Notes under the pieces: model-generated | What the model was told of the DNA's origin: nothing | Database searches by the model: none | The model's input: only the letters and a program-made list of their open reading frames with translations | From: Nematostella vectensis | Lineage: Eukaryota | Length of the DNA: 64,000 bases | Assembly: GCF_932526225.1 (NCBI RefSeq) | Contig: NC_064047.1 | Location: 1,689,027-1,753,026 of the forward strand | Direction of reading: 5' to 3' | Shown here: positions 1-64,000 of the stretch, piece by piece | Numbering within the stretch: the first letter of the stretch is position 1 | Layout: the number at the start of each line of letters is the position of its first letter | Program-made: the position numbers and the translations under genes

Positions 1-13
1 AACTCACGCTAAG

Positions 14-333
14 GCGAGAGAATGGAGAAGCGTTCGGACTCCACGCACCCACCGGCTTGGACCGTTAGACTCCTCTATGTATGCTTTTTTGTTGCACTTG
101 ACCAAACTCTTTCTTACTTTAAGGATAACTTCAGTGGAGTGCATTTCGCTTTCGTCAAGACGTTTGTGATGATGGTGGGAGAAATCGACTATAACGACGT
201 GCTCTCCAGTAACGTCATTAACAGGGAGGTGAACCCCGCCACAGGGGCCCCGTATGTACCATTGCCGCCTGTGACTTACGTCTTCTTCTTTGTGTTCGTG
301 GTCATGGTCCCGATACTACTGATGAACTTACTG
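14..333 (+). CDS. TRPA-like channel, partial exon (S5-pore-S6). The 5' boundary is uncertain because an in-frame stop at 10-12 puts the acceptor near 12-13.
   Basis: Translation ...FAFVKTFVMMVGEIDYND...VMVPILLMNLL aligns to TRPA1 pore/S6 (TFSMMLGDINYRD...FVPIVLMNLLIGLAVGD). Donor ctg|gtgagt at 333/334, phase 0. Confidence 0.75.
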
Positions 334-597
334 GTGAGTAATGCCTACCAACCTCACGGTATGTTATATATTATAGCCGAATTCGATGTTGCGATGTTGC
401 CGAGAATTCGAATTCATTTCTCGTCTAGAAATTGCGCGTAGTCATTCATAGAATTCTTCAATTCATTATACCGAGACCAATCAATTCCCTTGCTGCGTGC
501 ATTTAAATGGTTTATGATGCAACAGTAAAATATGAAAGCCATCGATTGGTTTCTGACAGCTGATTGACAGACAGTGTTATTTTTGTGACTATCTTAG

Positions 598-773
598 GTC
601 GGTTTAGCAGTTGGTGACATTGATGCCATTCAAAAGACTGCTTCGTTCTCGCGACTGAAAGACCAGGTTAACTACGTGACTGACATTCAGAGGCGATATC
701 CGCTCAAGATGATAAGAATGTTGTACAAAGAGAAGATTGACGTTCGACCCAACAGGAACAGATTCTGGAAAAG
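598..773 (+). CDS. TRPA-like channel exon (post-S6 TRP-box region)
   Basis: Acceptor tatcttag|gtc at 597/598. VGLAVGDIDAIQKTASFSRLKDQV... matches TRPA1 IGLAVGDIAEVQKHASLKRIAMQV. Donor aaaag|gtcagt, ends phase 2. Confidence 0.8.
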
Positions 774-1086
774 GTCAGTTCCCAGATGAGCTCCGCAATG
801 AACATTTATATCGCACATTTGCCCTCCATTCTTTCAAAATATTTTACACGACTTCCTCGCTTTGGATCCTTAGAATGCAATGGTGTGGTACCAATACACT
901 CTTTTTAATAAGAAATCACTAAGAAATAATTCTCGAAATTTTGAAAATGTGACGTCAACTAAAATTCCTGACGAACTGGTGAGCGTATCATTGCCAAACA
1001 CCCCCCTATAGTGATTCAAAATAACTTGTTTTTTTTTTTTATTTTCTTGCCTTTAATTGTGATTTAATCTACTCATCTGGCGCAAG

Positions 1087-1288
1087 TATTGTGGATAGTG
1101 AATATCTTGACGAGATCATCGATATCGCCGAGTCAAGCGACAATAAGAAAAGCAACGCGGAGCATGGAGAAGAGAATGAGGGACAGAAAGAGAAAATACG
1201 GAACTTGGAACAGAAGCTGGACCACCTGACTCAGCTTCTACAGACCGCCATAGCAAAGCTTGAGGCTCCATTCCTCTCTAAGTTGTAA
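1087..1288 (+). CDS. TRPA-like channel terminal exon (C-terminal coiled coil), stop TAA at 1286-1288
   Basis: Polypyrimidine tract plus gcaag|t acceptor at 1086/1087. Frame continues from phase 2: S IVDSEYLDEIIDIAE...EQKLDHLTQLLQTAIAKLEAPFLSKL*. Confidence 0.75.
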
Positions 1289-2485
1289 ATAGCAATGCAT
1301 GCATTCATTATATTTATTTCTTTATTTTTATCTCTACTTATTTATTTTATCTTATTTATATACCTTGACCGTACTTAAGACGAATGCAAAAAGTGCGTTA
1401 ATATTTCGCTAGCTCAGTACTCACACACTAGCCTTCTCCGCAGGCGTCTAAACCGCTTTTTTTTGCTAAAAAAAGATAAACAACTTTTCGCTAGCGGGAG
1501 TTCTGTGGCGAGACAAATTCTTTCGGGTTCGGTCCGCGTGCTCGCTGTTTTCTTGTGTTGTCTCGCAAGTAGAGATGCCTGCAGACTAAACTACTCACAC
1601 ACCACGATGCACAAAATACGAGTAGCAAAGATAAAATAACAATGAAAAAGTTTTTGTTTGTTTCTATATTTAAACGAGCATACTGTCACGCGGAAAATTA
1701 ACGCAAGGTGATGGGTTTCGCTATTTTATAACATTTTTATTTTAGACCATAGTTAGGGGTCACGGGGATTTGAACTCCCCCCAATTGTAGGCGTTTCCAC
1801 ATTGTTTTCAAGAGTTACTCGAGAGTCGTAAAATTGAGCGCCTATTACCGTTCCGTACGCATTAACTATCGGTAGAAAGCTTGATCTGGTTTTACGAGCA
1901 GGTAACTCTAGGTATCATCTAGGTCCAATGAAACTCTGGTATAGCCAGGTTCATTATTAAGTAAGCGAATGCAAAACTGATTGGAATGCTATCATGGCGT
2001 TGATGCCGACGTGTGAAGCCTGCCATGTCCACTAGCATAGCAAGCATGTAGTGTGTTACCTCCGTAGTCAAATAATTCATACCATCCCTATAGTTTTCCG
2101 TGCTATGTACTCTTATACTCGTATACACGCGTATACACTTCACAACATTTTGATCATGAGGTGGCGAATATCGTGGTGTATAAAAGTACATACCACGGAA
2201 AACTATGGAGAATTTGTAATCAATACTTAGGTCACGGAAGTCCAAGGGTAACTCTCTGCCCCCCCCCCCCCCCCCCCCCCAACCCCCCAACGGAACTCGC
2301 CTTTCGTACACCCAAAAACCTTATCTAAACCAAGCTCGCTTTGCGGGGGTGTTAGTGAAGGTTTCCCGAATGGACTTGCCGTCTTAGGAGCATATAAAAG
2401 GGATGCGGTAGATACCCCAAAATTGCTTGTAAACTTCTTATAGACCTTCGTCGTGTAACAACGTACAGAAGTAAAACCCCGTACA

Positions 2486-2775
2486 CCAAACGACAGTGCT
2501 GAATAACGTATGCGCATGCGCGTGCTCTGGCGAAAACAAACACAATCGTAGTGTTAAATTGTTCGAGAAAAGGTACGAAAGGCTGACTTCAGTCGCTGAT
2601 TTGACTAACTGTACAGCATTAAAACCATACTGTACAAAGGATGACAAATTTGTGTGATAATGAGGGAGTCATAAAGAAAATTATAGCCTTAGGTTTGGTC
2701 TAGTTTTCTTAGCATTCGCCAAAATGTGACAGTTCGCCGGTAAAAAGCCGCCATTTCAAAACAAAAAGGCTGGTT
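2486..2775. repeat. Dispersed repeat of about 285 bp. An inverted copy lies at about 34575-34860 in NudC intron 3.
   Basis: Long reverse-complement identity (for example ggctgacttcagtcgctgatttgactaactgtacagcattaaaaccatactgtacaaagg against its complement near 34690). Confidence 0.7.
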
Positions 2776-3054
2776 TAACCGCGCGGTACTGGAACTAGTC
2801 TTGCGTTTTTCAGCACTGTCCCCCCAAACCAAAGCGTTTTCTCGTGTCTCAATGCTTGTAATGACAAGTCCAAAGCAGTCCCAGCTGAGGACGTAGGTGG
2901 TTGGATTTGTTTTGATAGGGTCGGATCCATCATCTCTGTTCCTAGTACCTTTCAAGTAAGGGGTAAGAAAACGAGCAGACTAGAGAACAATGGAGAGCGC
3001 TTCTTTTGCCTACCCTGTTATTTTATAAAGGGGAAGAAAAAAACCGCGCGCTGG

Positions 3055-3260
3055 GGTTCGAGGTGGTCGAGTTACTGATTTACCAGGTGGCGGCGGTTAC
3101 ACAGCGCGTCGTTTGAAAGGTCGCAAGCGTGTAGGGACAGAGCTCGCTGCAGGAGCGAAACCAAGACGAGTACATCCAGTCAAAGTAGGAATACGTGCTT
3201 TATTCAACACTAACAAGACATTATACTTCATTTCGGAGTCAAATTATCCTATAGCCCGTG
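3055..3260. repeat. Dispersed repeat of about 200 bp. A direct copy lies at 53897-54100.
   Basis: gagttactgatttaccaggtggcggc...cgtcgtttgaaaggtcgcaagcg...gaatacgtgctttatt...cttcatttcggagtcaaattatcctatagcccgt is shared between the two sites. Confidence 0.75.
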
Positions 3261-6200
3261 CACTGTGACGTCACAATTCGAGGGAGACAATTTGTCGAAC
3301 ACTGAAAAGATTCCAAATTTGGGGGGGGGGGGGGGGGGGGGGTAAAGGAGTCCCAAAAAGAGGGGGCCGAATCAAGATATCAAAAAGAGGGGAGATTTAT
3401 TGTTCTGTCGTGGATTTCCTTATATATTTCTTGTTATTTTTAAACCAAATACTGAAAATGGGGGTAGGGGGGCTCTGCCCGCCCTTAGATCCGCCCCTGA
3501 TGGGTATATGAATCATTCAATCTTGTTTTAAGAACTGTCGTTTTTCTAGTTCGCTTAGTCATTTCCTTATTAGGCATTACATACCATATATGGAAGTCCG
3601 CTGCAATCATTTTTTCTCATATCAAGAAAATTTAGCCAAAAATTGTCGTTTTTATAATTATAATATAATTATATATGATAAACTTGAACTTTAAAATTTT
3701 ATTAAAAAATAACTTTCCACATATCAAGAAAATTTAGCCAAAAATTGTCGTTTTCCCCAGACGCGGTAACTTCCATATAAGGAAACTAATATATTCCTTA
3801 TTTGGAAAACCTGCACGATTCTTGTCATTTTTAGGGCTGCCGTAACGCAGGTGCTTCGCAAACTTTGTGAATTGTATTCAGAAGGGAAAAACAGTGACTG
3901 TGACCATGTTTAGTCAATGGAGAAAGCCCCTGAAAAGAAACTAAAATTCCTCTGTACCAGACCCCTAAAGCGACAACGGTTTCTTCATATGCTCTTTTTT
4001 ATCGTTCTAGAACTTCGTTAGTCGATAATTTTCACGTAAACTTGCAGGAATTCGTGCCTTACTACGATTTTGATGGCAGCCATCTTAGAAAGCCTAGTCC
4101 CTAACGTTTTAGAATAGCACGCTCTCCCCAGGCTCTTTTCTCATCGTAAGCGAACATTGGTTCTTTAACGAGAGTGTCTGCAGGTGATTATTTATTCAGT
4201 ATCTTTTTCATATTCATATACAAGTATAACTCAGAATATAAAAATAAATATTGATTATTCCTGAATAAAAACGGAGACGAGCTAAGAAAATTAAAAAAAA
4301 AAAAAATTGTTTTTGCCAAACGCTGTCAAAATGTTTTATTCCTTATTTTTAAAAAATGAGCTTTCTAGCAGTACCGCAGTCCGCAGGTGCTTCGTTAACT
4401 TTATAACTTGTAATCAAAAGAGCAAAACAGTGACTGTGACCATCTTTAGTTAATGGAGAAAGTATCTGAAAAGAAACAAAAATTCCTCGGTACCAGACCT
4501 CCTAAACGACAACGTTTTCTTAGGGTGGGGTGTCGCGTTGATTGGAACTGGGCATTCCGTGCTGGTCGCTAACGATACGCAGGCCCGTACCCAGGGGGGG
4601 GGGGGGGGGGGGGGGTGCAGGAGGTGCGAAGGCACCCCCCAACAAGGGCCAAAAGTCCACTTTTTGTTCTCAATAGACGCGCTATTTGTAGACAAAGCTA
4701 AGAATCATAGGCTAGATCCCTCGTGCATGTAGCCAATTCCAAAGCTAAACGTCCCGTGGAGATACTGCAAAGGCATGCTTCAAAGGCAGCCTTGGTGGTT
4801 AAATTTTTATCAGAGAACTCCCTCCTCCCCCTTCCCCCCGGAAAAATTAGGTCCACTTTTTCGGATTTCGCCCCCCCCCCCCAAGAAAAATCCTGGGTAC
4901 GGGTCTGGATACGGTATATGCCCCTTTTAAACTTCCCCTATCTGAAATTGCCATTTTCCAGCATCTACCCAAATTATAACATTTTAACAGCGCTGAGCCT
5001 GCTTGCAGAAAACCCTCTTCGTCCGGTGATCGGGCGCCATTTTGTATTTGAAGCCGCGTAGTTCCTTGGAGGGAGCCAAAAACGGACGCCCAGCGCTTCT
5101 GGTATGAATGGTGTTCTTGAAATAGTTCATCTCCCGAGTTAAAAAAATGACCTTTTTACCACTTCCGGTATTCAATCTCGCTCCAGACCTCCTCGCGGAA
5201 ATCCCGCTGGTGAACACGTGACCACACATCAACATGGCTGCTTGTCGGCTCATTCGCGATGGGAGCTAGGTGCAGAGAAAATCTACTAGTTTCCTACAAA
5301 AATGACATTTAATTCACCTCCAATTTTACACACAGCAAGATGAATTCAGGATATACAATAGACGCATTTCCTGTGCATTTTCAATGCGTCATACGACCTC
5401 AGAGTAACCAAAGATTGTGTTAACTAGAAGAGGATAACATTTCATCTGATTTTAAACTCTATCGCCGATACATTTGGGTACTGCGTGTAGAAGTTTCACT
5501 TCATCTTCATAACTGCATAATTACAGAACATTGACAAGTATTTCATCACTGGTATGTTCCTAATTGTTCGTGTTTGGAGGTGTTAGGTGCGGACAAAATC
5601 TGCAAGTTTTATCTGGGGTTGAGCTCGGTTCGAAATTCATCTCCTACGCCTGATCTCTGCACCAAGCCAGACCCTTTCAAATTCCCTCTTCCCTTTTTTT
5701 AATCTCACAAATATTATTTTCAAATTTTTGGAAGAGGGGTAGATGAAAATTATTAGCTCCATGGTCTGGGTTTAAACTAATTCTTGCTTTCGTTTTATAA
5801 TTTTACACAATGCAAACTAGCTGATTTCACAAGTCACTCGATTCCATGCATAAGATTCTAGATTGTTTCGTAATTATTATTAAAATAAACTTATCTCTTG
5901 CATTTGATCAAACTAAACACGGCTGTCCGTTTGTTATTGTATTTTGATTATTTTTTTCTCACTGTTTATAATTCCGAAATGTGCATACTTTCCAAATGAA
6001 TCCATAGTGTAAAAAAATGCAGTCAGTCAATTCGAAATTAGTTTTTTTAACCGACTCCGTTTCCCTTCAAGGCAAGATTTGTAGGATTTCTTGTATTGTT
6101 TTGGTTTTATGTTTTGTTTTGAGTTGCTGCAAGAATTATTAGCATAAATAGTCATGCTTGACCATTAACTCGCTCTAGAGATCTATTTATCAATCAAAAC

Positions 6201-7493
6201 ATCTTAGAATTTGAAGTTTTACCAGATATGCTTTTCCGAATATTCTTCAAATATCCCGATTTATGATACTATTTCTCTTAGAATTAGAATTATCTGGTAT
6301 TTAGTAAAAAAGAATGATTTTTATAATCCTGTGTTTCTCTGTCTAATTTACAAGATAAAAAAATGAATCTATATAAATTTTCACCCTAACATTACCATGG
6401 TTATTTTTGATGTTCATATGAAGACAGCACAACAAATAGTATTTTGGATAGCAAAAGAAGTACAGTATTTGCATACTGCTCCTGGAAAAAGGTTTCTACA
6501 GTACCTTATTCACAGCCACCCAGTTCTGCAATGAAATCTGTATACAGGGAGAAATCTACCCCTCTAATGTTTATATTGTCTTCACCATAACTATTGGATC
6601 ATTGCAATTTACACTGTGACTTTTAGTGATCTTTTATCACATCCTTCATAAATTTCAAGTGATGAAATAAATTCTGTTCTCTTTCGGATAAAAACTTTTT
6701 TCCTTGGCCTCTTGAAAGCCTTCTATACACAATGCAGTGTTCCGTTATAATTTGAAAACTTGATTAACAACGGTTTTAGCATTTTAGGAAACGTCAAATA
6801 ATCAAAAGGACAGTACTTCTGTCACCATAACCCTAATGCAATGATCCCTTCAGAGCGCCACTACCTTATTTATAATCATTACCTCTCCAATCATAATCAC
6901 CAACAACCTTTAAGCAATACCACAAGATATTTATATTTATGGCTAAAATAAAATAGTTTTTTTATTGGGTGAGGTCACAGAGCAATAACATATAAGGTCA
7001 ATTGACCTTTAGCCGAAATCAAATTAAAAGGAGATTTGCAAGGTCTTAAGTTCTCTCTTCTTTTCAGTTGTTTCAGTTTCTATTTAGTTATAATACATGA
7101 ATAGCCAATCAGCAAGCAATATTTTTTTGTGTCTCAATAATGCAAAATACTAAGGGAAGTCAATATACTTCTCCCAACAGTAACAAGACCATTGCTAGGA
7201 AATTTTGCCTATGGGGCAAGCCTCAGTCATTCCTTGTACTGTTTGTATATTTGCACAGGTGCGGAAGGAGACACCATTTTCTTTCATATGTGTCTATTGA
7301 AATTTTCAAGCAAGCAACTGTCTAGTTTCGCTATCTGATAATTTACCATTCTTGGAGCATGGTGATTAGTTTAAGTTGATGCCACTTGCAGGTTAAAAGG
7401 TTGTGAAAGACAAGAAAAAGGGAAAAGTATCTGATATATTGTAATATTGAAAAAAAAAGACAGCAAGAGTCAATGTGTTAAATTACAGATACC

Positions 7494-7587
7494 ATGTCAA
7501 GAAAGCATAGCACACTGCTGAAAGAAGAGGTGGATGATGATGAATCTAATGGTGATGACAAGAGCAAGAGAGAAAGCACACAAGAAG
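7494..7587 (+). CDS. REPS1: REPS1-like exon 1 (ATG 7494; MSRKHSTLLKEEVDDDESNGDDKSKRESTQE), donor g|gttaga, phase 1
   Basis: ATG in frame with downstream exons. Preceded by ttacag, so it could equally be an internal exon with upstream 5' exons unrecognised. Confidence 0.6.
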
Positions 7588-7881
7588 GTTAGACTTCACC
7601 AATTATTTTGTTAGTATTGTTTTAAAGATCTAAACAGCAGTTTAAATTATAATATGGAATAGTCAAAATCACAGATTTGTTGAACTTTTGGACAAGTTCA
7701 AGTATGGAGTATTTTCATCTTTTATATAAAGTTATACCCTGCCAAACCATTCTCTGTTGTTTTAATGCTACTAGAAAGTTTTACAGTTAGGCAAATGAAG
7801 TTTCCAAAAGCTAACAACACCAAGCCACCTTAAGCAGATAATGCCTGCCCTAAAATTAACCTCTTAAATATTTGATTGCAG

Positions 7882-8210
7882 GTGATAAAAGGAGAAAAGG
7901 AAAGAAAGGTGAACGCCTTGAAGGCTATTACAACAGTAGTATGAACAACTCTAAGGTTAAACCTGTCGTGGGTGCAGCTATCAACCCTTCAGCGGATGGC
8001 ATAACTTCACCTAACCACACCCAGCCCACCCAGGTCCTGCCCACTATCCAGCCCCCGCCCACCCACCCGTATCGGCAGCAAGGCCCTGCAGGGCCACCGG
8101 TGACATGTCAAGCCCAACAGGGGTCTACAGCGCAGCAGGTTACACCTCAAGGCCAGCAGGGTTACAGTGGCGTGGTCATGCCTGTAGCAATAAACCAGCC
8201 TATTCAACAG
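7882..8210 (+). CDS. REPS1: REPS1-like exon 2 (basic/Pro-Gln-rich)
   Basis: Acceptor ttgcag|gt, donor caacag|gtcagt at 8210/8211. Consistent with ORF track 7872..8294. The exon 3' end plus donor is tandemly repeated downstream. Confidence 0.8.
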
Positions 8211-8790
8211 GTCAGTATAAATAGAAAAGGGTTGCATTGGCGTGGTCATGCCTGTAGCAATAAACCAGCCTATTCAACAGGGCAGTATAAATAGAAAAGG
8301 GTTACAGTGGTGTGGTCATGCCTGTAGCAATAAACCAGCCTATTCAACAGGTCAGTATAAATAGAAAAGGGTAACAGTGGCGTGGTCATGCCTGTAGCAA
8401 TAAACCAGCCCATTCAACAGGGCAGTATAATGAGAAAAGGGTTGCATTGGCATGGTCATGCCTGTAGCAACAAACCAGCCTATTCAACAGGTCAGTATAA
8501 ATAGAAAAAGGTTGCATTGGCATGGTCATGCCTGTAGCAATAAACCAGTCTATTCAACAGGTCAGTATAAATAGAAAAGGGTTGCATTATCATGGTCATG
8601 CCTGTAGCAATAAACCAGCCTATTCAACAGGTCAGTATAAATAGAAAAGGGTTGCATTGGCATGGTCATGCCTGTAGCAATAAACCAGCCTATTCAACAG
8701 GTCAGTATAAATAGAAAAGGGTTGCATTGGCATGGTCATGCCTGTAGCAATAAACCAGCCTATTCAACAGGTCAGTATAATGAGAAAAGC
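8171..8790. repeat. 70-bp minisatellite, about 9 copies. Copy 1 is the last 40 nt of REPS1 exon 2 plus the 5' splice site, and each copy carries caacag|gtcagt.
   Basis: Unit cgtggtcatgcctgtagcaataaaccagcctattcaacaggtcagtataaatagaaaagggttgcattgg is repeated with few substitutions. Confidence 0.9.
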
Positions 8791-9273
8791 TGCTATCTAC
8801 ATGGACTATCTACATGACCTATTTCACACATTCGAAATTTTTCGAATAATATCAAGCAATCTCCGTCGTTGTCAAATAAATGGCTCCCAGCTGTTCAAAA
8901 GTCTTCGCTAGCAGTTATCACACATTCAGATATCTTCGAAGGATATCAAGCAATCAGCATTCCTTCCCAAAACTAATTACCCCATGTCTAATACAAGTCT
9001 TTGTTAAATACAGTAAATGGCTTCCCGCTGTTCAAACATCAGCTGTTCGCGAATTTTGCGAACATATGTACACATGTTTGAGAGCGGTACTGTACTTCCC
9101 ACAAAGTGCTGGGTTTGCAAGCAATTGGAAAAAGCTCTAACTCCAGTTTGCACAATTTTATGTATCTTCTTGATTGTTACTTATATTTCAACTTGGGTTG
9201 TTAAAGTTGGTTATAATTGAAACTTGGTCCTTGACCTCATGTTAAAAGAATGACTTCTTTGTTTGTAATACAG

Positions 9274-9519
9274 GTCTACCAGCCAAACCATCCTCAGCAC
9301 ATTCCGCCGCAAAACCCAGTGGCAACTCACTGGCAGCAACAGCAACCACTGCCTGTAAGGCTACCGCCCCCTCCTGGCCCCGCCCAACACCCAGTAGTGG
9401 CACCCCAACAGTATCAAGCCACCCCACAACACCCTCAAGCCCAGTATCAACCCTACCAGCCCCACCCACCACAGGGGTACTTTCCAGGCGTGCATTACAC
9501 TCATGGAGTCCCAGGCCAG
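9274..9519 (+). CDS. REPS1: REPS1-like exon 3 (Pro/Gln-rich)
   Basis: Acceptor aatacag|gtc, donor ggccag|gtacaa, phase 0-0. ORF track 9250..9588. Confidence 0.8.
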
Positions 9520-9974
9520 GTACAATGTAAAATTTTATTTTTCAGTAACTTCTTTTTTATTGTAAACAAAACCCCTAGTGACACTTAGGTTATTGTTTGC
9601 AACACAAATACATAAGTTACAAGAAAACTTTTAAATAACCATGCTATTTTAAAAACATGTTTTCAGTGCAAAATCTCAAATGCAATGCAATGACAAATGG
9701 TACAGTAGTAAGAGTACACTATCAAAAGATACCATGGGTCTATTAAACCATGAAATTAGTTCACTTATAAGGGTTGATCTTAGAACTTCCATTTTCTATT
9801 TGCCATTTGCACCGACAATTTTTATTAATTGAATGTGAAATATTATCAACAGCCCTGTGTGATGTATGTAAAAAACAACTCTCATGGTTTAATTGAAACA
9901 GTAACTAAGATGCCATAATTCAGATAGATAGTTAGCCAGGTATCAGATTCTAATCTTGGTGTATTTATTTTAAG

Positions 9975-10185
9975 GTCCCTGGTGCTATAGGTGCACCGTA
10001 CATACATCAGCCAAGACATCCCCAGCATGTCCTAGTGCGCAGCCAGTCACTCCCAGAAGAGCCTGTCCCCCAAGGGCGGGGCCCACCCCCTGCACCCCAG
10101 AGTCCCCCAGGGCGGGGCCCACCCCAGGACCAGCAGATGTGGGTAGCACATCAGCCGCCACCACAGCCACAAGACCAAGTTGAAG
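9975..10185 (+). CDS. REPS1: REPS1-like exon 4
   Basis: Acceptor ttttaag|gtc, donor gaag|gtaaac, ends phase 1. ORF track 10035..10271. Confidence 0.8.
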
Positions 10186-10494
10186 GTAAACAAGTCACAA
10201 CAGCATATCTGGATAAGACAAAATTCAATGCATGGTACTTATTTCATAAAAGGCCCGTAGCCAGCATTTGAGCGGGGTTCGTTTACCCATTTAGCGGACC
10301 ATTTTTTCTAGGTAGCGTGCCCTAGCTAGCAGTGGTACTCAGTTTTCCTTCATTATAGCGTACCTTCCAGTCTCCCCCTGGCTATGGGCCTGTATTATAG
10401 CCCTGATATTCAAAATGAAATAACAAGGTACATTGTAATAAATAACTTGGAATTAAAAGTGCTGTGTCATTATTAATTGATCTCTAAATGTCAG

Positions 10495-10738
10495 CAGGTA
10501 ACTGGGTTGGTGAAAGTAATGGTGCTGCGTCCCAGCAGACCTGGGTACCGGGTAGTACTGCCACCCAACACCCCATGGAGAGCTACTGGGCAGCATTTAG
10601 TGGCAGCCCCCCAACCCCTGAGAAACCCCAACAATGGGACGACTCATCAGACCACTCTGATCACAGCTCAAGTGATGAGGAACTGGACCGAAGCAGCTCA
10701 CCTGTGCTGTGCGGTGAAGAGGGGGAGGGGCTTTTAAG
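10495..10738 (+). CDS. REPS1: REPS1-like exon 5 (acidic Ser-rich). Alternative acceptor at 10497/10498 is possible.
   Basis: Acceptor tgtcag|cag with tandem AGs, donor tttaag|gtgagt. Phase 1 in, phase 2 out. ORF track 10488..10742. Confidence 0.75.
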
Positions 10739-11315
10739 GTGAGTAGAAAGGGTGAGGCTTGAGGTTTGATATCTGAGCATTCACCCCATATACCCGTAGA
10801 ATTTACAGCCCAAGTCCAAAACCTCAGAAATGCAAACTAAACATCACCAGACCCAGTTGGGGTGGAGCTTAACGTTTGATATCTGAGCATTAATTTAGAT
10901 GATCTTTGTTAAATGCTAAAAACTGTAAAGTTTTAATCATCCTTTTATTACATAAGTGTGTTTGCTTACCATACATACTCCACCCACTAATGAGATACGG
11001 TATACCTGTAAAAAATATTAGTATTCATCAGGATCACCTTAAATAATCTAAATAAACTTTTTTTTCTGGGTAAGTGCTAAACTCTCATTTCTGCTTTATC
11101 AACGTTTCTGGAAATAAACAAATGAAAAATGCATTCTGAGCTGCATCCATTGCTTTTTCCCCATGGTGTAATGTACAAGAACTATTTACTTTTTATACTA
11201 CTTTCCTTTTTCTGTTTGTTTAAAACCCAGTCCTTTAGAACCTTAAATTGTTCTTGATCATCAAGCCGGATTGTTGCTATAAATTAAATTGAATTTTGCT
11301 ATGTTTACATAATTT

Positions 11316-11655
11316 TTTACTAGTACCTGTCACAGAAATGTTAATTGTTATGCAAATCCCTTAGGGATTTAAACTGTAGATCTGTAAAAAGTCCTAAGTG
11401 TTACAACCAAAAAATGATAATAAAAACCTTCAAAGATGTCATGATAGAAACAGGAACAAACTCTAGGTAGGAGTTGATATGGTTTACTAGTACCTGTCAC
11501 AGAAATGTTAATTGTTATGCAAATCCCTTAGGGATTTAAACTGTAGATCTGTAAAAAGTCCCAAGTGTTACAACCAAAAAATGATAATAAAAACCTTCAA
11601 AGATGTCATGATAGAAACAGGAACAAACTCTAGGTAGGAGTTGATATGGGTATTT
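11316..11655. repeat. Tandem duplication of about 169 bp, 2 copies, in REPS1 intron 5
   Basis: tactagtacctgtcacagaaatgttaattgttatgcaaatccc...gagttgatatgg occurs twice in a row. Confidence 0.8.
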
Positions 11656-12169
11656 TTCCATTGCGAGTGCTTAACAGAAATTTATTATTATAGTTGATAA
11701 TTTTTGTGTTAACCTTGATGTCAGCTTAGATTTGGCCATTGAAAAGCTCCAAATTCTGTTCCATAAATCACCATGGTGGTATACTTTTACACAAGTAGTA
11801 TATGCAACTATACAATGATATGCATGGGTACATGAGAGTTATCAACTTTCTGGGTTTGTCTGTACTTGTGTTTTAGTCATATTGTGCTAGAATTGAAATA
11901 TTTAAGTTTATGTTATATGTTCACCATGTTTTTAAATGCAGTGGAACAGAAATGACAGTTCGGCTGTTACTATAATAATAAATTCTTCAAACAAATAACA
12001 AGGTATTATTATTTTAATAAATAGTGTAAGTATTGATAAATATAAGAGTTATTGTAGAATGTACATCTATTCTTATAATAAATGCAATTTACTGTAAATT
12101 GTGTATTTGAGCTATTTCCTTGTTTGGTGTTTGAGAACCAAGTTTAAAAAAATCTATTTATTTTTCTTA

Positions 12170-12700
12170 TTATATCTTATTATTACCTACGCTACTACGC
12201 TACTACGCTAGTCAATTTTTTTTTCATAATTTCATATAGATTACAATCAATTTACATGTATTTATATATATATATATATATTTATTTAGCTTTATCAGTA
12301 AGAATCTACAATTTTAAATTTTTAATAATCAGTATAATTTTTATAATTTTATCTTTTTTTTGTGTCCCCCAATTAGTAGGGGTTTTATCCCCGGCTAGAG
12401 GTTGTTTATGACACTTTAATAAAGTTTCTATCTATCTATCTATCTACCATTATCATTATTATACATATTATTATAAAAAATACCAGAAAGAAAGGTCACC
12501 ATCTTGTTTATTATTATTATACGTATTATTATTAAAAAAAAATATCAGAAAGAAAGATCACCATCTTGTTTTCCCACTTCCCTCCCCTCCACCCCAAATC
12601 GTAATTTTTGAAATAAGATAATATTTTTTGGCATAATATCAATCATAATCAATCAATATCAATCATAATATCACCCTTCAGCATGTTATGTATAAGTGTT
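12170..12700. repeat. AT-rich microsatellite cluster ((TACTACGC)n, (TA)n, (CTAT)n, ATT-rich runs)
   Basis: Short-period simple repeats are visible directly. Confidence 0.7.
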
Positions 12701-12743
12701 TGTGTTATATAAGTATAGATTATTGAATCATGATTATCCCTAG

Positions 12744-12892
12744 GGCACCGTCGCTGACCAGTTTTGCTGAAAGCACAAGCAGTGTGGAAGATGAGGGAGA
12801 AGAAGATGTGTGGGTGATCCAGCATGAGCAAAGAGATTACTACGCTACACAATTTAGAAAACTACAGCCTGGGGAAGATGGAGTCATCAAAG
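12744..12892 (+). CDS. REPS1: REPS1-like exon 6 (EH domain N-terminal part: DVWVIQHEQRDYYATQFRKLQPGEDGVIKG)
   Basis: Acceptor tccctag|g, donor aaag|gtgcca. Matches human REPS1 [30 protein letters not shown]. Confidence 0.85.
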
Positions 12893-12929
12893 GTGCCACA
12901 ATCAGGAATAAATGTACCCTGATCATAAC

Positions 12930-13700
12930 ACCACCGTTAGCAATTTATTTACCCCATCCTTGTCACCCACCAATCATAACATTATCATCACCAATTAATT
13001 CACCTCATCCTTGTCACCCACCAATCATAACATAATCATCACCAATAAATTCACCTCATCCTTGTCACCCACCAATCATAACATAATCATCACCAATAAA
13101 TTCACCTCATCCTTTTGCCCATCAATCATAGCATAATCATCACCAACTAATTTATCTCATCCTTGTCACCAACCAATCATAACATTATCATCACCAATTA
13201 ATTTATCTCATCCTTTTGCCCATCAATCATAACATAATCATCACCAATATATTTACCCCATCCTTGTCACCCACCAATCATAACATTATCATCACCAATT
13301 AATTTATCTCATCCTTTTGCCCATCAATCATAACATAATCATCACCAATATATTTACCCCATCCTTGTCACCAACCAATCATAACATTATCATCACCAAT
13401 TAATTTATCTCATCCTTTTGCCCATCAATCATAACATAATCATCACCAATATATTTACCCCATCCTTGTTGCCGATCAATCATAACACCATCATCAATTA
13501 TTTTACCCCATCCTTGTCACCCATCAATCATAACATAATCATCACCAATTAATTTACCCCACCCTTGTCCCGTAACAATCATAACACCATTACCAATTAA
13601 TTTACCCCATCCTTGTCCCTTAACAGTCATAACACCATTACCAATTAATTTACCCCATCCTTGTCACCCACCAATCATAACATCATCATCACCAGTTATT
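12930..13700. repeat. Minisatellite of about 56-60 bp, about 13 copies, in REPS1 intron 6 (catccttgtcacccaccaatcataacataatcatcaccaat...)
   Basis: Regular recurrence of ccatccttgtcaccc / ccatccttttgccc units. Confidence 0.85.
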
Positions 13701-13862
13701 TTACTCCATCCTTGTCATTCATTGTCTTCTGTAAGTACCCCTGTGTAAATGCAACTTCACCCATGTGTCTTGTTCCTATGGATTCAAGAGGAGCAAAATC
13801 ATGTATTGGAGCCCCAACTTTAGGCAATGACCACTTAGGTTGTTTGTCCTATTCATTTTCAG

Positions 13863-13926
13863 GTCCTAAAGCAAGAGATTTCTTCTTGAAATCTAACTTG
13901 CCGACCGAAACTTTATCCAAGATATG
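13863..13926 (+). CDS. REPS1: REPS1-like exon 7 (EH domain: PKARDFFLKSNLPTETLSKIW)
   Basis: Acceptor ttttcag|gt, donor atatg|gtatgt. Matches [21 protein letters not shown]. Confidence 0.85.
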
Positions 13927-14435
13927 GTATGTTATTACAAAACATGCTATGTGCTCCTTAAAGACTATCCTTCAGTCATTTCTCAGGGCCGTCATAGCAA
14001 GGGGTGGGGCATTGGGGACACATGCCCCCCCCCCTCCCCCAATGTTTTCAAAAAGTATAAGGAAATGACCAGTACTTTTACTCAAACAGTTTCCTATGAG
14101 GGAAACAAAAACAAAAACAAAAACAGTTTCTGATCACATTTTGTTTTATATTTTTAGCAATTTTATTAAGCTCTTGTAAAGTTTCATTCCAGCTTTGAAT
14201 TCCACTATGCCATGTGTAATCACTGAAGAAACTTGAATGTAATACAAATTCCAGCTTTCTGTTCTGATCATCATTCTCTATTCAATTCTCAATTCTTTTA
14301 AAGTACACCTTAAGTAAACAAGAAGCGAAAAAATCTCAAAATCTCTCTCATTGCAGCTAGCGTTTACCATTTCCTTGTTATTTTGTTTGACTCTGGGCTA
14401 CCTTGACCAATAATCTTTCCTTGTCTGTTCTCCAG

Positions 14436-14587
14436 GCACCTTTCAGATATCAATAAAGACAATGCACTTCACCTGGAGGAGTTTTGTATAGCAATGCATC
14501 TGGTAGTTGCTATAAGACATGGGCTGGACCTGCCCCCAACACTACCCCCAACGTTACTGAACTTTAGGGCCAGCGAGGAAGAGGAAG
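14436..14587 (+). CDS. REPS1: REPS1-like exon 8 (EH domain EF-hand: [38 protein letters not shown]...)
   Basis: Acceptor ttctccag|g, donor gaag|gtaagg. Matches [37 protein letters not shown]. Confidence 0.85.
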
Positions 14588-14812
14588 GTAAGGAGAATAT
14601 CAGCTCAACTGGTCTCCTACAGTATAATTATTCACATTACTCAACTTTAGGGCCAGCGAGGAAGAGGGAGGGAGAAAGAAAATATCAGCTCAACAGGTCT
14701 CCTACAGTATAATTATTCACATTACTCAACTTTAGGGCCAGTGAGGAAGAGGGAGGTAAAGAGAATATCAGCTCAACAGGTCTCCTACAGTATAATTATT
14801 CACAGATTACCC
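14553..14812. repeat. 84-bp tandem repeat, 3 copies, duplicating the REPS1 exon 8 3' end plus donor (gaggaag|gtaagg)
   Basis: ctttagggccagcgaggaagagg(a)aggtaa(g/a)gagaatatcagctcaac.ggtctcctacagtataattattcaca appears three times. Confidence 0.85.
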
Positions 14813-15225
14813 CAAAGTGTGTTATAGACAAAAATATGAAATACAATACACATAACCCAATGATACAGGGAAAAAAGCAAATATGTGCGAAGTCCTGCTT
14901 CACAGCTAGACATTGGAAATACATAGCTAAAATGTATGCACATATCAATATTTAATCCATGAGATGCTTGCTTTCACCACTTAAAATATCAGAACTGTTG
15001 ATGAATGTATAATATGCTTAATATGGTTTTATTTTGATTTTAAACATAGGTGTATCAATGATTATTTTCTGTTTGTAAAAGTGCACTGTTGTTATTTTGC
15101 CGCCAAAAGATGAAGTGTGTACATGTTCGCCACCCAAAAAGTCATTGATTTCTCAGTGCAAGTCCCCTATTTCACTACTTCCTATACCCAGTCTATTGAT
15201 TGGTGCTGTTCTTTGTTAATGTCAG

Positions 15226-15314
15226 ATCCATTCAATGTTTCCATGACAGCAGCCCCAACGTCACCAAGGCAAAAAGAGAACAGTGTTGGGGAACACATAG
15301 AGGCTTCAATTGAG
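15226..15314 (+). CDS. REPS1: REPS1-like exon 9 (DPFNVSMTAAPTSPRQKENSVGEHIEASIE)
   Basis: Acceptor atgtcag|at, donor attgag|gtatgg. The phase 1-in and phase 0-out requirement is satisfied and links exon 8 to exon 10. Confidence 0.7.
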
Positions 15315-15877
15315 GTATGGGATGCCTGTGGTGCACAACTTTTCAAATCAGTCATGCCTTCTTGCATAGTTTGATTCTTCTTGGACCGATTTTGTTTTAG
15401 AATGAATTAGATTTAACTGTTTAAGTGATTTTAGTTTCTGGAATAGAATAGGGTGTCATAACATGAGAACTGGAGAAGAGTTACCACAGAAAGCTTACAG
15501 CTTAAACCATGGTTGTATACCTCAAGTGAACAAGCTCAGATTCAGGACATTGGCAATCAAATGTCCTTCAATAACTATAAAAAGTGTATTCTAATTTAAT
15601 TGTAGAATTGTGTCTTGGCTCTTAGTGATGGAAATTTTAATCATACTCCTCTGTCAAATCAATATCAGAAAAGTTACAAAATAACACTTCACATCCTATT
15701 ACTTTTTCAAGACTCTGCATTAAATAACAAAAACCTGATAGTTATAGATCTTAGCTATGTGCTTCCCTTTCTTTGTGAAGAGTTTGCAACCCATCCACGT
15801 TATTCCCCCTTTGTTAAGGTCACATATTTGTACTAAATATGTAATAAATAGTTTAACCAATTTGCATCATTTTGCAG

Positions 15878-16652
15878 GAACAGTCTCACTCCCCTCGTTC
15901 AGCCTCACTCAAAAGGGAACACAACCGACGGCAAGATTTATCTCGGCCGCGCTCCCTCTCAGACCCAAACTACACAGAGGAGCCTCATGACCATTCAAGG
16001 AAAATCTCCAGCCCCGTCCCACCAACCTCTGGTACAACTCAACCGGAGGGTGCTTCAGCAATAGTCCCACCTCTTCCGCTAAGCCCCGGTCCACACATAG
16101 GCATAGAGAGACCAAGAGCATCAGCAAAGATCTCCCTCCTGGATAGTGCACCAGGCCAGCTGCTGCCACCACCGTCTGGGAAGTTTGCGCGTGAGGCCAT
16201 CAAAGAGTCAGACTCAGACTCTGATACCTCTGACAGCTCACCCCCAACATCACCCACACAACAGAGCCCTCTTGAGACCACGCCTGTTTTGCCGCTACCA
16301 GAGAAAGTCACCCCAGAGCCTGGTACAACAACACCACCCTCGCCGCCTCCTGACTCCCCGAAGAGTGTGGCACCTCCTGCGCTAAGGTCCACTGCAGAGA
16401 AGGTGGTCATGAGACAACAACGCAAGAGTGGAGAGAGACCACGATCAGCTGGTGATGTCAATCATATTGTCCCAATGGATGATAGCACCCCTGGGTCGAC
16501 CACGCCTAGTGATGGTAGCCAGGGGTCCCACGGCCAGAAGGACCCACCTCCACCACCTCCTCCCAGGAACAAGAGGGGTCACTCTAGGTCCTCATCACTT
16601 GACCTCAATAAGCTATTTGCTGCTAAAGCCAAGGAGGCGAAGGAGAACAGAG
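15878..16652 (+). CDS. REPS1: REPS1-like exon 10 (large Ser/Pro-rich exon, contains [25 protein letters not shown])
   Basis: Acceptor ttttgcag|gaa, donor acagag|gtttgc, phase 0 in and phase 1 out. ORF track 15872..16786. Matches human [24 protein letters not shown]. Confidence 0.85.
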
Positions 16653-16845
16653 GTTTGCTCAATAAACCATTACGTATTTCGTTTATGTTTTTTTTTGCCC
16701 CATGTCACACCGTTGTGCAACTAGATCTTTCTTTGATTTACTATGTGATTCGGCGGTCAAGCTTAAATGAACTTTATTTACTGTAGACTGACCGATTTAA
16801 TGTAACACAATGTAACACCAAGTCTTCTTGGTTATATTTCCGCAG

Positions 16846-16886
16846 CTGCAAGCACATCCTCTCCAACGTCCAGTCACTCGAGCCAG
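16846..16886 (+). CDS. REPS1: REPS1-like exon 11 (micro-exon AASTSSPTSSHSSQ)
   Basis: Acceptor ttccgcag|ct, donor gccag|gtaatg. Only this phase fits between exons 10 and 12. Confidence 0.6.
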
Positions 16887-17298
16887 GTAATGCAAGACTT
16901 TCGATAATGGTTTCAATCACCATCAAATGGCAATGTATTTGAAATTTGTCCAAACAACAGAGGTACTTAGGCTCTACAAACCTTAGGCCTAGTTTAGAAG
17001 CTGTTCTTTTCATATGCCTTTCCAGATGTACAGTATGTACGTGCTTTGGACTTTGTTTATTTGCATATATTTGCATTTGAAACGGCATCCAAACTATACC
17101 TTAGAGGAATTCTTTGCTAGCTCATGTACAGACATGCACGCCATAAACACTGAAAATATCAAGTAAGTGTGTAGCCTTCAAGCCCCCTGTACAGTTATTA
17201 AAAAGATGGGGCCCAATTCAAATGGTACGTAGATGAGGGGTTGTTACAATGTCTACTGCATTGATATGATAGGCTCGTCTCATATCATTTGCTTACAG

Positions 17299-17529
17299 AA
17301 CAGTGAGACAGTACTTGCTGAAAGACCCGACACCTCACAGAAACATGAACCCAAAGGGGGGGCATCCGAGGAGACCCCACGCTCACCAGTACAGGCATCA
17401 GAAGAGCAGAATTTTGCCGATTTTAGCCGATTTGATAGTTTTGTTAACGCTCAGTCCAGCGATGGCACGTCTTCTGGTCAGAGCATGGTGAGATCTCACC
17501 GGCGGTCACAGTCACTTGATCAGAATCTG
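17299..17529 (+). CDS. REPS1: REPS1-like exon 12 (contains EQNFADFSRFDSF motif)
   Basis: Acceptor cttacag|aac, donor aatctg|gtaggt, phase 0-0. ORF track 17233..17571. Matches human EQPNFADFSQFEVF. Confidence 0.8.
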
Positions 17530-17860
17530 GTAGGTGTGGCCCCTTTATCTAGACTGACTCTATACAGCTAGGGAGCTGCAATGGGGGGAATGCGGATAGG
17601 AATTGAATGAGATAGGTGTGGAATTATTAAAATATGTGTAACGACCTGTGGTTTTACGTTTTGGACTATTGACTAGGTCACAACAGGAACATAAGCTGGG
17701 GCTTTCACTTTGATGGACTAATCTATTATGATTTGAACTAATATATTATTCGACCCTCCCCCTAAAGAGGTGGGTCTTGGCCATTCTGAGCCCGGTCCAC
17801 TGGATTTTGTAATTATTAACAACATGAAAAAAATATATACTAACATGTTGTTATTTCTAG

Positions 17861-17900
17861 GATTTCATACCCAAGCAACCAAGGAAAAACACTTTCGAAG
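17861..17900 (+). CDS. REPS1: REPS1-like exon 13 (DFIPKQPRKNTFE)
   Basis: Acceptor tttctag|gat, donor gaag|gtatgt, ends phase 1. Confidence 0.6.
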
Positions 17901-18017
17901 GTATGTATTTGCCATGCATGCATGTTTAGATATGTATGTTCTTAATTCTAATAACTACTGTTCTTTCCCTTTACTAAACATGGCTTGATCGTCACTTTTT
18001 GCAATATGTTTTTGCAG

Positions 18018-18073
18018 GGAGCACTTCCCCTCGCGGAAACCAAGAAGCTTTACCTCGCCCTGTGCCCAGAGTG
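18018..18073 (+). CDS. REPS1: REPS1-like exon 14
   Basis: Acceptor ttttgcag|gg, donor gagtg|gtaggt. Phase 1 in, phase 0 out. Confidence 0.6.
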
Positions 18074-18538
18074 GTAGGTAGTCTAGTGCAGTCTCATGAA
18101 CACCACTGTGTTCAGGGGCGTAGCCAGGGGGCCCAGCAGCCAAAAATACAGTAAATGTATGAGGCATAATCTGTAATGCAGGAAAAAATGACTTGAAAGG
18201 ACCTTCCAGAATCCAAAAGTCCAATCATGTGACCATTTTATGCTCCCGCTCAGTGCAAAGTCACACAAAGCATCCATTTCCATCTTCTAATTCAAGCGAG
18301 TAACCAATTAAAAATCGTTAATAACTTCTAAGACTTCATTCGTAGATTGTTATTTTGAAGTTTCCTTGTGAATTAACCGTTGTATTTTTAATTATAAACA
18401 ATAGCAAAGGAGTGGTTGATCGATGTTTTTTAATACGTTATCTTGGCATAATCTTTGGAGCTTGTGTCATACAAACATTTCAACTGACCATAATTAGCAA
18501 GAAGGGGTGACTAAGACAATGGCCTAACCTCATGAAAA

Positions 18539-18838
18539 CACAGGTAGCCCAGGCTCACGGCGAGTGTAGGTTTATTACAGAGTTTGTATGAGCAAAAAAT
18601 TCGTGTAATTTGGCGATTGTCGGAGTTTGCAACCTTGTCTATTTTATATACAGAAGGCGACGGGAAAAAATTTCAGTGGCTAAAACAGCTTAAAATGGCA
18701 AATAATGGCGGGATTGAGCAGCAGCAACGTTCAAACTACTGTTTTATTTTCAATTCATAATATTTATTTCAACGAATTTTTTGCTCAAACAAACTCTGTA
18801 ATAAACCTACACTCCCCGTGATCCTGGACTACCTGTGA
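18539..18838. mobile_element. MITE-like element with about 55-bp terminal inverted repeats (cacaggtagcccaggctcacggcgagtgtaggtttattacagagtttgtatgagc) in REPS1 intron 14. A second copy lies at 39168-39383.
   Basis: Inverted ends at 18539-18600 and 18770-18838. The related copy is in F-box gene intron 1. Confidence 0.6.
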
Positions 18839-18876
18839 TGAAAACACTCTATTACTTTGATATGGTATTCTTACAG

Positions 18877-18992
18877 AAACCAGCAAGCCCACCTCCTGTT
18901 AAGCTGACAATTCGAAGACCTGATCGCAGCAGTGAAAAAGACAAAGAGAAAGAGAGAAAGCTCAACACAGAACCCCCAAAAGTCGTCGTCAA
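18877..18992 (+). CDS. REPS1: REPS1-like exon 15 (KPASPPPVKLTIRRPDRSSEKDKEKERKLNTEPPKVVV)
   Basis: Acceptor tcttacag|aaa, donor tcaa|gtatgt, ends phase 2. ORF track 18835..19041 reads on into the intron. Confidence 0.7.
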
Positions 18993-19081
18993 GTATGTAG
19001 AATTTCCTTTGAAAGTCCCATGCAAAGCAGAAATTAGTTAACCCTTGATCTGTTAGTAGAAAAAGGGTTTCCCATCCCTTT

Positions 19082-19410
19082 ACCACAATCTATATATCTG
19101 TCAGTATAACGGAGGGCTTTCCAATCCTACCCACTTTACCAGGATCCATACATCTGTCAGTAGAACAAAGGGCTTTCCCATCCCACCCACTTTACCAGGA
19201 TCCATACATTTGTCAGTAGAACCAAGGGCTTTCCCATCCCACCCACTTTACCAGGATCCATACATCTGTCAGTAGAACAAAGGGCTTTCCCATCCCACCC
19301 ACTTTACCAGGATCCATACATCTGTCAGTAGAACAAAGGGCTTTTCCATCCCACCCACTTTACCAGGATCCATACATCTGTCGGTATAACGAAGGGTTTT
19401 CCCATCCCAC
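19082..19410. repeat. 57-bp minisatellite, about 6 copies (ggctttcccatcccacccactttaccaggatccatacatctgtcagtagaacaaag)
   Basis: Direct tandem copies in REPS1 intron 15. Confidence 0.85.
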
Positions 19411-19556
19411 CCACATAATCACAACCATTGATCTGTTGAATGAAGGACGTATACGTATTAGGTTTGGTTCGCCCAATTGTGCCAAAAGTGCATCGATCAA
19501 CGTGAAAGAAATACTCAAATTATTTTATCTAATTATCCTTTAGGCCTCTAACGAAG

Positions 19557-19650
19557 GAGAGCAAGCTCCAAACGTCGATTCGTGACCTAAAGGAGAAGAA
19601 CCTGGCTCTGTCACGGCTAAACAGCGAGCTGCAGCAAGAGGTTAAACAAG
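19557..19650 (+). CDS. REPS1: REPS1-like exon 16 (coiled coil [32 protein letters not shown]). Acceptor ambiguous (19556/19557 or 19559/19560).
   Basis: Donor aaacaa|gtgagt at 19650/19651. Matches human REPS1 C-terminus [21 protein letters not shown]. The first AG, at 19542-43, would give an in-frame stop. Confidence 0.65.
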
Positions 19651-20155
19651 TGAGTCACGCAAGAGATGTCACGCAGTACTCACTTACCGTCACGCTTAAA
19701 TATCGAGCTACATCGAGCTCAAACAAGTCACGAAATGAGTCACGCATTACACACTTACCGTCACGCTTAAATATCGAGCTACATCGAGCTCAAACAAGTC
19801 ACGAAATGAGTCACGCATTACACACTTACCGTCACGCTTAAATATCGAGCTACATCGAGCTCAAACAAGCCACGAAATGAGTCACGCATTACATTCAAAC
19901 AAGTAACGAAATGTGTCATGCATTACAAACTTACCGTCACGCTCGAACACGGTCTCCATCGAGCTCAAACAAGTCACGATATGCGTCATGCATTACACAC
20001 TTACCGTCACGCTTAAATATCGATCTACATCGAGGTCAAACAAGTCACGAAATGAGTCACGCATTATACACACTTACCGTCACGCTTAAATATCGAGCTC
20101 CAACGAGCTCAAACAAGTCACGAAATGAGTCACGCATTACACACTTTCCGTTGTA
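19651..20155. repeat. Minisatellite of about 71 bp, about 7 copies, beginning at the REPS1 exon 16 donor. Units retain an aaacaa|gtcacg pseudo-donor.
   Basis: Unit cttaccgtcacgcttaaatatcgagctacatcgagctcaaacaagtcacgaaatgagtcacgcattacaca. The first unit is continuous with the exon end aaacaa|gtgagtcacgca. Confidence 0.85.
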
Positions 20156-20351
20156 AGAAAAGTAAAATTAGGTTTCTTCTTTTCGCAACAATGCGAGAAA
20201 AATTGCCATATGTATCATCTCTCTGCAACCTGCAATTATTTTGCTTTGTTTTCGTCAATCGTTTCATTGCAAGTTGCAGGAAAAGTTTCCTCGTGTGACA
20301 TGGCCGCCTTCACATGCATGCGCAAGCTCAAGACGTCTTGTATCTTTGCAG

Positions 20352-20417
20352 GTTATGGAATGGAGGATAGCTCTAGAGCTGAAGCTTGAACGCCTCAAGC
20401 CATTCAACCCCAAATAA
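20352..20417 (+). CDS. REPS1: REPS1-like terminal exon 17 (VMEWRIALELKLERLKPFNPK*), stop TAA 20415-20417
   Basis: Acceptor ctttgcag|gtt. Matches human [20 protein letters not shown]. Confidence 0.8.
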   Translation, partial: VMEWRIALELKLERLKPFNPK

Positions 20418-20663
20418 GCACCGGCAAGCACTCACATAAACCCGGGTGTTTTGCGGGCTTGCTGTGGTATCTTCCAGAGCTTACCCGAGGGGATCAGTTA
20501 CCATGGAGACAAGGAGCAGCTATTCTTAACTGCGTCTTGTTGCCGTATCGTAAATACAGATAAAACATATAGATATAGTACATACAAGTAATTTTTAAGG
20601 TGAGCAAAGCCGAACGGCAATTTATAGTGGGTAAGAGTTTGCCTAAAAATTAAATACTAGAAA

Positions 20664-20669
20664 AATAAA
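20664..20669 (+). promoter_or_regulatory. Candidate polyadenylation signal AATAAA for the REPS1-like gene
   Basis: AATAAA about 250 nt downstream of the stop codon. Confidence 0.3.
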
Positions 20670-20760
20670 GACAGCATTTACAGAAAGAAGTATATAAAGA
20701 CTTATTTTACCATAAGCTTCCTTGCGTTCGTGCTACAATTTGCGCTTTTTGTTGTGTTCT

Positions 20761-21065
20761 AGGTTCAGCCTTAGGGCGCGTTTTTCTATCATTTTGGAAT
20801 GGGAATGGTTGGTAGAGAATGTTCGGAATGGCATTCGAGTCATTCTGCTATATATTATATATATATATATATTATATATATTATATATATAATATATATT
20901 ATATATATATTATATATTGCTATATATTATTAGCAGAATAAGTGGAATGGCCTTCATTCCATTCCGGAATGGGAACGCGCGATAAACGAACGCGCGCTTT
21001 TTCTATTCTAAACATTCTCATTCCGGAATCACAAACGCTAGTAAAAAAACGCGCCCTTAGTGTGA
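20761..21065. mobile_element. MITE-like palindromic element with TIRs cttagggcgcgttttt / aaaaacgcgccctaag and a central (TA/ATATAT)n microsatellite
   Basis: Inverted termini at 20769-20790 and 21040-21060, internal ggaatgg/ccattcc inverted pairs, and a TA-rich core at 20850-20930. Confidence 0.6.
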
Positions 21066-21974
21066 ACGTTTTGTTCTTCGTGTTTTATGGTTGCATCTTT
21101 GCGCATGTTCGTAATATACCCGTGAAAGCGGCAATGTCGGCAGTTTACTCCCGGTCGGTTACGTAACAAATGATTCTCCGATGATTTGTAACGGAAAAAG
21201 TGAAAAATATTTCAAAATTGTTAAAACGTTGTGTCTATGGAAGGTTTCTTCGAGAATGTGGCTGATAATTTAGAGCGGATGGCCTGTTAAATAGCGCGGA
21301 TTCTAATAGATTCTTTTGTCGGTTGGGGGTTCTGTCGCCGTTCGTTCTCCCCCCCCCCCCCCCCCCCCCCCCGAAGTAACCTGGTGCTGCGACTGCCGCA
21401 CGTATGTTTCGTGTGCTCGTGCTTTGTATAGGTTGCTCTACCCATAATGCCTCACATTGTAGCCCTGGGATATATTGGGATACGTTTTTTTTCTTCAAAA
21501 ATACAACCATGTCTTAATTTGGACACTATTTGACATTTCGATAGACACTTTTTGTACAAGGTATAAGGCTTGTTTTTAATCAACAGAGCGAAGCATCATG
21601 GGTAGGGTAATGTTTTGTGTCCAGTCGAGTCTCGTTTAGAGATTCAGATCCAAATAAGGTAACAAAGAGAATCATCTAGAAACATCTAGAAGCGTCTAGA
21701 ACTGCTGTGATAGAGGGAAGTTATGAATTATCCTAAACAGACAACACAGGGACATGAGAGTACCGCCACTTTAGAATTCTTTAGAACGAGGCTGTCCTAA
21801 TTCTGCCCAGCAGCTTATGGCAACATGACTAGTAACAAATCGTAGGCTTATGCTTGTGAGAGGTCTTTCCATCAAGCCAGTCAACATACAAAATAAAGTT
21901 TACCTGTCTCGAGAAGTCCCATGTGTTTAAGTACATGCTCACATGCACTCCATGTCAAACCGTCACTTATGAAA

Positions 21975-22200
21975 CAAGACCGTTTTCACGATGTTGCGCG
22001 CGCATAAAAAAAAATGACGGACTGGCCGGCCACAGCTGATCTTAAATGTGAACTATACAGATGAAGTTATAAAAAATGATGTCAGAGTGCTACCTTTCAC
22101 GGAGTTTTTGGCGTCGAATTTTCTCCCGTCCGCATTTTGGATCCTCTGTGGCCGGCCCATCTATGTAATTGATGCGCGCAACATCGTGAAAACGGTCTTT
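21975..22200. repeat. Nested hairpin or palindromic element (27-bp outer inverted repeat gaccgttttcacgatgttgcgcgcgcat / atgcgcgcaacatcgtgaaaacggtc, with inner ggccggccacag / ctgtggccggcc)
   Basis: Near-perfect inverted repeats at 21978-22005 and 22172-22198. The inner pair lies at about 22026-22037 and 22148-22160. Confidence 0.7.
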
Positions 22201-22420
22201 TGTAACGTTTTTTAAGGCCCCGCATTGGAAACCTGTAGCCAATAGAAGCCGCGTTAGAACTGTCTACTTGGGACGCCTGTGCTTGACTTTGAAATCCATT
22301 GAATAGCACGAAATCGGCTTAAAGGGGCACTTCGACTGTCAATCGTCAATCAGGTCAGTGTCGGGGCGGTGCTATAAAGTAGTGCCATTAAGCAACGAGT
22401 TATGTTTAGTGTCTGTCCAA

Positions 22421-22488
22421 GTCTCTGTGGAACAATCGGCGTTCGGCTGATAACCCAAAGGGTGGTGGTTCAAGCCCAACCAGGGACA
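22421..22488 (+). pseudogene. tRNA-Asn(GTT)-derived pseudogene (D-arm truncated)
   Basis: GTCTCTGTGG...GTTCGGCTGATAACC...GGTGGTTCAAGCCCAACCAGGGACA is close to canonical tRNA-Asn-GTT but lacks TTAGCGC of the D-arm. Confidence 0.5.
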
Positions 22489-22550
22489 CAACATTTATAT
22501 ATTTTACAATACTGCCTTAGCAGAAACGCGTTAAAAGAAGTGTTCGTCAA

Positions 22551-22624
22551 GTCTCTGTGGCGCAATTGGTTAGCGCGCTGGGCTGTTATCCGAGAGGTTG
22601 GTGGTTGAAGTCCACCCAAGGACG
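22551..22624 (+). pseudogene. tRNA-Asn(GTT)-like gene or pseudogene (anticodon GTT present)
   Basis: GTCTCTGTGGCGCAATTGGTTAGCGCG...CTGTTAT...GGTGGTTGAAGTCCACC. It has an anticodon-stem mismatch, a T-loop C56>G and a 1-nt insertion in the acceptor 3' strand. Probably nonfunctional. Confidence 0.5.
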
Positions 22625-23394
22625 AAAAGAGTGTTTTTGAATAATTAAGCAATTCTATTTTTGGCAACGAGATTGAGCAGGGGCGTGTCTAGAGAGAAAC
22701 GAAGGGTGGGGTCCGGAGTCGCAGACCACGGATCTTTTTTTCTGTCGACATCCTTTGCTAATGTACATTAGATCCATCTAGAAACTAATTCGATCTAAAT
22801 GTACACATGTGCATTTATTCAAAATCATCTTAGAGTGGTTTTCAAAATCCCGTGCAACAAAAAATTGTTAAAGTGTAAAAGTCAAGCTAGAACAAAGACA
22901 TTACAGTGTATTAGTACTAAATGAACTAAATAGTATTTCACGGGTTTTTGAAAACCCGTCTATCTACCAACGAAAGTGTCAAACGGTGTGAACTCATTCC
23001 GTCACATCAGCAGGGTGGGGTCCGAACCCCTCTCCCTCCCCCCCTCCCTTCCCCACCCCCCCCCCCCCCCCAACTCTGGACACGTGCCCGAAGAGCAGAT
23101 TCATCATGGTATAACTTTAAAGAGTCTTCCATCTGCGCCTCCAGCAGGTTTTGGAATTTAAAAAAATCTAAAGAAATTACATCTAACCCAATCAATCAAA
23201 CTTCCTTCTAATTTTAATTGCTATATAAATGCTTGAGAATAAAAAAAAATTTCCCTGTACAATGAATGAATCTAATATGCTCTCGTATTCATTTTGAAGG
23301 TCTCCGATTAAGCAAGACCATCGTCTCTAGTTAAATCTGGTATAAGTTATATGATTATCATTATTTTCATCATTTTATTTTAATCAGACTCTTC

Positions 23395-23723
23395 TCATAA
23401 AACTGTTTCTTTTTCTAGATTTTGGAATTGTTTTCTCAACTCTGCCCCAGCCAAGGGTGATCCCTTAGTGTCCATCAGCGGTTGGTTCTCTATTTGACTA
23501 TCACGTGACGAGTACCCTGAGCTACCTGGCCTGGAACAGTCTTGCTTTATCTCGTTCATTTCCGTGATAGAAACAAGGCTTCGCCCATCGAAATGTGAGG
23601 GAAGCAGTTCCCTATGTTTGAGCATGCGTGATACGAGGAACACAAGTATTGATGATGCCACAGCTATTCCCCCAGAGAGATAGAAAGACAAGTCGTAAGA
23701 CCCAAATGCATCGTATAACCACC
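23395..23723 (-). CDS. SLC16/MCT transporter terminal exon (TM11-12 plus C-terminal tail; stop TGA 23397-23395)
   Basis: Minus-strand acceptor ttttttccag|gg. WLYDAFGSYDLSFYLSGGIAVASSIL matches MCT C-terminal TM region. ORF track 23395..23745. Confidence 0.85.
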
Positions 23724-24436
23724 CTGGAAAAAAGACATCAATCAATGGCTGTCGTTTTTCTAAATGGTCTAAAAGAGCCTGGGGCGAGCGCGCGGGAGAC
23801 CTGTGATATTCTAAAACGTTAGGGACTCGGCTCCATTTCCAAGATAGCTGTCAGCTTCCAGCAAAATCGTAGTAAACACCAATTCCTGCAGGTTTACGTG
23901 AAAATTCTCGACTTACAAAGCTCTAGAGCGATAAAAAAGCGAAAGAATGATTGAAGTGGACTCCCAAATATGGTATGTAATGCCTAATAAGGAAATGGCC
24001 GAGCGAGCTAGAATAAACGACCGTTTTTAAAACAAGATTGACTGATATGAATGTTAATCGCATTTAGGGGGAGGTGAAGGCAGGGCCCACACATGAAATA
24101 TCCCACGTTCAATGCCTACAAACAAGTCAAGGACATCTTCTAGAATTACAGTGAACTCATTAGAATTCGAACAGAGCCTTGATGCTTTTGTTTCGTGAGC
24201 ATTGGAACGTTTATAGAACTAGGGCCGGGTTCCTAGAAGACAAGTTAACGCTTTTGTTATCGAAAAGGCAGAGGTGCCTTGGGGCAGAGAGTACACGACG
24301 ATTAAAGCTGCGAGTTCAGCCTGTGCTTCTTTGTCCTCTTTCCAAGAGCCCACCGCAAGGAGCGTACAACAGCATCATTGTGTTGAGTGCCTATTGCCCT
24401 CTCCTTATCCCTTATCCATTGCGAATGACGTCATAC

Positions 24437-24806
24437 CTGCAACAGGCGGCCCAAAGCTCATGGGGATGGCTATAAATCCAAACATGTTACCGACTCCCTG
24501 TGATAGCTTCTCGTGTCCAACGATATCCGCTGTTATCACCGCCACCTGCCCTACGAAACAGCCGTCAAAGAACCCGAACGTTACGGCGTAAGCTATGAGC
24601 CCACCGTAATTACTGGCCAGTGGACACAGGATGGTGCTGACTCCAATAGCGAAGACGGAGAGCTGGTAGACGGTGATGCGGTTGACGCGCTGAAAGTCGC
24701 ATAGCCTCCCGAACACAACTCGGCCAATGGTCGACATGATGGAAAGGAATCCTATTAACCAGGCGCCTTTGGACTTGGAGATGCCAAGTTCTTCAGCGTA
24801 TTTGAT
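24437..24806 (-). CDS. SLC16/MCT transporter exon 3 (TM7-TM10)
   Basis: Minus-strand acceptor tttcgtag|atc, donor gcag|gtatga. IKYAEELGISKSKGAWLIGFLSI...GPPVAG aligns to MCT1 VKYAKSKG...LLGPPLLG. ORF track 24405..24737. Confidence 0.85.
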
Positions 24807-24839
24807 CTACGAAATAAAATGGAAAACAACAGAGGGCTG

Positions 24840-25570
24840 GAACCAGGTACGTACCTAGGATCTGCTGGGGGGGATGTCATTGGGGTATCATATGGATCTG
24901 CTGGGGGGGATGTCATTGGGGTATCATATGGATCTGCTGGGGGGGATGTCATTGGGGGGATGTCATTGGGGGGATGTCATTGGGGGGATGTCATTGGGGG
25001 GGATGTCATTGGGGGGATGTCATTGGGGGGGATGTCATTGGGGGGATGTCATTGGGGGGATGTCATTGGGGTATCATATGGATCTGCTGGGGGGGGATGT
25101 CATTGGGGGGGATGTCATTGGGGGGGATGTCATTGGGGGGGATGTCATTGGGGGATGTCATTGGGGGGATGTCATTGGGGGGATGTCATTGGGGGGGATG
25201 TCATTGGGGGGGATGTCATTGGGGGGGATGTCATTGGGGGGGATGTCATTGGGGGGATGTCATTGGGGCACATATGGATCTGCTGGGGGGGGATGTCATT
25301 GGGGGGGATGTCATTGGGGGGGATGTCATTGGGGGGGATGTCATTGGGGGGGATGTCATTGGGGGGATGTCATTGGGGGGATGTCATTGGGGGGGATGTC
25401 ATTGGGGGGGCTGTCATTGGGGGGGATGTCATTGGGGGGGATGTCATTGGGGGGGATGTCATTGGGGTATCATATGGATCTGCTAGGGGGGATGTCATTG
25501 GGGGGGATGTCATTGGGGGGATGTCATTGGGGGGGATGTCATTGGAGGGATGTCATTGGGGGATTGTCAT
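24840..25570. repeat. G-rich minisatellite (GGGGGGATGTCATTGG)n of about 15-17 bp, with longer variants (ggtatcatatggatctgctggggg), in SLC16 intron 3
   Basis: Dozens of contiguous copies. ORF-track proteins with GGDVIGG / GGMSLGG repeats are translations of this array. Confidence 0.9.
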
Positions 25571-26179
25571 ATGGATCTGAAAGCGATGCCTCATGCTACA
25601 GCATTTTTGAAGGTGATCAGTTTGAACCAGAAGAGTGCAACCAAAAAAAAAAATAGCTCGATTTGTTTTGGAAGCAACAAAAATAAGGGAAAGTGCGTTG
25701 TAATTATTAGACTAAAAATGACATCGCTACAAAATTAGATGATAAAGAACATATTAGGAATAGGAATATAAACTGAATACTTGCTGCCTTTCAATATGAA
25801 TGTATATTCATGAAGCAACGCCCGTGTCTCAAAGATTAAAAGGTGCCATATAGATAATTGAATCGAATTGATATGGAAAGGATAGTATTTGGCGTACCTT
25901 CAATAAAAAAGATGACCAATTTTTGGTGGCCAGGAGGGGGGGGGGGGGGGGGGGCGGGGAGGGTGCGACCTGGGTATGCGCCTGGACAGTCAAATGGACG
26001 ATTTACTCGCAATTTGATTTTCACTTATATGGAATTGCTTAAGTTGCATTGCTCAAAAGTAAAACTAAAAAATAAGACACTTTCAATTGATCAGTGCGAG
26101 AAGAAACAAGTTCACGGTGCGGATGTCAGGCGAAACATTTCCGCCTGGAAAGGGAAAAAACAATAAACTATACACTTAC

Positions 26180-26739
26180 CAGGTGAACAAACGGAAAAAG
26201 ATAGCCGAACTGAAAGAGAGCAACGGTGATAACCCATGTGACATATGCCTTGTTCCTCCAAATGGACAAATCAACAAGCTTCCCAGCATCCTTCGAGGGC
26301 CTCGTGCTTACCCGGCGCTTATTGGGTTTGAAGAGAAACGCCGCTATCCATAAGAGCATTGCGAACCCACTCAACACACGCATGCAGTTCTGCCATCCGA
26401 TATTAGCAAGTAAATAATTCATAACAGGCCCGGTCACTAAAGATCCCACACCGGAACCGGAAGTGGCAATCCCGTTAACTAGAGCCAGTCTCTTCTGAAA
26501 GTATTCACCTAAAATCACAATCGAGGACACGAAAGAGAGACTGGACCCGACTCCAAATAGTAGGCCGTAAGTCAGGTACATTTTTGGCGGCTCCTGGACG
26601 AATGACGTCAGAAAAAGACCTAGCACCGACAATAGTGCTCCGATGAATGCAGTGGCCTGGCACGAGTACCGAGTGCAGAGGATGCTGGTCAGCGGTCCGC
26701 ACAAAAAGTTGAGTCCCATTGCCATGGCGCCTATCCAAG
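26180..26739 (-). CDS. SLC16/MCT transporter exon 2 (TM2-TM6)
   Basis: Minus-strand acceptor cattgcag|ct, donor cacctg|gtaagt. AWIGAMAMGLNFLCGPLTS...FKPNKRRV... aligns to MCT1 SWISSIMLAVMYGGGPISS...MRPIGPKP. ORF track 26168..26800. Confidence 0.85.
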
Positions 26740-26799
26740 CTGCAATGTGAGGGGAGGGGTGATAAGAAGACAGAATGGCATGGTAACTTCGCAACAACA

Positions 26800-27560
26800 A
26801 CGATAACAGGGGCGGATTTAGCTTTTTGCTAAAGGGGCGGGGGGGGGGGTGATTTTTTGGTTACATATGGCTTTCTTGTACCCCAAAGGGGGGTTTAAAC
26901 CCGCTAAACTCTCCCCCTAGATCCGCTAATGGATAACAATAATTTATTTATTTTATTTTATGTTATAATTGCATGCTAGCTCGCCCTAATTTACCTGATG
27001 TTTGGGAAATGCTTTGTTTTCATTCTAGGGTGCGCTCTACCTAGTAGGTGACATGGCGGGGTGTTCACATGAGGGGCAATGTTGGGGGGATTGGGTCACT
27101 TTCGCGACTGACAAACGCGGTTGGCTTCTAGGGAGCCTATCGAATCTACTAGTAGTGTAACATCTGGGCGGTGGGGGGGGGGGGGGGGGTTCACATGAGG
27201 GGGGATGTCCCGGATGTCATGTAAGGGGGTGTTAAGGTGAGGGAGGGTGGCCTTACCTAGCAGGGCATGTAAGGGGGTTTTAAGGTGAGGGAGGGTGACC
27301 TTACCTAGTAGGGCATGTGAAGGGTGTTCACATGAGGGAGGGTGGCAAAACCCTCGGCGTTGCCAGGAGGGTGGCCTAGGGGGGTATGAGACATTATCTA
27401 AAATACAGGAGAAAATGCTTTGAAAGTCCCTTTTGGGCCCCCTCCTGGTAAAAATCCTGGCTACGCCGCTGTACTAGGTCAACTTTTTCCCACGTGAACG
27501 CATCAAGTAGAGATAGCCCTGTGCAGGGGAGAGGGGGGGGGATTTGATGGTTTTTAATCC
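26800..27560. repeat. G-rich dispersed-repeat cluster with homopolymer G runs (motifs ctagatccgc, ggggtttaaaccc). Related copies lie at about 3340-3500, 4590-4930 and 55800-55940.
   Basis: Recurring motifs and poly-G tracts at 26838, 27170 and 27530. Confidence 0.5.
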
Positions 27561-28237
27561 ATGAAAGTATTATTTTCTTGTAAAACTCCATTGAATAAGT
27601 CCAGGATTACGCCAAACTCTCACTGTAAAACTACAACGACTTGAGCCGGCGTCATAATAAAAGCCTGGCAGGTCAACAGCCATTGACCTCGGGCTTGGCT
27701 AGTGAAAACAACACTTGCTATAAAAGATGCAACGACTCTAATAAGAGTGTAACGTATTTCCAAACATTCCCTTGTCATCTGCTTTCGCTTGTTCTTTATC
27801 TCAAGCGTCACTAAAAAGGGTTCGGACGGAGTCAGTTTATCCACAATTAAAATTATCAGGTTATTGTAGACTACAGTATGAAAAATTTGCCATTTATACT
27901 CTGAGGACTTTGAACTTTATAATCCGTATGTTTTATCAGAACAAAAACAAGTGCCGGTAATTAGAAAAACGCCTTTGTTTTCAATGCAAATAAAATCGAT
28001 CGGCATGCGCGCCAATTTTTCAGGAAGCAATTTTTATAGCACTTTTCAGATTTTAAGAAAAGCAGAAAATAATTCCTGAAACATATTTGAGTTCTTTTGT
28101 TATTGAGTTATCATTTTTCTGCAAGAAAATAGTTGAGTGAAAATCGATTAGCAAATGATTGCTTAGCGTGAAAACAACGCAACTGTTTAAGACCAAAAGA
28201 TATAAAATCCCGTATTATGAGAAGGATGACAACTCAC

Positions 28238-28472
28238 CGGTTTCTGCTTTTCCAAGCTTAAGTTCATCTAGTAAATTTACGTAGACCACTCCAAAAGAAT
28301 TGTGTATCCCGAAAACAATAAAGTTTACAATGAAAGTTCCGGCGCATACAATCCATCCCCAACCACCTTCGACTGGCAAGTTTGTTCCCTCTTCGCTGTT
28401 TGCATAATCGGCGTTTATTCCCTCTGAACCTTCCAAAGGGCTTGCATTGTTTTCTTGCGAGCCAATATTCAT
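28238..28472 (-). CDS. SLC16/MCT transporter exon 1 (ATG at 28472-28470; MNIGSQENN...VEGGWGWIVCAGTF...LGKAET)
   Basis: GGWGW motif and TM1 typical of SLC16. Donor on minus strand acc g|gtgagt, phase 1. ORF track 28215..28553 begins upstream of the ATG with a GTG alternative start. Confidence 0.75.
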
Positions 28473-29042
28473 GACTCCGGAGAATAGCAATAGTTTAGTG
28501 TCAGGCGATCGATAATAAGCACGCGTTAGACTAAACCGAACAAACTTCGCCACAACACAAATGAAACAGCTCCCTTCATATTGGCGATTTTCCAGCCTTC
28601 TTCAGCTTCAGTGATAAATCCTCCTTTCCTACTGGAAAGCGGAGGTCAATGCCACAAGAATAAGAATAGCAACAGTTCGTTTTTTGTTTTGGTTGCAAAA
28701 GTATTGCCAAATTACTCAACCTTCTTATGTCCTTGTTGACAGGTCGAAGTTAATAACAAAACATTGGTAACGCATTCATGGCGTCACGCGGGTGAGGACG
28801 CGCGTTGCTTTGAATCCGAGGATTAGGAATTTCGCTGGGACGAGAAAACGAAAAAAAAGTTGGTTTCTTTGCATCCTCTCTAGCCCGAGTATCAGGCGAT
28901 TTAATTTTTTTTTTTTTTTAAAGTCGGAGCTTCCCGGTATATACTTCATAGGGAACGATAAAAGGGGCCTGACACAGAGCTAGCAGACGGTGGTAGCTCA
29001 GATTAAGCGGGTGTGCATAAAACGCAGATTCGGGCGCTAACT

Positions 29043-31013
29043 GTTTTTTTTTCTTTTAAGTGTTGGATACTACACCTTTTGCTGTTCATTAACGGGAAAG
29101 GGACATTCATTTTTGCCAAAAGTTACATCGATAGCGTGTATAGTTCACCAACATCGCACGAAACATCATTTAGCGTGACTCGACTTTCAATAACAATAAT
29201 TGAATATTCGTGAACATTCATTAGCACCAAACAACGCACTTGGACATTCAATTCGATTGGAACGAACATTATTTTGTACACAATGAAAATTCAATTGCAC
29301 GTTTCGACAATCAGTAGCGTTTAATGACAATCAGTTATACGAAATAGATAATTCATTAGTACTATTAACATAAACAAGGACAATCAACAAGCCATTTCAG
29401 ACAATCATGTTCATCAAGGTGACATTCATGAATGTGGTTTGACAATCATTTGTTCGATTCAAACAAACATTATAAGAAAAGAAAATATCATTAGTTTCAT
29501 TTCGATTTTCGATTTAAGTGACATTTATACCTGAAATTGATCTCTATTAACACAGCGAGGTATATAGGTTTTCATAAAACGAAACCATTGCCCACATTTC
29601 GCTCCCGTGACTGTTCTATATAAAGTTCCTATGTTGTAGCCTCCGATGTTGAGGAATGGGCTGTAGGGCGGTTACTTTTTAGCTCATTATTTGCGCCGGT
29701 ATCTAGTGGGTTATGGTGCGCTGGTGCACCGTCGTAAATAAAAATGACGTTTTCGTTGGGGTAAAGATTCAGTCGTGTTTGTGAAGTCGTTGAATCTTTG
29801 TGCATCCATTCCCCCGATGATAGAAAAGTGGAAGATAAGACCGTTAGTGGGCGAAATAGCCAAAGTGACTGTGATTTTTCTTCCAATTAGACCACATACT
29901 TGGCGGTACTCTCTCTCTCCCCTCTTCTAGCTCTTCCATGTGTTCGAGGGGTTTCTTGGCGGCATTTCTCATACAAACGTTTTCTGTTTTTCTATAGCGA
30001 ACAAGTGAGTATATATTTTTTAGCTTTTATAAGCCCCCCACAAAAAGTGCTGTTTATGTTTTTCTTGTTTTTTGTTAAAAATTATTTATAGTTCTATATT
30101 TCTCTTAATTTTAGGAGCCCACTGTTTAAAGAAAAGTGAAAAATAGTAACTCTAATGAAATTTTATTTTTCCTTGTTGTTTGGTTTAAATCGGATAAATG
30201 TTTGTCAAACCACATTGATGAGTGTCACATTGATGAGTGTCACATTGATGAGTGTCACATTGATGAGTGTCACATTGATGAGTGTCATTGATGAGTGTCA
30301 CATTGATGAGTGTCACATTGATGAGTGTCACATTGATGAGTGTCACATTGATGAGTGTCACATTGATGAGTGTCACATTGATGAGTGTCACATTGATGAG
30401 TGTCACATTGATGAGTGTCACATTGATGAGTGTCACATTGATGAGTGTCACATTGATGAGTGTCACATTGATGAGTGTCACATTGATGAGTGTCACATTG
30501 ATGAGTGTCACATTGATGAGTGTCACATTGATGAGTGTCACATTGATGAGTGTCACATTGATGAGTGTCACATTGATGAGTGTCATTGATGAGTGTCACA
30601 TTGATGAGTGTCACATTGATGAGTGTCACATTGATGAGTGTCACATTGATAAACATGATTGTCTTAAAGGCTTATTTATTGTCTTTGTTTATGTTAATAG
30701 CACTAATGAATTTCTATTTTTTATAACTGATTGTCAATAAACGCTACTGATTGTCCAAACGTGCAATTGATTTTTCGAATGCATGCAAAAGAATGTTCAT
30801 TCCATCCTGAATGAATGCCCAATTGCGTTATTGAATGTCCGTTGATGCTATTGAATGTTCGCGCGTATTCAATCATTGTTATTGAAAGTCGAGTCACGCT
30901 AAGGATGTCTCGTGCGATGTTGATGAACGTACAATGCACGTTACCGATACAACATTTGACACAAATGAATGTCCCTTTCCCGTTATTGAACAGCAAAAGG
31001 TGTATTTTTATTT
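29043..31013. mobile_element. Foldback-type element: about 320-bp terminal inverted repeats (29043-29360 against 30690-31013) around a 1.3-kb core containing a 15-bp minisatellite
   Basis: For example ttagcgtgactcgactttcaataacaat (about 29170) against attgttattgaaagtcgagtcacgctaa (about 30880), and tacaccttttgctgttcattaacgggaaagggacattcat (29068) against its complement at about 30960-31000. Confidence 0.7.
30208..30650. repeat. 15-bp minisatellite (cacattgatgagtgt)n, about 30 copies, inside the foldback element
   Basis: Perfect tandem copies. The ORF-track HIDECH/TLMSV repeat proteins are artefacts of it. Confidence 0.95.
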
Positions 31014-31910
31014 ATGTATTTCGACGGATACGGAGCTTTGGAAATTACAATATGGCCACCCATATTGTATTGTCTTTCAGACTTGTAGACAGAGGCTAGT
31101 TTTCTTAATAATAAAAATAATAAATATAAAAAAATTGCCACTCCCGATAGAACGAACAGATTTCTTTCATCTGTTCATGCCATTGCAATATCTTTACGGG
31201 ACTTGAAGATTCATGACATACCAGAGTGATCTAGAATGCCTTTTTATCTTATCCGCTTATGCTTTATAGTTTCTACAAATAGCACGTCTGTTGCAAACGT
31301 GGATTTTCCGCCGTTGTTGGGGGGTCCTACAGCGGGTACCAGAGGCTCCAGGCTTCACTTCAAAGAGCCACGAAGCTTAGTCGTTGTCGCCGATTCGCGG
31401 CTATTTGAAGTGAAGTTGGAGCCTCTGGTATCCAGGGTACAAGGGAGGACGTTGGGTTTTGCGGTATTGGCCCTTTTTTTGTACGAGATTGCGGTAAACG
31501 AGCAAAAAAAACATGCGGTATTTCAAAACGCCGCGAGATGCGAGATGTTGCTTTTTAAACGGCGGTATTGAGATAAAAAATTAAAATATTGCGGTGTTGG
31601 GGTGTTAATTAGTCCTCCTTGGTACGGGATGATCTGGTGGATGTGTCGCACATTGTCTCCAAAACCTCGTCTTTCTGTACGGTATGCGATATTTCAGTTT
31701 TTTTCTGCGGTATTGCGGTAATTAGACCCCAACGTCCTTCCCGTACGACATTCCCAATTCTGTTCACCAAATGCTTCAACTACAACGAAAATATTTCCAT
31801 ATATATTTTCTTTAACAGTTGAGTTTCATTGACAGGGTGGAAGTAAAAACACAAGACACTGCAAACCGTTCTTGATTCGATTCACTTCGTAGTTTAACTC
31901 AGCCTTTTAG

Positions 31911-31962
31911 CTACGAGAACTTTGCTTTGGAAAAGTCCATTTCGGGATGTTGTTCCATAAAT
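31911..31962 (-). CDS. NUDC: NudC terminal exon 12 (FMEQHPEMDFSKAKFS*), stop TAG at 31913-31911
   Basis: Minus-strand ttttttag|a ttt atg ... Matches FMDQHPEMDFSKAKFN*. Confidence 0.85.
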
Positions 31963-32225
31963 CTAAAAAAAAAAAGGTTTATTAGTCCTAGCGTAATCAA
32001 TTATGTCCTCATGTAATCAACAGAAAACAACCTAGTTAGTAGGTATTTACTAAGCATTAGCAAAAATTAGTTCTGTTCCTACGAGTAACGTGTACGGCTT
32101 TTTAAACGTAGATAGGTGGAAAGACCCATGAAGGAAATATTGAAAATGGATTGTCAAATGGCCAGGTAGGTAGACAGTCAAGTTAGTGGACGAAATCATT
32201 CATCATTTCTTTTTCACTTTCTTAC

Positions 32226-32275
32226 TTTTTAAGAACGTCCTGTTTCTTCTGTTCGTCAGATGTGGGTAGACCCAT
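32226..32275 (-). CDS. NUDC: NudC exon 11 (MGLPTSDEQKKQDVLKK, ends phase 2)
   Basis: Minus-strand tttttttcag|atg ... ttaaaaa|gtaaga. Matches MGLPTSDEQKKQEILKK. Confidence 0.8.
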
Positions 32276-32434
32276 CTGAAAAAAAAAATTGAAAGGTTAA
32301 AAAATGTTTAATGTGTTACTGCTTACATTTAAAAATTGTCTTTTGGCAAAACCGATTGGGATCAGGTTCACAGCTATTTAAAAGTTTCATTATACTATAT
32401 AATGGTATGTACAACAATATGAGAAGCCAGGCAC

Positions 32435-32503
32435 CTGTTTCTGTCGCTGATCGAACATCATCTTTTCCACCATGCCTCTTGTTTCACCGTCCAGATCAGA
32501 CAA
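32435..32503 (-). CDS. NUDC: NudC exon 10 ([23 protein letters not shown])
   Basis: Minus-strand ttctttag|ttg ... aaacag|gtgcct. Matches LSDLDSETRSMVEKMMYDQRQKS. Confidence 0.85.
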
Positions 32504-32676
32504 CTAAAGAACAAAATTAGAGTTATGGCCAGGAAGACCAACAATACAAGCAATATGTTAAAGGAAGCATGCACAATAGAACAAAGCCAATGTGACACTC
32601 TAATCTACCAGAACATCCCAAAGCACAAAGCAACAACCCACAACACTTAATAACTCTGTATGTATCTGGATAATAC

Positions 32677-32760
32677 CTTTGAATTTTCAGGCTGTACTTT
32701 CTTTGTGTTTATTTCTGGATCGGATGTCACTAGTTGAGACCACCATTCCATCTTGTTCAC
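32677..32760 (-). CDS. NUDC: NudC exon 9 ([28 protein letters not shown])
   Basis: Minus-strand atctgaag|gtg ... tcaaag|gtatta. ORF track 32647..32850. Near-identical to [28 protein letters not shown]. Confidence 0.9.
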
Positions 32761-33171
32761 CTTCAGATAAAAACAATTCCAGAAAATGGACTTATTTATA
32801 CTTTTTTTATTCAAGGAAAACCTTGCTAATCCCCACAAAAACAGTATCAACTTTCGATATTGGTATTTTTGTTTTTCTATTTTCTGTGCAGTTTCTGTGG
32901 CCCCTTAATGCTCCCTTCCGCCCCCCCTTCCCCGCCCCCCATGGACACCAATCGATCTTGTTTCCTAAAAAAGTCTGCTTGCGAAATACAATAGTTGACA
33001 GTTCCCATTTAATAATTAATACAATTTTAATTTAAAAAAATAACTTATTTGAGTGTTGGTGTTTCTTTGGAAAATGTTTCAATGTTTCACGGGCATCTTT
33101 GAATCTCCTCATTTTATTCTACATTTCAATGTCATCTCAAAAATAAAAGAAAAACAAAATACATTCCATAC

Positions 33172-33234
33172 TTTTTCAAGGTTCAAGACAAGATTTTTTC
33201 CATCGATGAGCCAAGTGCACTCCTCCAATTTGAC
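33172..33234 (-). CDS. NUDC: NudC exon 8 (VKLEECTWLIDGKNLVLNLEK)
   Basis: Minus-strand gtcaccag|gtc ... gaaaaa|gtatgg. ORF track 33109..33306. Matches [22 protein letters not shown]. Confidence 0.85.
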
Positions 33235-33359
33235 CTGGTGACATAAAATAGTATCAATATTTAAATGCCCGTAAAAATACAAAAATCCGCTCTCGAACAA
33301 GGTCAAGCTTTTATTACATTCATAACTTTATCTCATTAAAAAATTTGAGAGATGTTTAC

Positions 33360-33419
33360 CTTTTTGGGAAAATCCCCATCAATAATAGGTGGGTGACCTT
33401 TAAGACCTGCCTTTAAATG
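33360..33419 (-). CDS. NUDC: NudC exon 7 (HLKAGLKGHPPIIDGDFPKK)
   Basis: Minus-strand ttattag|cat ... aaaaag|gtaaac. Matches HLRVGLKGQPAIIDGELYNEVK. Confidence 0.8.
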
Positions 33420-33671
33420 CTAATAAAAGAAAAAGCAAATAGAAATAAACAAAGAACAAGTTCAATTGAGCACATTCAGCAACACATTGAGCAACACATC
33501 ATTAGCCATAATGTATTTGGGTACATGTTACTTTATCCAACCACAGTTAAGGATACATTTCTCTGAATCATACTTATGGTCAAACATTGGTTGGGCAAGG
33601 CTTTATTCTTCTTCTTCTTGTTTGAATGTAACATTTTGACTTTACAAACAGTCTAAATGGTAGCAATTTAC

Positions 33672-33740
33672 CTTTTGCTGAATATCCACAACAACATCTT
33701 TCCCTTTTGGCTTAAAGCTGACATCTAATGGGATTCGTAA
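33672..33740 (-). CDS. NUDC: NudC exon 6 (CS domain start LRIPLDVSFKPKGKDVVVDIQQK)
   Basis: Minus-strand ccttttag|tta ... aaaag|gtaaat. Matches LAVPFCVNFRLKGKDMVVDIQRR. Confidence 0.85.
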
Positions 33741-33833
33741 CTAAAAGGCAATAAAATTCTGATTAAATCACCCAAACCCAAAACAGGTGGTTAGACCAAA
33801 CAAAAGATCAATTTCAAAATGACTAACAACTTA

Positions 33834-33851
33834 CTTCAATTTCTTCTAATG
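33834..33851 (-). CDS. NUDC: NudC exon 5 (18-nt micro-exon TLEEIE)
   Basis: Minus-strand cttttcag|ACATTAGAAGAAATTGAA|gtaagt. Corresponds to human TLSELD. Confidence 0.75.
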
Positions 33852-34300
33852 TCTGAAAAGTAAAACAAAAGAACATTAGTTCAAGGAATCTATTGACATA
33901 TGTATAGCTATCTGTACCAGCAGTGGTGGAGCTGACCAACAAGTGGGGGGCCCACTTCATCACAAAATTTTGATCTGAAAATCATAAAAGATTATTGAAT
34001 GCAGGATGCCTTTGGACCTAATAATTTTTTTTATTCGATTTATGACCCAAGAATGAAGCTTGTCTGTCCATAACATTGTGCCTGATAAACCTTTTTTTAA
34101 ATTGTCCTAATATAACTGTACCATTCTGTGAAAGGGCAAGCCAAAACTTCTAGAAGACGTTAGAGGCTAGGGCCTGAGGATATGCCCCAGAGTAGGAATG
34201 GGTTATGTGTTATGCCCCAGAGAAGGAATGCCATACAGAAATGGTGAATTTCAAAATATATTGGATGAAGTGATAAGAGTCTAACGTACAGTGTACATAC

Positions 34301-34414
34301 CTGCGTCCATTTGTAGTTTGGCAGATCTGCTCCGTTTCCAGCATTTGGTTTTATTTTCCCTTTAGCATCCTCATCCTCCTCCTCCTCCTCATCTTCCTCT
34401 TTTTTTGGTTCATC
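34301..34414 (-). CDS. NUDC: NudC exon 4 ([38 protein letters not shown])
   Basis: Minus-strand acceptor ttctgccag|gat, donor acgcag|gtatgt. Matches [31 protein letters not shown]. Confidence 0.9.
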
Positions 34415-35171
34415 CTGGCAGAAATATCAGATTAGGTATTATTCTGGTTAAAAACAAAACCAATAGGACTGCAGCAACAAAAACATCTTAACTGGACAGC
34501 AGCAACAGAACAGTGCTGAACAATGTAAAGACTAGTTCCAGTACCATGCAATTAAACAAACCGTTTTGTTTTAAAAATTTTTACCGGCAAACTGTCACAT
34601 TTTGGCAAATGCTAAGAAAACTAGTGCAAAGCTAAGGCTATAATTTTCTATGTGACTCCCTCATTATCAAACAAATCTGTCAACTTTTGCACAGTATGGT
34701 TTTAATGCTGTAAAATTAGTCAAAACAGCCGGTAAAGTCAGCCTTTCGTACCTTTACTCGAAGGATTCAACACTACGATTTTGTGTTTGTTTTCACCATA
34801 GTATGCACATGTGGATACGTTATTCAGCACTGTTGACTGCAGTTACCTTATAGTATTTGTGAAATGCTTACATTAAAACAAAGCGAAAAAAGTAGCTGAT
34901 AGCAAATTTCTTTAACTTATTTTATGGAAGACATCTATAACAAATTAAAAGCAAAAATTTTCAAAAGTTATTTACTAAAAACGAATGTTTTCTTCGTTCT
35001 CCTTAAGAATTTCAAGTTATTAACGAAAATAGAAAACGAATTAAAGAATAGATAAAAAACACCTTTTACCATTCCATTGCCAACTATGCTTCTCTTCTTG
35101 TGCAAATCATAACTTAATGCTAATGCATCTTAGACCCTGATACCCTTTACATAGCAACCAAAAATAGACAC

Positions 35172-35348
35172 CTTGCTACTATCAACATTTGTGTCAGCGA
35201 GTGTTTTTCGCCTCTTTTCTTCTTCCTCTATTCTTTTGGCTTCCTCATCTGTAACTTCTTGTATAGAGGCTTTACTCTTGTTTGTAGATTCTTTCTGAGC
35301 CTTTGCAGCCTTTAAAGCTTCTCCTTCTTTCTGTTCTTGTTCCTTTTT
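35172..35348 (-). CDS. NUDC: NudC exon 3 (charged coiled-coil region KKEQEQKEGEALKAAK...TDEEAKRIEEEEKRRK...)
   Basis: Minus-strand acceptor caatacag|aaa, donor agcaag|gtgtct. ORF track 35130..35411. Confidence 0.85.
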
Positions 35349-35446
35349 CTGTATTGTCACAAAAAGAACCAGAAATTTTGAAAAAATGAGAATGGGAGGA
35401 ATGTATTTCAAAAGGAAACTTGCATGGATACACTAAAAATGTGAGA

Positions 35447-35552
35447 ATATAACAGAAAATATAACAGAAAACAGAAAATATAACAGAAAACAGAAAATAT
35501 AACAGAAAACAGAAAATATAACAGAAAACAGAAAATATAACAGAAAATCTAA
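35447..35552. repeat. 19-bp minisatellite (aaaacagaaaatataacag)n, about 6 copies, in NudC intron 2
   Basis: Direct tandem copies. Confidence 0.85.
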
Positions 35553-36378
35553 TTCTACAGTGCATTTTTTATTTCAATCGAATTCTATTTACATTATGTG
35601 TATTTATCAGACCAATCAAAAGTAATAAAATAAACCTTGATTTTTATTTTAGCTATGCAACTGTTTTTAACTGTTTTCAACCAGTTTTTATCAATAATAA
35701 CATCAGGAAGGTGTAAATTAGCGAAGCATATTGACATCAATCCGATCTTTGACCATCATAATTTACTGTGCAGCAAGCTTTTTAATGACACTATTAATAA
35801 TCCTAACCACAAGTTAAGAACTCTTCTGTCGCCTGTAAATGATCACTCCCGATATGCTCTGCGACACCAGCGCCGTTGTAATGTTCCAAGACTTCGCACA
35901 AAAAGGGCTAGTAATACTTTCATATTCTCCATGATCAAACAACTTAGGCTGTAGTTATATACATTTTTATCATATTTTTTTATATTTTTTTATTGTCGTA
36001 TTTAAATTTTTCATATTATTTTTAATTTTTTTGTACATAATGCGTAATCCAGCCTTTTGGCTGCAATGCATATGTTTTAATAAACTATCTATCTTTCTAA
36101 AGTAATGTTATAATATCTTTATGCCATCTATCTTTCATGGCAGGCAGTCAGATCTTATCAGCTTGATTCGATCATAGCTTGGAGCTCAACAAGTGGAGAT
36201 CATCACTCTGCCATGCCTTGTTTTTTTACAAAATATTTAGCAACTTATTTTAAAAATATACATTTTCAACACTCAAAGTATAAAAAAGAGGATATAAAAG
36301 TGGAGTTCTACAGTTATTCACAGTAATACAGTAAGTAACAATGATTTAATTCCTTAGTAAAATGTATGTCTACCTCAC

Positions 36379-36501
36379 CTCTAATGCTTTTTTCTGGTGT
36401 TCACGAAACTTCTGCAAAACAATCTTTTCTGCATACCCTTTTTCTCCACCCAGAAAAAAATCTGTTTTTCTGTCCAGAAATCCAAAGAAATGGTCTAGAA
36501 G
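36379..36501 (-). CDS. NUDC: NudC exon 2 (LLDHFFGFLDRKTDFFLGGEKGYAEKIVLQKFREHQKKALE)
   Basis: Minus-strand acceptor ccttttag|ctt, donor ttagag|gtgagg. Matches [32 protein letters not shown]. Confidence 0.9.
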
Positions 36502-36596
36502 CTAAAAGGAGAATTTCAATGTCAAAGTAAAGCAAAACAAACCATGAACTAGAGTACTTAGGTTATTATGATGGTATGAAACAAAGGTCTAATAGA

Positions 36597-38087
36597 CCCT
36601 GCGTAATTAATCGATGAAAATCGATCATCGGTTTGCCAATCGATAAATTGATATTAATCGATGAAATCAGCCGATAAATATCGATTGATATTGGTAATCG
36701 ATGAATAATCGATAGTCACACAAAGATATTCCTTAATTTAATGGATTTCATCAATTATCATCGCCTGTAATCGATTGACTACCCTGGCTTCGATACTATT
36801 TAATAAAATTCTCCGGGGCCAACAAATGTTCATAATGTGAGTTTGTGTATCGAAAAATACGTTTACTGAATGACTGTTGTTGCGATTGTTGATAGCCATT
36901 AGTGGAGCTATGATTTGTTGAAATGCTTTTTAATGTTTTGCTCGTTTTGTCGACAGAGATCATAGCAGGCCGCTCGCTTCACTCATCTTGCCACGCAAGC
37001 TCGGCATTCGTTCTTTTATTCAAGGATCCACAAGGGTCCGTCAAAGGGAAAGGGGGTGGGCCAGCGAAGCCTGGAAAAGGACCAGCGACATGTTTCATTA
37101 CAGCTTATCTCTGCTATTATAATCTGTATAATCAGAGAGGCTTATTGCTTATGTGCTAGATGAAGTATAACTTGGCATTATTATAATCCAACAATAAAAT
37201 GCAATCGGCTTAGTTTCACTAGGACCTTTTTTCCAGCCCGAAACTGTCTATGTCAGTGGTTCCAAGCCTCGTGCTCTCGGATTTTTGACTCAAGTGCATT
37301 GATGGTCTTGTGTAATCAACCCAGGATGGCCTAAGCTTTTGACACTCCGTGAGATAAGCGTGAGCAATCCGCAAAATAGGCGCGAACATTCCACGAGATA
37401 AGCGTGAGGGTTCCGCAAGATAGGCGCAAGCATTCCGGAAAAAACGCATGAGTGTTCCGCGAGTCAGACACAAGCTTTTGCAAAACAGGTGCAAGCCTTC
37501 CGTTGTAAGTCGTTAGCAAATAACGTACATGTAACCATCGGCGAAATGGCAGGAATCTTTGATTTCCAAAGTCAGTGAAACGCATAGACATCTACTAAGC
37601 TTCTAGTGTTTTTTTTTTACCATAGAAAAAATAATGTATATGTTTTTGAGTGTGCATATAACGTTTTGAATCTTCTATCACTAGAAGAACAATGTAAACA
37701 CTTGATGCCATGGGGCTTATATATATCGATTGAAATGTTATAGTAGTTATGTTTTTTTTAATAAGCTATTTTGAAAAGGATTATAACTCTGTTGCTGCCC
37801 GTTTCAAAAAGGCATCATTAAGGGCCTTTAACAATGAACGTATACTATATAAATGATACATTTGTACTCTTTTATGTTCTTTGCGATCATTCAGATCATA
37901 TTTAATGAAAATCGATATAAATCGATCATGGTACCATCATCGATTACTATTCGATGAAAGATCACAAATTGCAGATCATCGATTAACCATCGATTTCCAA
38001 TATTAATCGATTGATTAGCATCGATTGATTTCGATTGATACTGATTTTCATCGATTATCGGTTTCATCGATTAATTACGCCGGGAAT
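36597..38087. mobile_element. Non-autonomous TIR element of about 1.5 kb with ATCGAT-rich terminal inverted repeats of about 170 bp, inserted in NudC intron 1
   Basis: gcgtaattaatcgatgaaaatcgatcatcggtttgccaatcgat... (36597-36780) is the reverse complement of ...atcgattatcggtttcatcgattaattacgc (37900-38087). The core has no long ORF and contains about 28-bp internal repeats. Confidence 0.7.
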
Positions 38088-38336
38088 AGATGATGACCAT
38101 GTGTTTTTTTACGTAAACTGTCCCCCTCTCCTAAACCTTCTAGTTATATGCCTGTGTCATTGTTTTGTTGGATAGTTTTTGGCTACGCGAAAGCTGGGTC
38201 TAAGGAATATCGTTGAATGGGTAAGGACCGTTACTGGTGACAGGGAAAAAGCATGCTTGCCTTTTTGCGATCGACGGAATAGACAGCGTGCGAATAACTA
38301 ATTATTTGGGCATTGCAATACTGCTTAGTGTACTAC

Positions 38337-38411
38337 CTCGTGTATTCCGCCCTCACATTGCTGCGCCATCGCCATCAGCATTCCGTCAAAGCGATCTGAT
38401 TGATCAGCCAT
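38337..38411 (-). CDS. NUDC: NudC exon 1 (MADQSDRFDGMLMAMAQQCEGGIHE), ATG at 38411-38409
   Basis: Matches human NUDC EERFDGMLLAMAQQHEGGVQE. Minus-strand donor cacgag|gtagta. Confidence 0.85.
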
Positions 38412-38666
38412 TGTAACGGGAGAACGCAGACTGTCTAATTTCAGATAAAAGACCAAACTTCAGACCTGACAGCACACGGAGGTGCACGCTCTTCTTCCAC
38501 ACTGTAAGGATACTTCATAACAGTAATTGTCTTCAAAGCAATATTGTACAAATACCTTTGATCCAAAGACATGAAGTATTTTATCTTTTATCGACCGCTG
38601 AGGTTTATGCGACTGCGATACAAACGGGCTTCCTGTGGATGAAAGCGGAAAAAGCGGAAAACTAAC

Positions 38667-38850
38667 ATGAGTTATTCTACTTTGCCTCTCGATGAATTGG
38701 TCCTTGTTTTCGGCTTTCTCCATCCCAAAGATCTTGTAAATGCCGCCCAGGTGTGCAAATTGTGGAGGGAGGCAGCGGGTGTTAGCAGCCTGTGGAAAAA
38801 ACACTGCCTTCGCAAATGGATGTTTTGTAATTTAAGCAACATCGAACCAG
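38667..38850 (+). CDS. FBXW9: F-box/WD40 protein exon 1 (ATG 38667; F-box: LPLDELVLVFGFLHPKDLVNAAQVCKLWREAA)
   Basis: ATG in good context. F-box consensus (LP.E.L..IF..L....L......VCK.W). Donor ccag|gtaact, phase 1. ORF track 38667..39005. FBXW9 is suggested by size (454 aa against 458) and domain order only. Confidence 0.7.
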
Positions 38851-39492
38851 GTAACTTACCTCTAAACGCAACCAATGTTAAGAAAACCACCCATTTCGTG
38901 GATAGCTTTATCTTAGAAACATATACAGTAATGATGGAAAATTCGCGCCCGGAAAATTCGCGAACACTGAAAATTCGCAGTCAGGTCATTTACTGTACTA
39001 TGTAATCATACCTTTTTCGAACAAATAGACTTAATAAGTTAGCCAAACGAAAGAGGGAATTTGTTTGAAAACTTGCAACTATGCAGCTGAAGAGAAAAAA
39101 GGAATACCCCTCCCTCTCCCTCAAAATGATTTATTTATAAATATCACACATCTCCTATGTTACTGCACAGGTAGTCCAGGCTCAAGGCGAGTGTAGGTTT
39201 ATTACAGAGTTTGTATGAGCAAACAAATCTCGTTGAAATAAATATGCTGATTTGAAAATAAAACAGTAGCTTGACGTTGCTGCTACTCAAACCCGCCATT
39301 ATTATACGCTCATACAAACTCTTTACGCTCCTACAAACTCTGTAATAAACCTAGACTCGCCGTGAGCCTGGGCTACCTGTGGTTACTGTTGCTGATTTTC
39401 AATTTCCTAAAGTTCGTTAGAAATAGCACACCCTCTCGCCCCAGTCTCCTGGGACTTGAAAAGTTGTGAGTTGCTTACATTTTTTCTCATAG

Positions 39493-40673
39493 GGCATCTT
39501 ACCTGGCAACTATACTACCAAGCGAGATACAAAGTAGACACAGGGGTATCCAAGGGAAGGCCAGGTCTTGACTACACCTGCAAGACCTTGAGAGGACATC
39601 CTAGCAAAATTAATGATGTTGTTTATGTTACAAGTAACAGCATATATGATGAAGGAATCATAGACAAAGCTGCTCATCCTGTAGTTGCTAGTTGTGACCT
39701 GGATGGGATGGTTTGCCTGTGGAATCCTCACAATGGAAAGCAGCTCTGGAAAAATGCTGAGCAACACAACTCTTCCATCTTATGCCTTGCAGCTGTCAAG
39801 CCAAATGGCAGTTTTGCCAGTGGGGATTCCAATGGTAATGTTGTCCTGTGGGAAATTGAGTCTGGAGAGAGTAACAAGCTACCAGAGTCACATAACAGTC
39901 CAATTGTTGCAATGGTGTGTGGTGAAGCCAGGAAAAGCAGTGAAGAAAAAAAGCTCTTCTTTGTTGGAGCTCGCAATGGGGAGGTCAAACTTTTGGATGT
40001 TCATGACTCTTTCAAGTTGCACACTACTCTTGAGTGCCCTGTCGATGTCCTCGACTCGTTGCTTTTGTACGCAAGTCACCGGCTGGTTGTCTCTGGTCAT
40101 CGTTTTGACTCACCTTCAAATGTTAGAGTGTATGATATTAGGCAACTTGAGAGGCATGGTAGGGAGCTTTATGTGCTGCCGTCCCCTCCCGATGCTTCCT
40201 GTACATGCTTCTGTGCTGCCCCAAGCCAAAGCAACTTTCTTGCAGTTGGGTACAGTGATGGGAATGTCAAGCTGTGGGACACATCAAATGGGCGGGAGGT
40301 TCACAACTTCTCTGCTCACATGGGCTCCGTGACAGGTCTAACTGCTGTTGGGAATACCTTGGTGAGCATTGGTCAGGATTTGAAGACTTGTGTGTGGTCA
40401 GTCTCTCGGTTAGAACTTTTAACTTCCTACTTGGACCACAATAGTGAGATAACTAGTGTTTATGGTGATGCATTCAAGGTTGTGACATGCTCTAGAGATT
40501 ACTCTATCCGAGTGTACGGGTGGGGGGAAGCAAGAGCACTTGACAGCAAATACACCCTGTTAGGCGGATCATTACAAAGAGCTGGGCAGGGTTTTGACAA
40601 GGTCATTTGCGACTACACTACCTGCATAGGAATGGCAAATAATGTTCTGAAGGCCTACTCATTCCAGGCCTAA
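39493..40673 (+). CDS. FBXW9: F-box/WD40 protein exon 2 (WD40 repeats; stop TAA 40671-40673)
   Basis: Acceptor tttctcatag|gg. Long ORF 39456..40673 with multiple WD-like motifs (VASCDLDGMVCLWN, FASGDSNGNVVLWE, LAVGYSDGNVKLWD). Confidence 0.8.
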
Positions 40674-42933
40674 TATGTACCATAGAGGCATCCCAAGGGG
40701 GGGGGGAGGGAGAGGGACATTACTCAAGGTACTTGATTATTAGATCAGCAATGAACGCCTTGTATTGTTTAATACGTGGTTCAACCTTAACCCATTGACT
40801 CCTGGCTTTTTTGGAGCTGAATTTACAAAAAACAGACTGAAAACAGATACCTCCCCCCCTATTCTGTGTTTTATACAGCCCGTCAAAGTCAAACACAGCT
40901 GCACCTAGTCAGCGGTATCCAAGCTTTCCAACAGTGCTTTGCGGTCCCCACTTTTAATCCCTCGTCGATGTGCTGAAGCCAGCACAAGTTGATGGTTGCT
41001 TGTATTTTTCATCAAAAATACAGCTATGAGCATATTAGGAGAGTGTCTCAGGACATCATGAAGTCTTTTGGGGCATAATTGAGTGCTTTGCTTATGGATA
41101 TTTGCAAGCAAAGGTGGATTCATGATGATTTTTTCTTGTTTGGCTTTGCCCGGATGAGAAAATAATTTTCTAATGAATCACCACAGCTCTCCTAAATGCT
41201 GTCTTTTCTGAAACCAAATTGATTCCAAAATTGTTTACACTGCTATTCCAGTGTTGACTGGCCCTCCCCTCGTGAATTTTCCCATGGATCTCCCAGAATG
41301 CTTTGCAATACGTAAACATATTTTCGTGGTTGTACAATCCTTCAAGGAATGGACATTGTGTTTTGAGGCCAAGGAAATGTACCTGGAGGATCAGAATAAA
41401 GGTATCTATTTGTGTCTTGAGCTGTGTTTGCTGATCTCTCTCCCTTGTGTGGTATTTTGAGCGTTTTATTGAGAGGGGTGATTCTGCTTTTCTCTCCTTG
41501 TTCGATTTGAGATTTGTCAAAGAACCTGTGCTATTATTTGGCTTAAGAGTAGATGCCAACACCTTGGTTGGATGCATATCTGCAAGACCATTTATCCCTT
41601 AGACTGATGCCTGAGTATCTTCATCTTGTTGTGTTTATTTTGAATTTATGAATTTTTTGGGTTGTGGGTACTTCCCAAAGCCGGTACAGGCCGGTTGAGG
41701 GGTCAATGTGTTAAGGTTGATCCACTTCTTAGTTGGTGAAGTTTTACAACTTTGACATCGATGTATGTCTACGAAATGTTTGTAAGATTTCGTGAGGTGT
41801 AAATTGTAATAAGCATTATCAACAGAACTATCTTGGCTCAAGTGGACACATCTACTGGAATCATAAATAATTATGTAGCATTAGTAGATAATGTAATTAT
41901 TGAATAACGCTAAATAAAGTTTTCACATTTTAAGGATTGAGTTCAATCCTGGCTTACGGTAGCACAAGTGGCTCTAGCTTGGGATTTTCCGGGTTCATGA
42001 GTGCCTTGACTTGGATTTCTATAAAAAGTGAGTTGAAGTTATTTCTCACTGTGTTTCCCAGTCTTCTCGTATTGCGAGATTTTGCTTTTCAAAACTGGGA
42101 TATTTATAGTTATAAAATAAAACTTTGTTGTGGTGATATTTTTGTCCTTTGGTGCAGGCCACATGACCCATACGACAGCTTACACTGCTAGCTGATCCGG
42201 GTCCTCCCTTAGGGTTCGCCCCCTACTCAAAAGCCGTAAATTTCGTCCCGTAAATACCAAGAAACGCACCTACTAGCAAACTAAGGCTATGGGACTAGAA
42301 GGTATCAATTCCAAGCTGTTATAGCCAATGAGATCCAGTAGTTGCATTGTTCGCCAAATCGGTCTATGATCGTCAGATTAAGTCCATTATAATCCCTGTA
42401 ATAAGAGCTGACTAGACGTATAACCTACGGCAGGCCAGGTGCGCTCAGTCGTTTAGTTTTTAGTGCGGTCTGTTTAACGAGTACGTAAAGTAGAAAATAT
42501 AAACCAGTGCTTCGCGCCGCGTTAGTCGCTTCGAAATGGCGTTAAATGTAAAAAAAAAACATACTTTATAATCGCCAAAGTTTGATTACTCGCAGCATTT
42601 TCGTTATCCAATAAAGGTTTAACTATTTTTTGTCCATAAAAGGATAGCCGTTTTTGAATTCTACTATTTCTGTCTTTCGCCCGGAGCTGTTTTTCGTATC
42701 TCGTGCAATACTACTTATTCGAGTCAGACGAGCTTCGTAATTGATGACACTTCGCCCTTCTGCCTCCACCAATAGACAATGCCCGACTATGTAAGATAAA
42801 ACCTATGATTGCTGCACCCAAATTACGACCTCGCGAGCCTAGCATTTTCCTCTGCATTGCTCCGTTTAGAACAGGCTGTTCTCTCGTACTTAGCCCTCGC
42901 CTTTCTCACTCTCTTCGTTTCACTTGCTCCAAC

Positions 42934-42984
42934 ATGGCAAACAAACCAAGGGGATACGGCTTCAGTGCAGAAGCAGCTAAAAAG
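42934..42984 (+). CDS. Transgelin/calponin-like gene, alternative first coding exon 1a (MANKPRGYGFSAEAAKK)
   Basis: ATG plus 51 nt, then donor aaaag|gttggt, phase 0. Matches transgelin N-terminus MANKGPSYGMSREVQSK. Confidence 0.7.
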
Positions 42985-43827
42985 GTTGGTCCTTGTTTTA
43001 TCTCATATTATGTTTTGCACGCGGCGCAAAATGCCAGCGCTTATATCAGTTTGATTTATGTTGGAATGATTTAAAACCGCCTTAGAAATTTCATTTAAAA
43101 TCGAATATGAAAGCTTCTTGGAAGCAAACTTGCCTACTCTTTCTTTAGGGATTATATTGTTCTGTGCTGAAAATTTTGAAACTGCACATTTTATTGGCCA
43201 TCTTTTTTATTTTTTTATTGTATTACCTAGGTAATTATGGTAAGGCGATTTCGATTATCAAAATAATTTAGATTAGTTAAGTTGAAAAGCATTTTGTCGG
43301 CTTTCCTCTTTTTTATATTTTATTTTTTACACGGACATTGCTGCGTCTCGTCACATATCCCGAAGGTCATTGAATAATGGACCCCCACGGATAAGCCATC
43401 GGTCCAACTATATTTACGACCGCGATTACAGCTTGCCATATTACCTTTTAGTAGATCATTATTTTTTTCCTATAAAAAAAAAAACCTCTAGAGTTTATTA
43501 AAATAAAATATGATGCGCAGTGATTTTCAAACAACAATTTATTTCTTTAAAAAAACTGTAAAAGGTGGCGTTTCAATGCCGCAACAACAGCTTGCCTGAT
43601 CCGACAGGCCATCGCATTGCCGGAAATTCTCGGGTTTTTTTCCGGGTTTCACCCGATCATAAAAAAATGTAATCATTATACTCGGGATTTCGTCGTGATT
43701 CGGAATCTGACAGGAACAGGTGTTCGCGCGCACGGCGACTTATTCGGGATTTCACGGCATTTTCACGAAACTGAAAACTAAAACACGCTTCTCATTTACT
43801 TTATCTCGTGCGAAAACACGCTTAAGA

Positions 43828-43878
43828 ATGGCAAACAGAGGAAATGTATTTGGATTTGACATAGAGATACAAGCAAAG
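43828..43878 (+). CDS. Transgelin/calponin-like gene, alternative first coding exon 1b (MANRGNVFGFDIEIQAK)
   Basis: A second ATG plus 51-nt exon with donor caaag|gtagga, phase 0. Paralogous to 1a and lies 894 bp downstream. Confidence 0.6.
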
Positions 43879-45564
43879 GTAGGATGGAAAAAAAGGAGGT
43901 TGTATTTTGAGTGAATCGATGAGTTCAGTTTCCAACATGTTCCGTTCATTGAAAACACTGAACAACACTCTATATTTCAAACCCTAAGAATGCCATGTGT
44001 TTGCGGAAAACTATCCAGTATTTCACCCACATTTTAACTTCTCTTAGCCATTATATCGACAAAGTGAATTTTTTGGACGCATTGAATTTATCATAGTTCG
44101 TTATAATCTCATTTTAAAATGTCCTGGCCTTATTTAATCCAGAATCATATTTTTTAATTATAAAAGTGGACCTCGAATACAATTTTTAGAAATATCCCTC
44201 CCGCTCTCACATCTTCCAAATTCTTTCTTTATATTGAAGATATATAATTGATTACCCATTCGAGTAGAATATCGTTTTTTGATGGAAAGCATGCGCGAGT
44301 TCTAAATAAATCATCATGTTCGGTTACAGTATGTAATGGAACTTTGAATGGATGTAAAGGCAGCGCGGTCTCGGAAGCCACGCGTGCGCTATTTCTGAGT
44401 GCTATTGTGGCTTTTAGAGAAGTGAAATCACGTTTAGAATGAGGTCAATTGACATTTCCGCAGGCCTGTCACTTGTACAGAGGTTTTGCATTTCCCATCA
44501 TTTCAAAAAAATGTAATGGTAAAAGTAAAAGGCAAAAGGGGGAAAATATGTTTGAGACAGGTTTCGTGTCGCTATTTTTCGTTATGCGTTTTTCGCATAT
44601 GTTATTAAAAAAAAAATAAAAAGTTTGGCTATCAAACAAATCAATCAATATTCTCCTTGTCCTTATATCAATGCAATATGCCGCATCTCCTCATAAAACG
44701 CTAACTTGTTTATTTTCCTTTTTAAAGAATTTCTTGTCGACCACTTGTACATGTATGTCATTGTTTATATTTGAAAATATAACGATTTACTCGCAAAAGT
44801 ACTTACAATTCCACAATTGATGAAGCCTGATAGTAGGTCCTTTCGCAATCAAGAGGGCCATCAGATTAAGGTTGAACATTCGTCAAACACAACAATCGGA
44901 CTTCTTGAAACGAACATTTTCCAGTTTTCGCAACGTAATTTGACTGGGTCTCGCAGTAATAACGGAGAGAGCGTTACAAAACAAGGCATATTTTAATTAA
45001 TTAGTGAGTTTTAATGGCATTTTGTGCTTCTATTATCTCCTTAGAATTTAGCCTGACAAGCCTGTACCAGTTGCCCTCGGGCAAGCGAGTGGTCGTTCAC
45101 AGTAAACGCAAATTCCTAGGTCGAATGTCATTTTTTCTGGGGTGACCAAGCTTTGAGGGTATTTTGAGAGGTCACGCACCTTTATGCTTGCTATGAGAAA
45201 ACTCTCAGAATGCCTACCATATTTCCATGAGGGGCAGGGCACGTGCACCAGACAGCCCTCCCTACAAAAAAACTAAAGTGGAAGGCTAAAATACATGTGT
45301 ATGATATAGCCCATCATTTTGATATAATGAGCCAATCAGAGCGCGCGAGAATCTGTATTTAAGCTCGATATTAATTTTTACCTCTATTTATGCGCGTATG
45401 TACCAGGCGCTCCCCCCGCCCCCCGACATCTTTGTGGCCAAAAAGTGGGTCATTTCTTATTATTGAAATTTTAAATACTATGATTTTTCCGTATAATACC
45501 TATAACTGCGAACCTTTGTAATGGGCGAGAACAATTTATCACTGAAAAATACCTGACTTATTTT

Positions 45565-46533
45565 CATCTCAGATCTAGCAAAGCTCTTATCCAAGTAAGG
45601 ATGATGGGAATATGTGATAAAATGAATAAATTCTCATCTCAGATCTAGCAAAGCTCTTATCCAAGGAGGATGGAATAAGTGATAAAATGAATAAATTCTC
45701 ATCTCAAATCTAGCAAAGCTCTTATCCAAGGAGGATGGAATAAGTGATGATAAAATGAATACATTCTCATCTCAAATCTAGCAAAGCTCTTATCCAAGGA
45801 GGATGGGAATAAGTGATAAAATGAATAAATTCTCATCTCAAATCTAGCAAAGCTCTTATCCAAGGAGGATGGGAATAAGTGATGATAAAATGAATAAATT
45901 CTCATCTCAAATCTAGCAAAGCTCTTATCCAAGGAGGATGGAATAAGTGATGATAAAATGAATACATTCTCATCTCAAATCTAGCAAAGCTCTTATCCAA
46001 GTAAGGATGATGGGAATAAGTGATAAAATGAATAAATTCTCATCTCAAATCTAGCAAAGCTCTTATCCAAGGAGGATGGGAATAAGTGATGATAAAATGA
46101 ATAAATTCTTATCTCAAATGTAGCAAAGCTCTTATCCAAGGAGGATGGGAATAAGTGATGATAAAATGAATAAATTCTCATCTCAAATCTAGCAAAGCTC
46201 TTATCCAAGTAAGGATGATGGGAATAAGTGATAAAATGAATAAATTCTCATCTCAGATCTAGCAAAGCTCTTATCCAAGGAGGATGGGAATAAGTGATGA
46301 TAAAATGAATAAATTCTTATCTCAAATGTAGCAAAGCTCTTATCCAAGGAGGATGGGAATAAGTGATGATAAAATGAATAAATTCTCATCTCAAATCTAG
46401 CAAAGCTCTTATCCAAGTAAGGATGATGGGAATAAGTGATAAAATGAATAAATTCTCATCTCAGATCTAGCAAAGCTCTTATCCAAGTAAGGATGATGGG
46501 GATAAGTTATAAATGAATGAATTCTCATTTCAG
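45565..46533. repeat. Minisatellite of about 70-75 bp, about 13 copies, immediately upstream of transgelin exon 2. It is derived from the intron 3' end plus exon 2 start, and units carry ttctcatctcag| pseudo-acceptors and ccaa|gtaagg pseudo-donors.
   Basis: Unit attctcatctca(g/a)atctagcaaagctcttatccaag(taag)gatgatgggaataagtgat(gat)aaaatgaataa. The last degenerate unit ends in the real acceptor ctcatttcag|ATCGATTCAAAG. Confidence 0.85.
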
Positions 46534-46673
46534 ATCGATTCAAAGTATGACCCCACGAAAGAAGAAGAGGCGCGTAAGTGGATCGACACGGTCCTGGGGG
46601 AGTCGATATTTGGCGAGAATGGCGGTGTAGACACGGTGCATCAGACGCTCAAAGACGGCCAGGTCCTGTGCAG
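46534..46673 (+). CDS. Transgelin-like exon 2 (CH domain start: IDSKYDPTKEEEARKWIDTVLGE...HQTLKDGQVLCR)
   Basis: Acceptor ctcatttcag|atc, donor tgcag|gtgggc, phase 0 in and phase 2 out. ORF track 46513..46731. Matches KYDEELEERLVEWI...LKNGVIL. Confidence 0.85.
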
Positions 46674-46840
46674 GTGGGCCGTACAGCCAAATTCGTTGTT
46701 GCGTGACCTCGGCGAATTCGTTGTTGCGTGACCTCGGCGAATTCGAACTCCTTGTCTCGTTTGGGAATAGCGCGTAGTCAAACAACCGTCTAAACTAATC
46801 GATGGGGTTATAAGCAATTTGACTGCACACAGTTAGAGAA

Positions 46841-46950
46841 TTGATTGGTCACAGTGGTATGATTGGTCACGTGGTATGATTGGTCACGTGGTATGATTGG
46901 TCACGTGGTATGATTGGTCACGTGGTATGATTGGTCACGTGGTATGATTG
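46841..46950. promoter_or_regulatory. Tandem array of 6 copies of GATTGGTCACGTGGTAT (inverted CCAAT box next to a CACGTG E-box), bracketed by a 17-bp inverted repeat, in transgelin intron 2
   Basis: 17-bp periodic copies. The flanks gggaatagcgcgtagtc (46766-46782) and gactacgcgctattccc (46951-46967) are reverse complements. Confidence 0.5.
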
Positions 46951-47476
46951 ACTACGCGCTATTCCCAGACGAGAAATGGATTAAGAATTTCTCGCGAGAA
47001 TTTTCTTGATAGGTTGAATAAGCGCTGGGGCGCTAATTCATTTTATTTTTCGCGAGGCGATTATTTTTTTAGAATTAATTCTATCTCTTGATAAAAGATG
47101 CTTTTTGCATAAGGTAGGGAGTAAGCAATTTCCCAGTACCATATCGAAACAACATTTTAATGATAAAATGTTGGGGCGGATAGTAAGGCATCCTCTGGTA
47201 CCCAGGGCGTCGCGGAGATCGGGCACACAGGGCGCGCGCCAGAAAGAAAGAGCACCGCTTCCTGTGTGCCCGATCTCCGCGACGCCCTGGGTCCCCGAGG
47301 ATGGTAGTAAGGTCAGTTATATTGTTACTTTCCTTCTAGCGTTCAGTCAGCCTCTCGTCATCGACATCTATTGAGTGCACACGTTAAAGCAAGGCGCTTA
47401 TTCGGCGAGGCGTTAAATTTTAAGGGAGGCGCTTTTTCGATTAATGACAACTTATAGAGTGTTTCTCTGCTTTTAG

Positions 47477-47537
47477 GCTAGCTAACCGTTTGGGCGGTAA
47501 TTTGAAGATTAATCAGCAGAAGATGCCCTTTAAACAG
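47477..47537 (+). CDS. Transgelin-like exon 3 (LANRLGGNLKINQQKMPFKQ)
   Basis: Acceptor gcttttag|g, donor aaacag|gtgacg, 1+60 nt. The paralog exon 61761-61821 has the same 61-nt structure. Confidence 0.75.
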
Positions 47538-47877
47538 GTGACGCATGCAGCAAAGTTACACAACAAACCGAAACTAATTGAAACGTATAAATAGTCAACA
47601 GTATACTGCAAGTTGCTACACGTCACAAAGACATTAACCTTTTCTTCTTTGCTATGTGTTTAGAATTCTGGAGCTACAGAAATACTTTGCTGTGTAGTAT
47701 GTTTTCTTTTATTAGCAATATAACGTAGAATAGAGAGCTAAAGAGCTATATGACTCGATAGTGATTCGTGCCGCGTCACATATCAGTGTATTTAACGTAT
47801 ATCTAAATACCTCGTCTATCTAAACTTTATACATTAATTTCGCAACGCCATTTTTGTTGTTGTAATTGATTTTACAG

Positions 47878-47985
47878 ATGGAAAATATTGGCAACTTTCT
47901 GTCATTCATTGAGAATAAGTTAGGCGTGGCTAAAAATGACCTGTTCCAGACGGTAGATCTCTACGAGAAGTCTAATATGTGGAAC
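47878..47985 (+). CDS. Transgelin-like exon 4 (CH domain: MENIGNFLSFIENKLGVAKNDLFQTVDLYEKSNMWN)
   Basis: Acceptor attttacag|atg, donor ggaac|gtaagt. Matches transgelin [33 protein letters not shown]. Confidence 0.85.
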
Positions 47986-48480
47986 GTAAGTATCCCCCCC
48001 TTCCCTTCGTATTTACTTATCCATTTACCACGCCACTTTCCTCCAGCATAATGATCACACAGAGTTTGCTCACATTCTGGCCAATTTAAGATGCATTAGC
48101 TAGGAGCAAAAAATAGCAAAGTTCAAATTGTAAGGTACGTTAGCTTATATTTGCATGATTTTTTGCATAGATGTTCCTTTTGTAATATAAAACAAAATAG
48201 CTTTAGAATTTTCTAGTAGATAATCCGTTCTTGAGATATTGCATAATGTAAGACTCTTGATTTCTCTGAAATTGCTCAATTTGGGCGAAATTGGTGCTTT
48301 TTTCAGGATCTATGACAACTTTGCTCAAATCTCAAAAACCGATCATCTACCAAAAAATAGTAAAGCTTATTTTGTTTTATTTTATGAAAGGAACCTCTAG
48401 GCAAAATATAATAAAAATGTAAGCTAACACAACCTTACAATTTAAATTTTGCCATTTTTTGCCGCTTGAGTTAACGCTAT

Positions 48481-48660
48481 TGATTTTGCACTTTCGAATT
48501 TGCGCCTGTGAGCGCTTTGGAGTTTTGAGTGTGCGCTTTCGAGTATTTGCTTTTGAGTTTGCGCTTTCGAGTATTCGCTTTTGAGTTTGCGCTTTGGAGT
48601 TTACGATTTTGAGTGTGCGCTAGAGTTTAAAATTTTGAGTTTGCGCTTTTGAGTTTCACG
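48481..48660. repeat. Minisatellite of about 20 bp (ttgagtttgcgctttcgagt-like) in transgelin intron 4
   Basis: Repeated gcgctttcgagt / gcgctttggagt units. Confidence 0.7.
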
Positions 48661-48684
48661 AGGTTCTGTTTGTTGTTCTTCTAG

Positions 48685-48717
48685 GTCATTTGCTGTATTC
48701 ATGCTGTTGGACGAAGG
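48685..48717 (+). CDS. Transgelin-like exon 5 (VICCIHAVGRR)
   Basis: Acceptor cttctag|gtc, donor gaagg|gtaaga, 33 nt. The paralog has a 33-nt counterpart (VINGIHALGRK). Confidence 0.75.
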
Positions 48718-49183
48718 GTAAGAAAAAATAACCAGGAAAAGTATCACTAATACACTCACACTCGCACTGAAATTAAACTAGACTCACATAGAACGTACGT
48801 ACTACACTCACACTCATATAGAACTTGGAAAATATGCTTAAAAACCTATCATTTTTTAGGCCTTTGAAATATACTATCTTAAATACTACTCGCTAGACGT
48901 ATTCTAGCAAAAGTTAAAGCACATTTTCAGATGTATACGTAGGCAGCATTTCGTCATTGAAAGCTGCTTAAATTTTCCACATAACGTTTTTTCAGACGTT
49001 CTAAAAAAGAACACTCTCCTCTATTTCTCCTAATACTTGCTCTTTTTCTTGCTTTCTTTCCTTGAAGGTCGTCTCTGAGCTACCCTTTAGGTTCCCAGTT
49101 ACTCATGATAATTTTTTGTTAATCTTCTCTTCTTTCTCTTAGCCTAACATCTCCTCTTTATTCTCTAACTCATCCATACGCAG

Positions 49184-49384
49184 GCTTACTCTCTGGGAAA
49201 GGACGTCCCTCAACTTGGGCCCAAAGAATCGACAAAAAATCCTCGTCAATTCACAGAAAGACAACTCAACGAGGGAAAAACGATAATAAACAGCTTCCAA
49301 ATGGGACCGGCGGCCAAAAATGTTGCTACTGCGTCCGGCCAGAGTTTCGGTCGTCAACGACAGATAATCAATGATAACAAATAA
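49184..49384 (+). CDS. Transgelin-like terminal exon 6a (calponin-like repeat; ...PRQFTERQLNEGKTIINSFQMGPAAKNVATASGQSFGRQRQIINDNK*)
   Basis: Acceptor ccatacgcag|gct. Matches transgelin C-terminus [40 protein letters not shown]. Stop TAA 49382-49384. Confidence 0.8.
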   Translation, partial: AYSLGKDVPQLGPKESTKNPRQFTERQLNEGKTIINSFQMGPAAKNVATASGQSFGRQRQIINDNK

Positions 49385-51105
49385 ATAGTCCATACAATAA
49401 CTATTCCTTAATATTTAATTAAAATGTTTCGTGATGACATACTGAGGAGAAGAAACCCAGGCCATTCCCTTAAAGTGGACTTTCAATTTTATCGACTTGG
49501 ACCCAAGAAAGTCTTGACTACGAGTCGAATTCTTAATCAGACTTTCTTCGAGATTTCCTTACGAAAATCTATTTACGACTCGGCCAGTGCCGTAGCTCAG
49601 TAGGCCTGTATACTGTACGCTTGTGGATATTTGCCCGCGTATGCAGTCAAAACATCTACCTAATAAAAAACTTTATCTAAATTGAGAGTACATATAAAAA
49701 AATATATATTAACAATCATTATCCATAGTATGATATTCATAAATACTTATTTTTTCTTGTTAAGATGATATATGAAATTAAACTAAATCATTCCTTGATC
49801 CGGATTGCTGTTTCGTACTATATTTGTATTTTATTAATACTGTAAATCTAGATATATTATATCACCTGAGGTTATTAGGGGACCCCCAGATACTTCTGGC
49901 GAGAGAGGGCCGCGCACGTCACGTCTTTTTTCTGTGTTTGCGAGTCAAGCAATTTCTTTTGAAAAATTGTACATCATATTTGGAAATAGCACAAGGACAT
50001 TGTTTGAGAAATATTAGCTTGCGCAGTAATGCACATGTGATTAAGGATCCAGTGCTTTCCGTCTTCTGCAGCGAAAATCAAACAGATCTCCGTGATAAGA
50101 GAAGACACAAAGTACGCTGGCACTCCGAGCATGGCGTGCTACAAGGCAAACGTTTCCCTGACAATGTTAACCGTGCCAATGAATGGTAAACACAATCAAA
50201 GGCTCTGTGAGCCAACTCGTGATTGCTTATTTATTAATTTATTATTAGTTATTTTCTTGTGTGCATAAAAGATATACATGATACTGAACAAAGAATGAAC
50301 ACATTCAAGATGCTGAGAGTACATAGAAATGTCCTTATACCTTTTTCCTTTTCGATGTCATGACACGCCAAGAACAGTAAAATAAAATACTATTATTATA
50401 AAAAATAAAATAAAAAATAAAAAAAATAAAAAAATGAGAGGTGCGTGATCACCTCTCTCTAACCGCCAAAATGTGGAAAGACCATCAAATATTATCTTTG
50501 TTTTCATATGATACCTTTGACTGCGCGCCCCCCTCGGTATATCGTGGGTTCGCTGAGAATCCCGGATGACGCTCCTCAATGATAAATGAGTCACGCCTTC
50601 TTGATCACATCAGGCACCTAATGTCACGCTTACCGCCACGTCAGGGATAATACGCGCCTGAGAATTCCGGATGATGCTCCTCAATAATACATATGTCACG
50701 CCTTCAAAATCACGTCAGGCACTATGTCAGGCCCTCTTAATCACGCCTGGGGTATGTCACTCCTTCATCACGTCACATCTTCATCGCGTTGCCAAAAGAT
50801 GCCCGTATACATTTTTTATGGCGCACGGGCGTCAAAAGGCCTGAGTTGTATTTAATTAACCTCACAACGAAGCATTATGTCACGCCATCGCCATTATCCT
50901 GCGTTACAGCGGGATGACACTCTATTTGATCCGTCCCATGTTACATTCATGGTGTCCTACATCGTATAGGATCAGCGAGACAAATGTTTGGCTCGCCGCG
51001 TGTCTTCATCGCCTGCCAAAAAGGCCCTCCATTCGTATCCATCTCACGTCGAGCACTCGTTCAAATGCTGTAAAGCCCCTTTAAATGCTTTATTTATTTT
51101 CTCAG

Positions 51106-51219
51106 GCTGTGGCCAAAGGCCTGAACGTGCCTCTCTTGGGCCCTAAGGAGGCGGAAGCAAACCCGCGTGACTTCACAGAGGAGCAGCTCAAGGGAGGGGC
51201 GGGGATACATTTCGCGTAG
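51106..51219 (+). pseudogene. Truncated duplicate of the transgelin terminal exon (6b: AVAKGLNVPLLGPKEAEANPRDFTEEQLKGGAGIHFA*), followed by a minisatellite
   Basis: Acceptor ttttctcag|gct is intact. The calponin repeat is missing and replaced by the 23-bp tandem array at 51241-51400. Confidence 0.5.
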
Positions 51220-51240
51220 GACCCCTGACGATATTTGCAT

Positions 51241-51400
51241 AGGTCACGTGACGATATTTGCATAGGTCACGTGACGATATTTGCATAGGTCACGTGACGA
51301 TATTTGCATAGGTCACGTGACGATATTTGCATAGGTCACGTGACGATATTTGCATAGGTCACGTGACGATATTTGCATAGGTCACGTGACGATACTTGCA
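51241..51400. promoter_or_regulatory. Tandem array of 7 copies of AGGTCACGTGACGATATTTGCAT, a palindromic E-box (GTCACGTGAC) plus an octamer (ATTTGCAT) composite
   Basis: 23-bp perfect tandem copies immediately after the truncated terminal-exon copy 6b. Confidence 0.5.
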
Positions 51401-52539
51401 TGTAGTTGATTTTATGGTAGATTTGTTTCTCGCTAAACCCCAATGTTTCGTTTTTTGAAGTTAGTCAAAGGCGTCTAATAAAAACCGGCATGATAACACA
51501 GTCCCGATCAGATACATGACTGTATAGATTACTTGGAAAAAGTGGTATTGGCAAAAAACGTTTTACAACAAATTTAGACAGAACTCACACGATCAAACTA
51601 AAGACTTTGCAAATCACTTATTAGAGACCTTACGCAAGGACGACAGCGACGGTCTCGAGAAAAGGTCATTCCAAAACGATCGTTGACGTTCGTGACGGCG
51701 CGCGTAGAAATTGAAAATAGGAACATGCCGTTATAAGGGGCGTCCACACTAACACGGATTCGTTGGGATCTGTATACTTTTTGATACCAGGCCTTCCGTC
51801 CACACTAACACGCGCGCTGGATCCAGCAAATCCGGAAAGTGAATCAAAATGAATCCGTGTACTTTGGTCCATAGTGATGACGACCCCGCCGTTTTTTAGC
51901 AATTCGCGAGCGCGCGCGCCGTACTTGATGCCGTCGCCCTAATCCTTGCGTAAGGCCCCTACCTCCAAGACGCTAGTATATCATCGTGTAGGAAGAAGTT
52001 TATTAAAAAAACGGAGCATGTGAACATTAGGTGTTTTCTTCTGTAAGGGGGCGGTTGCATCTCTTCTTACGAATCTGGACTGCTTACTATCTACCTTTCA
52101 AGGATCTATGGTCGATCTTGTTAGTAACCCAGATTATATTCTTCTTGTTTTCTTCCTTTATCATGTCTTTGATAAATACACAAGTATCCTTTATCTTAAC
52201 GCGTATAAACAGCGCCAATTCTCACGTCTAACCCGAGCTTAGTCATCTGTACTAGATCATTCTCTTGATCCTATTCTCTTGACATGTCACATCAAATACC
52301 ACGGCATTGCAAAACACGATTTATCGCATCGAAGAACTCGAGTCACACTTATCCTGACATAGGCCACGTCACATGTCTTTCAAGGCCTTCAGGCTGAATT
52401 TGGGATGGGGGGGGGGGGGGGGGTGGGGGTGGGAAAGCTCTCTTAAAACTCTAAATCCCTGCAAGTAAAAAATCCGCGTTTCCATTTAGTCGCCAAGAAC
52501 GTTTTTGTTTATAATAATAATTGTTAATATTAATGACAT

Positions 52540-52900
52540 GCGTCACAGCATCCATGTCACGCTATTGTCATATCACGTCTCATTCCATGTCATTTTTTCA
52601 TGTCACACCACACTGTCACGCGTTACAGCATTCATATTCATGTCACGCCATTATCATCTCACGTCTCATTCCATGATGCCGTGTCATAACATATTAATGT
52701 CATGCGTCACAGCACCCATGTTACGCTATTGCCATGTCACGTCCCACTCCATGCCATTTTTTCATGTCACACCACACTGTCACGCGCTACAGCATTCATG
52801 TCACGCCATTGTCATATCACGTCTCATTGCATGTCATGTCATGTTAAACCATATTGTCACGCTACACGGCATACACGTCACGCCATGTCACATTCCATAC
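52540..52900. repeat. Tandem repeat of about 115 bp, about 3 copies (catgtcacg... family), immediately upstream of exon 6c
   Basis: Repeated blocks ...catgtcacgctattgtcatatcacgtctcattccatg... The long ORF-track ORF 52505..53113 is mostly this repeat. Confidence 0.75.
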
Positions 52901-52915
52901 TATCCTCTGCTCCAG

Positions 52916-53113
52916 GCTGCTGCCAAGGGACTGGACGTCCCTGTGCTTGGCCCGAAGGAGGCAGACGCGAATCCACGCCAGTTCAGTGAAGAGCAGCTCA
53001 GAGCCGGAGAGGGAATCCTGACCAAACAGGCCGGCCCGAAAGCGGACGAGGTTGCTACGGCAACTGGTACTCACGCCGGTCGCCCAAGGCAGATAGTTGA
53101 CCGCTACAAGTAG
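52916..53113 (+). CDS. Alternative or duplicated transgelin terminal exon 6c (AAAKGLDVPVLGPKEADANPRQFSEEQLRAGEGILTKQAGPKADEVATATGTHAGRPRQIVDRYK*)
   Basis: Acceptor cctctgctccag|gct, phase 0, compatible with exon 5. Full-length calponin-repeat-like ORF ending TAG at 53113 (last 198 nt of ORF track 52505..53113). Confidence 0.6.
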   Translation, partial: AAAKGLDVPVLGPKEADANPRQFSEEQLRAGEGILTKQAGPKADEVATATGTHAGRPRQIVDRYK

Positions 53114-53399
53114 AGGGCGTGTCTTTATGGGCGTGTCTTTGTAGGCGTGTCTTTATGGGCGTGTCTTTATGGCAAAATTTTCGAAAGTCCAAAGACTTAT
53201 AGGAATAATTAGAAAGATTAAAACAATGCAGACTTCGTGTCGTGTTTTTTTTCTTATGCTGTCTGTGACTGGGGGGGGGGGGGGGGGAGACGCACCCCCC
53301 CTCCGTATTTCATGACCTTCAACCTTACAGACAAAGATCACCAGCATGCGTCACACCCTATTGTGTGTGGTCAAATCAATTATGACGTCACAATGACTT

Positions 53400-53860
53400 C
53401 ATAAATACGAGGTCTATCTGGCAATTCTTTCAAATATTGCCTAAATTATCAGATATCGGGTTGAAATCATTTTGCACCATTCATATATATCAAAATCAAC
53501 CCTTTAAAGGCTTTACAATGCAAAAAGGTCATAAAAACGTTTGTAATTATTTTTTTTGTAAGAATTTTTTCTTGGGTCCACCCCCCCTGGATCCGCCATC
53601 TTGGATTCTTATGATTTTTGCAAAAGAAAAAAAATCTGGAATTATTAAGGAAAAAAGTATTTGCATACATGTATTACTGCTTATAGTAATGATAAATGCA
53701 TAATATTAGCTTTTAAAGTGTAATCTCGTGACATTTTTAACAACAGCTTGAGCAAAATTTACCCACCCCTCCCCCAAATATCCGAGGTAAAAAAATTCTA
53801 GCGCTGATGTGAAACTTGTCACCTAAACAAACTTATAAACTCAAAAGAGGCATTTTAATC
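53400..53860. repeat. Dispersed repeat of about 500 bp. An inverted copy lies at 63130-63760.
   Basis: Shared sequence (ccaaatatccgaggtaaaaaaattctagcgctgatgtgaaacttgtcacctaaac) and similar pseudo-ORFs (MPKLSDIGLKSFCTIHIYQNQPFKGF against MPKLSDIELKSSCIIQICQNQPFYGF). Confidence 0.7.
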
Positions 53861-56800
53861 TGAGAAACAGGACCAAAACAATTTTTTTCGCCGCTGGGGG
53901 CCGAGTTACTCATTTACCAGGCGGCGTAGCTTATATAACGCGTCGTTTGAAAGGTCACAAGCGCGTAGGAACAGAGCTCGCTAGGGGAGCGAAACCAAGG
54001 CAAATACGGCCAGTTGAGGTAGGAATACGTGCTTTATTTACTAACAAGACATTAGACTTCATTTCGGAGTCAGATTATCCTATAGCCCGTAGTAACCAAT
54101 ATTATGTAGAATCCTATAGTCAAATTCTTACGCGCGCTCTCATTGGTCAAAACAAAGTGAGATTTTTTTGTGGAATTCAATAGTTGAAATTGTGGAATTT
54201 AATGAAAGCACAGGTGTGCCACGTTTTCTCTTTCCAACACGAATCATATCTTTCAAACATAAGCTGAGAACTCACAAAGATTAACAAATTGTTCTGGACA
54301 CCTTAATTTCTTATTTAGGGTATTTCAGTATGCCCTTGCTCGTCAGATATAATTTTGTACCATATTTCTTCTTGGTGTTCAAGCTACAGCGGGTGATACT
54401 CTATCGCCATCCAAATGCAGTCCGTATCCCCATAGTACTGGTGCCACCCATAGTAGTACTCCCCGTTGTCATGGATACCGCAGAAGGGCACGTGCGTCAT
54501 ACCAGGACTCATGACCACATCTTCGTACAAACTGCTAAAATCTTCACTATGGAATTTCTGCATTCGTCCTGTCCCGTATATCTGTGCAGTTAACAAAATG
54601 TAAAGATTACTTATACATATAAGGTCAATCGCGCCGCAACTTTATGCTCTTGCTCAATGCCGAGTAGTAACGCATCGGCTAAAGTCAAGCAAGAAACCAA
54701 GATATTTTCAATCCAATATCGTCATTTACTTATCATACTTCAGTCGTAGATTGTTATTTTTTAAGTTTCCTTGCGAATAAACCGTTGTATTTTTTTTATA
54801 AGCGATAGCAAAGGAGTGGTTTATTGACATTCTATAATGCATATTTGTCATCATCAGACCTGATCTCCTTCTAGCAGTGTGTAGTTTTGTTTGAATATTG
54901 GTGAATTTCTGTGTGTGTTCACAGCACGAGTTTCTCGGCCCTAAAAGTGACGTGCTGGATGTATGTGATCTTACTAGAATCTTGAGCTACTCCGGTTCAG
55001 GATGGGCCATTCTCAAAACGTAGTATTTTAAATCTCAAAGAAGTCAGCACATGGTGAATACGGTACTAAGCGCTATATAAGTTATGTTCATTAAAGTCTG
55101 TGCATTACCATTCATGTCGTGGAAATATCTAGCATGATAAAAAGACTTCTGTATAAAGTCGAAATTTATTATTAATCAAACCTGATTGCCTCATTGTGTT
55201 TTTTACTAAAATCAGCTATAGCTTTGTATGTTATGTTATGGAATACCTGTGGCGTGTTTGGGTTGCCTGTGGCTTATTCATAGATTATCATACCTGTGTG
55301 TGCACTTCCAGTATTTCAGGATCGCTATGCTTGTTGTGTAGTCGACAATGAGTGTTTGTAGGGCAGAACCAAACATTGACTTTAACCTGGTGTTCCCTCA
55401 CTTTGTTTAAGTTCACACCCTCTGACTGACCAACCGCGTGGAATGGGTCAAAGCTATCAGAAAACATGAACGAGTCTCTTAGTAACAATAAGGCAAGCAT
55501 GCTACGTGCCACCCTAAAGTACCAAACATGAACAAGTGTAGTTAGTTAGTAACAATTAGGGAAGCATTGTCCAATATAAATAGATTTAGGCGCTACCCAA
55601 AGCTACCAAACATGAATAAGTCAGCACTGATATAATAAGGCAAGATTGTCCAATAGAAATAGAAATAAATAATTAAATGCGATTGGTAATGGTTATGGTA
55701 ATGAAAATGGGATAGAAAATGTAAATGGAAATACAAATAGAGGAAGGACAAACAAACAAACAAACAAAGAAATGTGGCATTTGATTCGGCACAACAAAAG
55801 CTCGCAGTAGCGGATCTAGGGGGAGAGTTTAGGGGGGTTAAACCCCTCCCTTTGGGCTTCCAGAAAGACATAACAAAAAAAATTCCCTTTCATCCCTTTG
55901 TCACTGAGTCAAACCCCCCCTTTAGCGAAAAGCAAGATCTGCCCCCCTGGCTCGTCATTTCAATCAGAGTCGTGCTATTGCCTAGAGCACGACTGGCGCA
56001 GACGTGCTCAGTGTCGTGTCGAGCATAATTCTGGCGTGCCGAAGTTACTAGATTCAGGGATTGAACTGTTCGATTAATTAGAGTCGACAGGAAGATGCGG
56101 TAGATGCGCGACGTATGAATCGGGCCTTACAAAATTTTAATTATAGAAGTTTTGCACTTTACCTCACTTTCCCTACTTCAAATTGTGGAGATTTATAAAG
56201 CGACACATGTTTTGGAAAGGATGGGAAAAGTTCATTGAGGTGGTGCCAACCATTTTCCAAAACACACCCACTGATGTCTCGCTCATCTTCTATTTCCACA
56301 AGAACAACTGAATCAGCACTCTGTACGGTTACATCTGCAAAAATGAAGTACTGTAAATGCATGACTCAACTCCAAAAAAGCACCCTGCTTCGAATCAAGC
56401 AACGACGACGGCAACGTGGACGACGACGGCAGAAAACAATGGGGTTTGATTCAGAATTCAATAGCAGCACGTGAAAATGCGTTTTGTTCGACATTCAGCT
56501 GTTTTCCATAAAACCACGATGTGAAAACTCCACGGTCAGTTGAGGATGCGGACGTTTGCACTGTAAACTCCAGCTAGTAGTAAGTACTAAGTTCGCTGCT
56601 GTAGAAATAATGTCCTTAGGTTATTTTATCTGCGTCTGACGACATGACGGAAAAACCTGGAAAACGCGCAATTGGAGATAGAGAAAGACACAATTTCTTA
56701 CAATGGCTATAGGATCCTTGTATTACGGACTGATTTTCAAAACAAATAACGTGAGGCCGAAGTGCACATAACCAGATTTTGGCTTTTTAAGATAATTTTT

Positions 56801-58789
56801 CCTTGATCATCCTTGCGCTATGTGTGAGCACAGGGACGGAAAGCTCAAATTTCAATGACACTTTACAAAAAGTCGAATCAATTTAAAAAAAATGTGAAAT
56901 GGACTTATTTGAAGCGTAATGTCATGTTTTTCCGTCATGTCGCCATTGACTATAATGTTTTGCTTATTCCATTGCAATTAAATTATTATTGATCGCCACG
57001 TGCGAAAACATCTTTTTCGATCGCGTTGTCCTAGCCGTCGTCGTTGTCCTTGCTGAAGGCCCTTTAAAATAGAGACGGTCACTATTGTTGACATATAGAC
57101 GACAACCCCAAATAAACGACAATCTTAACTATTTAGCATATTCCGAATTTTCCCTGTCAAATGTACGCTAATTTTTTGTGAAGCTATTTTTGATAATAGT
57201 GATTAATGCAGGAATTCTCCCCTCCCCTGTGGAAGGTTCCAGGTGCAGTGATTAATGCAGGAATTCTCCCCTCCCCTGTGGAAGGTTCCAGGTGCATCCT
57301 GGATATTTTTTAAATCTAAAAAGAACCAAGACGTAAGACTCGAAAGCAAGTTGTATGTATGAGATCCTAGAACCAGTGTTGTAAACCCAGATCCTGAGCG
57401 CGCATTTGTCGTGCCATCTCTCCAAAAATACTGTATGCATCTGTCACAGCTTTCGTCTCCTTTGCAGCACGTGTTCAAGTCACGCAACGCTACCCCCTCC
57501 CCCCCCCCTTTCAAAGTCAAATGGTTGGCCCCTAAGCAGTTAACAAGATCATAACCAAAACACAAAACACCATAGTGTATCACATTCCTGGCTACTGTCA
57601 ACAAGAAATAGACACAATAGCCAGCAGTTGAACAAGCTCAAAATGGTTTATGAGCCTTTTGTTGCTGTTATTTTGTTTATGAGCAGCGTTTGTAACCAGG
57701 TCACTCTATTCTGCTATTTTGACCTCTGGTGATATTCGGCGCTTTCTTATTGGTTTACGCACGTCGTAAACTGCGAAATGGCTTCCTTCACCAAAATAGA
57801 CATTCCTAAAAAAAAGCACAAATGTGCTTGCGATTGAAGCTGTGATTGCGTGCCCATCCGCAGATACTAACCTTGCAAAATGGTGGACGTTCTTGGAGCT
57901 AGGGATTTGCACGGCTCTGTTGATTTAATCACTGTTGCTTCGATTCCGATGTTGATAAGTATCGTTCGTTTCTTTATATAGTAATCTTTGACATTTGTGA
58001 GCCAAATGGACTTGAGAAATTTCGAAAAAACTAAAGGCTTCTCACAGTTCATCATGTTGTGTAGAATGAAAAGCCCATTGTTTGTGTGTCAGTGCGTGAC
58101 ATAAATGACCACAGGTATCCCAAACTCGCTAAGTATCTATTTGCTTTAGCTGCAGTATTTCTACTCGCTTTTTTACCGTTCGGTTAATTTTTCGGCAGCT
58201 TTGTTACGGTTAACGGTTATTTTATTTTCTCAAAATTAAGTTTACGGTTAACCAACTCTCTGACCATAAAAGATGGCCTATGCAGGTGCGTGCGTGCGTT
58301 GATCAAAGAGACCTAAGGCCTGGGTCGTGCATGATGACGACATCACTACGATACTATAGCAACACACTAACTCCCAAGAGACGCAAGCGTGCAAAAGACC
58401 CCGATATTTTTTCACTTTACATCTCAGCGAGCTGTGCGTGGCGTAACCGACTAAGACAGGCCTGGGATCCTGGTTATTGCCTCCCCATTAATGCGCGGGT
58501 GCCTCAGGTTCCTTTGTGTTGTACAGCTCACTAGATAGCGGTGCTGGGGCCGTAATCTCTAGCCTAGCCGTAAAGCTTTAAGCTGCCATACGACGTTTCA
58601 GCGTACGTCTGGAAGTATGGTCTATTTTTTTTCTGATTTCGTTTGATCAGAATAGGTTCGATCTTCGGCCAATTAATTGCCTTTTTTTCCTATCACAAAA
58701 CTATACTTTTTCCATGTCAATGTTTGCAGGGCTTTTCCTTCTCGCTTTTCCGTACAAGCGAATAGCAAGGCTTTGCCGACGGTGGGCAG

Positions 58790-58915
58790 ACCGCTTTTTG
58801 GCGGCGGAGGGGGTGTGTTTTGGCGGCGGAGGGGGTGTGTTTTGGAGGCGTAGGGGGTGTGCTTTGGAGGCGGAGAGGGGTGTTTTGGAGGGGTGGGTGG
58901 TGGAGGATTGCGCAA
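58790..58915. repeat. 24-bp GC-rich tandem repeat (ttttggcggcggagggggtgtg)n, about 5 copies
   Basis: Direct tandem copies with small variations. Confidence 0.8.
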
Positions 58916-59852
58916 GCTGCCTGTTGCCTGGACGCGGCGCAAACGGACCATCCAAAAAATTCACGTGATCAGAATGACTTCATTCACTCTCCTCGGGAGA
59001 GGAGAGTGAATGAGGACAGTCAATAACATCCTCCCGACCAGCCTACGTTGCGCATCACGTGAGTTGAATGACGCTATCATCATTCATCATTGCGCGCACC
59101 CTGCCATGGGCATTAGAGGCACCGAGCTTCGCGGCGAAAACGATTTAAGCGAAGCGCTTTCGCTCAAATCGTTGTCGGAGCTTCTGTTACCCAGGGTACG
59201 CGCAACCAGTAAAACACCTTAAATATGTGCGGAATGTTTATTGTCTTCTAACGAATCAGACGCGACAATCCAGACACAAAATTTGTTAAAACATGTTTCA
59301 AGGTGACAGTTTGAATATCTCGCGAGTGATTGGTCGAAACAAACACTTCCGTTTTACTGGTCGCGCTGTAAAATACGCTCGGTTTCCGGCTCGTTTCTAT
59401 GAGCCCGCTGTACGTGCCCCCATCCTAACTGTAAAATAACAACAGCAATAAGCAACTATTTCGCGACCCTTTGTCAAAAGAGGTTATTTTCTGGCGCAGT
59501 CATTTCAGTGTTTATTGTAGCTTAACTTTGTCACTTAAAGTCACGTGATCAGTTGTGCAAGTTGCCTACTGGTTGAGCGTTCATTGAAGTTTATCTAAAA
59601 AACGTTCAAGTGAAAGAATGCAATCAAGATATCTCTCAAAAGTTTTATTTGTAATAAGTACAAAGACGATTCTAAATCCACTCCTAATGTCTCAAAACAA
59701 CGATTTTTCATCAGTTTAACAGTTTAAATCAAATAATAATCAAACATTTTTATGCATACCTATGCATTCAAGCCTAAGCCCGTTAAATTGCATTATTTTT
59801 CACTAGAATTATGAATATCAGAAAAGAAGGGATTTTCTGTAAATGAAAGCAG

Positions 59853-60080
<228 letters not shown>

Positions 60081-60602
60081 TCAAAGAGTCGCGTTTTATC
60101 CATGCGCGTGTGGGAGGGGGGAGGGAGGGGTAGAGGGATTCGGACCCCACCCTGCTCATGTGACAAGCTGAGTTTGACTCCGGTCTAACAACTTCGTTGG
60201 AAGACGGTTAATTCTAAGGGTGTATTTCTATAGAAAAATTTTCTAGATGGACCTATTACCAGAGCTAAGGGTGTCTATTTGATCTTACTTGATCCGTGGT
60301 CAGTAAGATCGAACTACTCATACTTCTAATCCCCACCCTGCGTTTTTCTCTAGACACGCCTCTGTTATTTCCGTTGAACTATAGTCTAGGTTTGAGTGGT
60401 CCAATCTAGCAATGCGGGGCAATCAAAGTTTACAAAATGTTTTCCGTTAAAATTCCAAATTTGATTGACGGAAGTGAGAAACGCCTTCTAGCACAGTAGT
60501 TGGCGAGAGTTTTCAGAATACTCAAATGTAAAATAAAATAAAGTAAAAACAAAATTGGTTCGCCTCATTTGTGTTCGAGGTGAGCCATCTTGTGAATCTC
60601 AC

Positions 60603-60635
60603 CTTTCTTCCAAGAGCATGGATTCCATTAATGAC
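60603..60635 (-). CDS. Transgelin-like paralog exon 5' (VINGIHALGRK)
   Basis: Minus-strand tcttgcag|gtc ... agaaag|gtgaga, 33 nt. Confidence 0.7.
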
Positions 60636-61452
60636 CTGCAAGATAACAAAAACATATTAATCATCTACGCAAACAAATCAAACTCTATATCGAACAAAAT
60701 ATATATCTTTCCATTCTGTAGGCATCCAGCGCTTTCTCGTTCGGGCACGCGACGATCGAGAGAACTCTCTGGGACCGCGGGCAAAGGCTGCTGGGTCTTC
60801 GAGCATGTCTCTTAATGGTTCGTGCTTCAGGCGCGTACACAGGGGGTTGCGCAGGGTGCGCGCGGCTTAAGCCTGGTTCCCACGCCATTATTGTAATCAT
60901 GAGAAGTGAAGGGTGCAAATGCGCACTAGCAACAAAACGCCTGCAGGTGCTCTGAACAGCGGGATTGCTACAAAATGGCGCACGTTTACTGATCGAATTG
61001 TTCGCATCCTCACGTTTACGACTATGATTTTACCATTCACACGTATGGTATATATATATCTGTGTATGTGCACCGAAAACGGTACATCACACCAATAATT
61101 ATCAGATCTTTTTACCTCTGAAAAATGTGTAGCAGAAAGGAAAAGAAAGTTTGGATAAAAATGCAGCCTTTTAAGGGGCCTAAAGGAACGTAAGGAGCAT
61201 AAAGGATACTAACAGAAGATGGAATAAATCTTCTAATTCGCATCTATTTTGTCATCCTCGAGAACCAAGGGCGTAAAGGAGACCCCCTCCCCTCCACCGG
61301 ACTTGTTCCGCCTCGTTCTCGTGCCTCGTTTACCTTTCTACCATCCCAGAGCGTTGCGTGACCGACTGCTGCGCGGGAGACCGACTGGCTGCGCGGGAGA
61401 CAAGAACAAGGACTGCGCTTCAAAAACCGTAAAAAAAAATTGATTATCTTAC

Positions 61453-61557
61453 CCCAGGCATGTTCTGTTTCTCGTAGAGATCCACTGTCTGGAACATGTC
61501 GGTTTTAGGAACACCAATCGTGTCACAGAATTCCAGGAATTTTCCAGTATTCTCCAT
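61453..61557 (-). CDS. Transgelin-like paralog exon 4' (MENTGKFLEFCDTIGVPKTDMFQTVDLYEKQNMPG)
   Basis: Minus-strand gttcacag|atg ... cctggg|gtaaga. ORF track 61444..61758. Confidence 0.8.
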
Positions 61558-61760
61558 CTGTGAACAACAAGTCAAAAGGCAGTCAAAGTCCCCCCCCAAA
61601 AAAAAACTAAAACACATCGTTCGACTGTTAAATATCTGCATATTCTGGTGTTTAGTGATCAAAATGGTAAAAATGTGAGAAAGAGAAAATACGGCCCCTT
61701 TGCCTTCGATACCCACTAAAGTAGATCTGAAGAATATATTGTATCGCGATGGTTGCATAC

Positions 61761-61821
61761 CATCTTGAAGGCCATCTTTGAACTGTTAATCTTGATGTTT
61801 CCTCCAAGTTTATTAGCAACC
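61761..61821 (-). CDS. Transgelin-like paralog exon 3' (VANKLGGNIKINSSKMAFKM)
   Basis: Minus-strand tttttttcag|g ... aagatg|gtatgc, 61 nt. Confidence 0.75.
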
Positions 61822-62151
61822 CTGAAAAAAAAACGTTTGTGAATGAGACACTTTTTTGAAGGGGAGTGTGTTGGTGGAGAACCCACCTTTTTTTTCTCTA
61901 GCTAGCTACAACCATCTTTTCCATATGTACACAGGTATTCCAGGTCTTTTCCCCATCACACACCCTCCCCAGGGCCTTTGCAGGGGGTGGGGCACTGGGG
62001 GCACGTGCAACACCCAACATTAAGGAAATAGCCAGTAGGGCGTGGCCGTGCCCCAGAATATTTTTTTAATTCTTCTGTATAGTCACACCCCCAACCCCCC
62101 TTATTTCGAGGCCTGTTAAGGCATTGCTCCCCGCTAATATCCACTACATAC

Positions 62152-62291
62152 CTACAGAGAACTTGCCCATCCTTCAAAACCTCGTGCACGTCGTCAGCAC
62201 CAGTCTTCCCTCCAAAAACACGTTCACCCAGAATCCCTTCAATCCACGCTGTTGCTTGTGCTGCCAGGTCTGAGTCGTACTTGGCATCTCT
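62152..62291 (-). CDS. Transgelin-like paralog (minus strand) exon 2' (RDAKYDSDLAAQATAWIEGILGERVFGGKTGADDVHEVLKDGQVLCR)
   Basis: Minus-strand acceptor ctcaatag|aga, donor tgtag|gtatgt. 140 nt and phase 0-2, identical architecture to the plus-strand exon 2. ORF track 61956..62189 covers part of it. Confidence 0.75.
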
Positions 62292-64000
62292 CTATTGAGA
62301 CACATGGTGAGTCAGGGGTTTGGGTATAGAATATAAACCTAATCTCTTCACCAGGCAACTATCTTGTACTCTTCGATGTTCGGGTTTTCTGTGGCAAAGC
62401 GATGATCGGGAGGAGATGGGTATGAGCGTCTCCCATCCCCAAGCCCCCCCCACCCCCCTCAATTTGTCTGATAATCGATACTGACAAATTTCCGTCCATC
62501 CAATTTATCATTTACAACGATCATTGCCAATAATTTGGGGAATCATCCTCAGGGAATCAGGGCGACGCGAAGACCGGAAGCGAACGTACGAGCGAAGACA
62601 AAGGCGTCTTTTCGTCCTCTTTCTTTCGCGCACGCTTCCTGTATCCCCGATCTCTGCAACGCCCTGGGTCCCCGAGGATGTTTGGGAATATGATGTATTT
62701 TTGGGAAAGGTTTTTCTGAAAACTGAAAACGCTGGAAATTCGACATTGAAAAAAGAAAATAAGAATAAATAATATCTATACTCGATAAAAAATCAACAAA
62801 ATCAGTTTACTCGTACCAAGTTCCTTTATCGACATCAATCCCATACAATTTGCTTTGAATTTTCATTGATTAATAGCGACTATCGATTCTAATGAATTAA
62901 TATGCGGAGCAGTAGCGAACTTAATCTGTTTCAATATCACAGTAATTCAAACACATCCTACAATCAAAACTGGCTCATTCCTAATCCTAAAACAATAGAC
63001 TATCTGCGGACGTTTTGAAGCCATTGACATGTCGAGGAGACGCTCCATGTTACCATGGCAACCATTTTTTTCACACATTAGTTTCCCAAAAACTAAAAAG
63101 TAGTGAATTTTTCATATTTTAGTCCTGTTTTCATATTTAAACTTTATAAGTTTGTTTAGGTGACAAGTTTTACAACAGCGCTAGAATGTTTTTACCTTCG
63201 ATATTTGGGGGAGGGGTGGGTAAATTCTGCTCTCTCAGCTGTTGTTAAAAATGTCACTAGATTTATTTTTTTCTGGTTTCTTAGCCATTATTTAACATGC
63301 AAACCGCATTTTCAGATAGATAAATCGATTATTTTTTCAGAATATTCAATTTTATAAATAAAAGTCATTTTCAGACAATCAGGGACAAATTACTTAGGGA
63401 CACAACGGTTTTGCGCACGTAGAACACGGGTGCGCGCATCTTAAGATCGGAACCTACTCTGTTCCTGTCTATAAGCCCCCCATTCAATGTCGTTCGGAAA
63501 TCAACTTTCCCTACAATTCAATATATATTTCCACTATTGATCAATACTATGAGCATAAATACATATTTTTTTCTGTAATAATTCCAGAAGAAGAATACAA
63601 GATGGCGTACCCAAGATGTCAAAAAATTCTTACAAAAAATGATAATAAACATTTTATGGGCTTTTTGCACCGTAAAGCCGTAAAAAGGTTGATTCTGACA
63701 TATCTGAATGATGCACGATGATTTCAACTCGATATCTGATAATTTAGGCAATATTTGAAAGAATAGCTAAACAAACGTATTTATGACGTCATTGCGACGT
63801 CATAATTATTCGACAACACCCAAGATTTTAAGTTTGATGGTCATAGCCTAAGCGGTTCATGAAATACGGAGGGTGGGCCTTTTGTTAATTTAGTGTGATC
63901 CCTGAAGCGCGAACGCGTGCACAGTGTTGATTTTAATTGTCGATTGCTAAACCGTATATTGTAGTTTTAACTATGTCCTGTGTTTTGATTTGCGGCATGA

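What the first reader, a model, noticed from the sequence alone, without database searches (positions are those of the whole stretch)
8171..8790. Recurrent class of minisatellites made by tandem duplication of exon-intron junctions (4 instances in this window)
At least four intronic minisatellites are direct continuations of an exon boundary, and their units retain splice-site motifs. (1) At 8171-8790, copy 1 of 9 is the last 40 nt of REPS1 exon 2 plus its donor, and every copy keeps caacag|gtcagt. (2) At 14553-14812, the REPS1 exon 8 end plus donor appears 3 times. (3) At 19651-20155, the array starts at the REPS1 exon 16 donor and its units keep aaacaa|gt. (4) At 45565-46533, upstream of transgelin exon 2, units contain ttctcatctcag| pseudo-acceptors and some contain |gtaagg pseudo-donors 22 nt later, giving 22-nt pseudo-exons. 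Splice junctions look like preferred seeds for tandem duplication here. The arrays are a source of cryptic splice sites and likely VNTR polymorphism inside genes.
Basis: seen in the sequence. Interest (0 to 1): 0.75.

Follow-up and report, generated by a model that had tools for sequence, protein, structure and literature searches.

The report
Intron minisatellites that copy splice junctions
In two sea-anemone (Nematostella vectensis) genes, four intronic tandem-repeat arrays began as duplications spanning an exon-intron junction and so repeat splice-site look-alikes, but this layout is already known in human genes and four such arrays here is about what chance predicts.

Summary
The window is Nematostella vectensis DNA. 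All four arrays are real:
- A1: 8158-8789, 70 nt x9.
- A2: 14554-14804, 83 nt x3.
- A3: 19610-20151, about 72 nt x7.5.
- A4: 45560-46536, 69 nt x14.

Each array is continuous with a splice junction. A1-A3 run from the donors of REPS1 exons ending at 8210, 14587 and 19649. A4 ends at the acceptor of transgelin exon 2 (46534). An ortholog or a paralog confirms three of these junctions. The exon-2 donor (A1) rests only on reading frame, phase and splice consensus.

- Only 7 of 9 A1 copies keep GT.
- A2 copy 2 has lost its donor.
- A3 contains 40 nt of exon, not 8, and its pseudo-donors are weak.
- Only 4 of 14 A4 pseudo-acceptors keep AG.

The claim that junctions are preferred seeds is not supported. 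The introns were only 244-503 nt before expansion (A4's was 2640 nt). A 50-80 nt duplication therefore straddles a junction 24-42% of the time. About 2.0-2.3 of 14 arrays are expected to do so, and 4 were observed (P about 0.11-0.17).

The anatomy is already described for human F7, IFI6, CBS, LMNB2 and PDGFA. These are new members of a known kind.

The parts
7882..8210 (+). REPS1 exon 2 (coding, starts in phase 1 and ends in phase 0). Its last 53 nt form the exonic part of A1 copy 1.
   Evidence: Reading frame, acceptor ttgcag|gt and donor CAG|GTCAGT matching 8 of 9 consensus positions. An in-frame stop lies at 8292-8294 if the donor is read through. The 3' end could not be confirmed by homology. 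An alternative in-phase donor at 8139 (CAG|GTTACA, 6 of 9) is not excluded.
8158..8789 (+). A1: 70-nt minisatellite, 9.0 copies. Copy 1 is 53 nt of exon 2 plus 17 nt of intron 2. GT is kept at 8211 (authentic), 8351, 8491, 8561, 8631, 8701 and 8771. It is GG at 8281 and 8421.
   Evidence: TRF score 1096, 94% matches. Copies shown in register. Donor table. The unit is not found elsewhere in the window.
8211..9273 (+). REPS1 intron 2 (1063 nt, about 503 nt before A1 expanded). The same 7 nt, ACAG|GTC, occur at both its ends. Three related anthozoan orthologs have no intron at this place.
   Evidence: for the boundaries. Searches show one continuous ORF in L001, L002 and L003 covering window exon 2, exon 3 and the start of exon 4.
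14436..14587 (+). REPS1 exon 8 (end of the EH domain). Its last 34 nt are the exonic part of A2 copy 1.
   Evidence: tblastn matches to Exaiptasia and other REPS1 proteins. The donor gaag|gtaagg has the same position and phase as gaag|gtaatg in ortholog L001. Coordinates.
14554..14804 (+). A2: 83-nt unit, 3.0 copies. Copy 1 is 34 nt of exon 8 plus 49 nt of intron 8. Donor states: AAG|GTAAGG (authentic, 14588), GAG|GGAGAA (dead, 14671), GAG|GTAAAG (14756).
   Evidence: TRF score 435, 92% matches.. An in-frame stop precedes the copy-3 pseudo-donor.
19544..19649 (+). Its last 40 nt are homologous to the A3 unit.
   Evidence: tblastn to Exaiptasia REPS1. The donor aaacaa|gtgagt and the next acceptor are conserved in position in L001. 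Coordinates.
19610..20151 (+). A3: about 7.5 copies of a 71-77-nt unit. The diverged first copy is about 40 nt of exon plus about 37 nt of intron. The pseudo-donors lack the GAGT of the authentic site (CAA|GTCACG). Each unit carries three GTCACG motifs.
   Evidence: TRF 19668-20151. Leftward extension to 19610: local score 29 against shuffle mean 12.0 +/- 2.2, with 0 of 2000 shuffles as high; flank test z = 8.8. Donor table. Motif counts.
45560..46536 (+). A4: 69-nt unit, 14 copies, with a 208-nt higher-order period. It ends at the acceptor of transgelin exon 2. The last, authentic copy supplies the polypyrimidine tract, the AG at 46532-46533 and at least 3 nt of exon.
   Evidence: TRF scores 1460-1698. 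Copy table. Similarity past the first 3 exon nt is weak: 5 of 9 positions with one gap, judged by eye.
46534..46673 (+). Transgelin/calponin-like gene, exon 2 (CH domain). Its acceptor is the terminal copy of A4.
   Evidence: The same intron position is seen in the inverted paralog at about 62290 on the minus strand. Coordinates.

Best explanation
These are ordinary local minisatellites in a repeat-rich, short-intron stretch of the Nematostella vectensis genome.

In each case a 69-83-nt tandem duplication happened to include a splice junction. The cause was probably replication slippage, repair of a staggered break, or unequal exchange (inferred). Such a duplication leaves one intact exon-plus-junction copy next to the exon, so the coding sequence is unchanged and the extra copies become intron. 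Unequal exchange then expanded the arrays to 3-14 copies.

By analogy with the human F7 IVS7 minisatellite, the splicing machinery should use the exon-proximal site and leave the downstream pseudo-donors silent. Any transcript that used a pseudo-site would meet a premature stop and probably be degraded. Many pseudo-sites have since been inactivated: GT to GG in A1 and A2, loss of GAGT in A3, and AG to AA in A4.

Shown here: the anatomy, the local origin of the units, the exon content of the units, the stop codons, and a number of cases consistent with chance.

Inferred: the duplication mechanism and which splice site is actually used.
For: - The arrays and their register with the junctions are shown.
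- The units carry exon-derived sequence: 53, 34 and 40 nt for A1-A3.
- The junctions of A2, A3 and A4 are confirmed by conserved intron position and phase in ortholog L001 and in the transgelin paralog.
- The units are not dispersed repeats.
- The orthologous REPS1 loci of four related anthozoans lack these arrays. L001 intron 14 is about 251 nt. The window's is 700 nt, or about 264 nt without the expansion.
- The window is 10.7% tandem arrays. The introns were short before expansion, so chance predicts 2.0-2.3 junction-straddling arrays of 14 against 4 observed, P = 0.11-0.17.
- Premature stops follow any pseudo-site use.
- There is precedent with experimental proof that only the most upstream donor is used: F7. 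The same anatomy is reported in IFI6, CBS, LMNB2 and PDGFA (PMC1557585).
Against: - Four observed against about 2 expected is a mild excess. With only 14 arrays, a real two-fold enrichment cannot be excluded.
- The null model assumes that junction-spanning duplications are as viable as purely intronic ones. If they are partly harmful, the expected number is lower and the excess is more notable.
- The exon-2 donor (A1) has no transcript or homology support.
- Six pseudo-donors in A1 are identical to the authentic site over 70 nt. Their silence is assumed from a mammalian model and has not been shown in a cnidarian.
Confidence: 0.75

Rival explanations
1. Splice junctions are true hot spots for tandem duplication in this genome. 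The cause could be transcription- or splicing-coupled DNA damage at junctions, or a sequence feature of junctions. On this view the association is mechanistic.
For: Four of 14 intronic arrays, and 3 of 7 in REPS1, include a junction. That is nominally about 1.8-fold above expectation. Three further arrays lie within 16-56 nt of a donor or about 20 nt of an acceptor: 46690, 12941, 19048 and 52527.
Against: The excess is not significant (P = 0.11-0.17 overall, 0.28 for REPS1 alone). None of the intronic arrays in the REPS1 orthologs L002-L004 straddles a junction. The four units share no sequence or boundary feature beyond the splice motifs themselves.
Confidence: 0.1
2. The arrays are functional splicing devices. 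Reiterated donors or acceptors would be used as regulated alternative sites, producing unproductive transcripts that tune REPS1 or transgelin expression.
For: A1 keeps six pseudo-donors identical to the authentic site. In human IFI6 and CBS the two pseudo-sites nearest the authentic one are used constitutively (PMC1557585).
Against: Every pseudo-site use leads to a premature stop. Many pseudo-sites are mutated or weak: A2 copy 2, all of A3, and 10 of 14 in A4. The arrays are absent from orthologs, so no function is conserved.
Confidence: 0.05
3. A1 is not junction-derived. The true donor of REPS1 exon 2 would be the in-phase CAG|GTTACA at 8139, and the whole array would then be intronic sequence that merely keeps an open reading frame.
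For: The 8139 site is in phase 0 and compatible with the acceptor at 9273/9274. The Q/P-rich region cannot be aligned reliably to orthologs: alignment scores equal those of shuffled sequence. No N. vectensis REPS1 protein or transcript was retrievable.
Against: The 8211 donor matches 8 of 9 consensus positions against 6 of 9 for 8139. The frame stays open and Q/P-rich through 8210. Even if this rival is right, only one of the four cases changes.
Confidence: 0.15
4. Intron 2 of REPS1 was itself created by tandem duplication of coding sequence containing an AG|GT proto-splice site (the Rogers model), and A1 is the remnant of that event.
For: Intron 2, and also intron 3, is absent from three related anthozoan orthologs. 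The same 7 nt, ACAG|GTC, flank the intron at donor and acceptor. Intron gain by tandem duplication is documented elsewhere (PMC2891723; PMC3265369).
Against: Beyond those 7 nt, which largely are the splice consensus, the 3' end of the intron does not resemble the end of exon 2, and the start of the intron does not resemble the start of exon 3 (inspection). No outgroup decides between gain and loss. The remaining 484 nt of the intron are unrelated to the exon.
Confidence: 0.05

Closest known systems
Human F7 IVS7 37-bp VNTR (Borensztajn et al. 2006, PLoS Genet, PMC1557585)
   Same: It is an intronic minisatellite whose first monomer spans the exon-intron boundary. The authentic donor is therefore followed by several pseudo-donors of identical sequence. 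A1 is the closest match, with six identical pseudo-donors.
   Different: The F7 unit is 37 bp and holds only 4 nt of exon. The units here are 70-83 nt with 34-53 nt of exon. For F7, exclusive use of the most upstream site and copy-number polymorphism were shown experimentally. Neither could be tested here. The organism is a cnidarian, not a mammal.
Human IFI6 (6-16), CBS, LMNB2 and PDGFA boundary-spanning minisatellites (listed in PMC1557585; Turri et al. 1995 for 6-16)
   Same: All have repeat units that reiterate the donor site into the intron. The unit sizes of LMNB2 (100 bp) and PDGFA (81 bp) are comparable to those here.
   Different: [quoted passage not shown] Usage here is unknown. None of those cases is an acceptor-side array like A4.
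Intron gain by tandem duplication of coding sequence with a proto-splice site (Rogers model; Lehmann et al. 2010, PMC2891723; Hellsten et al. 2011, PMC3265369)
   Same: The mutational event is the same: a tandem duplication that duplicates splice signals while leaving the mRNA unchanged.
   Different: In that model a new intron is created from duplicated exon. Here an existing intron is lengthened. For A2, A3 and A4 the junction is conserved in an ortholog or paralog.

Membership tests
Exon-intron-boundary-spanning intronic minisatellite (F7 / IFI6 / CBS / LMNB2 / PDGFA type) | Head-to-tail array of a 10-100-nt unit lying within an intron | tested here: met
   TRF gives 70 nt x9.0, 83 nt x3.0, 71-73 nt x about 7, and 69 nt x13.6-14, with scores 431-1698.
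Exon-intron-boundary-spanning intronic minisatellite (F7 / IFI6 / CBS / LMNB2 / PDGFA type) | The terminal monomer spans an authentic exon-intron boundary | tested here: met
   A2 and A3: the donor position and phase are conserved in ortholog L001, and the exon content of the unit is 34 and 40 nt. A4: the acceptor position is conserved in the paralog, but only 3-12 nt of exon are included. A1: 53 nt of exon, but the boundary is inferred from reading frame, phase and consensus only.
Exon-intron-boundary-spanning intronic minisatellite (F7 / IFI6 / CBS / LMNB2 / PDGFA type) | The splice-site sequence is reiterated as pseudo-sites inside the intron | tested here: met
   A1: 6 of 8 pseudo-donors are identical to the authentic site. 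A2: 1 of 2 keeps GT. A3: 6 of 7 keep GT but are weak (4-6 of 9 consensus positions). A4: 4 of 14 keep AG.
Exon-intron-boundary-spanning intronic minisatellite (F7 / IFI6 / CBS / LMNB2 / PDGFA type) | Pseudo-sites are silent, or only those nearest the authentic site are used | not testable with these tools
   No N. vectensis REPS1 or transgelin transcript could be retrieved. It is shown only that any use of a pseudo-site gives a premature stop.
Exon-intron-boundary-spanning intronic minisatellite (F7 / IFI6 / CBS / LMNB2 / PDGFA type) | Copy-number polymorphism (VNTR) | not testable with these tools
   Only one haplotype is available. The within-array subfamilies and the 208-nt higher-order period of A4 show repeated rounds of exchange but not present-day polymorphism.
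Intron created by tandem duplication (Rogers model) | The intron's 5' end is homologous to the downstream exon and its 3' end to the upstream exon, beyond the AG|GT core | tested here: not met
   For intron 2 only ACAG|GTC is shared at the two ends. The rest of the intron has no match to the flanking exons.
Transposon-borne or dispersed satellite | Copies of the unit at other loci | tested here: not met
   A blastn-short search with each unit found no hit in the window outside its own array. Only this 64-kb window could be searched.

The most novel reading that the evidence does not exclude
Junction-spanning duplications really are over-represented in Nematostella. On this reading, roughly a quarter to a third of intronic minisatellites are seeded at splice junctions, because of a transcription- or splicing-linked or motif-driven break-and-repair process. 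This could connect with the GTCACG-rich minisatellite family seen in five arrays of this window and with the full-length PRDM9 genes reported in cnidarians. Such a process would be a systematic route of intron lengthening and of cryptic splice-site birth.
Probability: 0.08. Interest if true: 0.6.

Novelty: new member of a known kind. Interest (0 to 1): 0.25.

Why it matters
As it stands, the finding adds four cnidarian examples, including a rare acceptor-side one, to a gene architecture known from a handful of human genes.

Its practical value is threefold:
- It is a caveat for gene prediction in repeat-rich Nematostella introns, because reiterated donors and acceptors can mislead gene models.
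- A1 is a natural test of whether first-site 5' splice-site choice, shown for human F7, also operates in a cnidarian. It offers six pseudo-donors identical to the authentic site over 70 nt.
- The arrays are candidate copy-number markers.

If a genome-wide test showed real enrichment at junctions, it would point to a new link between splice junctions and tandem duplication. The present data do not indicate that.

Tried and rejected
1. Confirming the exon-2 donor by homology. The Q/P-rich region aligns to the L001-L003 ORFs no better than shuffled sequence does. The global alignment was uninformative.
2. Finding the N. vectensis REPS1 protein or a transcript. Two protein searches returned only relatives of 45% identity or less over more than half the query, rising to 71% over the conserved EH-domain portion alone. 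The best transcript-like hit, P0151, is truncated at the 5' end and starts inside exon 4.
3. Fetching annotated loci. The Exaiptasia REPS1 protein (P0001) and the N. vectensis F-box protein (P0121) are not on record in the contig index. No further N. vectensis loci could be sampled for a wider test.
4. A fifth instance. The array at 52527 extends to 52893 (z = 13.9) but stops about 20 nt before the acceptor AG at 52914-52915. The arrays at 12941, 19048 and 46690 start 48, 56 and 16 nt after donors and do not reach them.
5. The Rogers model for intron 2. There is no homology beyond ACAG|GTC.
6. A dispersed or transposon origin of the units. No copies lie outside the arrays.
7. Selection against pseudo-sites. 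Inactivating changes are present in all four arrays, but there are too few independent events to separate selection from drift and amplification. No formal test was run.

Full report
**Organism and genes**

The 405-aa F-box/WD40 ORF at 39456-40673 is 100% identical to a Nematostella vectensis protein. The window is therefore starlet sea anemone DNA.

A REPS1 ortholog lies on the + strand from 7494 to 20417. Its best named hit is Exaiptasia REPS1, with exon mapping. A transgelin/calponin-like gene lies on the + strand from 42934 to 53113, and an inverted paralog lies at about 59.9-62.3 kb.

I built the REPS1 exon model from ORFs, phases and splice sites. I checked it against an orthologous locus, L001, from an ENA assembly of a related anthozoan, against three further loci, L002-L004, and against a transcript-derived ortholog, P0151. 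My count gives 15 coding exons. The numbering is uncertain, but the junctions are not affected.

**The observation**

TRF confirms all four arrays.

- A1 (8158-8789) is 9.0 copies of 70 nt. Copy 1 is the last 53 nt of exon 2 plus 17 nt of intron. Copies 1, 3 and 5-9 keep CAG|GTCAGT. Copies 2 and 4 read CAG|GGCAGT.
- A2 (14554-14804) is 3 copies of 83 nt. Copy 1 is 34 nt of exon 8 plus 49 nt of intron. Copy 2 has lost GT, and copy 3 reads GAG|GTAAAG.
- A3 was called by TRF from 19668. A local alignment shows that the unit is homologous to the last 40 nt of the exon, from 19610. The score is 29 against 12.0 +/- 2.2 for shuffles, with 0 of 2000 shuffles as high; the flank test gave z = 8.8. The founding unit was therefore about 40 nt of exon plus about 37 nt of intron. 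The repeated copies lack the GAGT of the authentic GTGAGT and read GTCACG, a weak donor.
- A4 (45560-46536) is 14 copies of 69 nt, with a 208-nt higher-order period. It ends at the acceptor of transgelin exon 2. CAG survives in 4 of the 14 pseudo-copies, and GTAAGG occurs 22 nt downstream in 5. Both are present in copies 1 and 14.

**How secure are the junctions**

- The donors of exon 8 (gaag|gtaagg) and exon 14 (aaacaa|gtgagt), and the acceptor of exon 15, have the same position and phase in L001.
- The transgelin exon-2 acceptor has the same position in the inverted paralog.
- The exon-2 donor at 8211 rests on an open Q/P-rich frame, phase-0 compatibility with the acceptor at 9273/9274, an in-frame stop at 8292 if read through, and a match to 8 of 9 consensus positions.
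- That region is too low in complexity to align to orthologs, and no Nematostella REPS1 protein or transcript was retrievable.
- An in-phase but weaker site at 8139 (6 of 9) remains possible. I give it about 15%.

**Origin of the arrays**

The units occur nowhere else in the window, so they are local duplications and not transposon cargo.

The orthologous REPS1 loci lack these arrays. Tandem arrays cover 0.7-7.3% of L001-L004, against 10.7% of the window. None of the arrays in those loci straddles a REPS1 junction.

Removing the expansions brings the window's introns back to the ortholog's size. Intron 14 is 700 nt, or about 264 nt without A3, against about 251 nt in L001.

The subfamilies within A1 and the higher-order period in A4 indicate several rounds of unequal exchange.

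**Is the association with junctions more than chance?**

For each of the 14 arrays that lie in an intron with known boundaries, I calculated the chance that a founding unit of length L overlaps either junction. The unit is placed at random so as to overlap an intron of pre-expansion length I0. That chance is about 2L/(I0+L).

The pre-expansion introns were short: 244-503 nt for five of the seven REPS1 arrays. The individual chances are therefore 0.24-0.42 for those arrays. The expected total is 2.0-2.3, and P(>=4) = 0.11-0.17. For REPS1 alone the expectation is 1.9 against 3 observed, P = 0.28.

A simpler hand calculation agrees. Founding units cover about 7% of pre-expansion REPS1 intron sequence, and there are 28 junctions, so about 2 junctions should be covered.

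The hot-spot reading is therefore not supported. A two-fold enrichment cannot be excluded with this sample.

**Consequences for splicing**

Use of any A1 or A2 pseudo-donor, or read-through, meets an in-frame stop. Use of an A4 pseudo-acceptor puts "atc tag" in frame. Such transcripts would be unproductive.

For the human F7 IVS7 minisatellite, which has the same anatomy, 50 constructs showed that only the most upstream donor is used, through a 5'-to-3' scanning-type process. [quoted passage not shown]

I infer the same for A1, where six pseudo-donors are identical to the authentic site over the whole 70-nt unit. This has not been tested in a cnidarian.

**Comparison with what is known**

PMC1557585 states that "several genes" contain minisatellites whose first monomer spans an exon-intron boundary. 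It lists IFI6/6-16 (25 pseudo-sites), CBS (15-20 repeats), LMNB2 (100 bp x10-15), PDGFA (81 bp x16-18) and F7 (37 bp x5-9).

A1-A3 meet the structural criteria of this class. A4 is the mirror-image, acceptor-side version.

The same mutational event, when it falls within coding sequence, is the tandem-duplication route to intron gain (PMC2891723; PMC3265369). For intron 2 that model fails the homology test beyond the 7 nt ACAG|GTC.

**Verdict**

They are new members of a known kind in a new phylum. Finding four in this window is explained by very high minisatellite density combined with short introns. Interest is low to moderate (0.25).

Noticed in passing
window 8211-9273 and 9520-9974; L001 4620-5174, L002 15-722, L003 2021-2698: REPS1 introns 2 and 3 of the window have no counterpart in three related anthozoan orthologs. 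There, one continuous ORF covers window exon 2, exon 3 and the start of exon 4. Conversely, L001 splits the window's large exon 10 with an intron. Whether this is gain or loss is undecided because no outgroup was available.
   Followed up: partly
window 8207-8213 and 9270-9276: The same 7 nt, ACAG|GTC, sit at the donor and at the acceptor of REPS1 intron 2. This could be a target-site or proto-splice-site duplication, or simply the splice consensus.
   Followed up: partly
window 19610-20151, 46690-46745, 46842-46950, 51226-51401, 52527-52893: Five of 22 tandem arrays contain the hexamer GTCACG or its complement, often several times per unit and sometimes as GTCACGTGAC. By a rough estimate, about 0.5 arrays would do so by chance. 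Outside the arrays the motif is not enriched: 25 occurrences against 19 expected. This may be a family of minisatellites sharing a motif. Its meaning is unknown.
   Followed up: partly
window 49169-49384, 51085-51219, 52916-53113: The last coding exon of the transgelin-like gene is present in three diverged tandem versions, similar at protein level only. The middle version is truncated and is followed a few bases later by the 23-nt array at 51226-51401. These may be alternative 3' exons, possibly with one decayed copy.
   Followed up: partly
window 59870-62290, minus strand: An inverted transgelin paralog has the same exon structure as the + strand gene.
   Followed up: no
window 2259-2280, 3321-3342, 4594-4615, 21349-21372, 23056-23071, 25936-25954, 27173-27189, 52407-52423, 53271-53287: Nine homopolymer G or C tracts of 16-24 nt occur in 64 kb. 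Similar poly-G ORF artefacts are seen in L001. They may be tails of a dispersed element.
   Followed up: no
window 24858-25562 and 30211-30650: Two long arrays of 15-nt units are present: TGGGGGGGATGTCAT x41, and CACATTGATGAGTGT x30 at 98% identity. The first lies in an intron of a minus-strand monocarboxylate-transporter-like gene.
   Followed up: no
window 46690-46745, 12941-13717, 19048-19414, 52527-52893: Four further arrays lie close to junctions without including them: 16, 48 and 56 nt after donors, and about 20 nt before an acceptor. In this small sample, array positions within introns lean toward the 5' end. This was not tested formally.
   Followed up: partly
protein database: No N. 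vectensis REPS1 protein was returned by two searches, although the neighbouring F-box/WD protein of the same species is present at 100% identity. The gene may be missing or mis-modelled in the source annotation.
   Followed up: no

Follow-up and report, generated by a model that had tools for sequence, protein, structure and literature searches.

Alternative first and last exons in the muscle-specific protein 20 gene of Nematostella vectensis

Within a 64,000-nucleotide stretch of Nematostella vectensis DNA (contig NC_064047.1; the whole analysed stretch is called the window below), two possible first coding exons and three possible last ones flank four central exons on the plus strand, between positions 42934 and 53113. 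Do they belong to one gene with alternative ends or to several genes in tandem, and where do the additional ends come from? The locus is the N. vectensis gene "muscle-specific protein 20", which encodes a small protein associated with actin. Its two alternative first and three alternative last exons are real, but largely known: four of the six combinations are already RefSeq isoforms, so that the annotation gains nothing new from the basic observation. No paper discussing this gene was found in literature searches by gene, by family in Nematostella and by accession numbers.

One CH-domain core with alternative ends

All nine exons were recovered at the positions proposed in a first-pass annotation of this DNA, with canonical splice sites and matching phases (donors all GT, acceptors all AG after a pyrimidine tract). 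The first coding exon is either 1a (42934-42984, translated as MANKPRGYGFSAEAAKK, donor AAG/gttggt) or 1b (43828-43878, the type-A form, MANRGNVFGFDIEIQAK, donor AAG/gtagga); in-frame stops lie upstream of 1b. The CH domain starts in exon 2 (46534-46673), runs through exons 3 (47477-47537) and 4 (47878-47985) and ends in exon 5 (48685-48717), whose donor at 48717 is common to the three last exons, 6a (49184-49384), 6b (51106-51219) and 6c (52916-53113). The first-pass translations of these five alternative exons were correct as written, and so was the proposal that either first exon can splice to exon 2 at 46534, both having GT donors, fitting phases and open frames. The intron before exon 2 contains a 69-bp minisatellite (45560-46536, plus strand), built of copies of the intron/exon-2 junction.

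The six first/last combinations all give open frames, of 168, 196 or 197 aa, each with a CH domain. Exact matches were obtained to RefSeq isoforms X1 (1a+6a), X2 (1a+6c), X3 (1a+6b, 168 aa) and X4 (1b+6a), which are computed models, and these four agree with the earlier suggestion of isoforms formed from alternative first and last exons; exon 6c is also part of the older model EDO46658.1. The combinations 1b+6b and 1b+6c had no match in the protein collection searched. The features of such a gene are present: first exons with their own ATGs, donors and acceptors of the same phase, stop codons, and poly(A) signals at the 3′ ends, all on the plus strand. Candidate signals are an AATAAA overlapping the 6a stop codon (49380-49385) and an ATTAAA downstream of 6c (53217-53222); the AATAAA downstream of 6b (51477-51482) is uncertain, as it reads AATACA in the older assembly. 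The arrangement is not one of tandem mutually exclusive internal exons, since the alternatives are terminal and the last exons unequal (201, 114 and 198 nt).

The description of the gene as transgelin/calponin-like agrees with the Pfam CH domain profile PF00307 (E 2.4e-18, 66.7 bits for a cut-off of 26) and with the best solved-structure matches, which are the CH domains of calponin 1, calponin 2 and transgelin-2. Full-length homologues are numerous (212 matches at E<=1e-3, with 41-79% identity and 82-100% coverage), and the named ones are all called transgelin, myophilin, calponin or muscle-specific protein 20. An AlphaFold2 model (mean pLDDT 80.7, above 90 in the CH fold) places a helix at residues 10-20, the CH domain at 24-134 and a tail helix at 156-170; residues 167-197 are modelled with low confidence and are likely disordered.

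The duplicated ends could instead be parts of different genes in tandem, each of which would have CH exons of its own upstream; the first-pass annotation had named this as the competing case. Transgelin paralogues do cluster: a second complete one occupies the minus strand of the window (62315-59856), and on one Actinia contig there are three to four genes of the family. Yet only one set of CH exons is present on the plus strand between 40000 and 59500, where neither tblastn (word size 2, E<=100) nor a CH profile run on the six-frame translation detected any further CH exon, other matches staying under 4 bits; moreover, 6b and 6c both begin at phase-0 acceptors and lack start codons. Separate tandem genes are thus contradicted, and we regard them as scarcely credible. 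The absence of a second CH exon set in this interval, together with the exact RefSeq matches X1-X4, supports on sequence grounds a single gene with alternative first and last exons.

Similarity, constraint and age of the alternative exons

Within the window, tblastn found 6a and 6c to be 52% identical (E 4e-15), 6b and 6c 71% (E 3e-12), and 6a and 6b 54% (E 1.5e-6). A tail profile matched exactly these three exons on the plus strand from 40000 to 59500, with 98, 56.5 and 100 bits, the next match being under 5 bits. The similarity is therefore well above chance, and the three terminal exons are homologous, as had been claimed. The consensus proposed for them, A..KGL.VP.LGPKE..ANPR, fits 6b and 6c and only loosely 6a (AYSLGKDVPQLGPKESTKNPR). 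Exon 6a encodes a type-A tail in which a calponin-like repeat survives in degenerate form, 6c a type-C-like tail (…QAGP…GRPRQIVDRYK, then stop), and 6b a short tail which keeps the LGPKE..NPR.FTEEQL segment, lacks the repeat and ends in GIHFA and a stop codon.

The outer two exons had also been said to encode complete calponin-repeat-like tails, and this did not hold. With the Pfam calponin-repeat profile PF00402, 6a scored 10.6 bits (E 0.47), below the cut-off of 21.1, and no match was found in 6c or 6b; a canonical paralogue within the same window scored 45.6 bits. In alignments, both 6a and 6c line up collinearly with the calponin-like repeat of canonical members of the family. Judged by these comparisons, the two tails are diverged homologues of the calponin repeat by position only, with a weak trace of it in 6a alone.

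The first exons are a different case. Exons 1a and 1b agree at 28 of 51 nt and in about 38% of residues, which by itself is no significant likeness (E about 8-10). Each has matching first exons in homologues from other anemones: 1a has 76% identity with the first exons of the type-C and type-S genes of Actinia, and 1b 65-67% with those of the type-A genes of Actinia and Actinostola.

Could the terminal exon have been duplicated recently in the Nematostella lineage, 6b then being cut by insertion of a minisatellite? Three homologous exons do stand in a row, with a 23-bp minisatellite directly after 6b (51226-51401, plus strand, 7.7 copies by TRF). However, the repeat begins 7 nt past the 6b TAG stop, in the 3′ untranslated region, and its copy number is polymorphic, 7 exact units being present in the window and 3 in an older N. 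vectensis assembly. An old paralogue has its stop in the same place: the last exon of XP_001636136.1, like 6b, is 114 nt long and ends in GIHFA and the stop codon, and the six final codons of the two differ at third positions only. A search with the tail profile found no repeat-coding remnants downstream of the minisatellite. The shared stop, the TRF boundary, the lack of remnants and the copy-number polymorphism lead us to reject truncation of 6b, although the repeat that had been held responsible is real and adjacent; by sequence, the short tail is an ancestral, conserved type. Changes in minisatellite copy number leave the reading frame unaffected. Between the window and the older assembly, 6b is identical (114/114 nt), and 6c shows two synonymous changes and one non-synonymous.

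Nei-Gojobori estimates also bear on age. Over all tail pairs pS was 0.64-1.0, i.e. saturated, and pN 0.13-0.34, with no frameshift or premature stop; among the locus's own terminal-exon copies pS was 0.72-0.76. Against functional paralogues, the alternative exons gave pN values of 0.13-0.28. Similarity at the DNA level (blastn) is limited to coding sequence, reaching 88 bp (75% identity) between 6b and 6c, and 33 bp between 6a and 6c. Since synonymous sites are saturated, similarity ends at the exon edges and all copies are constrained, we conclude from the sequences that the duplications are ancient and that all the alternative exons are under purifying selection. Recent duplication or gene conversion was ruled out by these estimates and by blastn of the flanks, and recent duplication is further opposed by the tail tree, in which 6a pairs with the type-A tail of Actinia (85% bootstrap) and not with 6b or 6c; we consider such a duplication very improbable.

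Proposed mechanism and products

Transcription would start upstream of either exon 1a or exon 1b, presumably from separate promoters, and the exon-5 donor at 48717 would then be joined to 6a, 6b or 6c. The choice of last exon may be set by proximal cleavage and polyadenylation competing with splicing to a distal acceptor. Two CArG-like boxes (CCAATAAAGG and CCATAAAAGG, 42608-42643, plus strand), some 300 bp before the ATG of exon 1a, are a possible SRF-type muscle promoter element, to be taken as a lead only; over the whole window, 12 CArG boxes were found for 7.7 expected, an insignificant count. Five others cluster at 3313-3805 within AT-rich repetitive DNA, probably by chance.

The products would vary in their first 17 residues, which make up the initial half of the predicted N-terminal helix adjoining the CH domain, and in their tails: a degenerate calponin-like repeat with 6a, no repeat with 6b, and a different repeat-derived sequence with 6c. 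In transgelin and calponin, the C-terminal region contributes to F-actin binding. By analogy, the isoforms should differ in actin interaction; an actin-binding role of 6a and 6c is an extrapolation, as 6a falls below the Pfam calponin-repeat threshold and 6c does not score.

Taken as a whole, the explanation that we favour is a type-A gene with a four-exon CH core, two first and three last exons, ancient and constrained alternatives and the mechanism proposed above, to which we assign a probability of about 0.78. Fast and slow muscle types of Nematostella have been reported to divide the calponin-family paralogues between them (PMC10060217; preprint 10.1101/2020.07.19.210658), and given this division, isoform choice at the present locus could be a further level of muscle-type specialisation. 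MP20-like and MYPH-like genes appear in the supplement of PMC10060217, under identifiers that cannot be mapped to this locus.

Origin of the alternative ends and comparison with known systems

The gene is most likely, from its sequence, a type-A member of the sea-anemone transgelin/Mp20/myophilin family. In the tree its CH core falls with the type-A genes of Actinia and Actinostola (74% bootstrap), and it is 70% identical to those of the Actinia tenebrosa "muscle-specific protein 20-like" gene (P0003) and its Actinostola orthologue. Trees were built by neighbour-joining with bootstrap on 37-130 columns, and their support is moderate. In the two relatives, 1b and 6a are the corresponding first and last exons, and the downstream minus-strand neighbour is the same, being syntenic in the three species. 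They nevertheless have one first and one last exon where the Nematostella gene has two and three, and no 1a-, 6b- or 6c-like exons were found within the approximately 10 kb of flanks examined around them. Comparison with orthologous loci, suggested in the first-pass annotation, thus matched only part of the exon set. Exons 1a, 6b and 6c resemble counterparts in other paralogue classes (types C and S) and not type-A exons; 6c, for instance, is 70% identical to the Actinia type-C tail. A full N. vectensis type-C protein was not returned by a homologue search with the Actinia type-C protein, and type C is represented for this species by partial exons from another locus (L003). Together with synonymous saturation, the grouping of 6b, 6c and 1a with other classes makes the initial reading as exon-level tandem duplication too simple.

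The same likeness to types C and S is what would be expected if 1a, 6b and 6c were orphaned relics of decayed type-C/S neighbours, spliced as noise, the real product being 1b+core+6a. That Actinia and Actinostola have only a 1b-like first and a 6a-like last exon before the conserved neighbour fits such a history, as does the differing synteny upstream of 1a: the MFI_C gene found there in both relatives has no significant match in the window, which carries a large ORF at 39456-40673 in its place. Neutral relics of such age, however, would not retain open frames, and here frames are intact despite saturated synonymous sites, with constraint against functional paralogues (the pN values above) and an ancestral stop in 6b. 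In addition, no CH-exon remnants were found, 6b is identical between haplotypes, and 1a is used in three of the four RefSeq isoforms. We therefore hold relics to be unlikely, and retain functional alternative ends of one gene as the preferred reading.

How a type-A gene came to carry them is a more tentative matter. One scenario, conceivable though we would not bet on it, is that the Nematostella gene keeps the ancestral state: the alternative ends would predate the whole-gene duplications into types A, C and S, after which a single tail was retained in each daughter and, in the Actinia/Actinostola lineage, the type-A gene was pruned to 1b+6a. If so, the locus would represent, in a living species, a halfway stage on the path from splice isoforms to paralogous genes. 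As a mirror image, the type-A gene may have captured orphaned end exons from neighbouring paralogues. Possibly noteworthy is that, by exon choice, one locus offers three C-terminal types (diverged repeat, no repeat, type-C) that anemones also encode as three genes, and it could serve as a small test case for exchange between alternative exons and gene duplicates.

The transgelin (SM22), calponin, Drosophila Mp20 and Echinococcus myophilin family shares with the Nematostella proteins a size of about 190-200 aa, one N-terminal CH domain, the LGPKE..NPR.FTEEQL linker and a tail collinear with the calponin-like repeat, and the Nematostella N-terminus MANKPRGYG… resembles those of other transgelin-family members. 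Compared with this family, the Nematostella gene has a degenerate repeat in 6a, one that can no longer be recognised in 6c and none in 6b, and the C-terminal variants are alternative last exons of a single gene. Type-S genes (the N. vectensis "myophilin" XP_001636136.1, 167 aa, and its Actinia and Exaiptasia orthologues) encode, like X3, a CH domain and a short repeat-less tail, and the Nematostella one has the terminal-exon length and final GIHFA of X3. Unlike X3, type-S proteins come from genes of their own, and their CH core belongs to a different clade (98% bootstrap). The type-C gene "muscle-specific protein 20" of Exaiptasia diaphana (X1/X2) offers a parallel at the 5′ end, with two alternative 17-codon first exons 881 bp apart (894 bp in Nematostella). 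It differs in having a single last exon and first exons that are 82% identical and both 1a-like, which by sequence suggests a separate duplication of more recent date.

Alternative splicing and gene duplication are known to interchange, the alternative exons of one lineage being separate paralogous genes in another. The Nematostella locus is like such cases in offering, by exon choice, tails that are also found as type-A, type-C and type-S genes. It departs from a clean either/or, as N. vectensis also retains separate type-C and type-S genes.

One gene with two first and three terminal exons

The five exon intervals proposed in the first-pass annotation were recovered with identical translations: first coding exons 1a (42934-42984) and 1b (43828-43878), and terminal exons 6a (49184-49384), 6b (51106-51219) and 6c (52916-53113). 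Common exons 2 to 5 lie on the same plus strand at 46534-46673, 47477-47537, 47878-47985 and 48685-48717. Donors are all GT, acceptors are all AG preceded by a pyrimidine tract, and the six first/last exon combinations are all open to a stop codon, yielding products of 197, 168 or 196 aa. Homology among 6a, 6b and 6c is clear from sequence: tblastn within the window aligned 6a with 6c at 52% identity (E 4e-15), 6b with 6c at 71% (E 3e-12) and 6a with 6b at 54% (E 1.5e-6). No significant similarity was found between 1a and 1b in the in-window comparison (28 of 51 nt), and homologues elsewhere have first exons that match each of them. An in-frame ATG is present 132 nt 5′ of the annotated ATG in exon 1a, and the frame stays open between the two (42802-42933); homology favours the annotated ATG as the translation start.

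The gene products contain a calponin-homology (CH) domain (PF00307, 66 bits), their best solved-structure matches are the CH domains of calponin and transgelin, and their closest proteins are from Nematostella vectensis. An exact-sequence look-up identified the gene in RefSeq as 'muscle-specific protein 20', with four isoforms that are annotation models at the protein level: X1 (XP_032219403.2, 1a+6a), X2 (XP_001638721.3, 1a+6c), X3 (XP_032219405.2, 1a+6b) and X4 (XP_032219404.2, 1b+6a). The same look-up found no RefSeq isoform for 1b+6b or 1b+6c. EDO46658.1 is an older partial model (1a+6c), and a literature search found no paper on the gene. We conclude that the feature is real and correctly placed, and that it is an ordinary kind of gene architecture, already in RefSeq.

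The first-pass annotation named separate tandem genes, each with its own upstream exons, as the alternative that would refute its reading. This alternative is contradicted by the exon content of the plus strand between 40000 and 59500, where very permissive tblastn and a family CH profile run on the six-frame translation found one CH-exon set and exactly three tails. No further CH or tail exon was detected there, all other matches being below 5 bits. Neither 6b nor 6c carries a start codon, and each opens at a phase-0 acceptor. The single CH-exon set and the ATG-less 6b and 6c make separate genes in this interval very unlikely. A second complete transgelin-family paralogue (N. vectensis transgelin, 195 aa) does lie on the minus strand at ~62315-59856, convergent with the gene. 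Its calponin repeat is canonical (Pfam PF00402, 45.6 bits); its first exon was not found within the window.

In the gene under study, the Pfam calponin-repeat model gave a weak match in 6a and none in 6b or 6c. An AlphaFold2 model (mean pLDDT 80.7) places a helix at residues 10-20, partly supplied by exon 1, next to the CH domain (24-134). In the tail, an extended segment leads into a helix (156-170), and confidence is low for residues 167-197, the expected repeat position.

Integrity of exon 6b and age of the copies

Exon 6b had been described as truncated by a minisatellite, which is not borne out. XP_001636136.1, a separate 167-aa N. vectensis paralogue, has a last exon of 114 nt like 6b, and both end in GIHFA and a stop (61% DNA and 73% protein identity between the two exons). 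Their final six codons, GGG ATA CAT TTC GCG TAG in 6b and GGT ATC CAC TTT GCT TAA in the paralogue, differ at third positions only, a hallmark of prolonged purifying selection on precisely this ending. The 167-aa architecture recurs in Actinia and Exaiptasia, there with the C-terminus …AIHMP*. The 23-bp minisatellite (51226-51401) begins 7 nt past the 6b TAG, and a profile search of the six-frame translation found no repeat-coding remnant 3′ of it. The window contains 7 exact units of it and the older N. vectensis assembly 3, and 6b is identical between the two (114/114 nt). The ancestral-type ending, the position of the repeat and its polymorphism without effect on 6b exclude a copy cut short by the minisatellite.

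The recent local duplication implied in the first-pass annotation was likewise an error. All pairwise comparisons of 6a, 6b, 6c and the paralogous genes' tails show saturated synonymous sites (pS 0.64-1.0) and a non-synonymous divergence of 0.13-0.34. DNA similarity among the duplicated exon copies ends at exon boundaries. Between two N. vectensis haplotypes, 6c shows 2 synonymous changes and 1 non-synonymous change. Taken together, these values indicate that the copies are old and have all been kept coding.

Candidate signals and repeats near splice sites

One candidate poly(A) signal per tail is found on the plus strand: AATAAA at 49380 (6a), AATAAA at 51477 (6b) and ATTAAA at 53217 (6c). 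The signal after 6b reads AATACA in the other N. vectensis haplotype (older assembly). The gene would use two promoters, and polyadenylation at a proximal terminal exon may compete with splicing to the distal acceptors. As the tail is the variable part, the isoforms would be expected to interact differently with actin. Nematostella calponin-family paralogues reportedly differ between fast and slow muscle, under names unmapped to this locus (PMC10060217; 10.1101/2020.07.19.210658). Two CArG-like boxes lie ~300 bp 5′ of the exon 1a ATG (42608-42643) and none 5′ of exon 1b; the window-wide count of such boxes is not significant (12 found versus 7.7 expected).

In the intron 5′ of exon 2, the units of a 69-bp minisatellite (45560-46536) are copies of the intron/exon-2 junction. 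They begin ATTCTCATCTCA[A/G]ATCTAGCAAAG, the genuine junction being ATTCTCATTTCAG followed by ATCGATTCAAAG across the exon boundary. Three units keep the AG and then an in-frame TAG, several have a donor-like GTAAGG, and these units might serve as splice-site decoys or as poison micro-exons. Immediately 5′ of the 6c acceptor, 80/164-bp tandem repeats rich in 'catgtcacg' (52527-52837) produce a spurious 202-aa open frame continuing into exon 6c.

Relation to other sea-anemone genes

Trees were built by neighbour-joining with our own bootstrap, on short alignments that give them moderate weight only. The CH-core tree resolved four classes of sea-anemone transgelin/Mp20/myophilin genes: type A, type C (100% bootstrap), type S (98%; XP_001636136.1 is an example) and canonical. 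The gene's CH core clustered with the Actinia and Actinostola type-A cores (74%). In the tail tree 6a joined the Actinia type-A tail (85%), and 6b and 6c fell among type-C and type-S tails, with 6c outside the true type-C tail clade. As to the first exons, 1b resembles that of type A and 1a those of types C and S. Some novelty lies only in this match of the gene's alternative exons to separate type-C and type-S paralogues.

Directly 3′ of the type-A gene, a conserved minus-strand neighbour gene (~237 aa, no Pfam match) follows the tail in the window (54384-58065), in Actinia (locus L001, 13946-15239) and in Actinostola (locus L004, 14290-15614), meaning by synteny that the type-A loci of the three species are orthologous. 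On the 5′ side, the window has a 405-aa ORF (39456-40673, plus strand), WD-repeat-like by eye, whereas an MFI_C gene occupies this place in Actinia and Actinostola.

In those two species the type-A gene has a single first exon and a single tail, in contrast to the two first exons and three tails of N. vectensis. Exons 1a, 6b and 6c either date back to a multi-exon ancestral gene or were acquired from neighbouring paralogues since lost. N. vectensis also has its own type-C (196 aa) and type-S (167 aa) genes. In the older assembly they lie on another scaffold (DS469548.1; locus L003, 1-3772 and 10001-13704), in tandem on the same strand, whereas the pair is head-to-head in Actinia and Exaiptasia. 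Finally, alternative first exons also occur independently in the Exaiptasia type-C gene, as a pair separated by 881 bp, meaning that first-exon duplication is recurrent in this family.

What the first reader, a model, noticed from the sequence alone, without database searches (positions are those of the whole stretch)
46766..46967. Hairpin-bracketed tandem array of CCAAT(inverted)+E-box composite sites in transgelin intron 2
Six 17-bp copies of GATTGGTCACGTGGTAT each carry ATTGG (reverse CCAAT, NF-Y type) directly abutting CACGTG (bHLH-ZIP E-box). The array is flanked by perfect 17-bp inverted repeats (gggaatagcgcgtagtc / gactacgcgctattccc). It is either a homotypic regulatory cluster inside the gene or a small MITE whose payload is a tandem binding-site array.
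Basis: partly seen in the sequence, partly recalled or inferred. Interest (0 to 1): 0.55.

Follow-up and report, generated by a model that had tools for sequence, protein, structure and literature searches.

The report
Old transposon remnant with variable repeat
The hairpin-flanked repeat in this sea-anemone muscle-gene intron is most likely a decayed miniature transposon whose 17-base inner segment was recently copied in tandem and varies in copy number between individuals, so the "binding-site cluster" is probably a by-product, not a built enhancer.

Summary
There are five exact 17-mers, not six, plus one leading 18-nt variant that lacks CACGTG. The perfect 17-bp inverted repeat is the core of a longer degenerate one (45 nt at 84%; arms alignable over about 80 nt).

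The window is Nematostella vectensis. The gene is an Mp20/transgelin-like CH-domain gene, and the element lies in intron 2 (46674-47476), starting 8 nt after the 5' splice site.

A diverged partial copy of the same element lies 46 kb away in another gene's intron. It carries a single E-box-less unit, so the array is a local expansion and not a family payload. The other available assembly has the element at the same site with two fewer units, so the array is a VNTR, like the four largest other arrays in this gene.

My best reading is an old MITE-like insertion (46684-47009, TA flanks) with an internal slippage-generated minisatellite, which is a known kind. Regulatory function was not tested. 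The array is absent from the Actinia CH-gene loci examined, and its spacing differs from the known NF-Y/USF arrangement.

One loose end remains. Four unrelated CACGTG-bearing arrays all lie in or against CH-domain genes in about 150 kb sampled (post hoc P≈0.005). Genome-wide copy number could not be measured.

The parts
46682..46683 (.). TA flanking the left end (putative target-site duplication)
   Evidence: Homology between the A-left arm and the B arm ends at TA|yAGCC. Weak evidence: a dinucleotide only.
46684..46784 (+). Left terminal arm. It includes an internal 25-bp tandem duplication (46690-46739) and the perfect 17-bp core (46763-46779).
46785..46842 (+). Unique internal segment of the element, homologous to the internal part of copy B
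   Evidence: blastn 46810-46855 vs 515-470, 78%, E=1.5e-6; alignment
46843..46860 (+). Leading 18-nt variant unit GATTGGTCACAGTGGTAT (ATTGG present, no CACGTG)
   Evidence: Present in both haplotypes.
46861..46945 (+). Five exact 17-nt units GATTGGTCACGTGGTAT. Only three are present in the v1 assembly haplotype.
46945..47009 (-). Right terminal arm. The perfect core is 46950-46966. A 9-bp palindrome lies at 46986-47003. The outer part is shortened and degenerate relative to the left arm.
47010..47011 (.). TA flanking the right end (putative target-site duplication)
   Evidence: alignment. Weak.
368..581 (-). Copy B: a diverged partial relative. It has the right arm with terminus TA|TAGCCGAATTCG, a single unit-like GATTGGTCTCGGTAT, and the internal segment. 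The left arm is missing. It lies in a ~253-nt intron of a TRPA-like gene.
   Evidence: E=3.8e-9 and 3.1e-8 with single-arm queries; 117/183 identical with the array collapsed
46534..46673 (+). Coding exon 2 of the Mp20/transgelin-like gene. Its 5' splice site (GT at 46674) is 8 nt upstream of the TA.
47477..47537 (+). Coding exon 3 (closes intron 2)

Best explanation
This is an old, probably immobile copy of a small non-autonomous DNA transposon (MITE-like). It is about 326 bp long (46684-47009), has long degenerate terminal inverted repeats and is flanked by TA. It inserted into a pre-existing intron 2 of a Nematostella vectensis Mp20/transgelin-like gene.

Inside it, a ~17-nt segment bounded by the short direct repeat TGATTG was duplicated and then expanded, by replication slippage or unequal exchange. 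The amplified unit happens to read ATTGG-T-CACGTG. The CACGTG may have arisen from the CACAGTG seen in the edge unit. The array now behaves as an ordinary copy-number-variable minisatellite, like the other arrays in this gene. The apparent cluster of CCAAT and E-box sites is one 17-mer copied several times, not an assembled regulatory module.

Shown here: the inverted repeat, the second family copy, the allelic copy-number difference, and the age of the intron position. Inferred: transposition as the origin, TA as the target duplication, slippage as the expansion mechanism, and lack of function.
For: 1. The inverted repeat is specific and long: 45 nt at 84% with a 17-nt perfect core, z=13.5, and unique among 20 arrays.
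2. A third arm lies 46 kb away in another gene's intron. It was found with single-arm queries at E=3.8e-9 and 3.1e-8. Homology continues into the internal segment and the unit. Homology among arms ends at TA|yAGCC.
3. Copy B has one unit-like segment without an E-box. The array and the E-box are therefore specific to this locus.
4. The v1 assembly (GCA_000209225.1, DS469525.1) has the element at the same site with 4.4 instead of 6.4 units. It also has a SNP in the right core, so the 17-bp repeat is not perfect there.
5. Other arrays of the gene also differ between the haplotypes: 69-bp 13.6 vs 21.6 copies, 23-bp 7.7 vs 3.7, 80-bp 3.7 vs 4.3, and 14-bp 13.6 vs 12.9. The 25-bp duplication does not differ (2.2 vs 2.2).
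6. The intron position is shared with the paralogs P0006 and P0007 (exon 2 ends, or exon 3 begins, at residue 64), and their loci lack the element. The element is therefore a later insertion into an older intron.
7. The same intron holds a clear MITE 180 nt downstream. It has an 8/9-bp target duplication and exact shared termini with three other copies. Small transposons do land in this intron.
8. Tandem-repeat-containing MITEs are a described kind (PMC3879986).
Against: - Only one further family copy was found in about 150 kb of N. vectensis DNA. It lacks one arm, so family size, intact structure and superfamily are unknown.
- The TA/TA flank is weak evidence, and the outer 6 nt of the right arm match the other termini poorly.
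- No empty site was available.
- The CCAAT flanks (GACCAATCA) fit the RRCCAATSR consensus as I recall it (not checked here), and bHLH factors that recognise CACGTG exist in Nematostella (PMC11093582). Binding is therefore chemically plausible.
- CACGTG-bearing arrays are over-represented in CH-domain genes in the sample: 4 of 11 arrays inside the genes against 0 of 27 outside (Fisher P=0.0045, post hoc). Pure neutrality does not predict this.
Confidence: 0.72

Rival explanations
1. Exapted intronic enhancer. The array, whatever its origin, is bound by a bHLH-ZIP factor (USF, MITF/TFE or Max type), with or without NF-Y. It tunes expression of this muscle effector gene, and copy number acts as a dial.
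For: - The unit carries a perfect CACGTG with a GGTCAC flank. Its CCAAT has flanks that match the RRCCAATSR consensus as I recall it (sequence).
- Three other, non-homologous arrays also carry CACGTG. They are the 23-mer at 51226-51401, the L002 37-mer at 13006-13254 and the L002 22-mer at 3761-3865. All lie in or against CH-domain genes.
- 4 of 11 arrays inside CH genes carry CACGTG against 0 of 27 outside (P=0.0045).
- CGTGAC/ACGTGA are the joint-top 6-mers among array units, tied with TCATCA at 5 of 32 families.
- Calponin-family genes are muscle-enriched in Nematostella (PMC10060217).
Against: - The association is post hoc. It does not survive correction over all 6-mers (and my Poisson estimate), and the sample is centred on CH genes.
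- The array differs by two units between two haplotypes and the 23-mer array by four, as expected for unconstrained minisatellites.
- The two Actinia tenebrosa CH-gene loci examined contain no E-box array.
- The E-box starts at -7 and +10 from CCAAT, against the orientation-specific -12/-11 known for NF-Y/USF.
- A 17-bp period is, from what I recall of the NF-Y-DNA complex, shorter than the stretch of DNA one NF-Y trimer contacts, so not every unit could be occupied at once.
Confidence: 0.13
2. RNA-level element. Transcribed as part of the pre-mRNA, the arms pair into a long stem next to the 5' splice site. This either influences splicing of intron 2 or is processed into small RNAs.
For: The 347-nt intronic segment folds with the arms paired: MFE -127.6 kcal/mol, z=-4.5 against shuffles. 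The element starts 8 nt after the 5' splice site.
Against: - The stability follows trivially from the inverted repeat.
- The splice site itself is left unpaired in the predicted fold.
- No Rfam family matches the element, even at E<=1.
- A stem with a ~160-nt loop is unlike known miRNA precursors.
- The other haplotype has a mismatch in the core, and copy B has lost one arm.
Confidence: 0.04
3. Not a transposon. A local inverted duplication created the two arms, and copy B arose by an unrelated segmental or ectopic repair event.
For: Only three arms are known. The target duplication is only a dinucleotide. The right arm's outer end is poorly matched. No autonomous partner was identified.
Against: - The third arm lies 46 kb away in a different gene's intron, in a different flanking context. 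Its homology stops at the same TA|yAGCC boundary as the left arm.
- Divergence of about 20-35% fits old dispersed copies better than a local duplication.
- Neighbouring sequence holds a bona fide MITE.
Confidence: 0.1

Closest known systems
Tandem-repeat-containing MITEs (DTC84 of the clam Donax trunculus; pearl-type elements of oysters)
   Same: Short non-coding element. A central array of a few tandem core repeats is held in a 'cassette' of flanks bearing inverted repeats. Array length varies between copies. Each repeat contains a palindrome, proposed as a hotspot for length change (PMC3879986); here each unit contains the palindrome CACGTG.
   Different: DTC84 has short inverted repeats, a microsatellite at one array end, an AA putative target duplication and ~160-bp-class core repeats in high copy number. 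Here the arms are long (~45-80 nt), there is no microsatellite, the flanks are TA, the unit is 17 nt, and the only other family copy seen has no array.
Tc1/mariner-type MITEs (TA target duplication)
   Same: TA on both sides. The left terminus after the TA reads CAGCC, and from memory Tc1-type ends also begin with CAG. The element is small and non-coding and has terminal inverted repeats.
   Different: No transposase-encoding partner or conserved superfamily terminus was identified. The right terminus does not match. The TA evidence is weak.
Helentron-derived HINE / DINE-1-like elements
   Same: Inverted repeats near the ends, central tandem repeats, and a short palindrome (46986-47003) between the right inverted repeat and the end (features as described in PMC4067079).
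   Different: HINE subterminal repeats are 12-15 bp and sit 2-4 nt from the 5' end. Here arm homology continues about 60-80 nt outward on the left side. No TT insertion site or T-runs are evident at the boundaries defined by arm homology.
NF-Y/USF composite sites in mammalian promoters and LTR12-type repeats
   Same: CCAAT and CACGTG lie close together inside a repeated element.
   Different: The known arrangement places the E-box at -12/-11 upstream of CCAAT in an orientation-specific way (PMC3730095; 10-12 bp in PMC4889920). Here the upstream E-box starts at -7 and the next one at +10. Occupancy is unknown.

Membership tests
MITE (non-autonomous TIR DNA transposon) | Terminal inverted repeats | tested here: met
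   45 nt at 84% with a 17-nt perfect core. Arms alignable over ~80 nt. z=13.5 against shuffled flanks.
MITE (non-autonomous TIR DNA transposon) | Small size and no coding capacity | tested here: met
   About 326 bp between the TA flanks. About a third of it is the 17-bp array.
MITE (non-autonomous TIR DNA transposon) | Target-site duplication at both ends | tested here: inconclusive
   TA at 46682-83 and 47010-11. This is a dinucleotide only, the right terminus is degenerate, and no empty site was available.
MITE (non-autonomous TIR DNA transposon) | Dispersed multi-copy family | tested here: inconclusive
   One further diverged partial copy at window 368-581. None in L002-L004, about 60 kb more N. 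vectensis DNA. No whole-genome search was possible.
MITE (non-autonomous TIR DNA transposon) | Termini shared with an autonomous transposase-encoding element | not testable with these tools
   No eukaryotic genome or repeat library was available. No transposase-like ORF was seen by eye among the long ORFs of the window and loci (not scanned against Pfam).
Tandem-repeat-containing MITE (DTC84/pearl type) | Central tandem array between flanks bearing inverted repeats, with variable repeat number | tested here: met
   (6.4 vs 4.4 units between haplotypes)
Tandem-repeat-containing MITE (DTC84/pearl type) | Array present across family copies; microsatellite at one array end; AA target duplication | tested here: not met
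   Copy B has a single unit. There is no microsatellite. The flanks are TA.
Helentron-derived HINE/DINE-1-like | 12-15 bp subterminal inverted repeat 2-4 nt from the 5' end; TT insertion site; 3' palindrome | tested here: not met
   Arm homology extends ~60-80 nt outward of the core on the left. Only the palindrome (46986-47003) fits. Criteria from PMC4067079.
NF-Y/USF-type composite regulatory element | CCAAT with consensus flanks plus CACGTG | tested here: met
   GACCAATCA and CACGTG in each of five units. This is sequence only.
NF-Y/USF-type composite regulatory element | Orientation-specific E-box position (-12/-11 from the first C of CCAAT) | tested here: not met
   Here the E-box starts at -7 and +10 (against PMC3730095).
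NF-Y/USF-type composite regulatory element | Conservation or constraint | tested here: not met
   Copy number differs between two haplotypes. No E-box arrays in the Actinia tenebrosa CH-gene loci examined. Paralog introns lack the element.
NF-Y/USF-type composite regulatory element | Factor occupancy, open chromatin, enhancer activity | not testable with these tools
   No chromatin or expression data were accessible.

The most novel reading that the evidence does not exclude
In Nematostella, short tandem arrays built around (G)GTCACGTG arise again and again in the introns and 3' ends of the duplicated calponin/transgelin-type muscle genes. They act as lineage-specific, copy-number-variable binding platforms for a bHLH-ZIP factor. 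VNTR length would then tune expression of paralogous muscle effectors, and the array in this MITE would be one such platform recruited from a transposon.
Probability: 0.08. Interest if true: 0.55.

Novelty: new member of a known kind. Interest (0 to 1): 0.2.

Why it matters
As it stands this matters little. It is one more case of a small transposon remnant seeding a minisatellite, in a genome full of both.

It does serve as a caution. A tandem array turns any chance motif in its unit into an apparent homotypic site cluster, so such clusters should be counted as one event.

The finding would matter only if the recurrent CACGTG arrays in the CH-domain muscle genes proved to be bound and active. 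That would be an example of enhancers that are born from repeats and vary in length between individuals in a cnidarian.

Tried and rejected
- **Pattern scans for the arm.** Scans of the metagenome and viral collections for TGACTACGCGCNATTNCNARACGAGA gave 0 hits. These collections evidently do not hold this genome.
- **Fetching the locus from other assemblies.** P0002 is not on record. Only the v1 assembly (GCA_000209225.1) is reachable.
- **Enlarging the N. vectensis sample through a GPCR paralog search.** The search returned only the query's own protein from N. vectensis. That expensive search was wasted.
- **Looking for a transposase ORF to sample the genome through multi-copy proteins.** I saw none by eye among 136 stop-free segments of >=100 aa. 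These were not run against Pfam.
- **'Introner' idea** (that the element created the intron). Rejected for A, because the intron position is shared with paralogs that lack the element. For B, 33 nt separate the 5' splice site from the element end.
- **Helentron/HINE classification.** Rejected because the inverted repeat extends far outward.
- **Common origin of the four CACGTG arrays.** blastn gave no cross-hits between them or their flanks.
- **Known RNA family.** No Rfam match to the element. The only hits were sub-threshold miRNA-like hits to the neighbouring hairpin MITE.
- **General rule that arrays here are bracketed by inverted repeats.** This holds for only 1 of 20 arrays.

Full report
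**What is in the sequence**

The region holds a 17-bp tandem array at 46842-46950 (TRF: 6.4 copies, 98% matches). Five units at 46861-46945 are exactly GATTGGTCACGTGGTAT. The first unit (46843-46860) is an 18-nt variant, GATTGGTCACAGTGGTAT, which has ATTGG but no CACGTG. A final partial GATTG runs into the right arm. The count is therefore five CCAAT/E-box composites, not six.

The 17-bp inverted repeat is exact, at 46763-46779 and 46950-46966 (0.11 matches expected at up to 3 mismatches). It is only the core of a longer imperfect repeat, 46740-46784 / 46945-46989, 45 nt at 84%. I compared the flanks of 20 tandem arrays in the window against shuffled controls. Only this array has flanking inverted repeats (score 21 against 7.3±1.0, z=13.5). 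The bracket is real and specific to this array.

**Organism and gene**

Exon translations give a CH domain (PF00307, E=3.9e-16). The best database hits are Nematostella vectensis 'muscle-specific protein 20 isoform X1' and a v1 'predicted protein'.

Mapping the isoform X1 protein onto the window gives these exons:
- exon 1 at 42934-42984;
- exon 2 at 46534-46673;
- exon 3 at 47477-47537;
- exon 4 at 47878-47985;
- a mini-exon near 48688-48717;
- a last exon ending at 49381 (tblastn match 49181-49381).

The element lies in intron 2 (46674-47476, 803 nt). The paralogs P0006 and P0007 have an exon boundary at the same residue and lack the element. The intron is therefore older than the insertion.

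**A second family copy**

A blastn search of the element against the window found a related stretch on the minus strand near 415-450 and 475-487. Reading it and aligning it shows homology from the internal segment, through one unit-like GATTGGTCTCGGTAT, into a full right arm. That arm ends ...GCAACATCGAATTCGGCTA|TA.

Single-arm queries recover this copy at E=3.8e-9 and 3.1e-8. With the array collapsed, the two elements align at 117 of 183 positions.

The three arms align over about 80 nt with indels. The left arm and the arm of copy B stop being similar at TA|CAGCC / TA|TAGCC. The right arm, read inward, begins TA|TCAAGAAAATTC. This places the element at 46684-47009, with TA at 46682-83 and 47010-11. 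That would suit a Tc1/mariner-type target duplication, but a dinucleotide and a degenerate right end are weak evidence.

Copy B lacks its other arm. It fills most of a ~253-nt intron of a TRPA-like gene.

No further copy was found by blastn or an nhmmer profile in about 60 kb of additional N. vectensis DNA (L002-L004) or in two Actinia loci. Genome-wide abundance could not be measured, because no eukaryotic genome collection is searchable here (searches gave nothing).

**The array is a local, recent and variable expansion**

Copy B has a single E-box-less unit. The array is therefore not something the family carries.

The v1 assembly (L001; GCA_000209225.1, scaffold DS469525.1) has the element at the same position with a 34-bp gap in the array. 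That gives 4.4 units against 6.4. It also has a substitution in the right core (CCCAG to CCAAG), so the repeat is not perfect in that haplotype.

The unit begins with TGATTG, and the same hexamer starts the right arm (TGATTGACTACG). A 17-nt segment between short direct repeats is the classic substrate for slippage duplication. The diverged edge unit reads CACAGTG. This suggests that CACGTG arose by a 1-nt change and that the changed unit was then amplified. This last step is inference.

The left arm contains its own 25-bp tandem duplication, and the arm of copy B an 8-bp one. The family sequence therefore slips readily.

Other arrays in this gene also differ between the two haplotypes:

| Array | Window copies | v1 copies |
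|---|---|---|
| 69-bp | 13.6 | 21.6 |
| 23-bp | 7.7 | 3.7 |
| 80-bp | 3.7 | 4.3 |
| 14-bp | 13.6 | 12.9 |
| 25-bp duplication | 2.2 | 2.2 |

. The E-box array behaves like the largest of its neighbours.

**The regulatory reading**

The CCAAT flanks (GACCAATCA) fit the NF-Y consensus as I recall it. CACGTG-binding bHLH factors are assumed for Nematostella (PMC11093582). However, all five composites are copies of one 17-mer and so count as a single event.

On the CCAAT strand the sequence reads CACGTG-A-CCAAT-CATAC-CACGTG. E-boxes therefore start at -7 and +10 from the first C of CCAAT. The reported NF-Y/USF arrangement is orientation-specific, at -12/-11 (PMC3730095; '10-12 bp' in PMC4889920).

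The array is copy-number polymorphic. It is absent from paralog introns, and no E-box array occurs in the Actinia tenebrosa CH-gene loci examined (L005, L006). None of this excludes binding, and no chromatin data were accessible.

**A loose end**

CACGTG occurs 25 times in the window, against 7.5±2.6 expected. Twelve of these are in two arrays: this one and a 23-bp array at 51226-51401. The latter has the unit TGACGATATTTGCATAGGTCACG and starts 7 nt after the stop codon of an alternative last exon.

The paralog locus L002 has two more such arrays:
- a 37-bp array (13006-13254; GGTCACGTGACC plus CAATTG) starting a few bases into intron 4 of the P0006 gene;
- a 22-bp array (3761-3865) spanning the stop codon of the neighbouring CH gene.

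The four arrays are not alignable to one another. Of 38 arrays in the N. vectensis sample, 4 of 11 inside CH genes carry CACGTG, against 0 of 27 outside (Fisher P=0.0045). Among 32 array families, CGTGAC and ACGTGA tie with TCATCA as the most widely shared 6-mers.

This is post hoc. It comes from DNA centred on CH genes, and it does not survive correction over all 6-mers. I record it as unexplained, not as evidence of function.

**Other rivals**

As RNA, the segment folds with the arms paired (-127.6 kcal/mol, z=-4.5). That follows from the repeat itself. The splice site stays unpaired, and no Rfam family matches the element.

A Helentron-type (HINE) classification fails, because the arm homology runs far outward of the core.

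**Comparison and verdict**

The closest described kind is the tandem-repeat-containing MITE (DTC84/pearl type; PMC3879986). Both have a central short array in a cassette bearing inverted repeats, with variable repeat number and a palindrome in each repeat. This element differs in having long arms, TA flanks, no microsatellite and an array confined to one copy.

I rate it a new member of a known kind, of low interest.

Noticed in passing
window 47189-47303 (flanks 47180-47188 and 47304-47312): A near-perfect hairpin with a ~42-bp stem lies in the same intron (RNA MFE -98.8 kcal/mol, z=-14). It is a bona fide MITE made of two back-to-back termini, flanked by a 9-bp direct repeat (A/G)TAGTAAGG. 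Three other copies of the same terminus end exactly at ...CCCCGAGGATG: window 62614-62680, L004 13145-13206 and L004 22374-22426. The v1 assembly has an N-gap at this spot. Only sub-threshold miRNA-like Rfam hits were found.
   Followed up: partly
window 51226-51401: A second E-box array: 7.7 copies of the 23-bp unit TGACGATATTTGCATAGGTCACG, giving the GTCACGTGAC palindrome plus an ATTTGCAT octamer. It starts 7 nt after the stop codon of the alternative last exon '...GAGIHFA*' (51085-51219). The v1 haplotype has only 3.7 copies. It has no flanking inverted repeats.
   Followed up: partly
L002 13006-13254 and L002 3761-3865 (N. vectensis scaffold DS469548.1, paralogous CH genes): Two more CACGTG arrays. 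One is a diverged 37-bp array (GGTCACGTGACC plus CAATTG) beginning a few bases after the 5' splice site of intron 4 of the P0006 gene. The other is a 22-bp array (TGAACACGTGAAGCAGCA...) that spans the stop codon of the neighbouring CH gene. Together with the two window arrays, 4 of 11 arrays inside CH genes carry CACGTG against 0 of 27 outside (P=0.0045, post hoc).
   Followed up: partly
window 338-590 (+ strand gene), copy B at 368-581: The partial family copy B makes up most of a ~253-nt intron that splits '...LLMNLL | VGLAVGDIDAIQK...' of a TRPA-like channel gene. Its terminus lies 33 nt from the 5' splice site, and its inner end reaches the acceptor region. I did not check whether this intron is old or was gained with the element.
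   Followed up: no
window 45560-46536: A 69-bp minisatellite (13.6 copies here, 21.6 in the v1 haplotype) fills the end of intron 1 and runs right up to the acceptor of exon 2. The unit start ATTCTCATCTCAAATCTAG resembles the real acceptor context aattctcatttcag, so each unit may carry a cryptic acceptor-like sequence.
   Followed up: no
window 42934-42984 and 43828-43878; 49169-49381, 51085-51219, 52900-53113: The gene has two similar alternative first coding exons (MANKPRGYGFSAEAAKK and MANRGNVFGFDIEIQAK). It also has three alternative or duplicated last exons. Two encode a calponin-repeat tail and one encodes a short '...IHFA*' tail like paralog P0006.
   Followed up: partly
window 19668-20151, 52527-52837, 46690-46739: GTCACG(C) recurs in the units of several otherwise unrelated arrays. 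Five of 19 window arrays carry it (two of the five are adjacent, related arrays), against about 0.4 occurrences expected from the density outside arrays. The reason is unknown.
   Followed up: partly
L006 790-862 and 2749-2832 (Actinia tenebrosa): Two perfect 17-bp tandem arrays, CCTTGCATATAGGGGCG x4.3 and its reverse complement x4.9, lie in inverted orientation about 1.9 kb apart. This looks like a transposon whose terminal inverted repeats are themselves tandem arrays.
   Followed up: no
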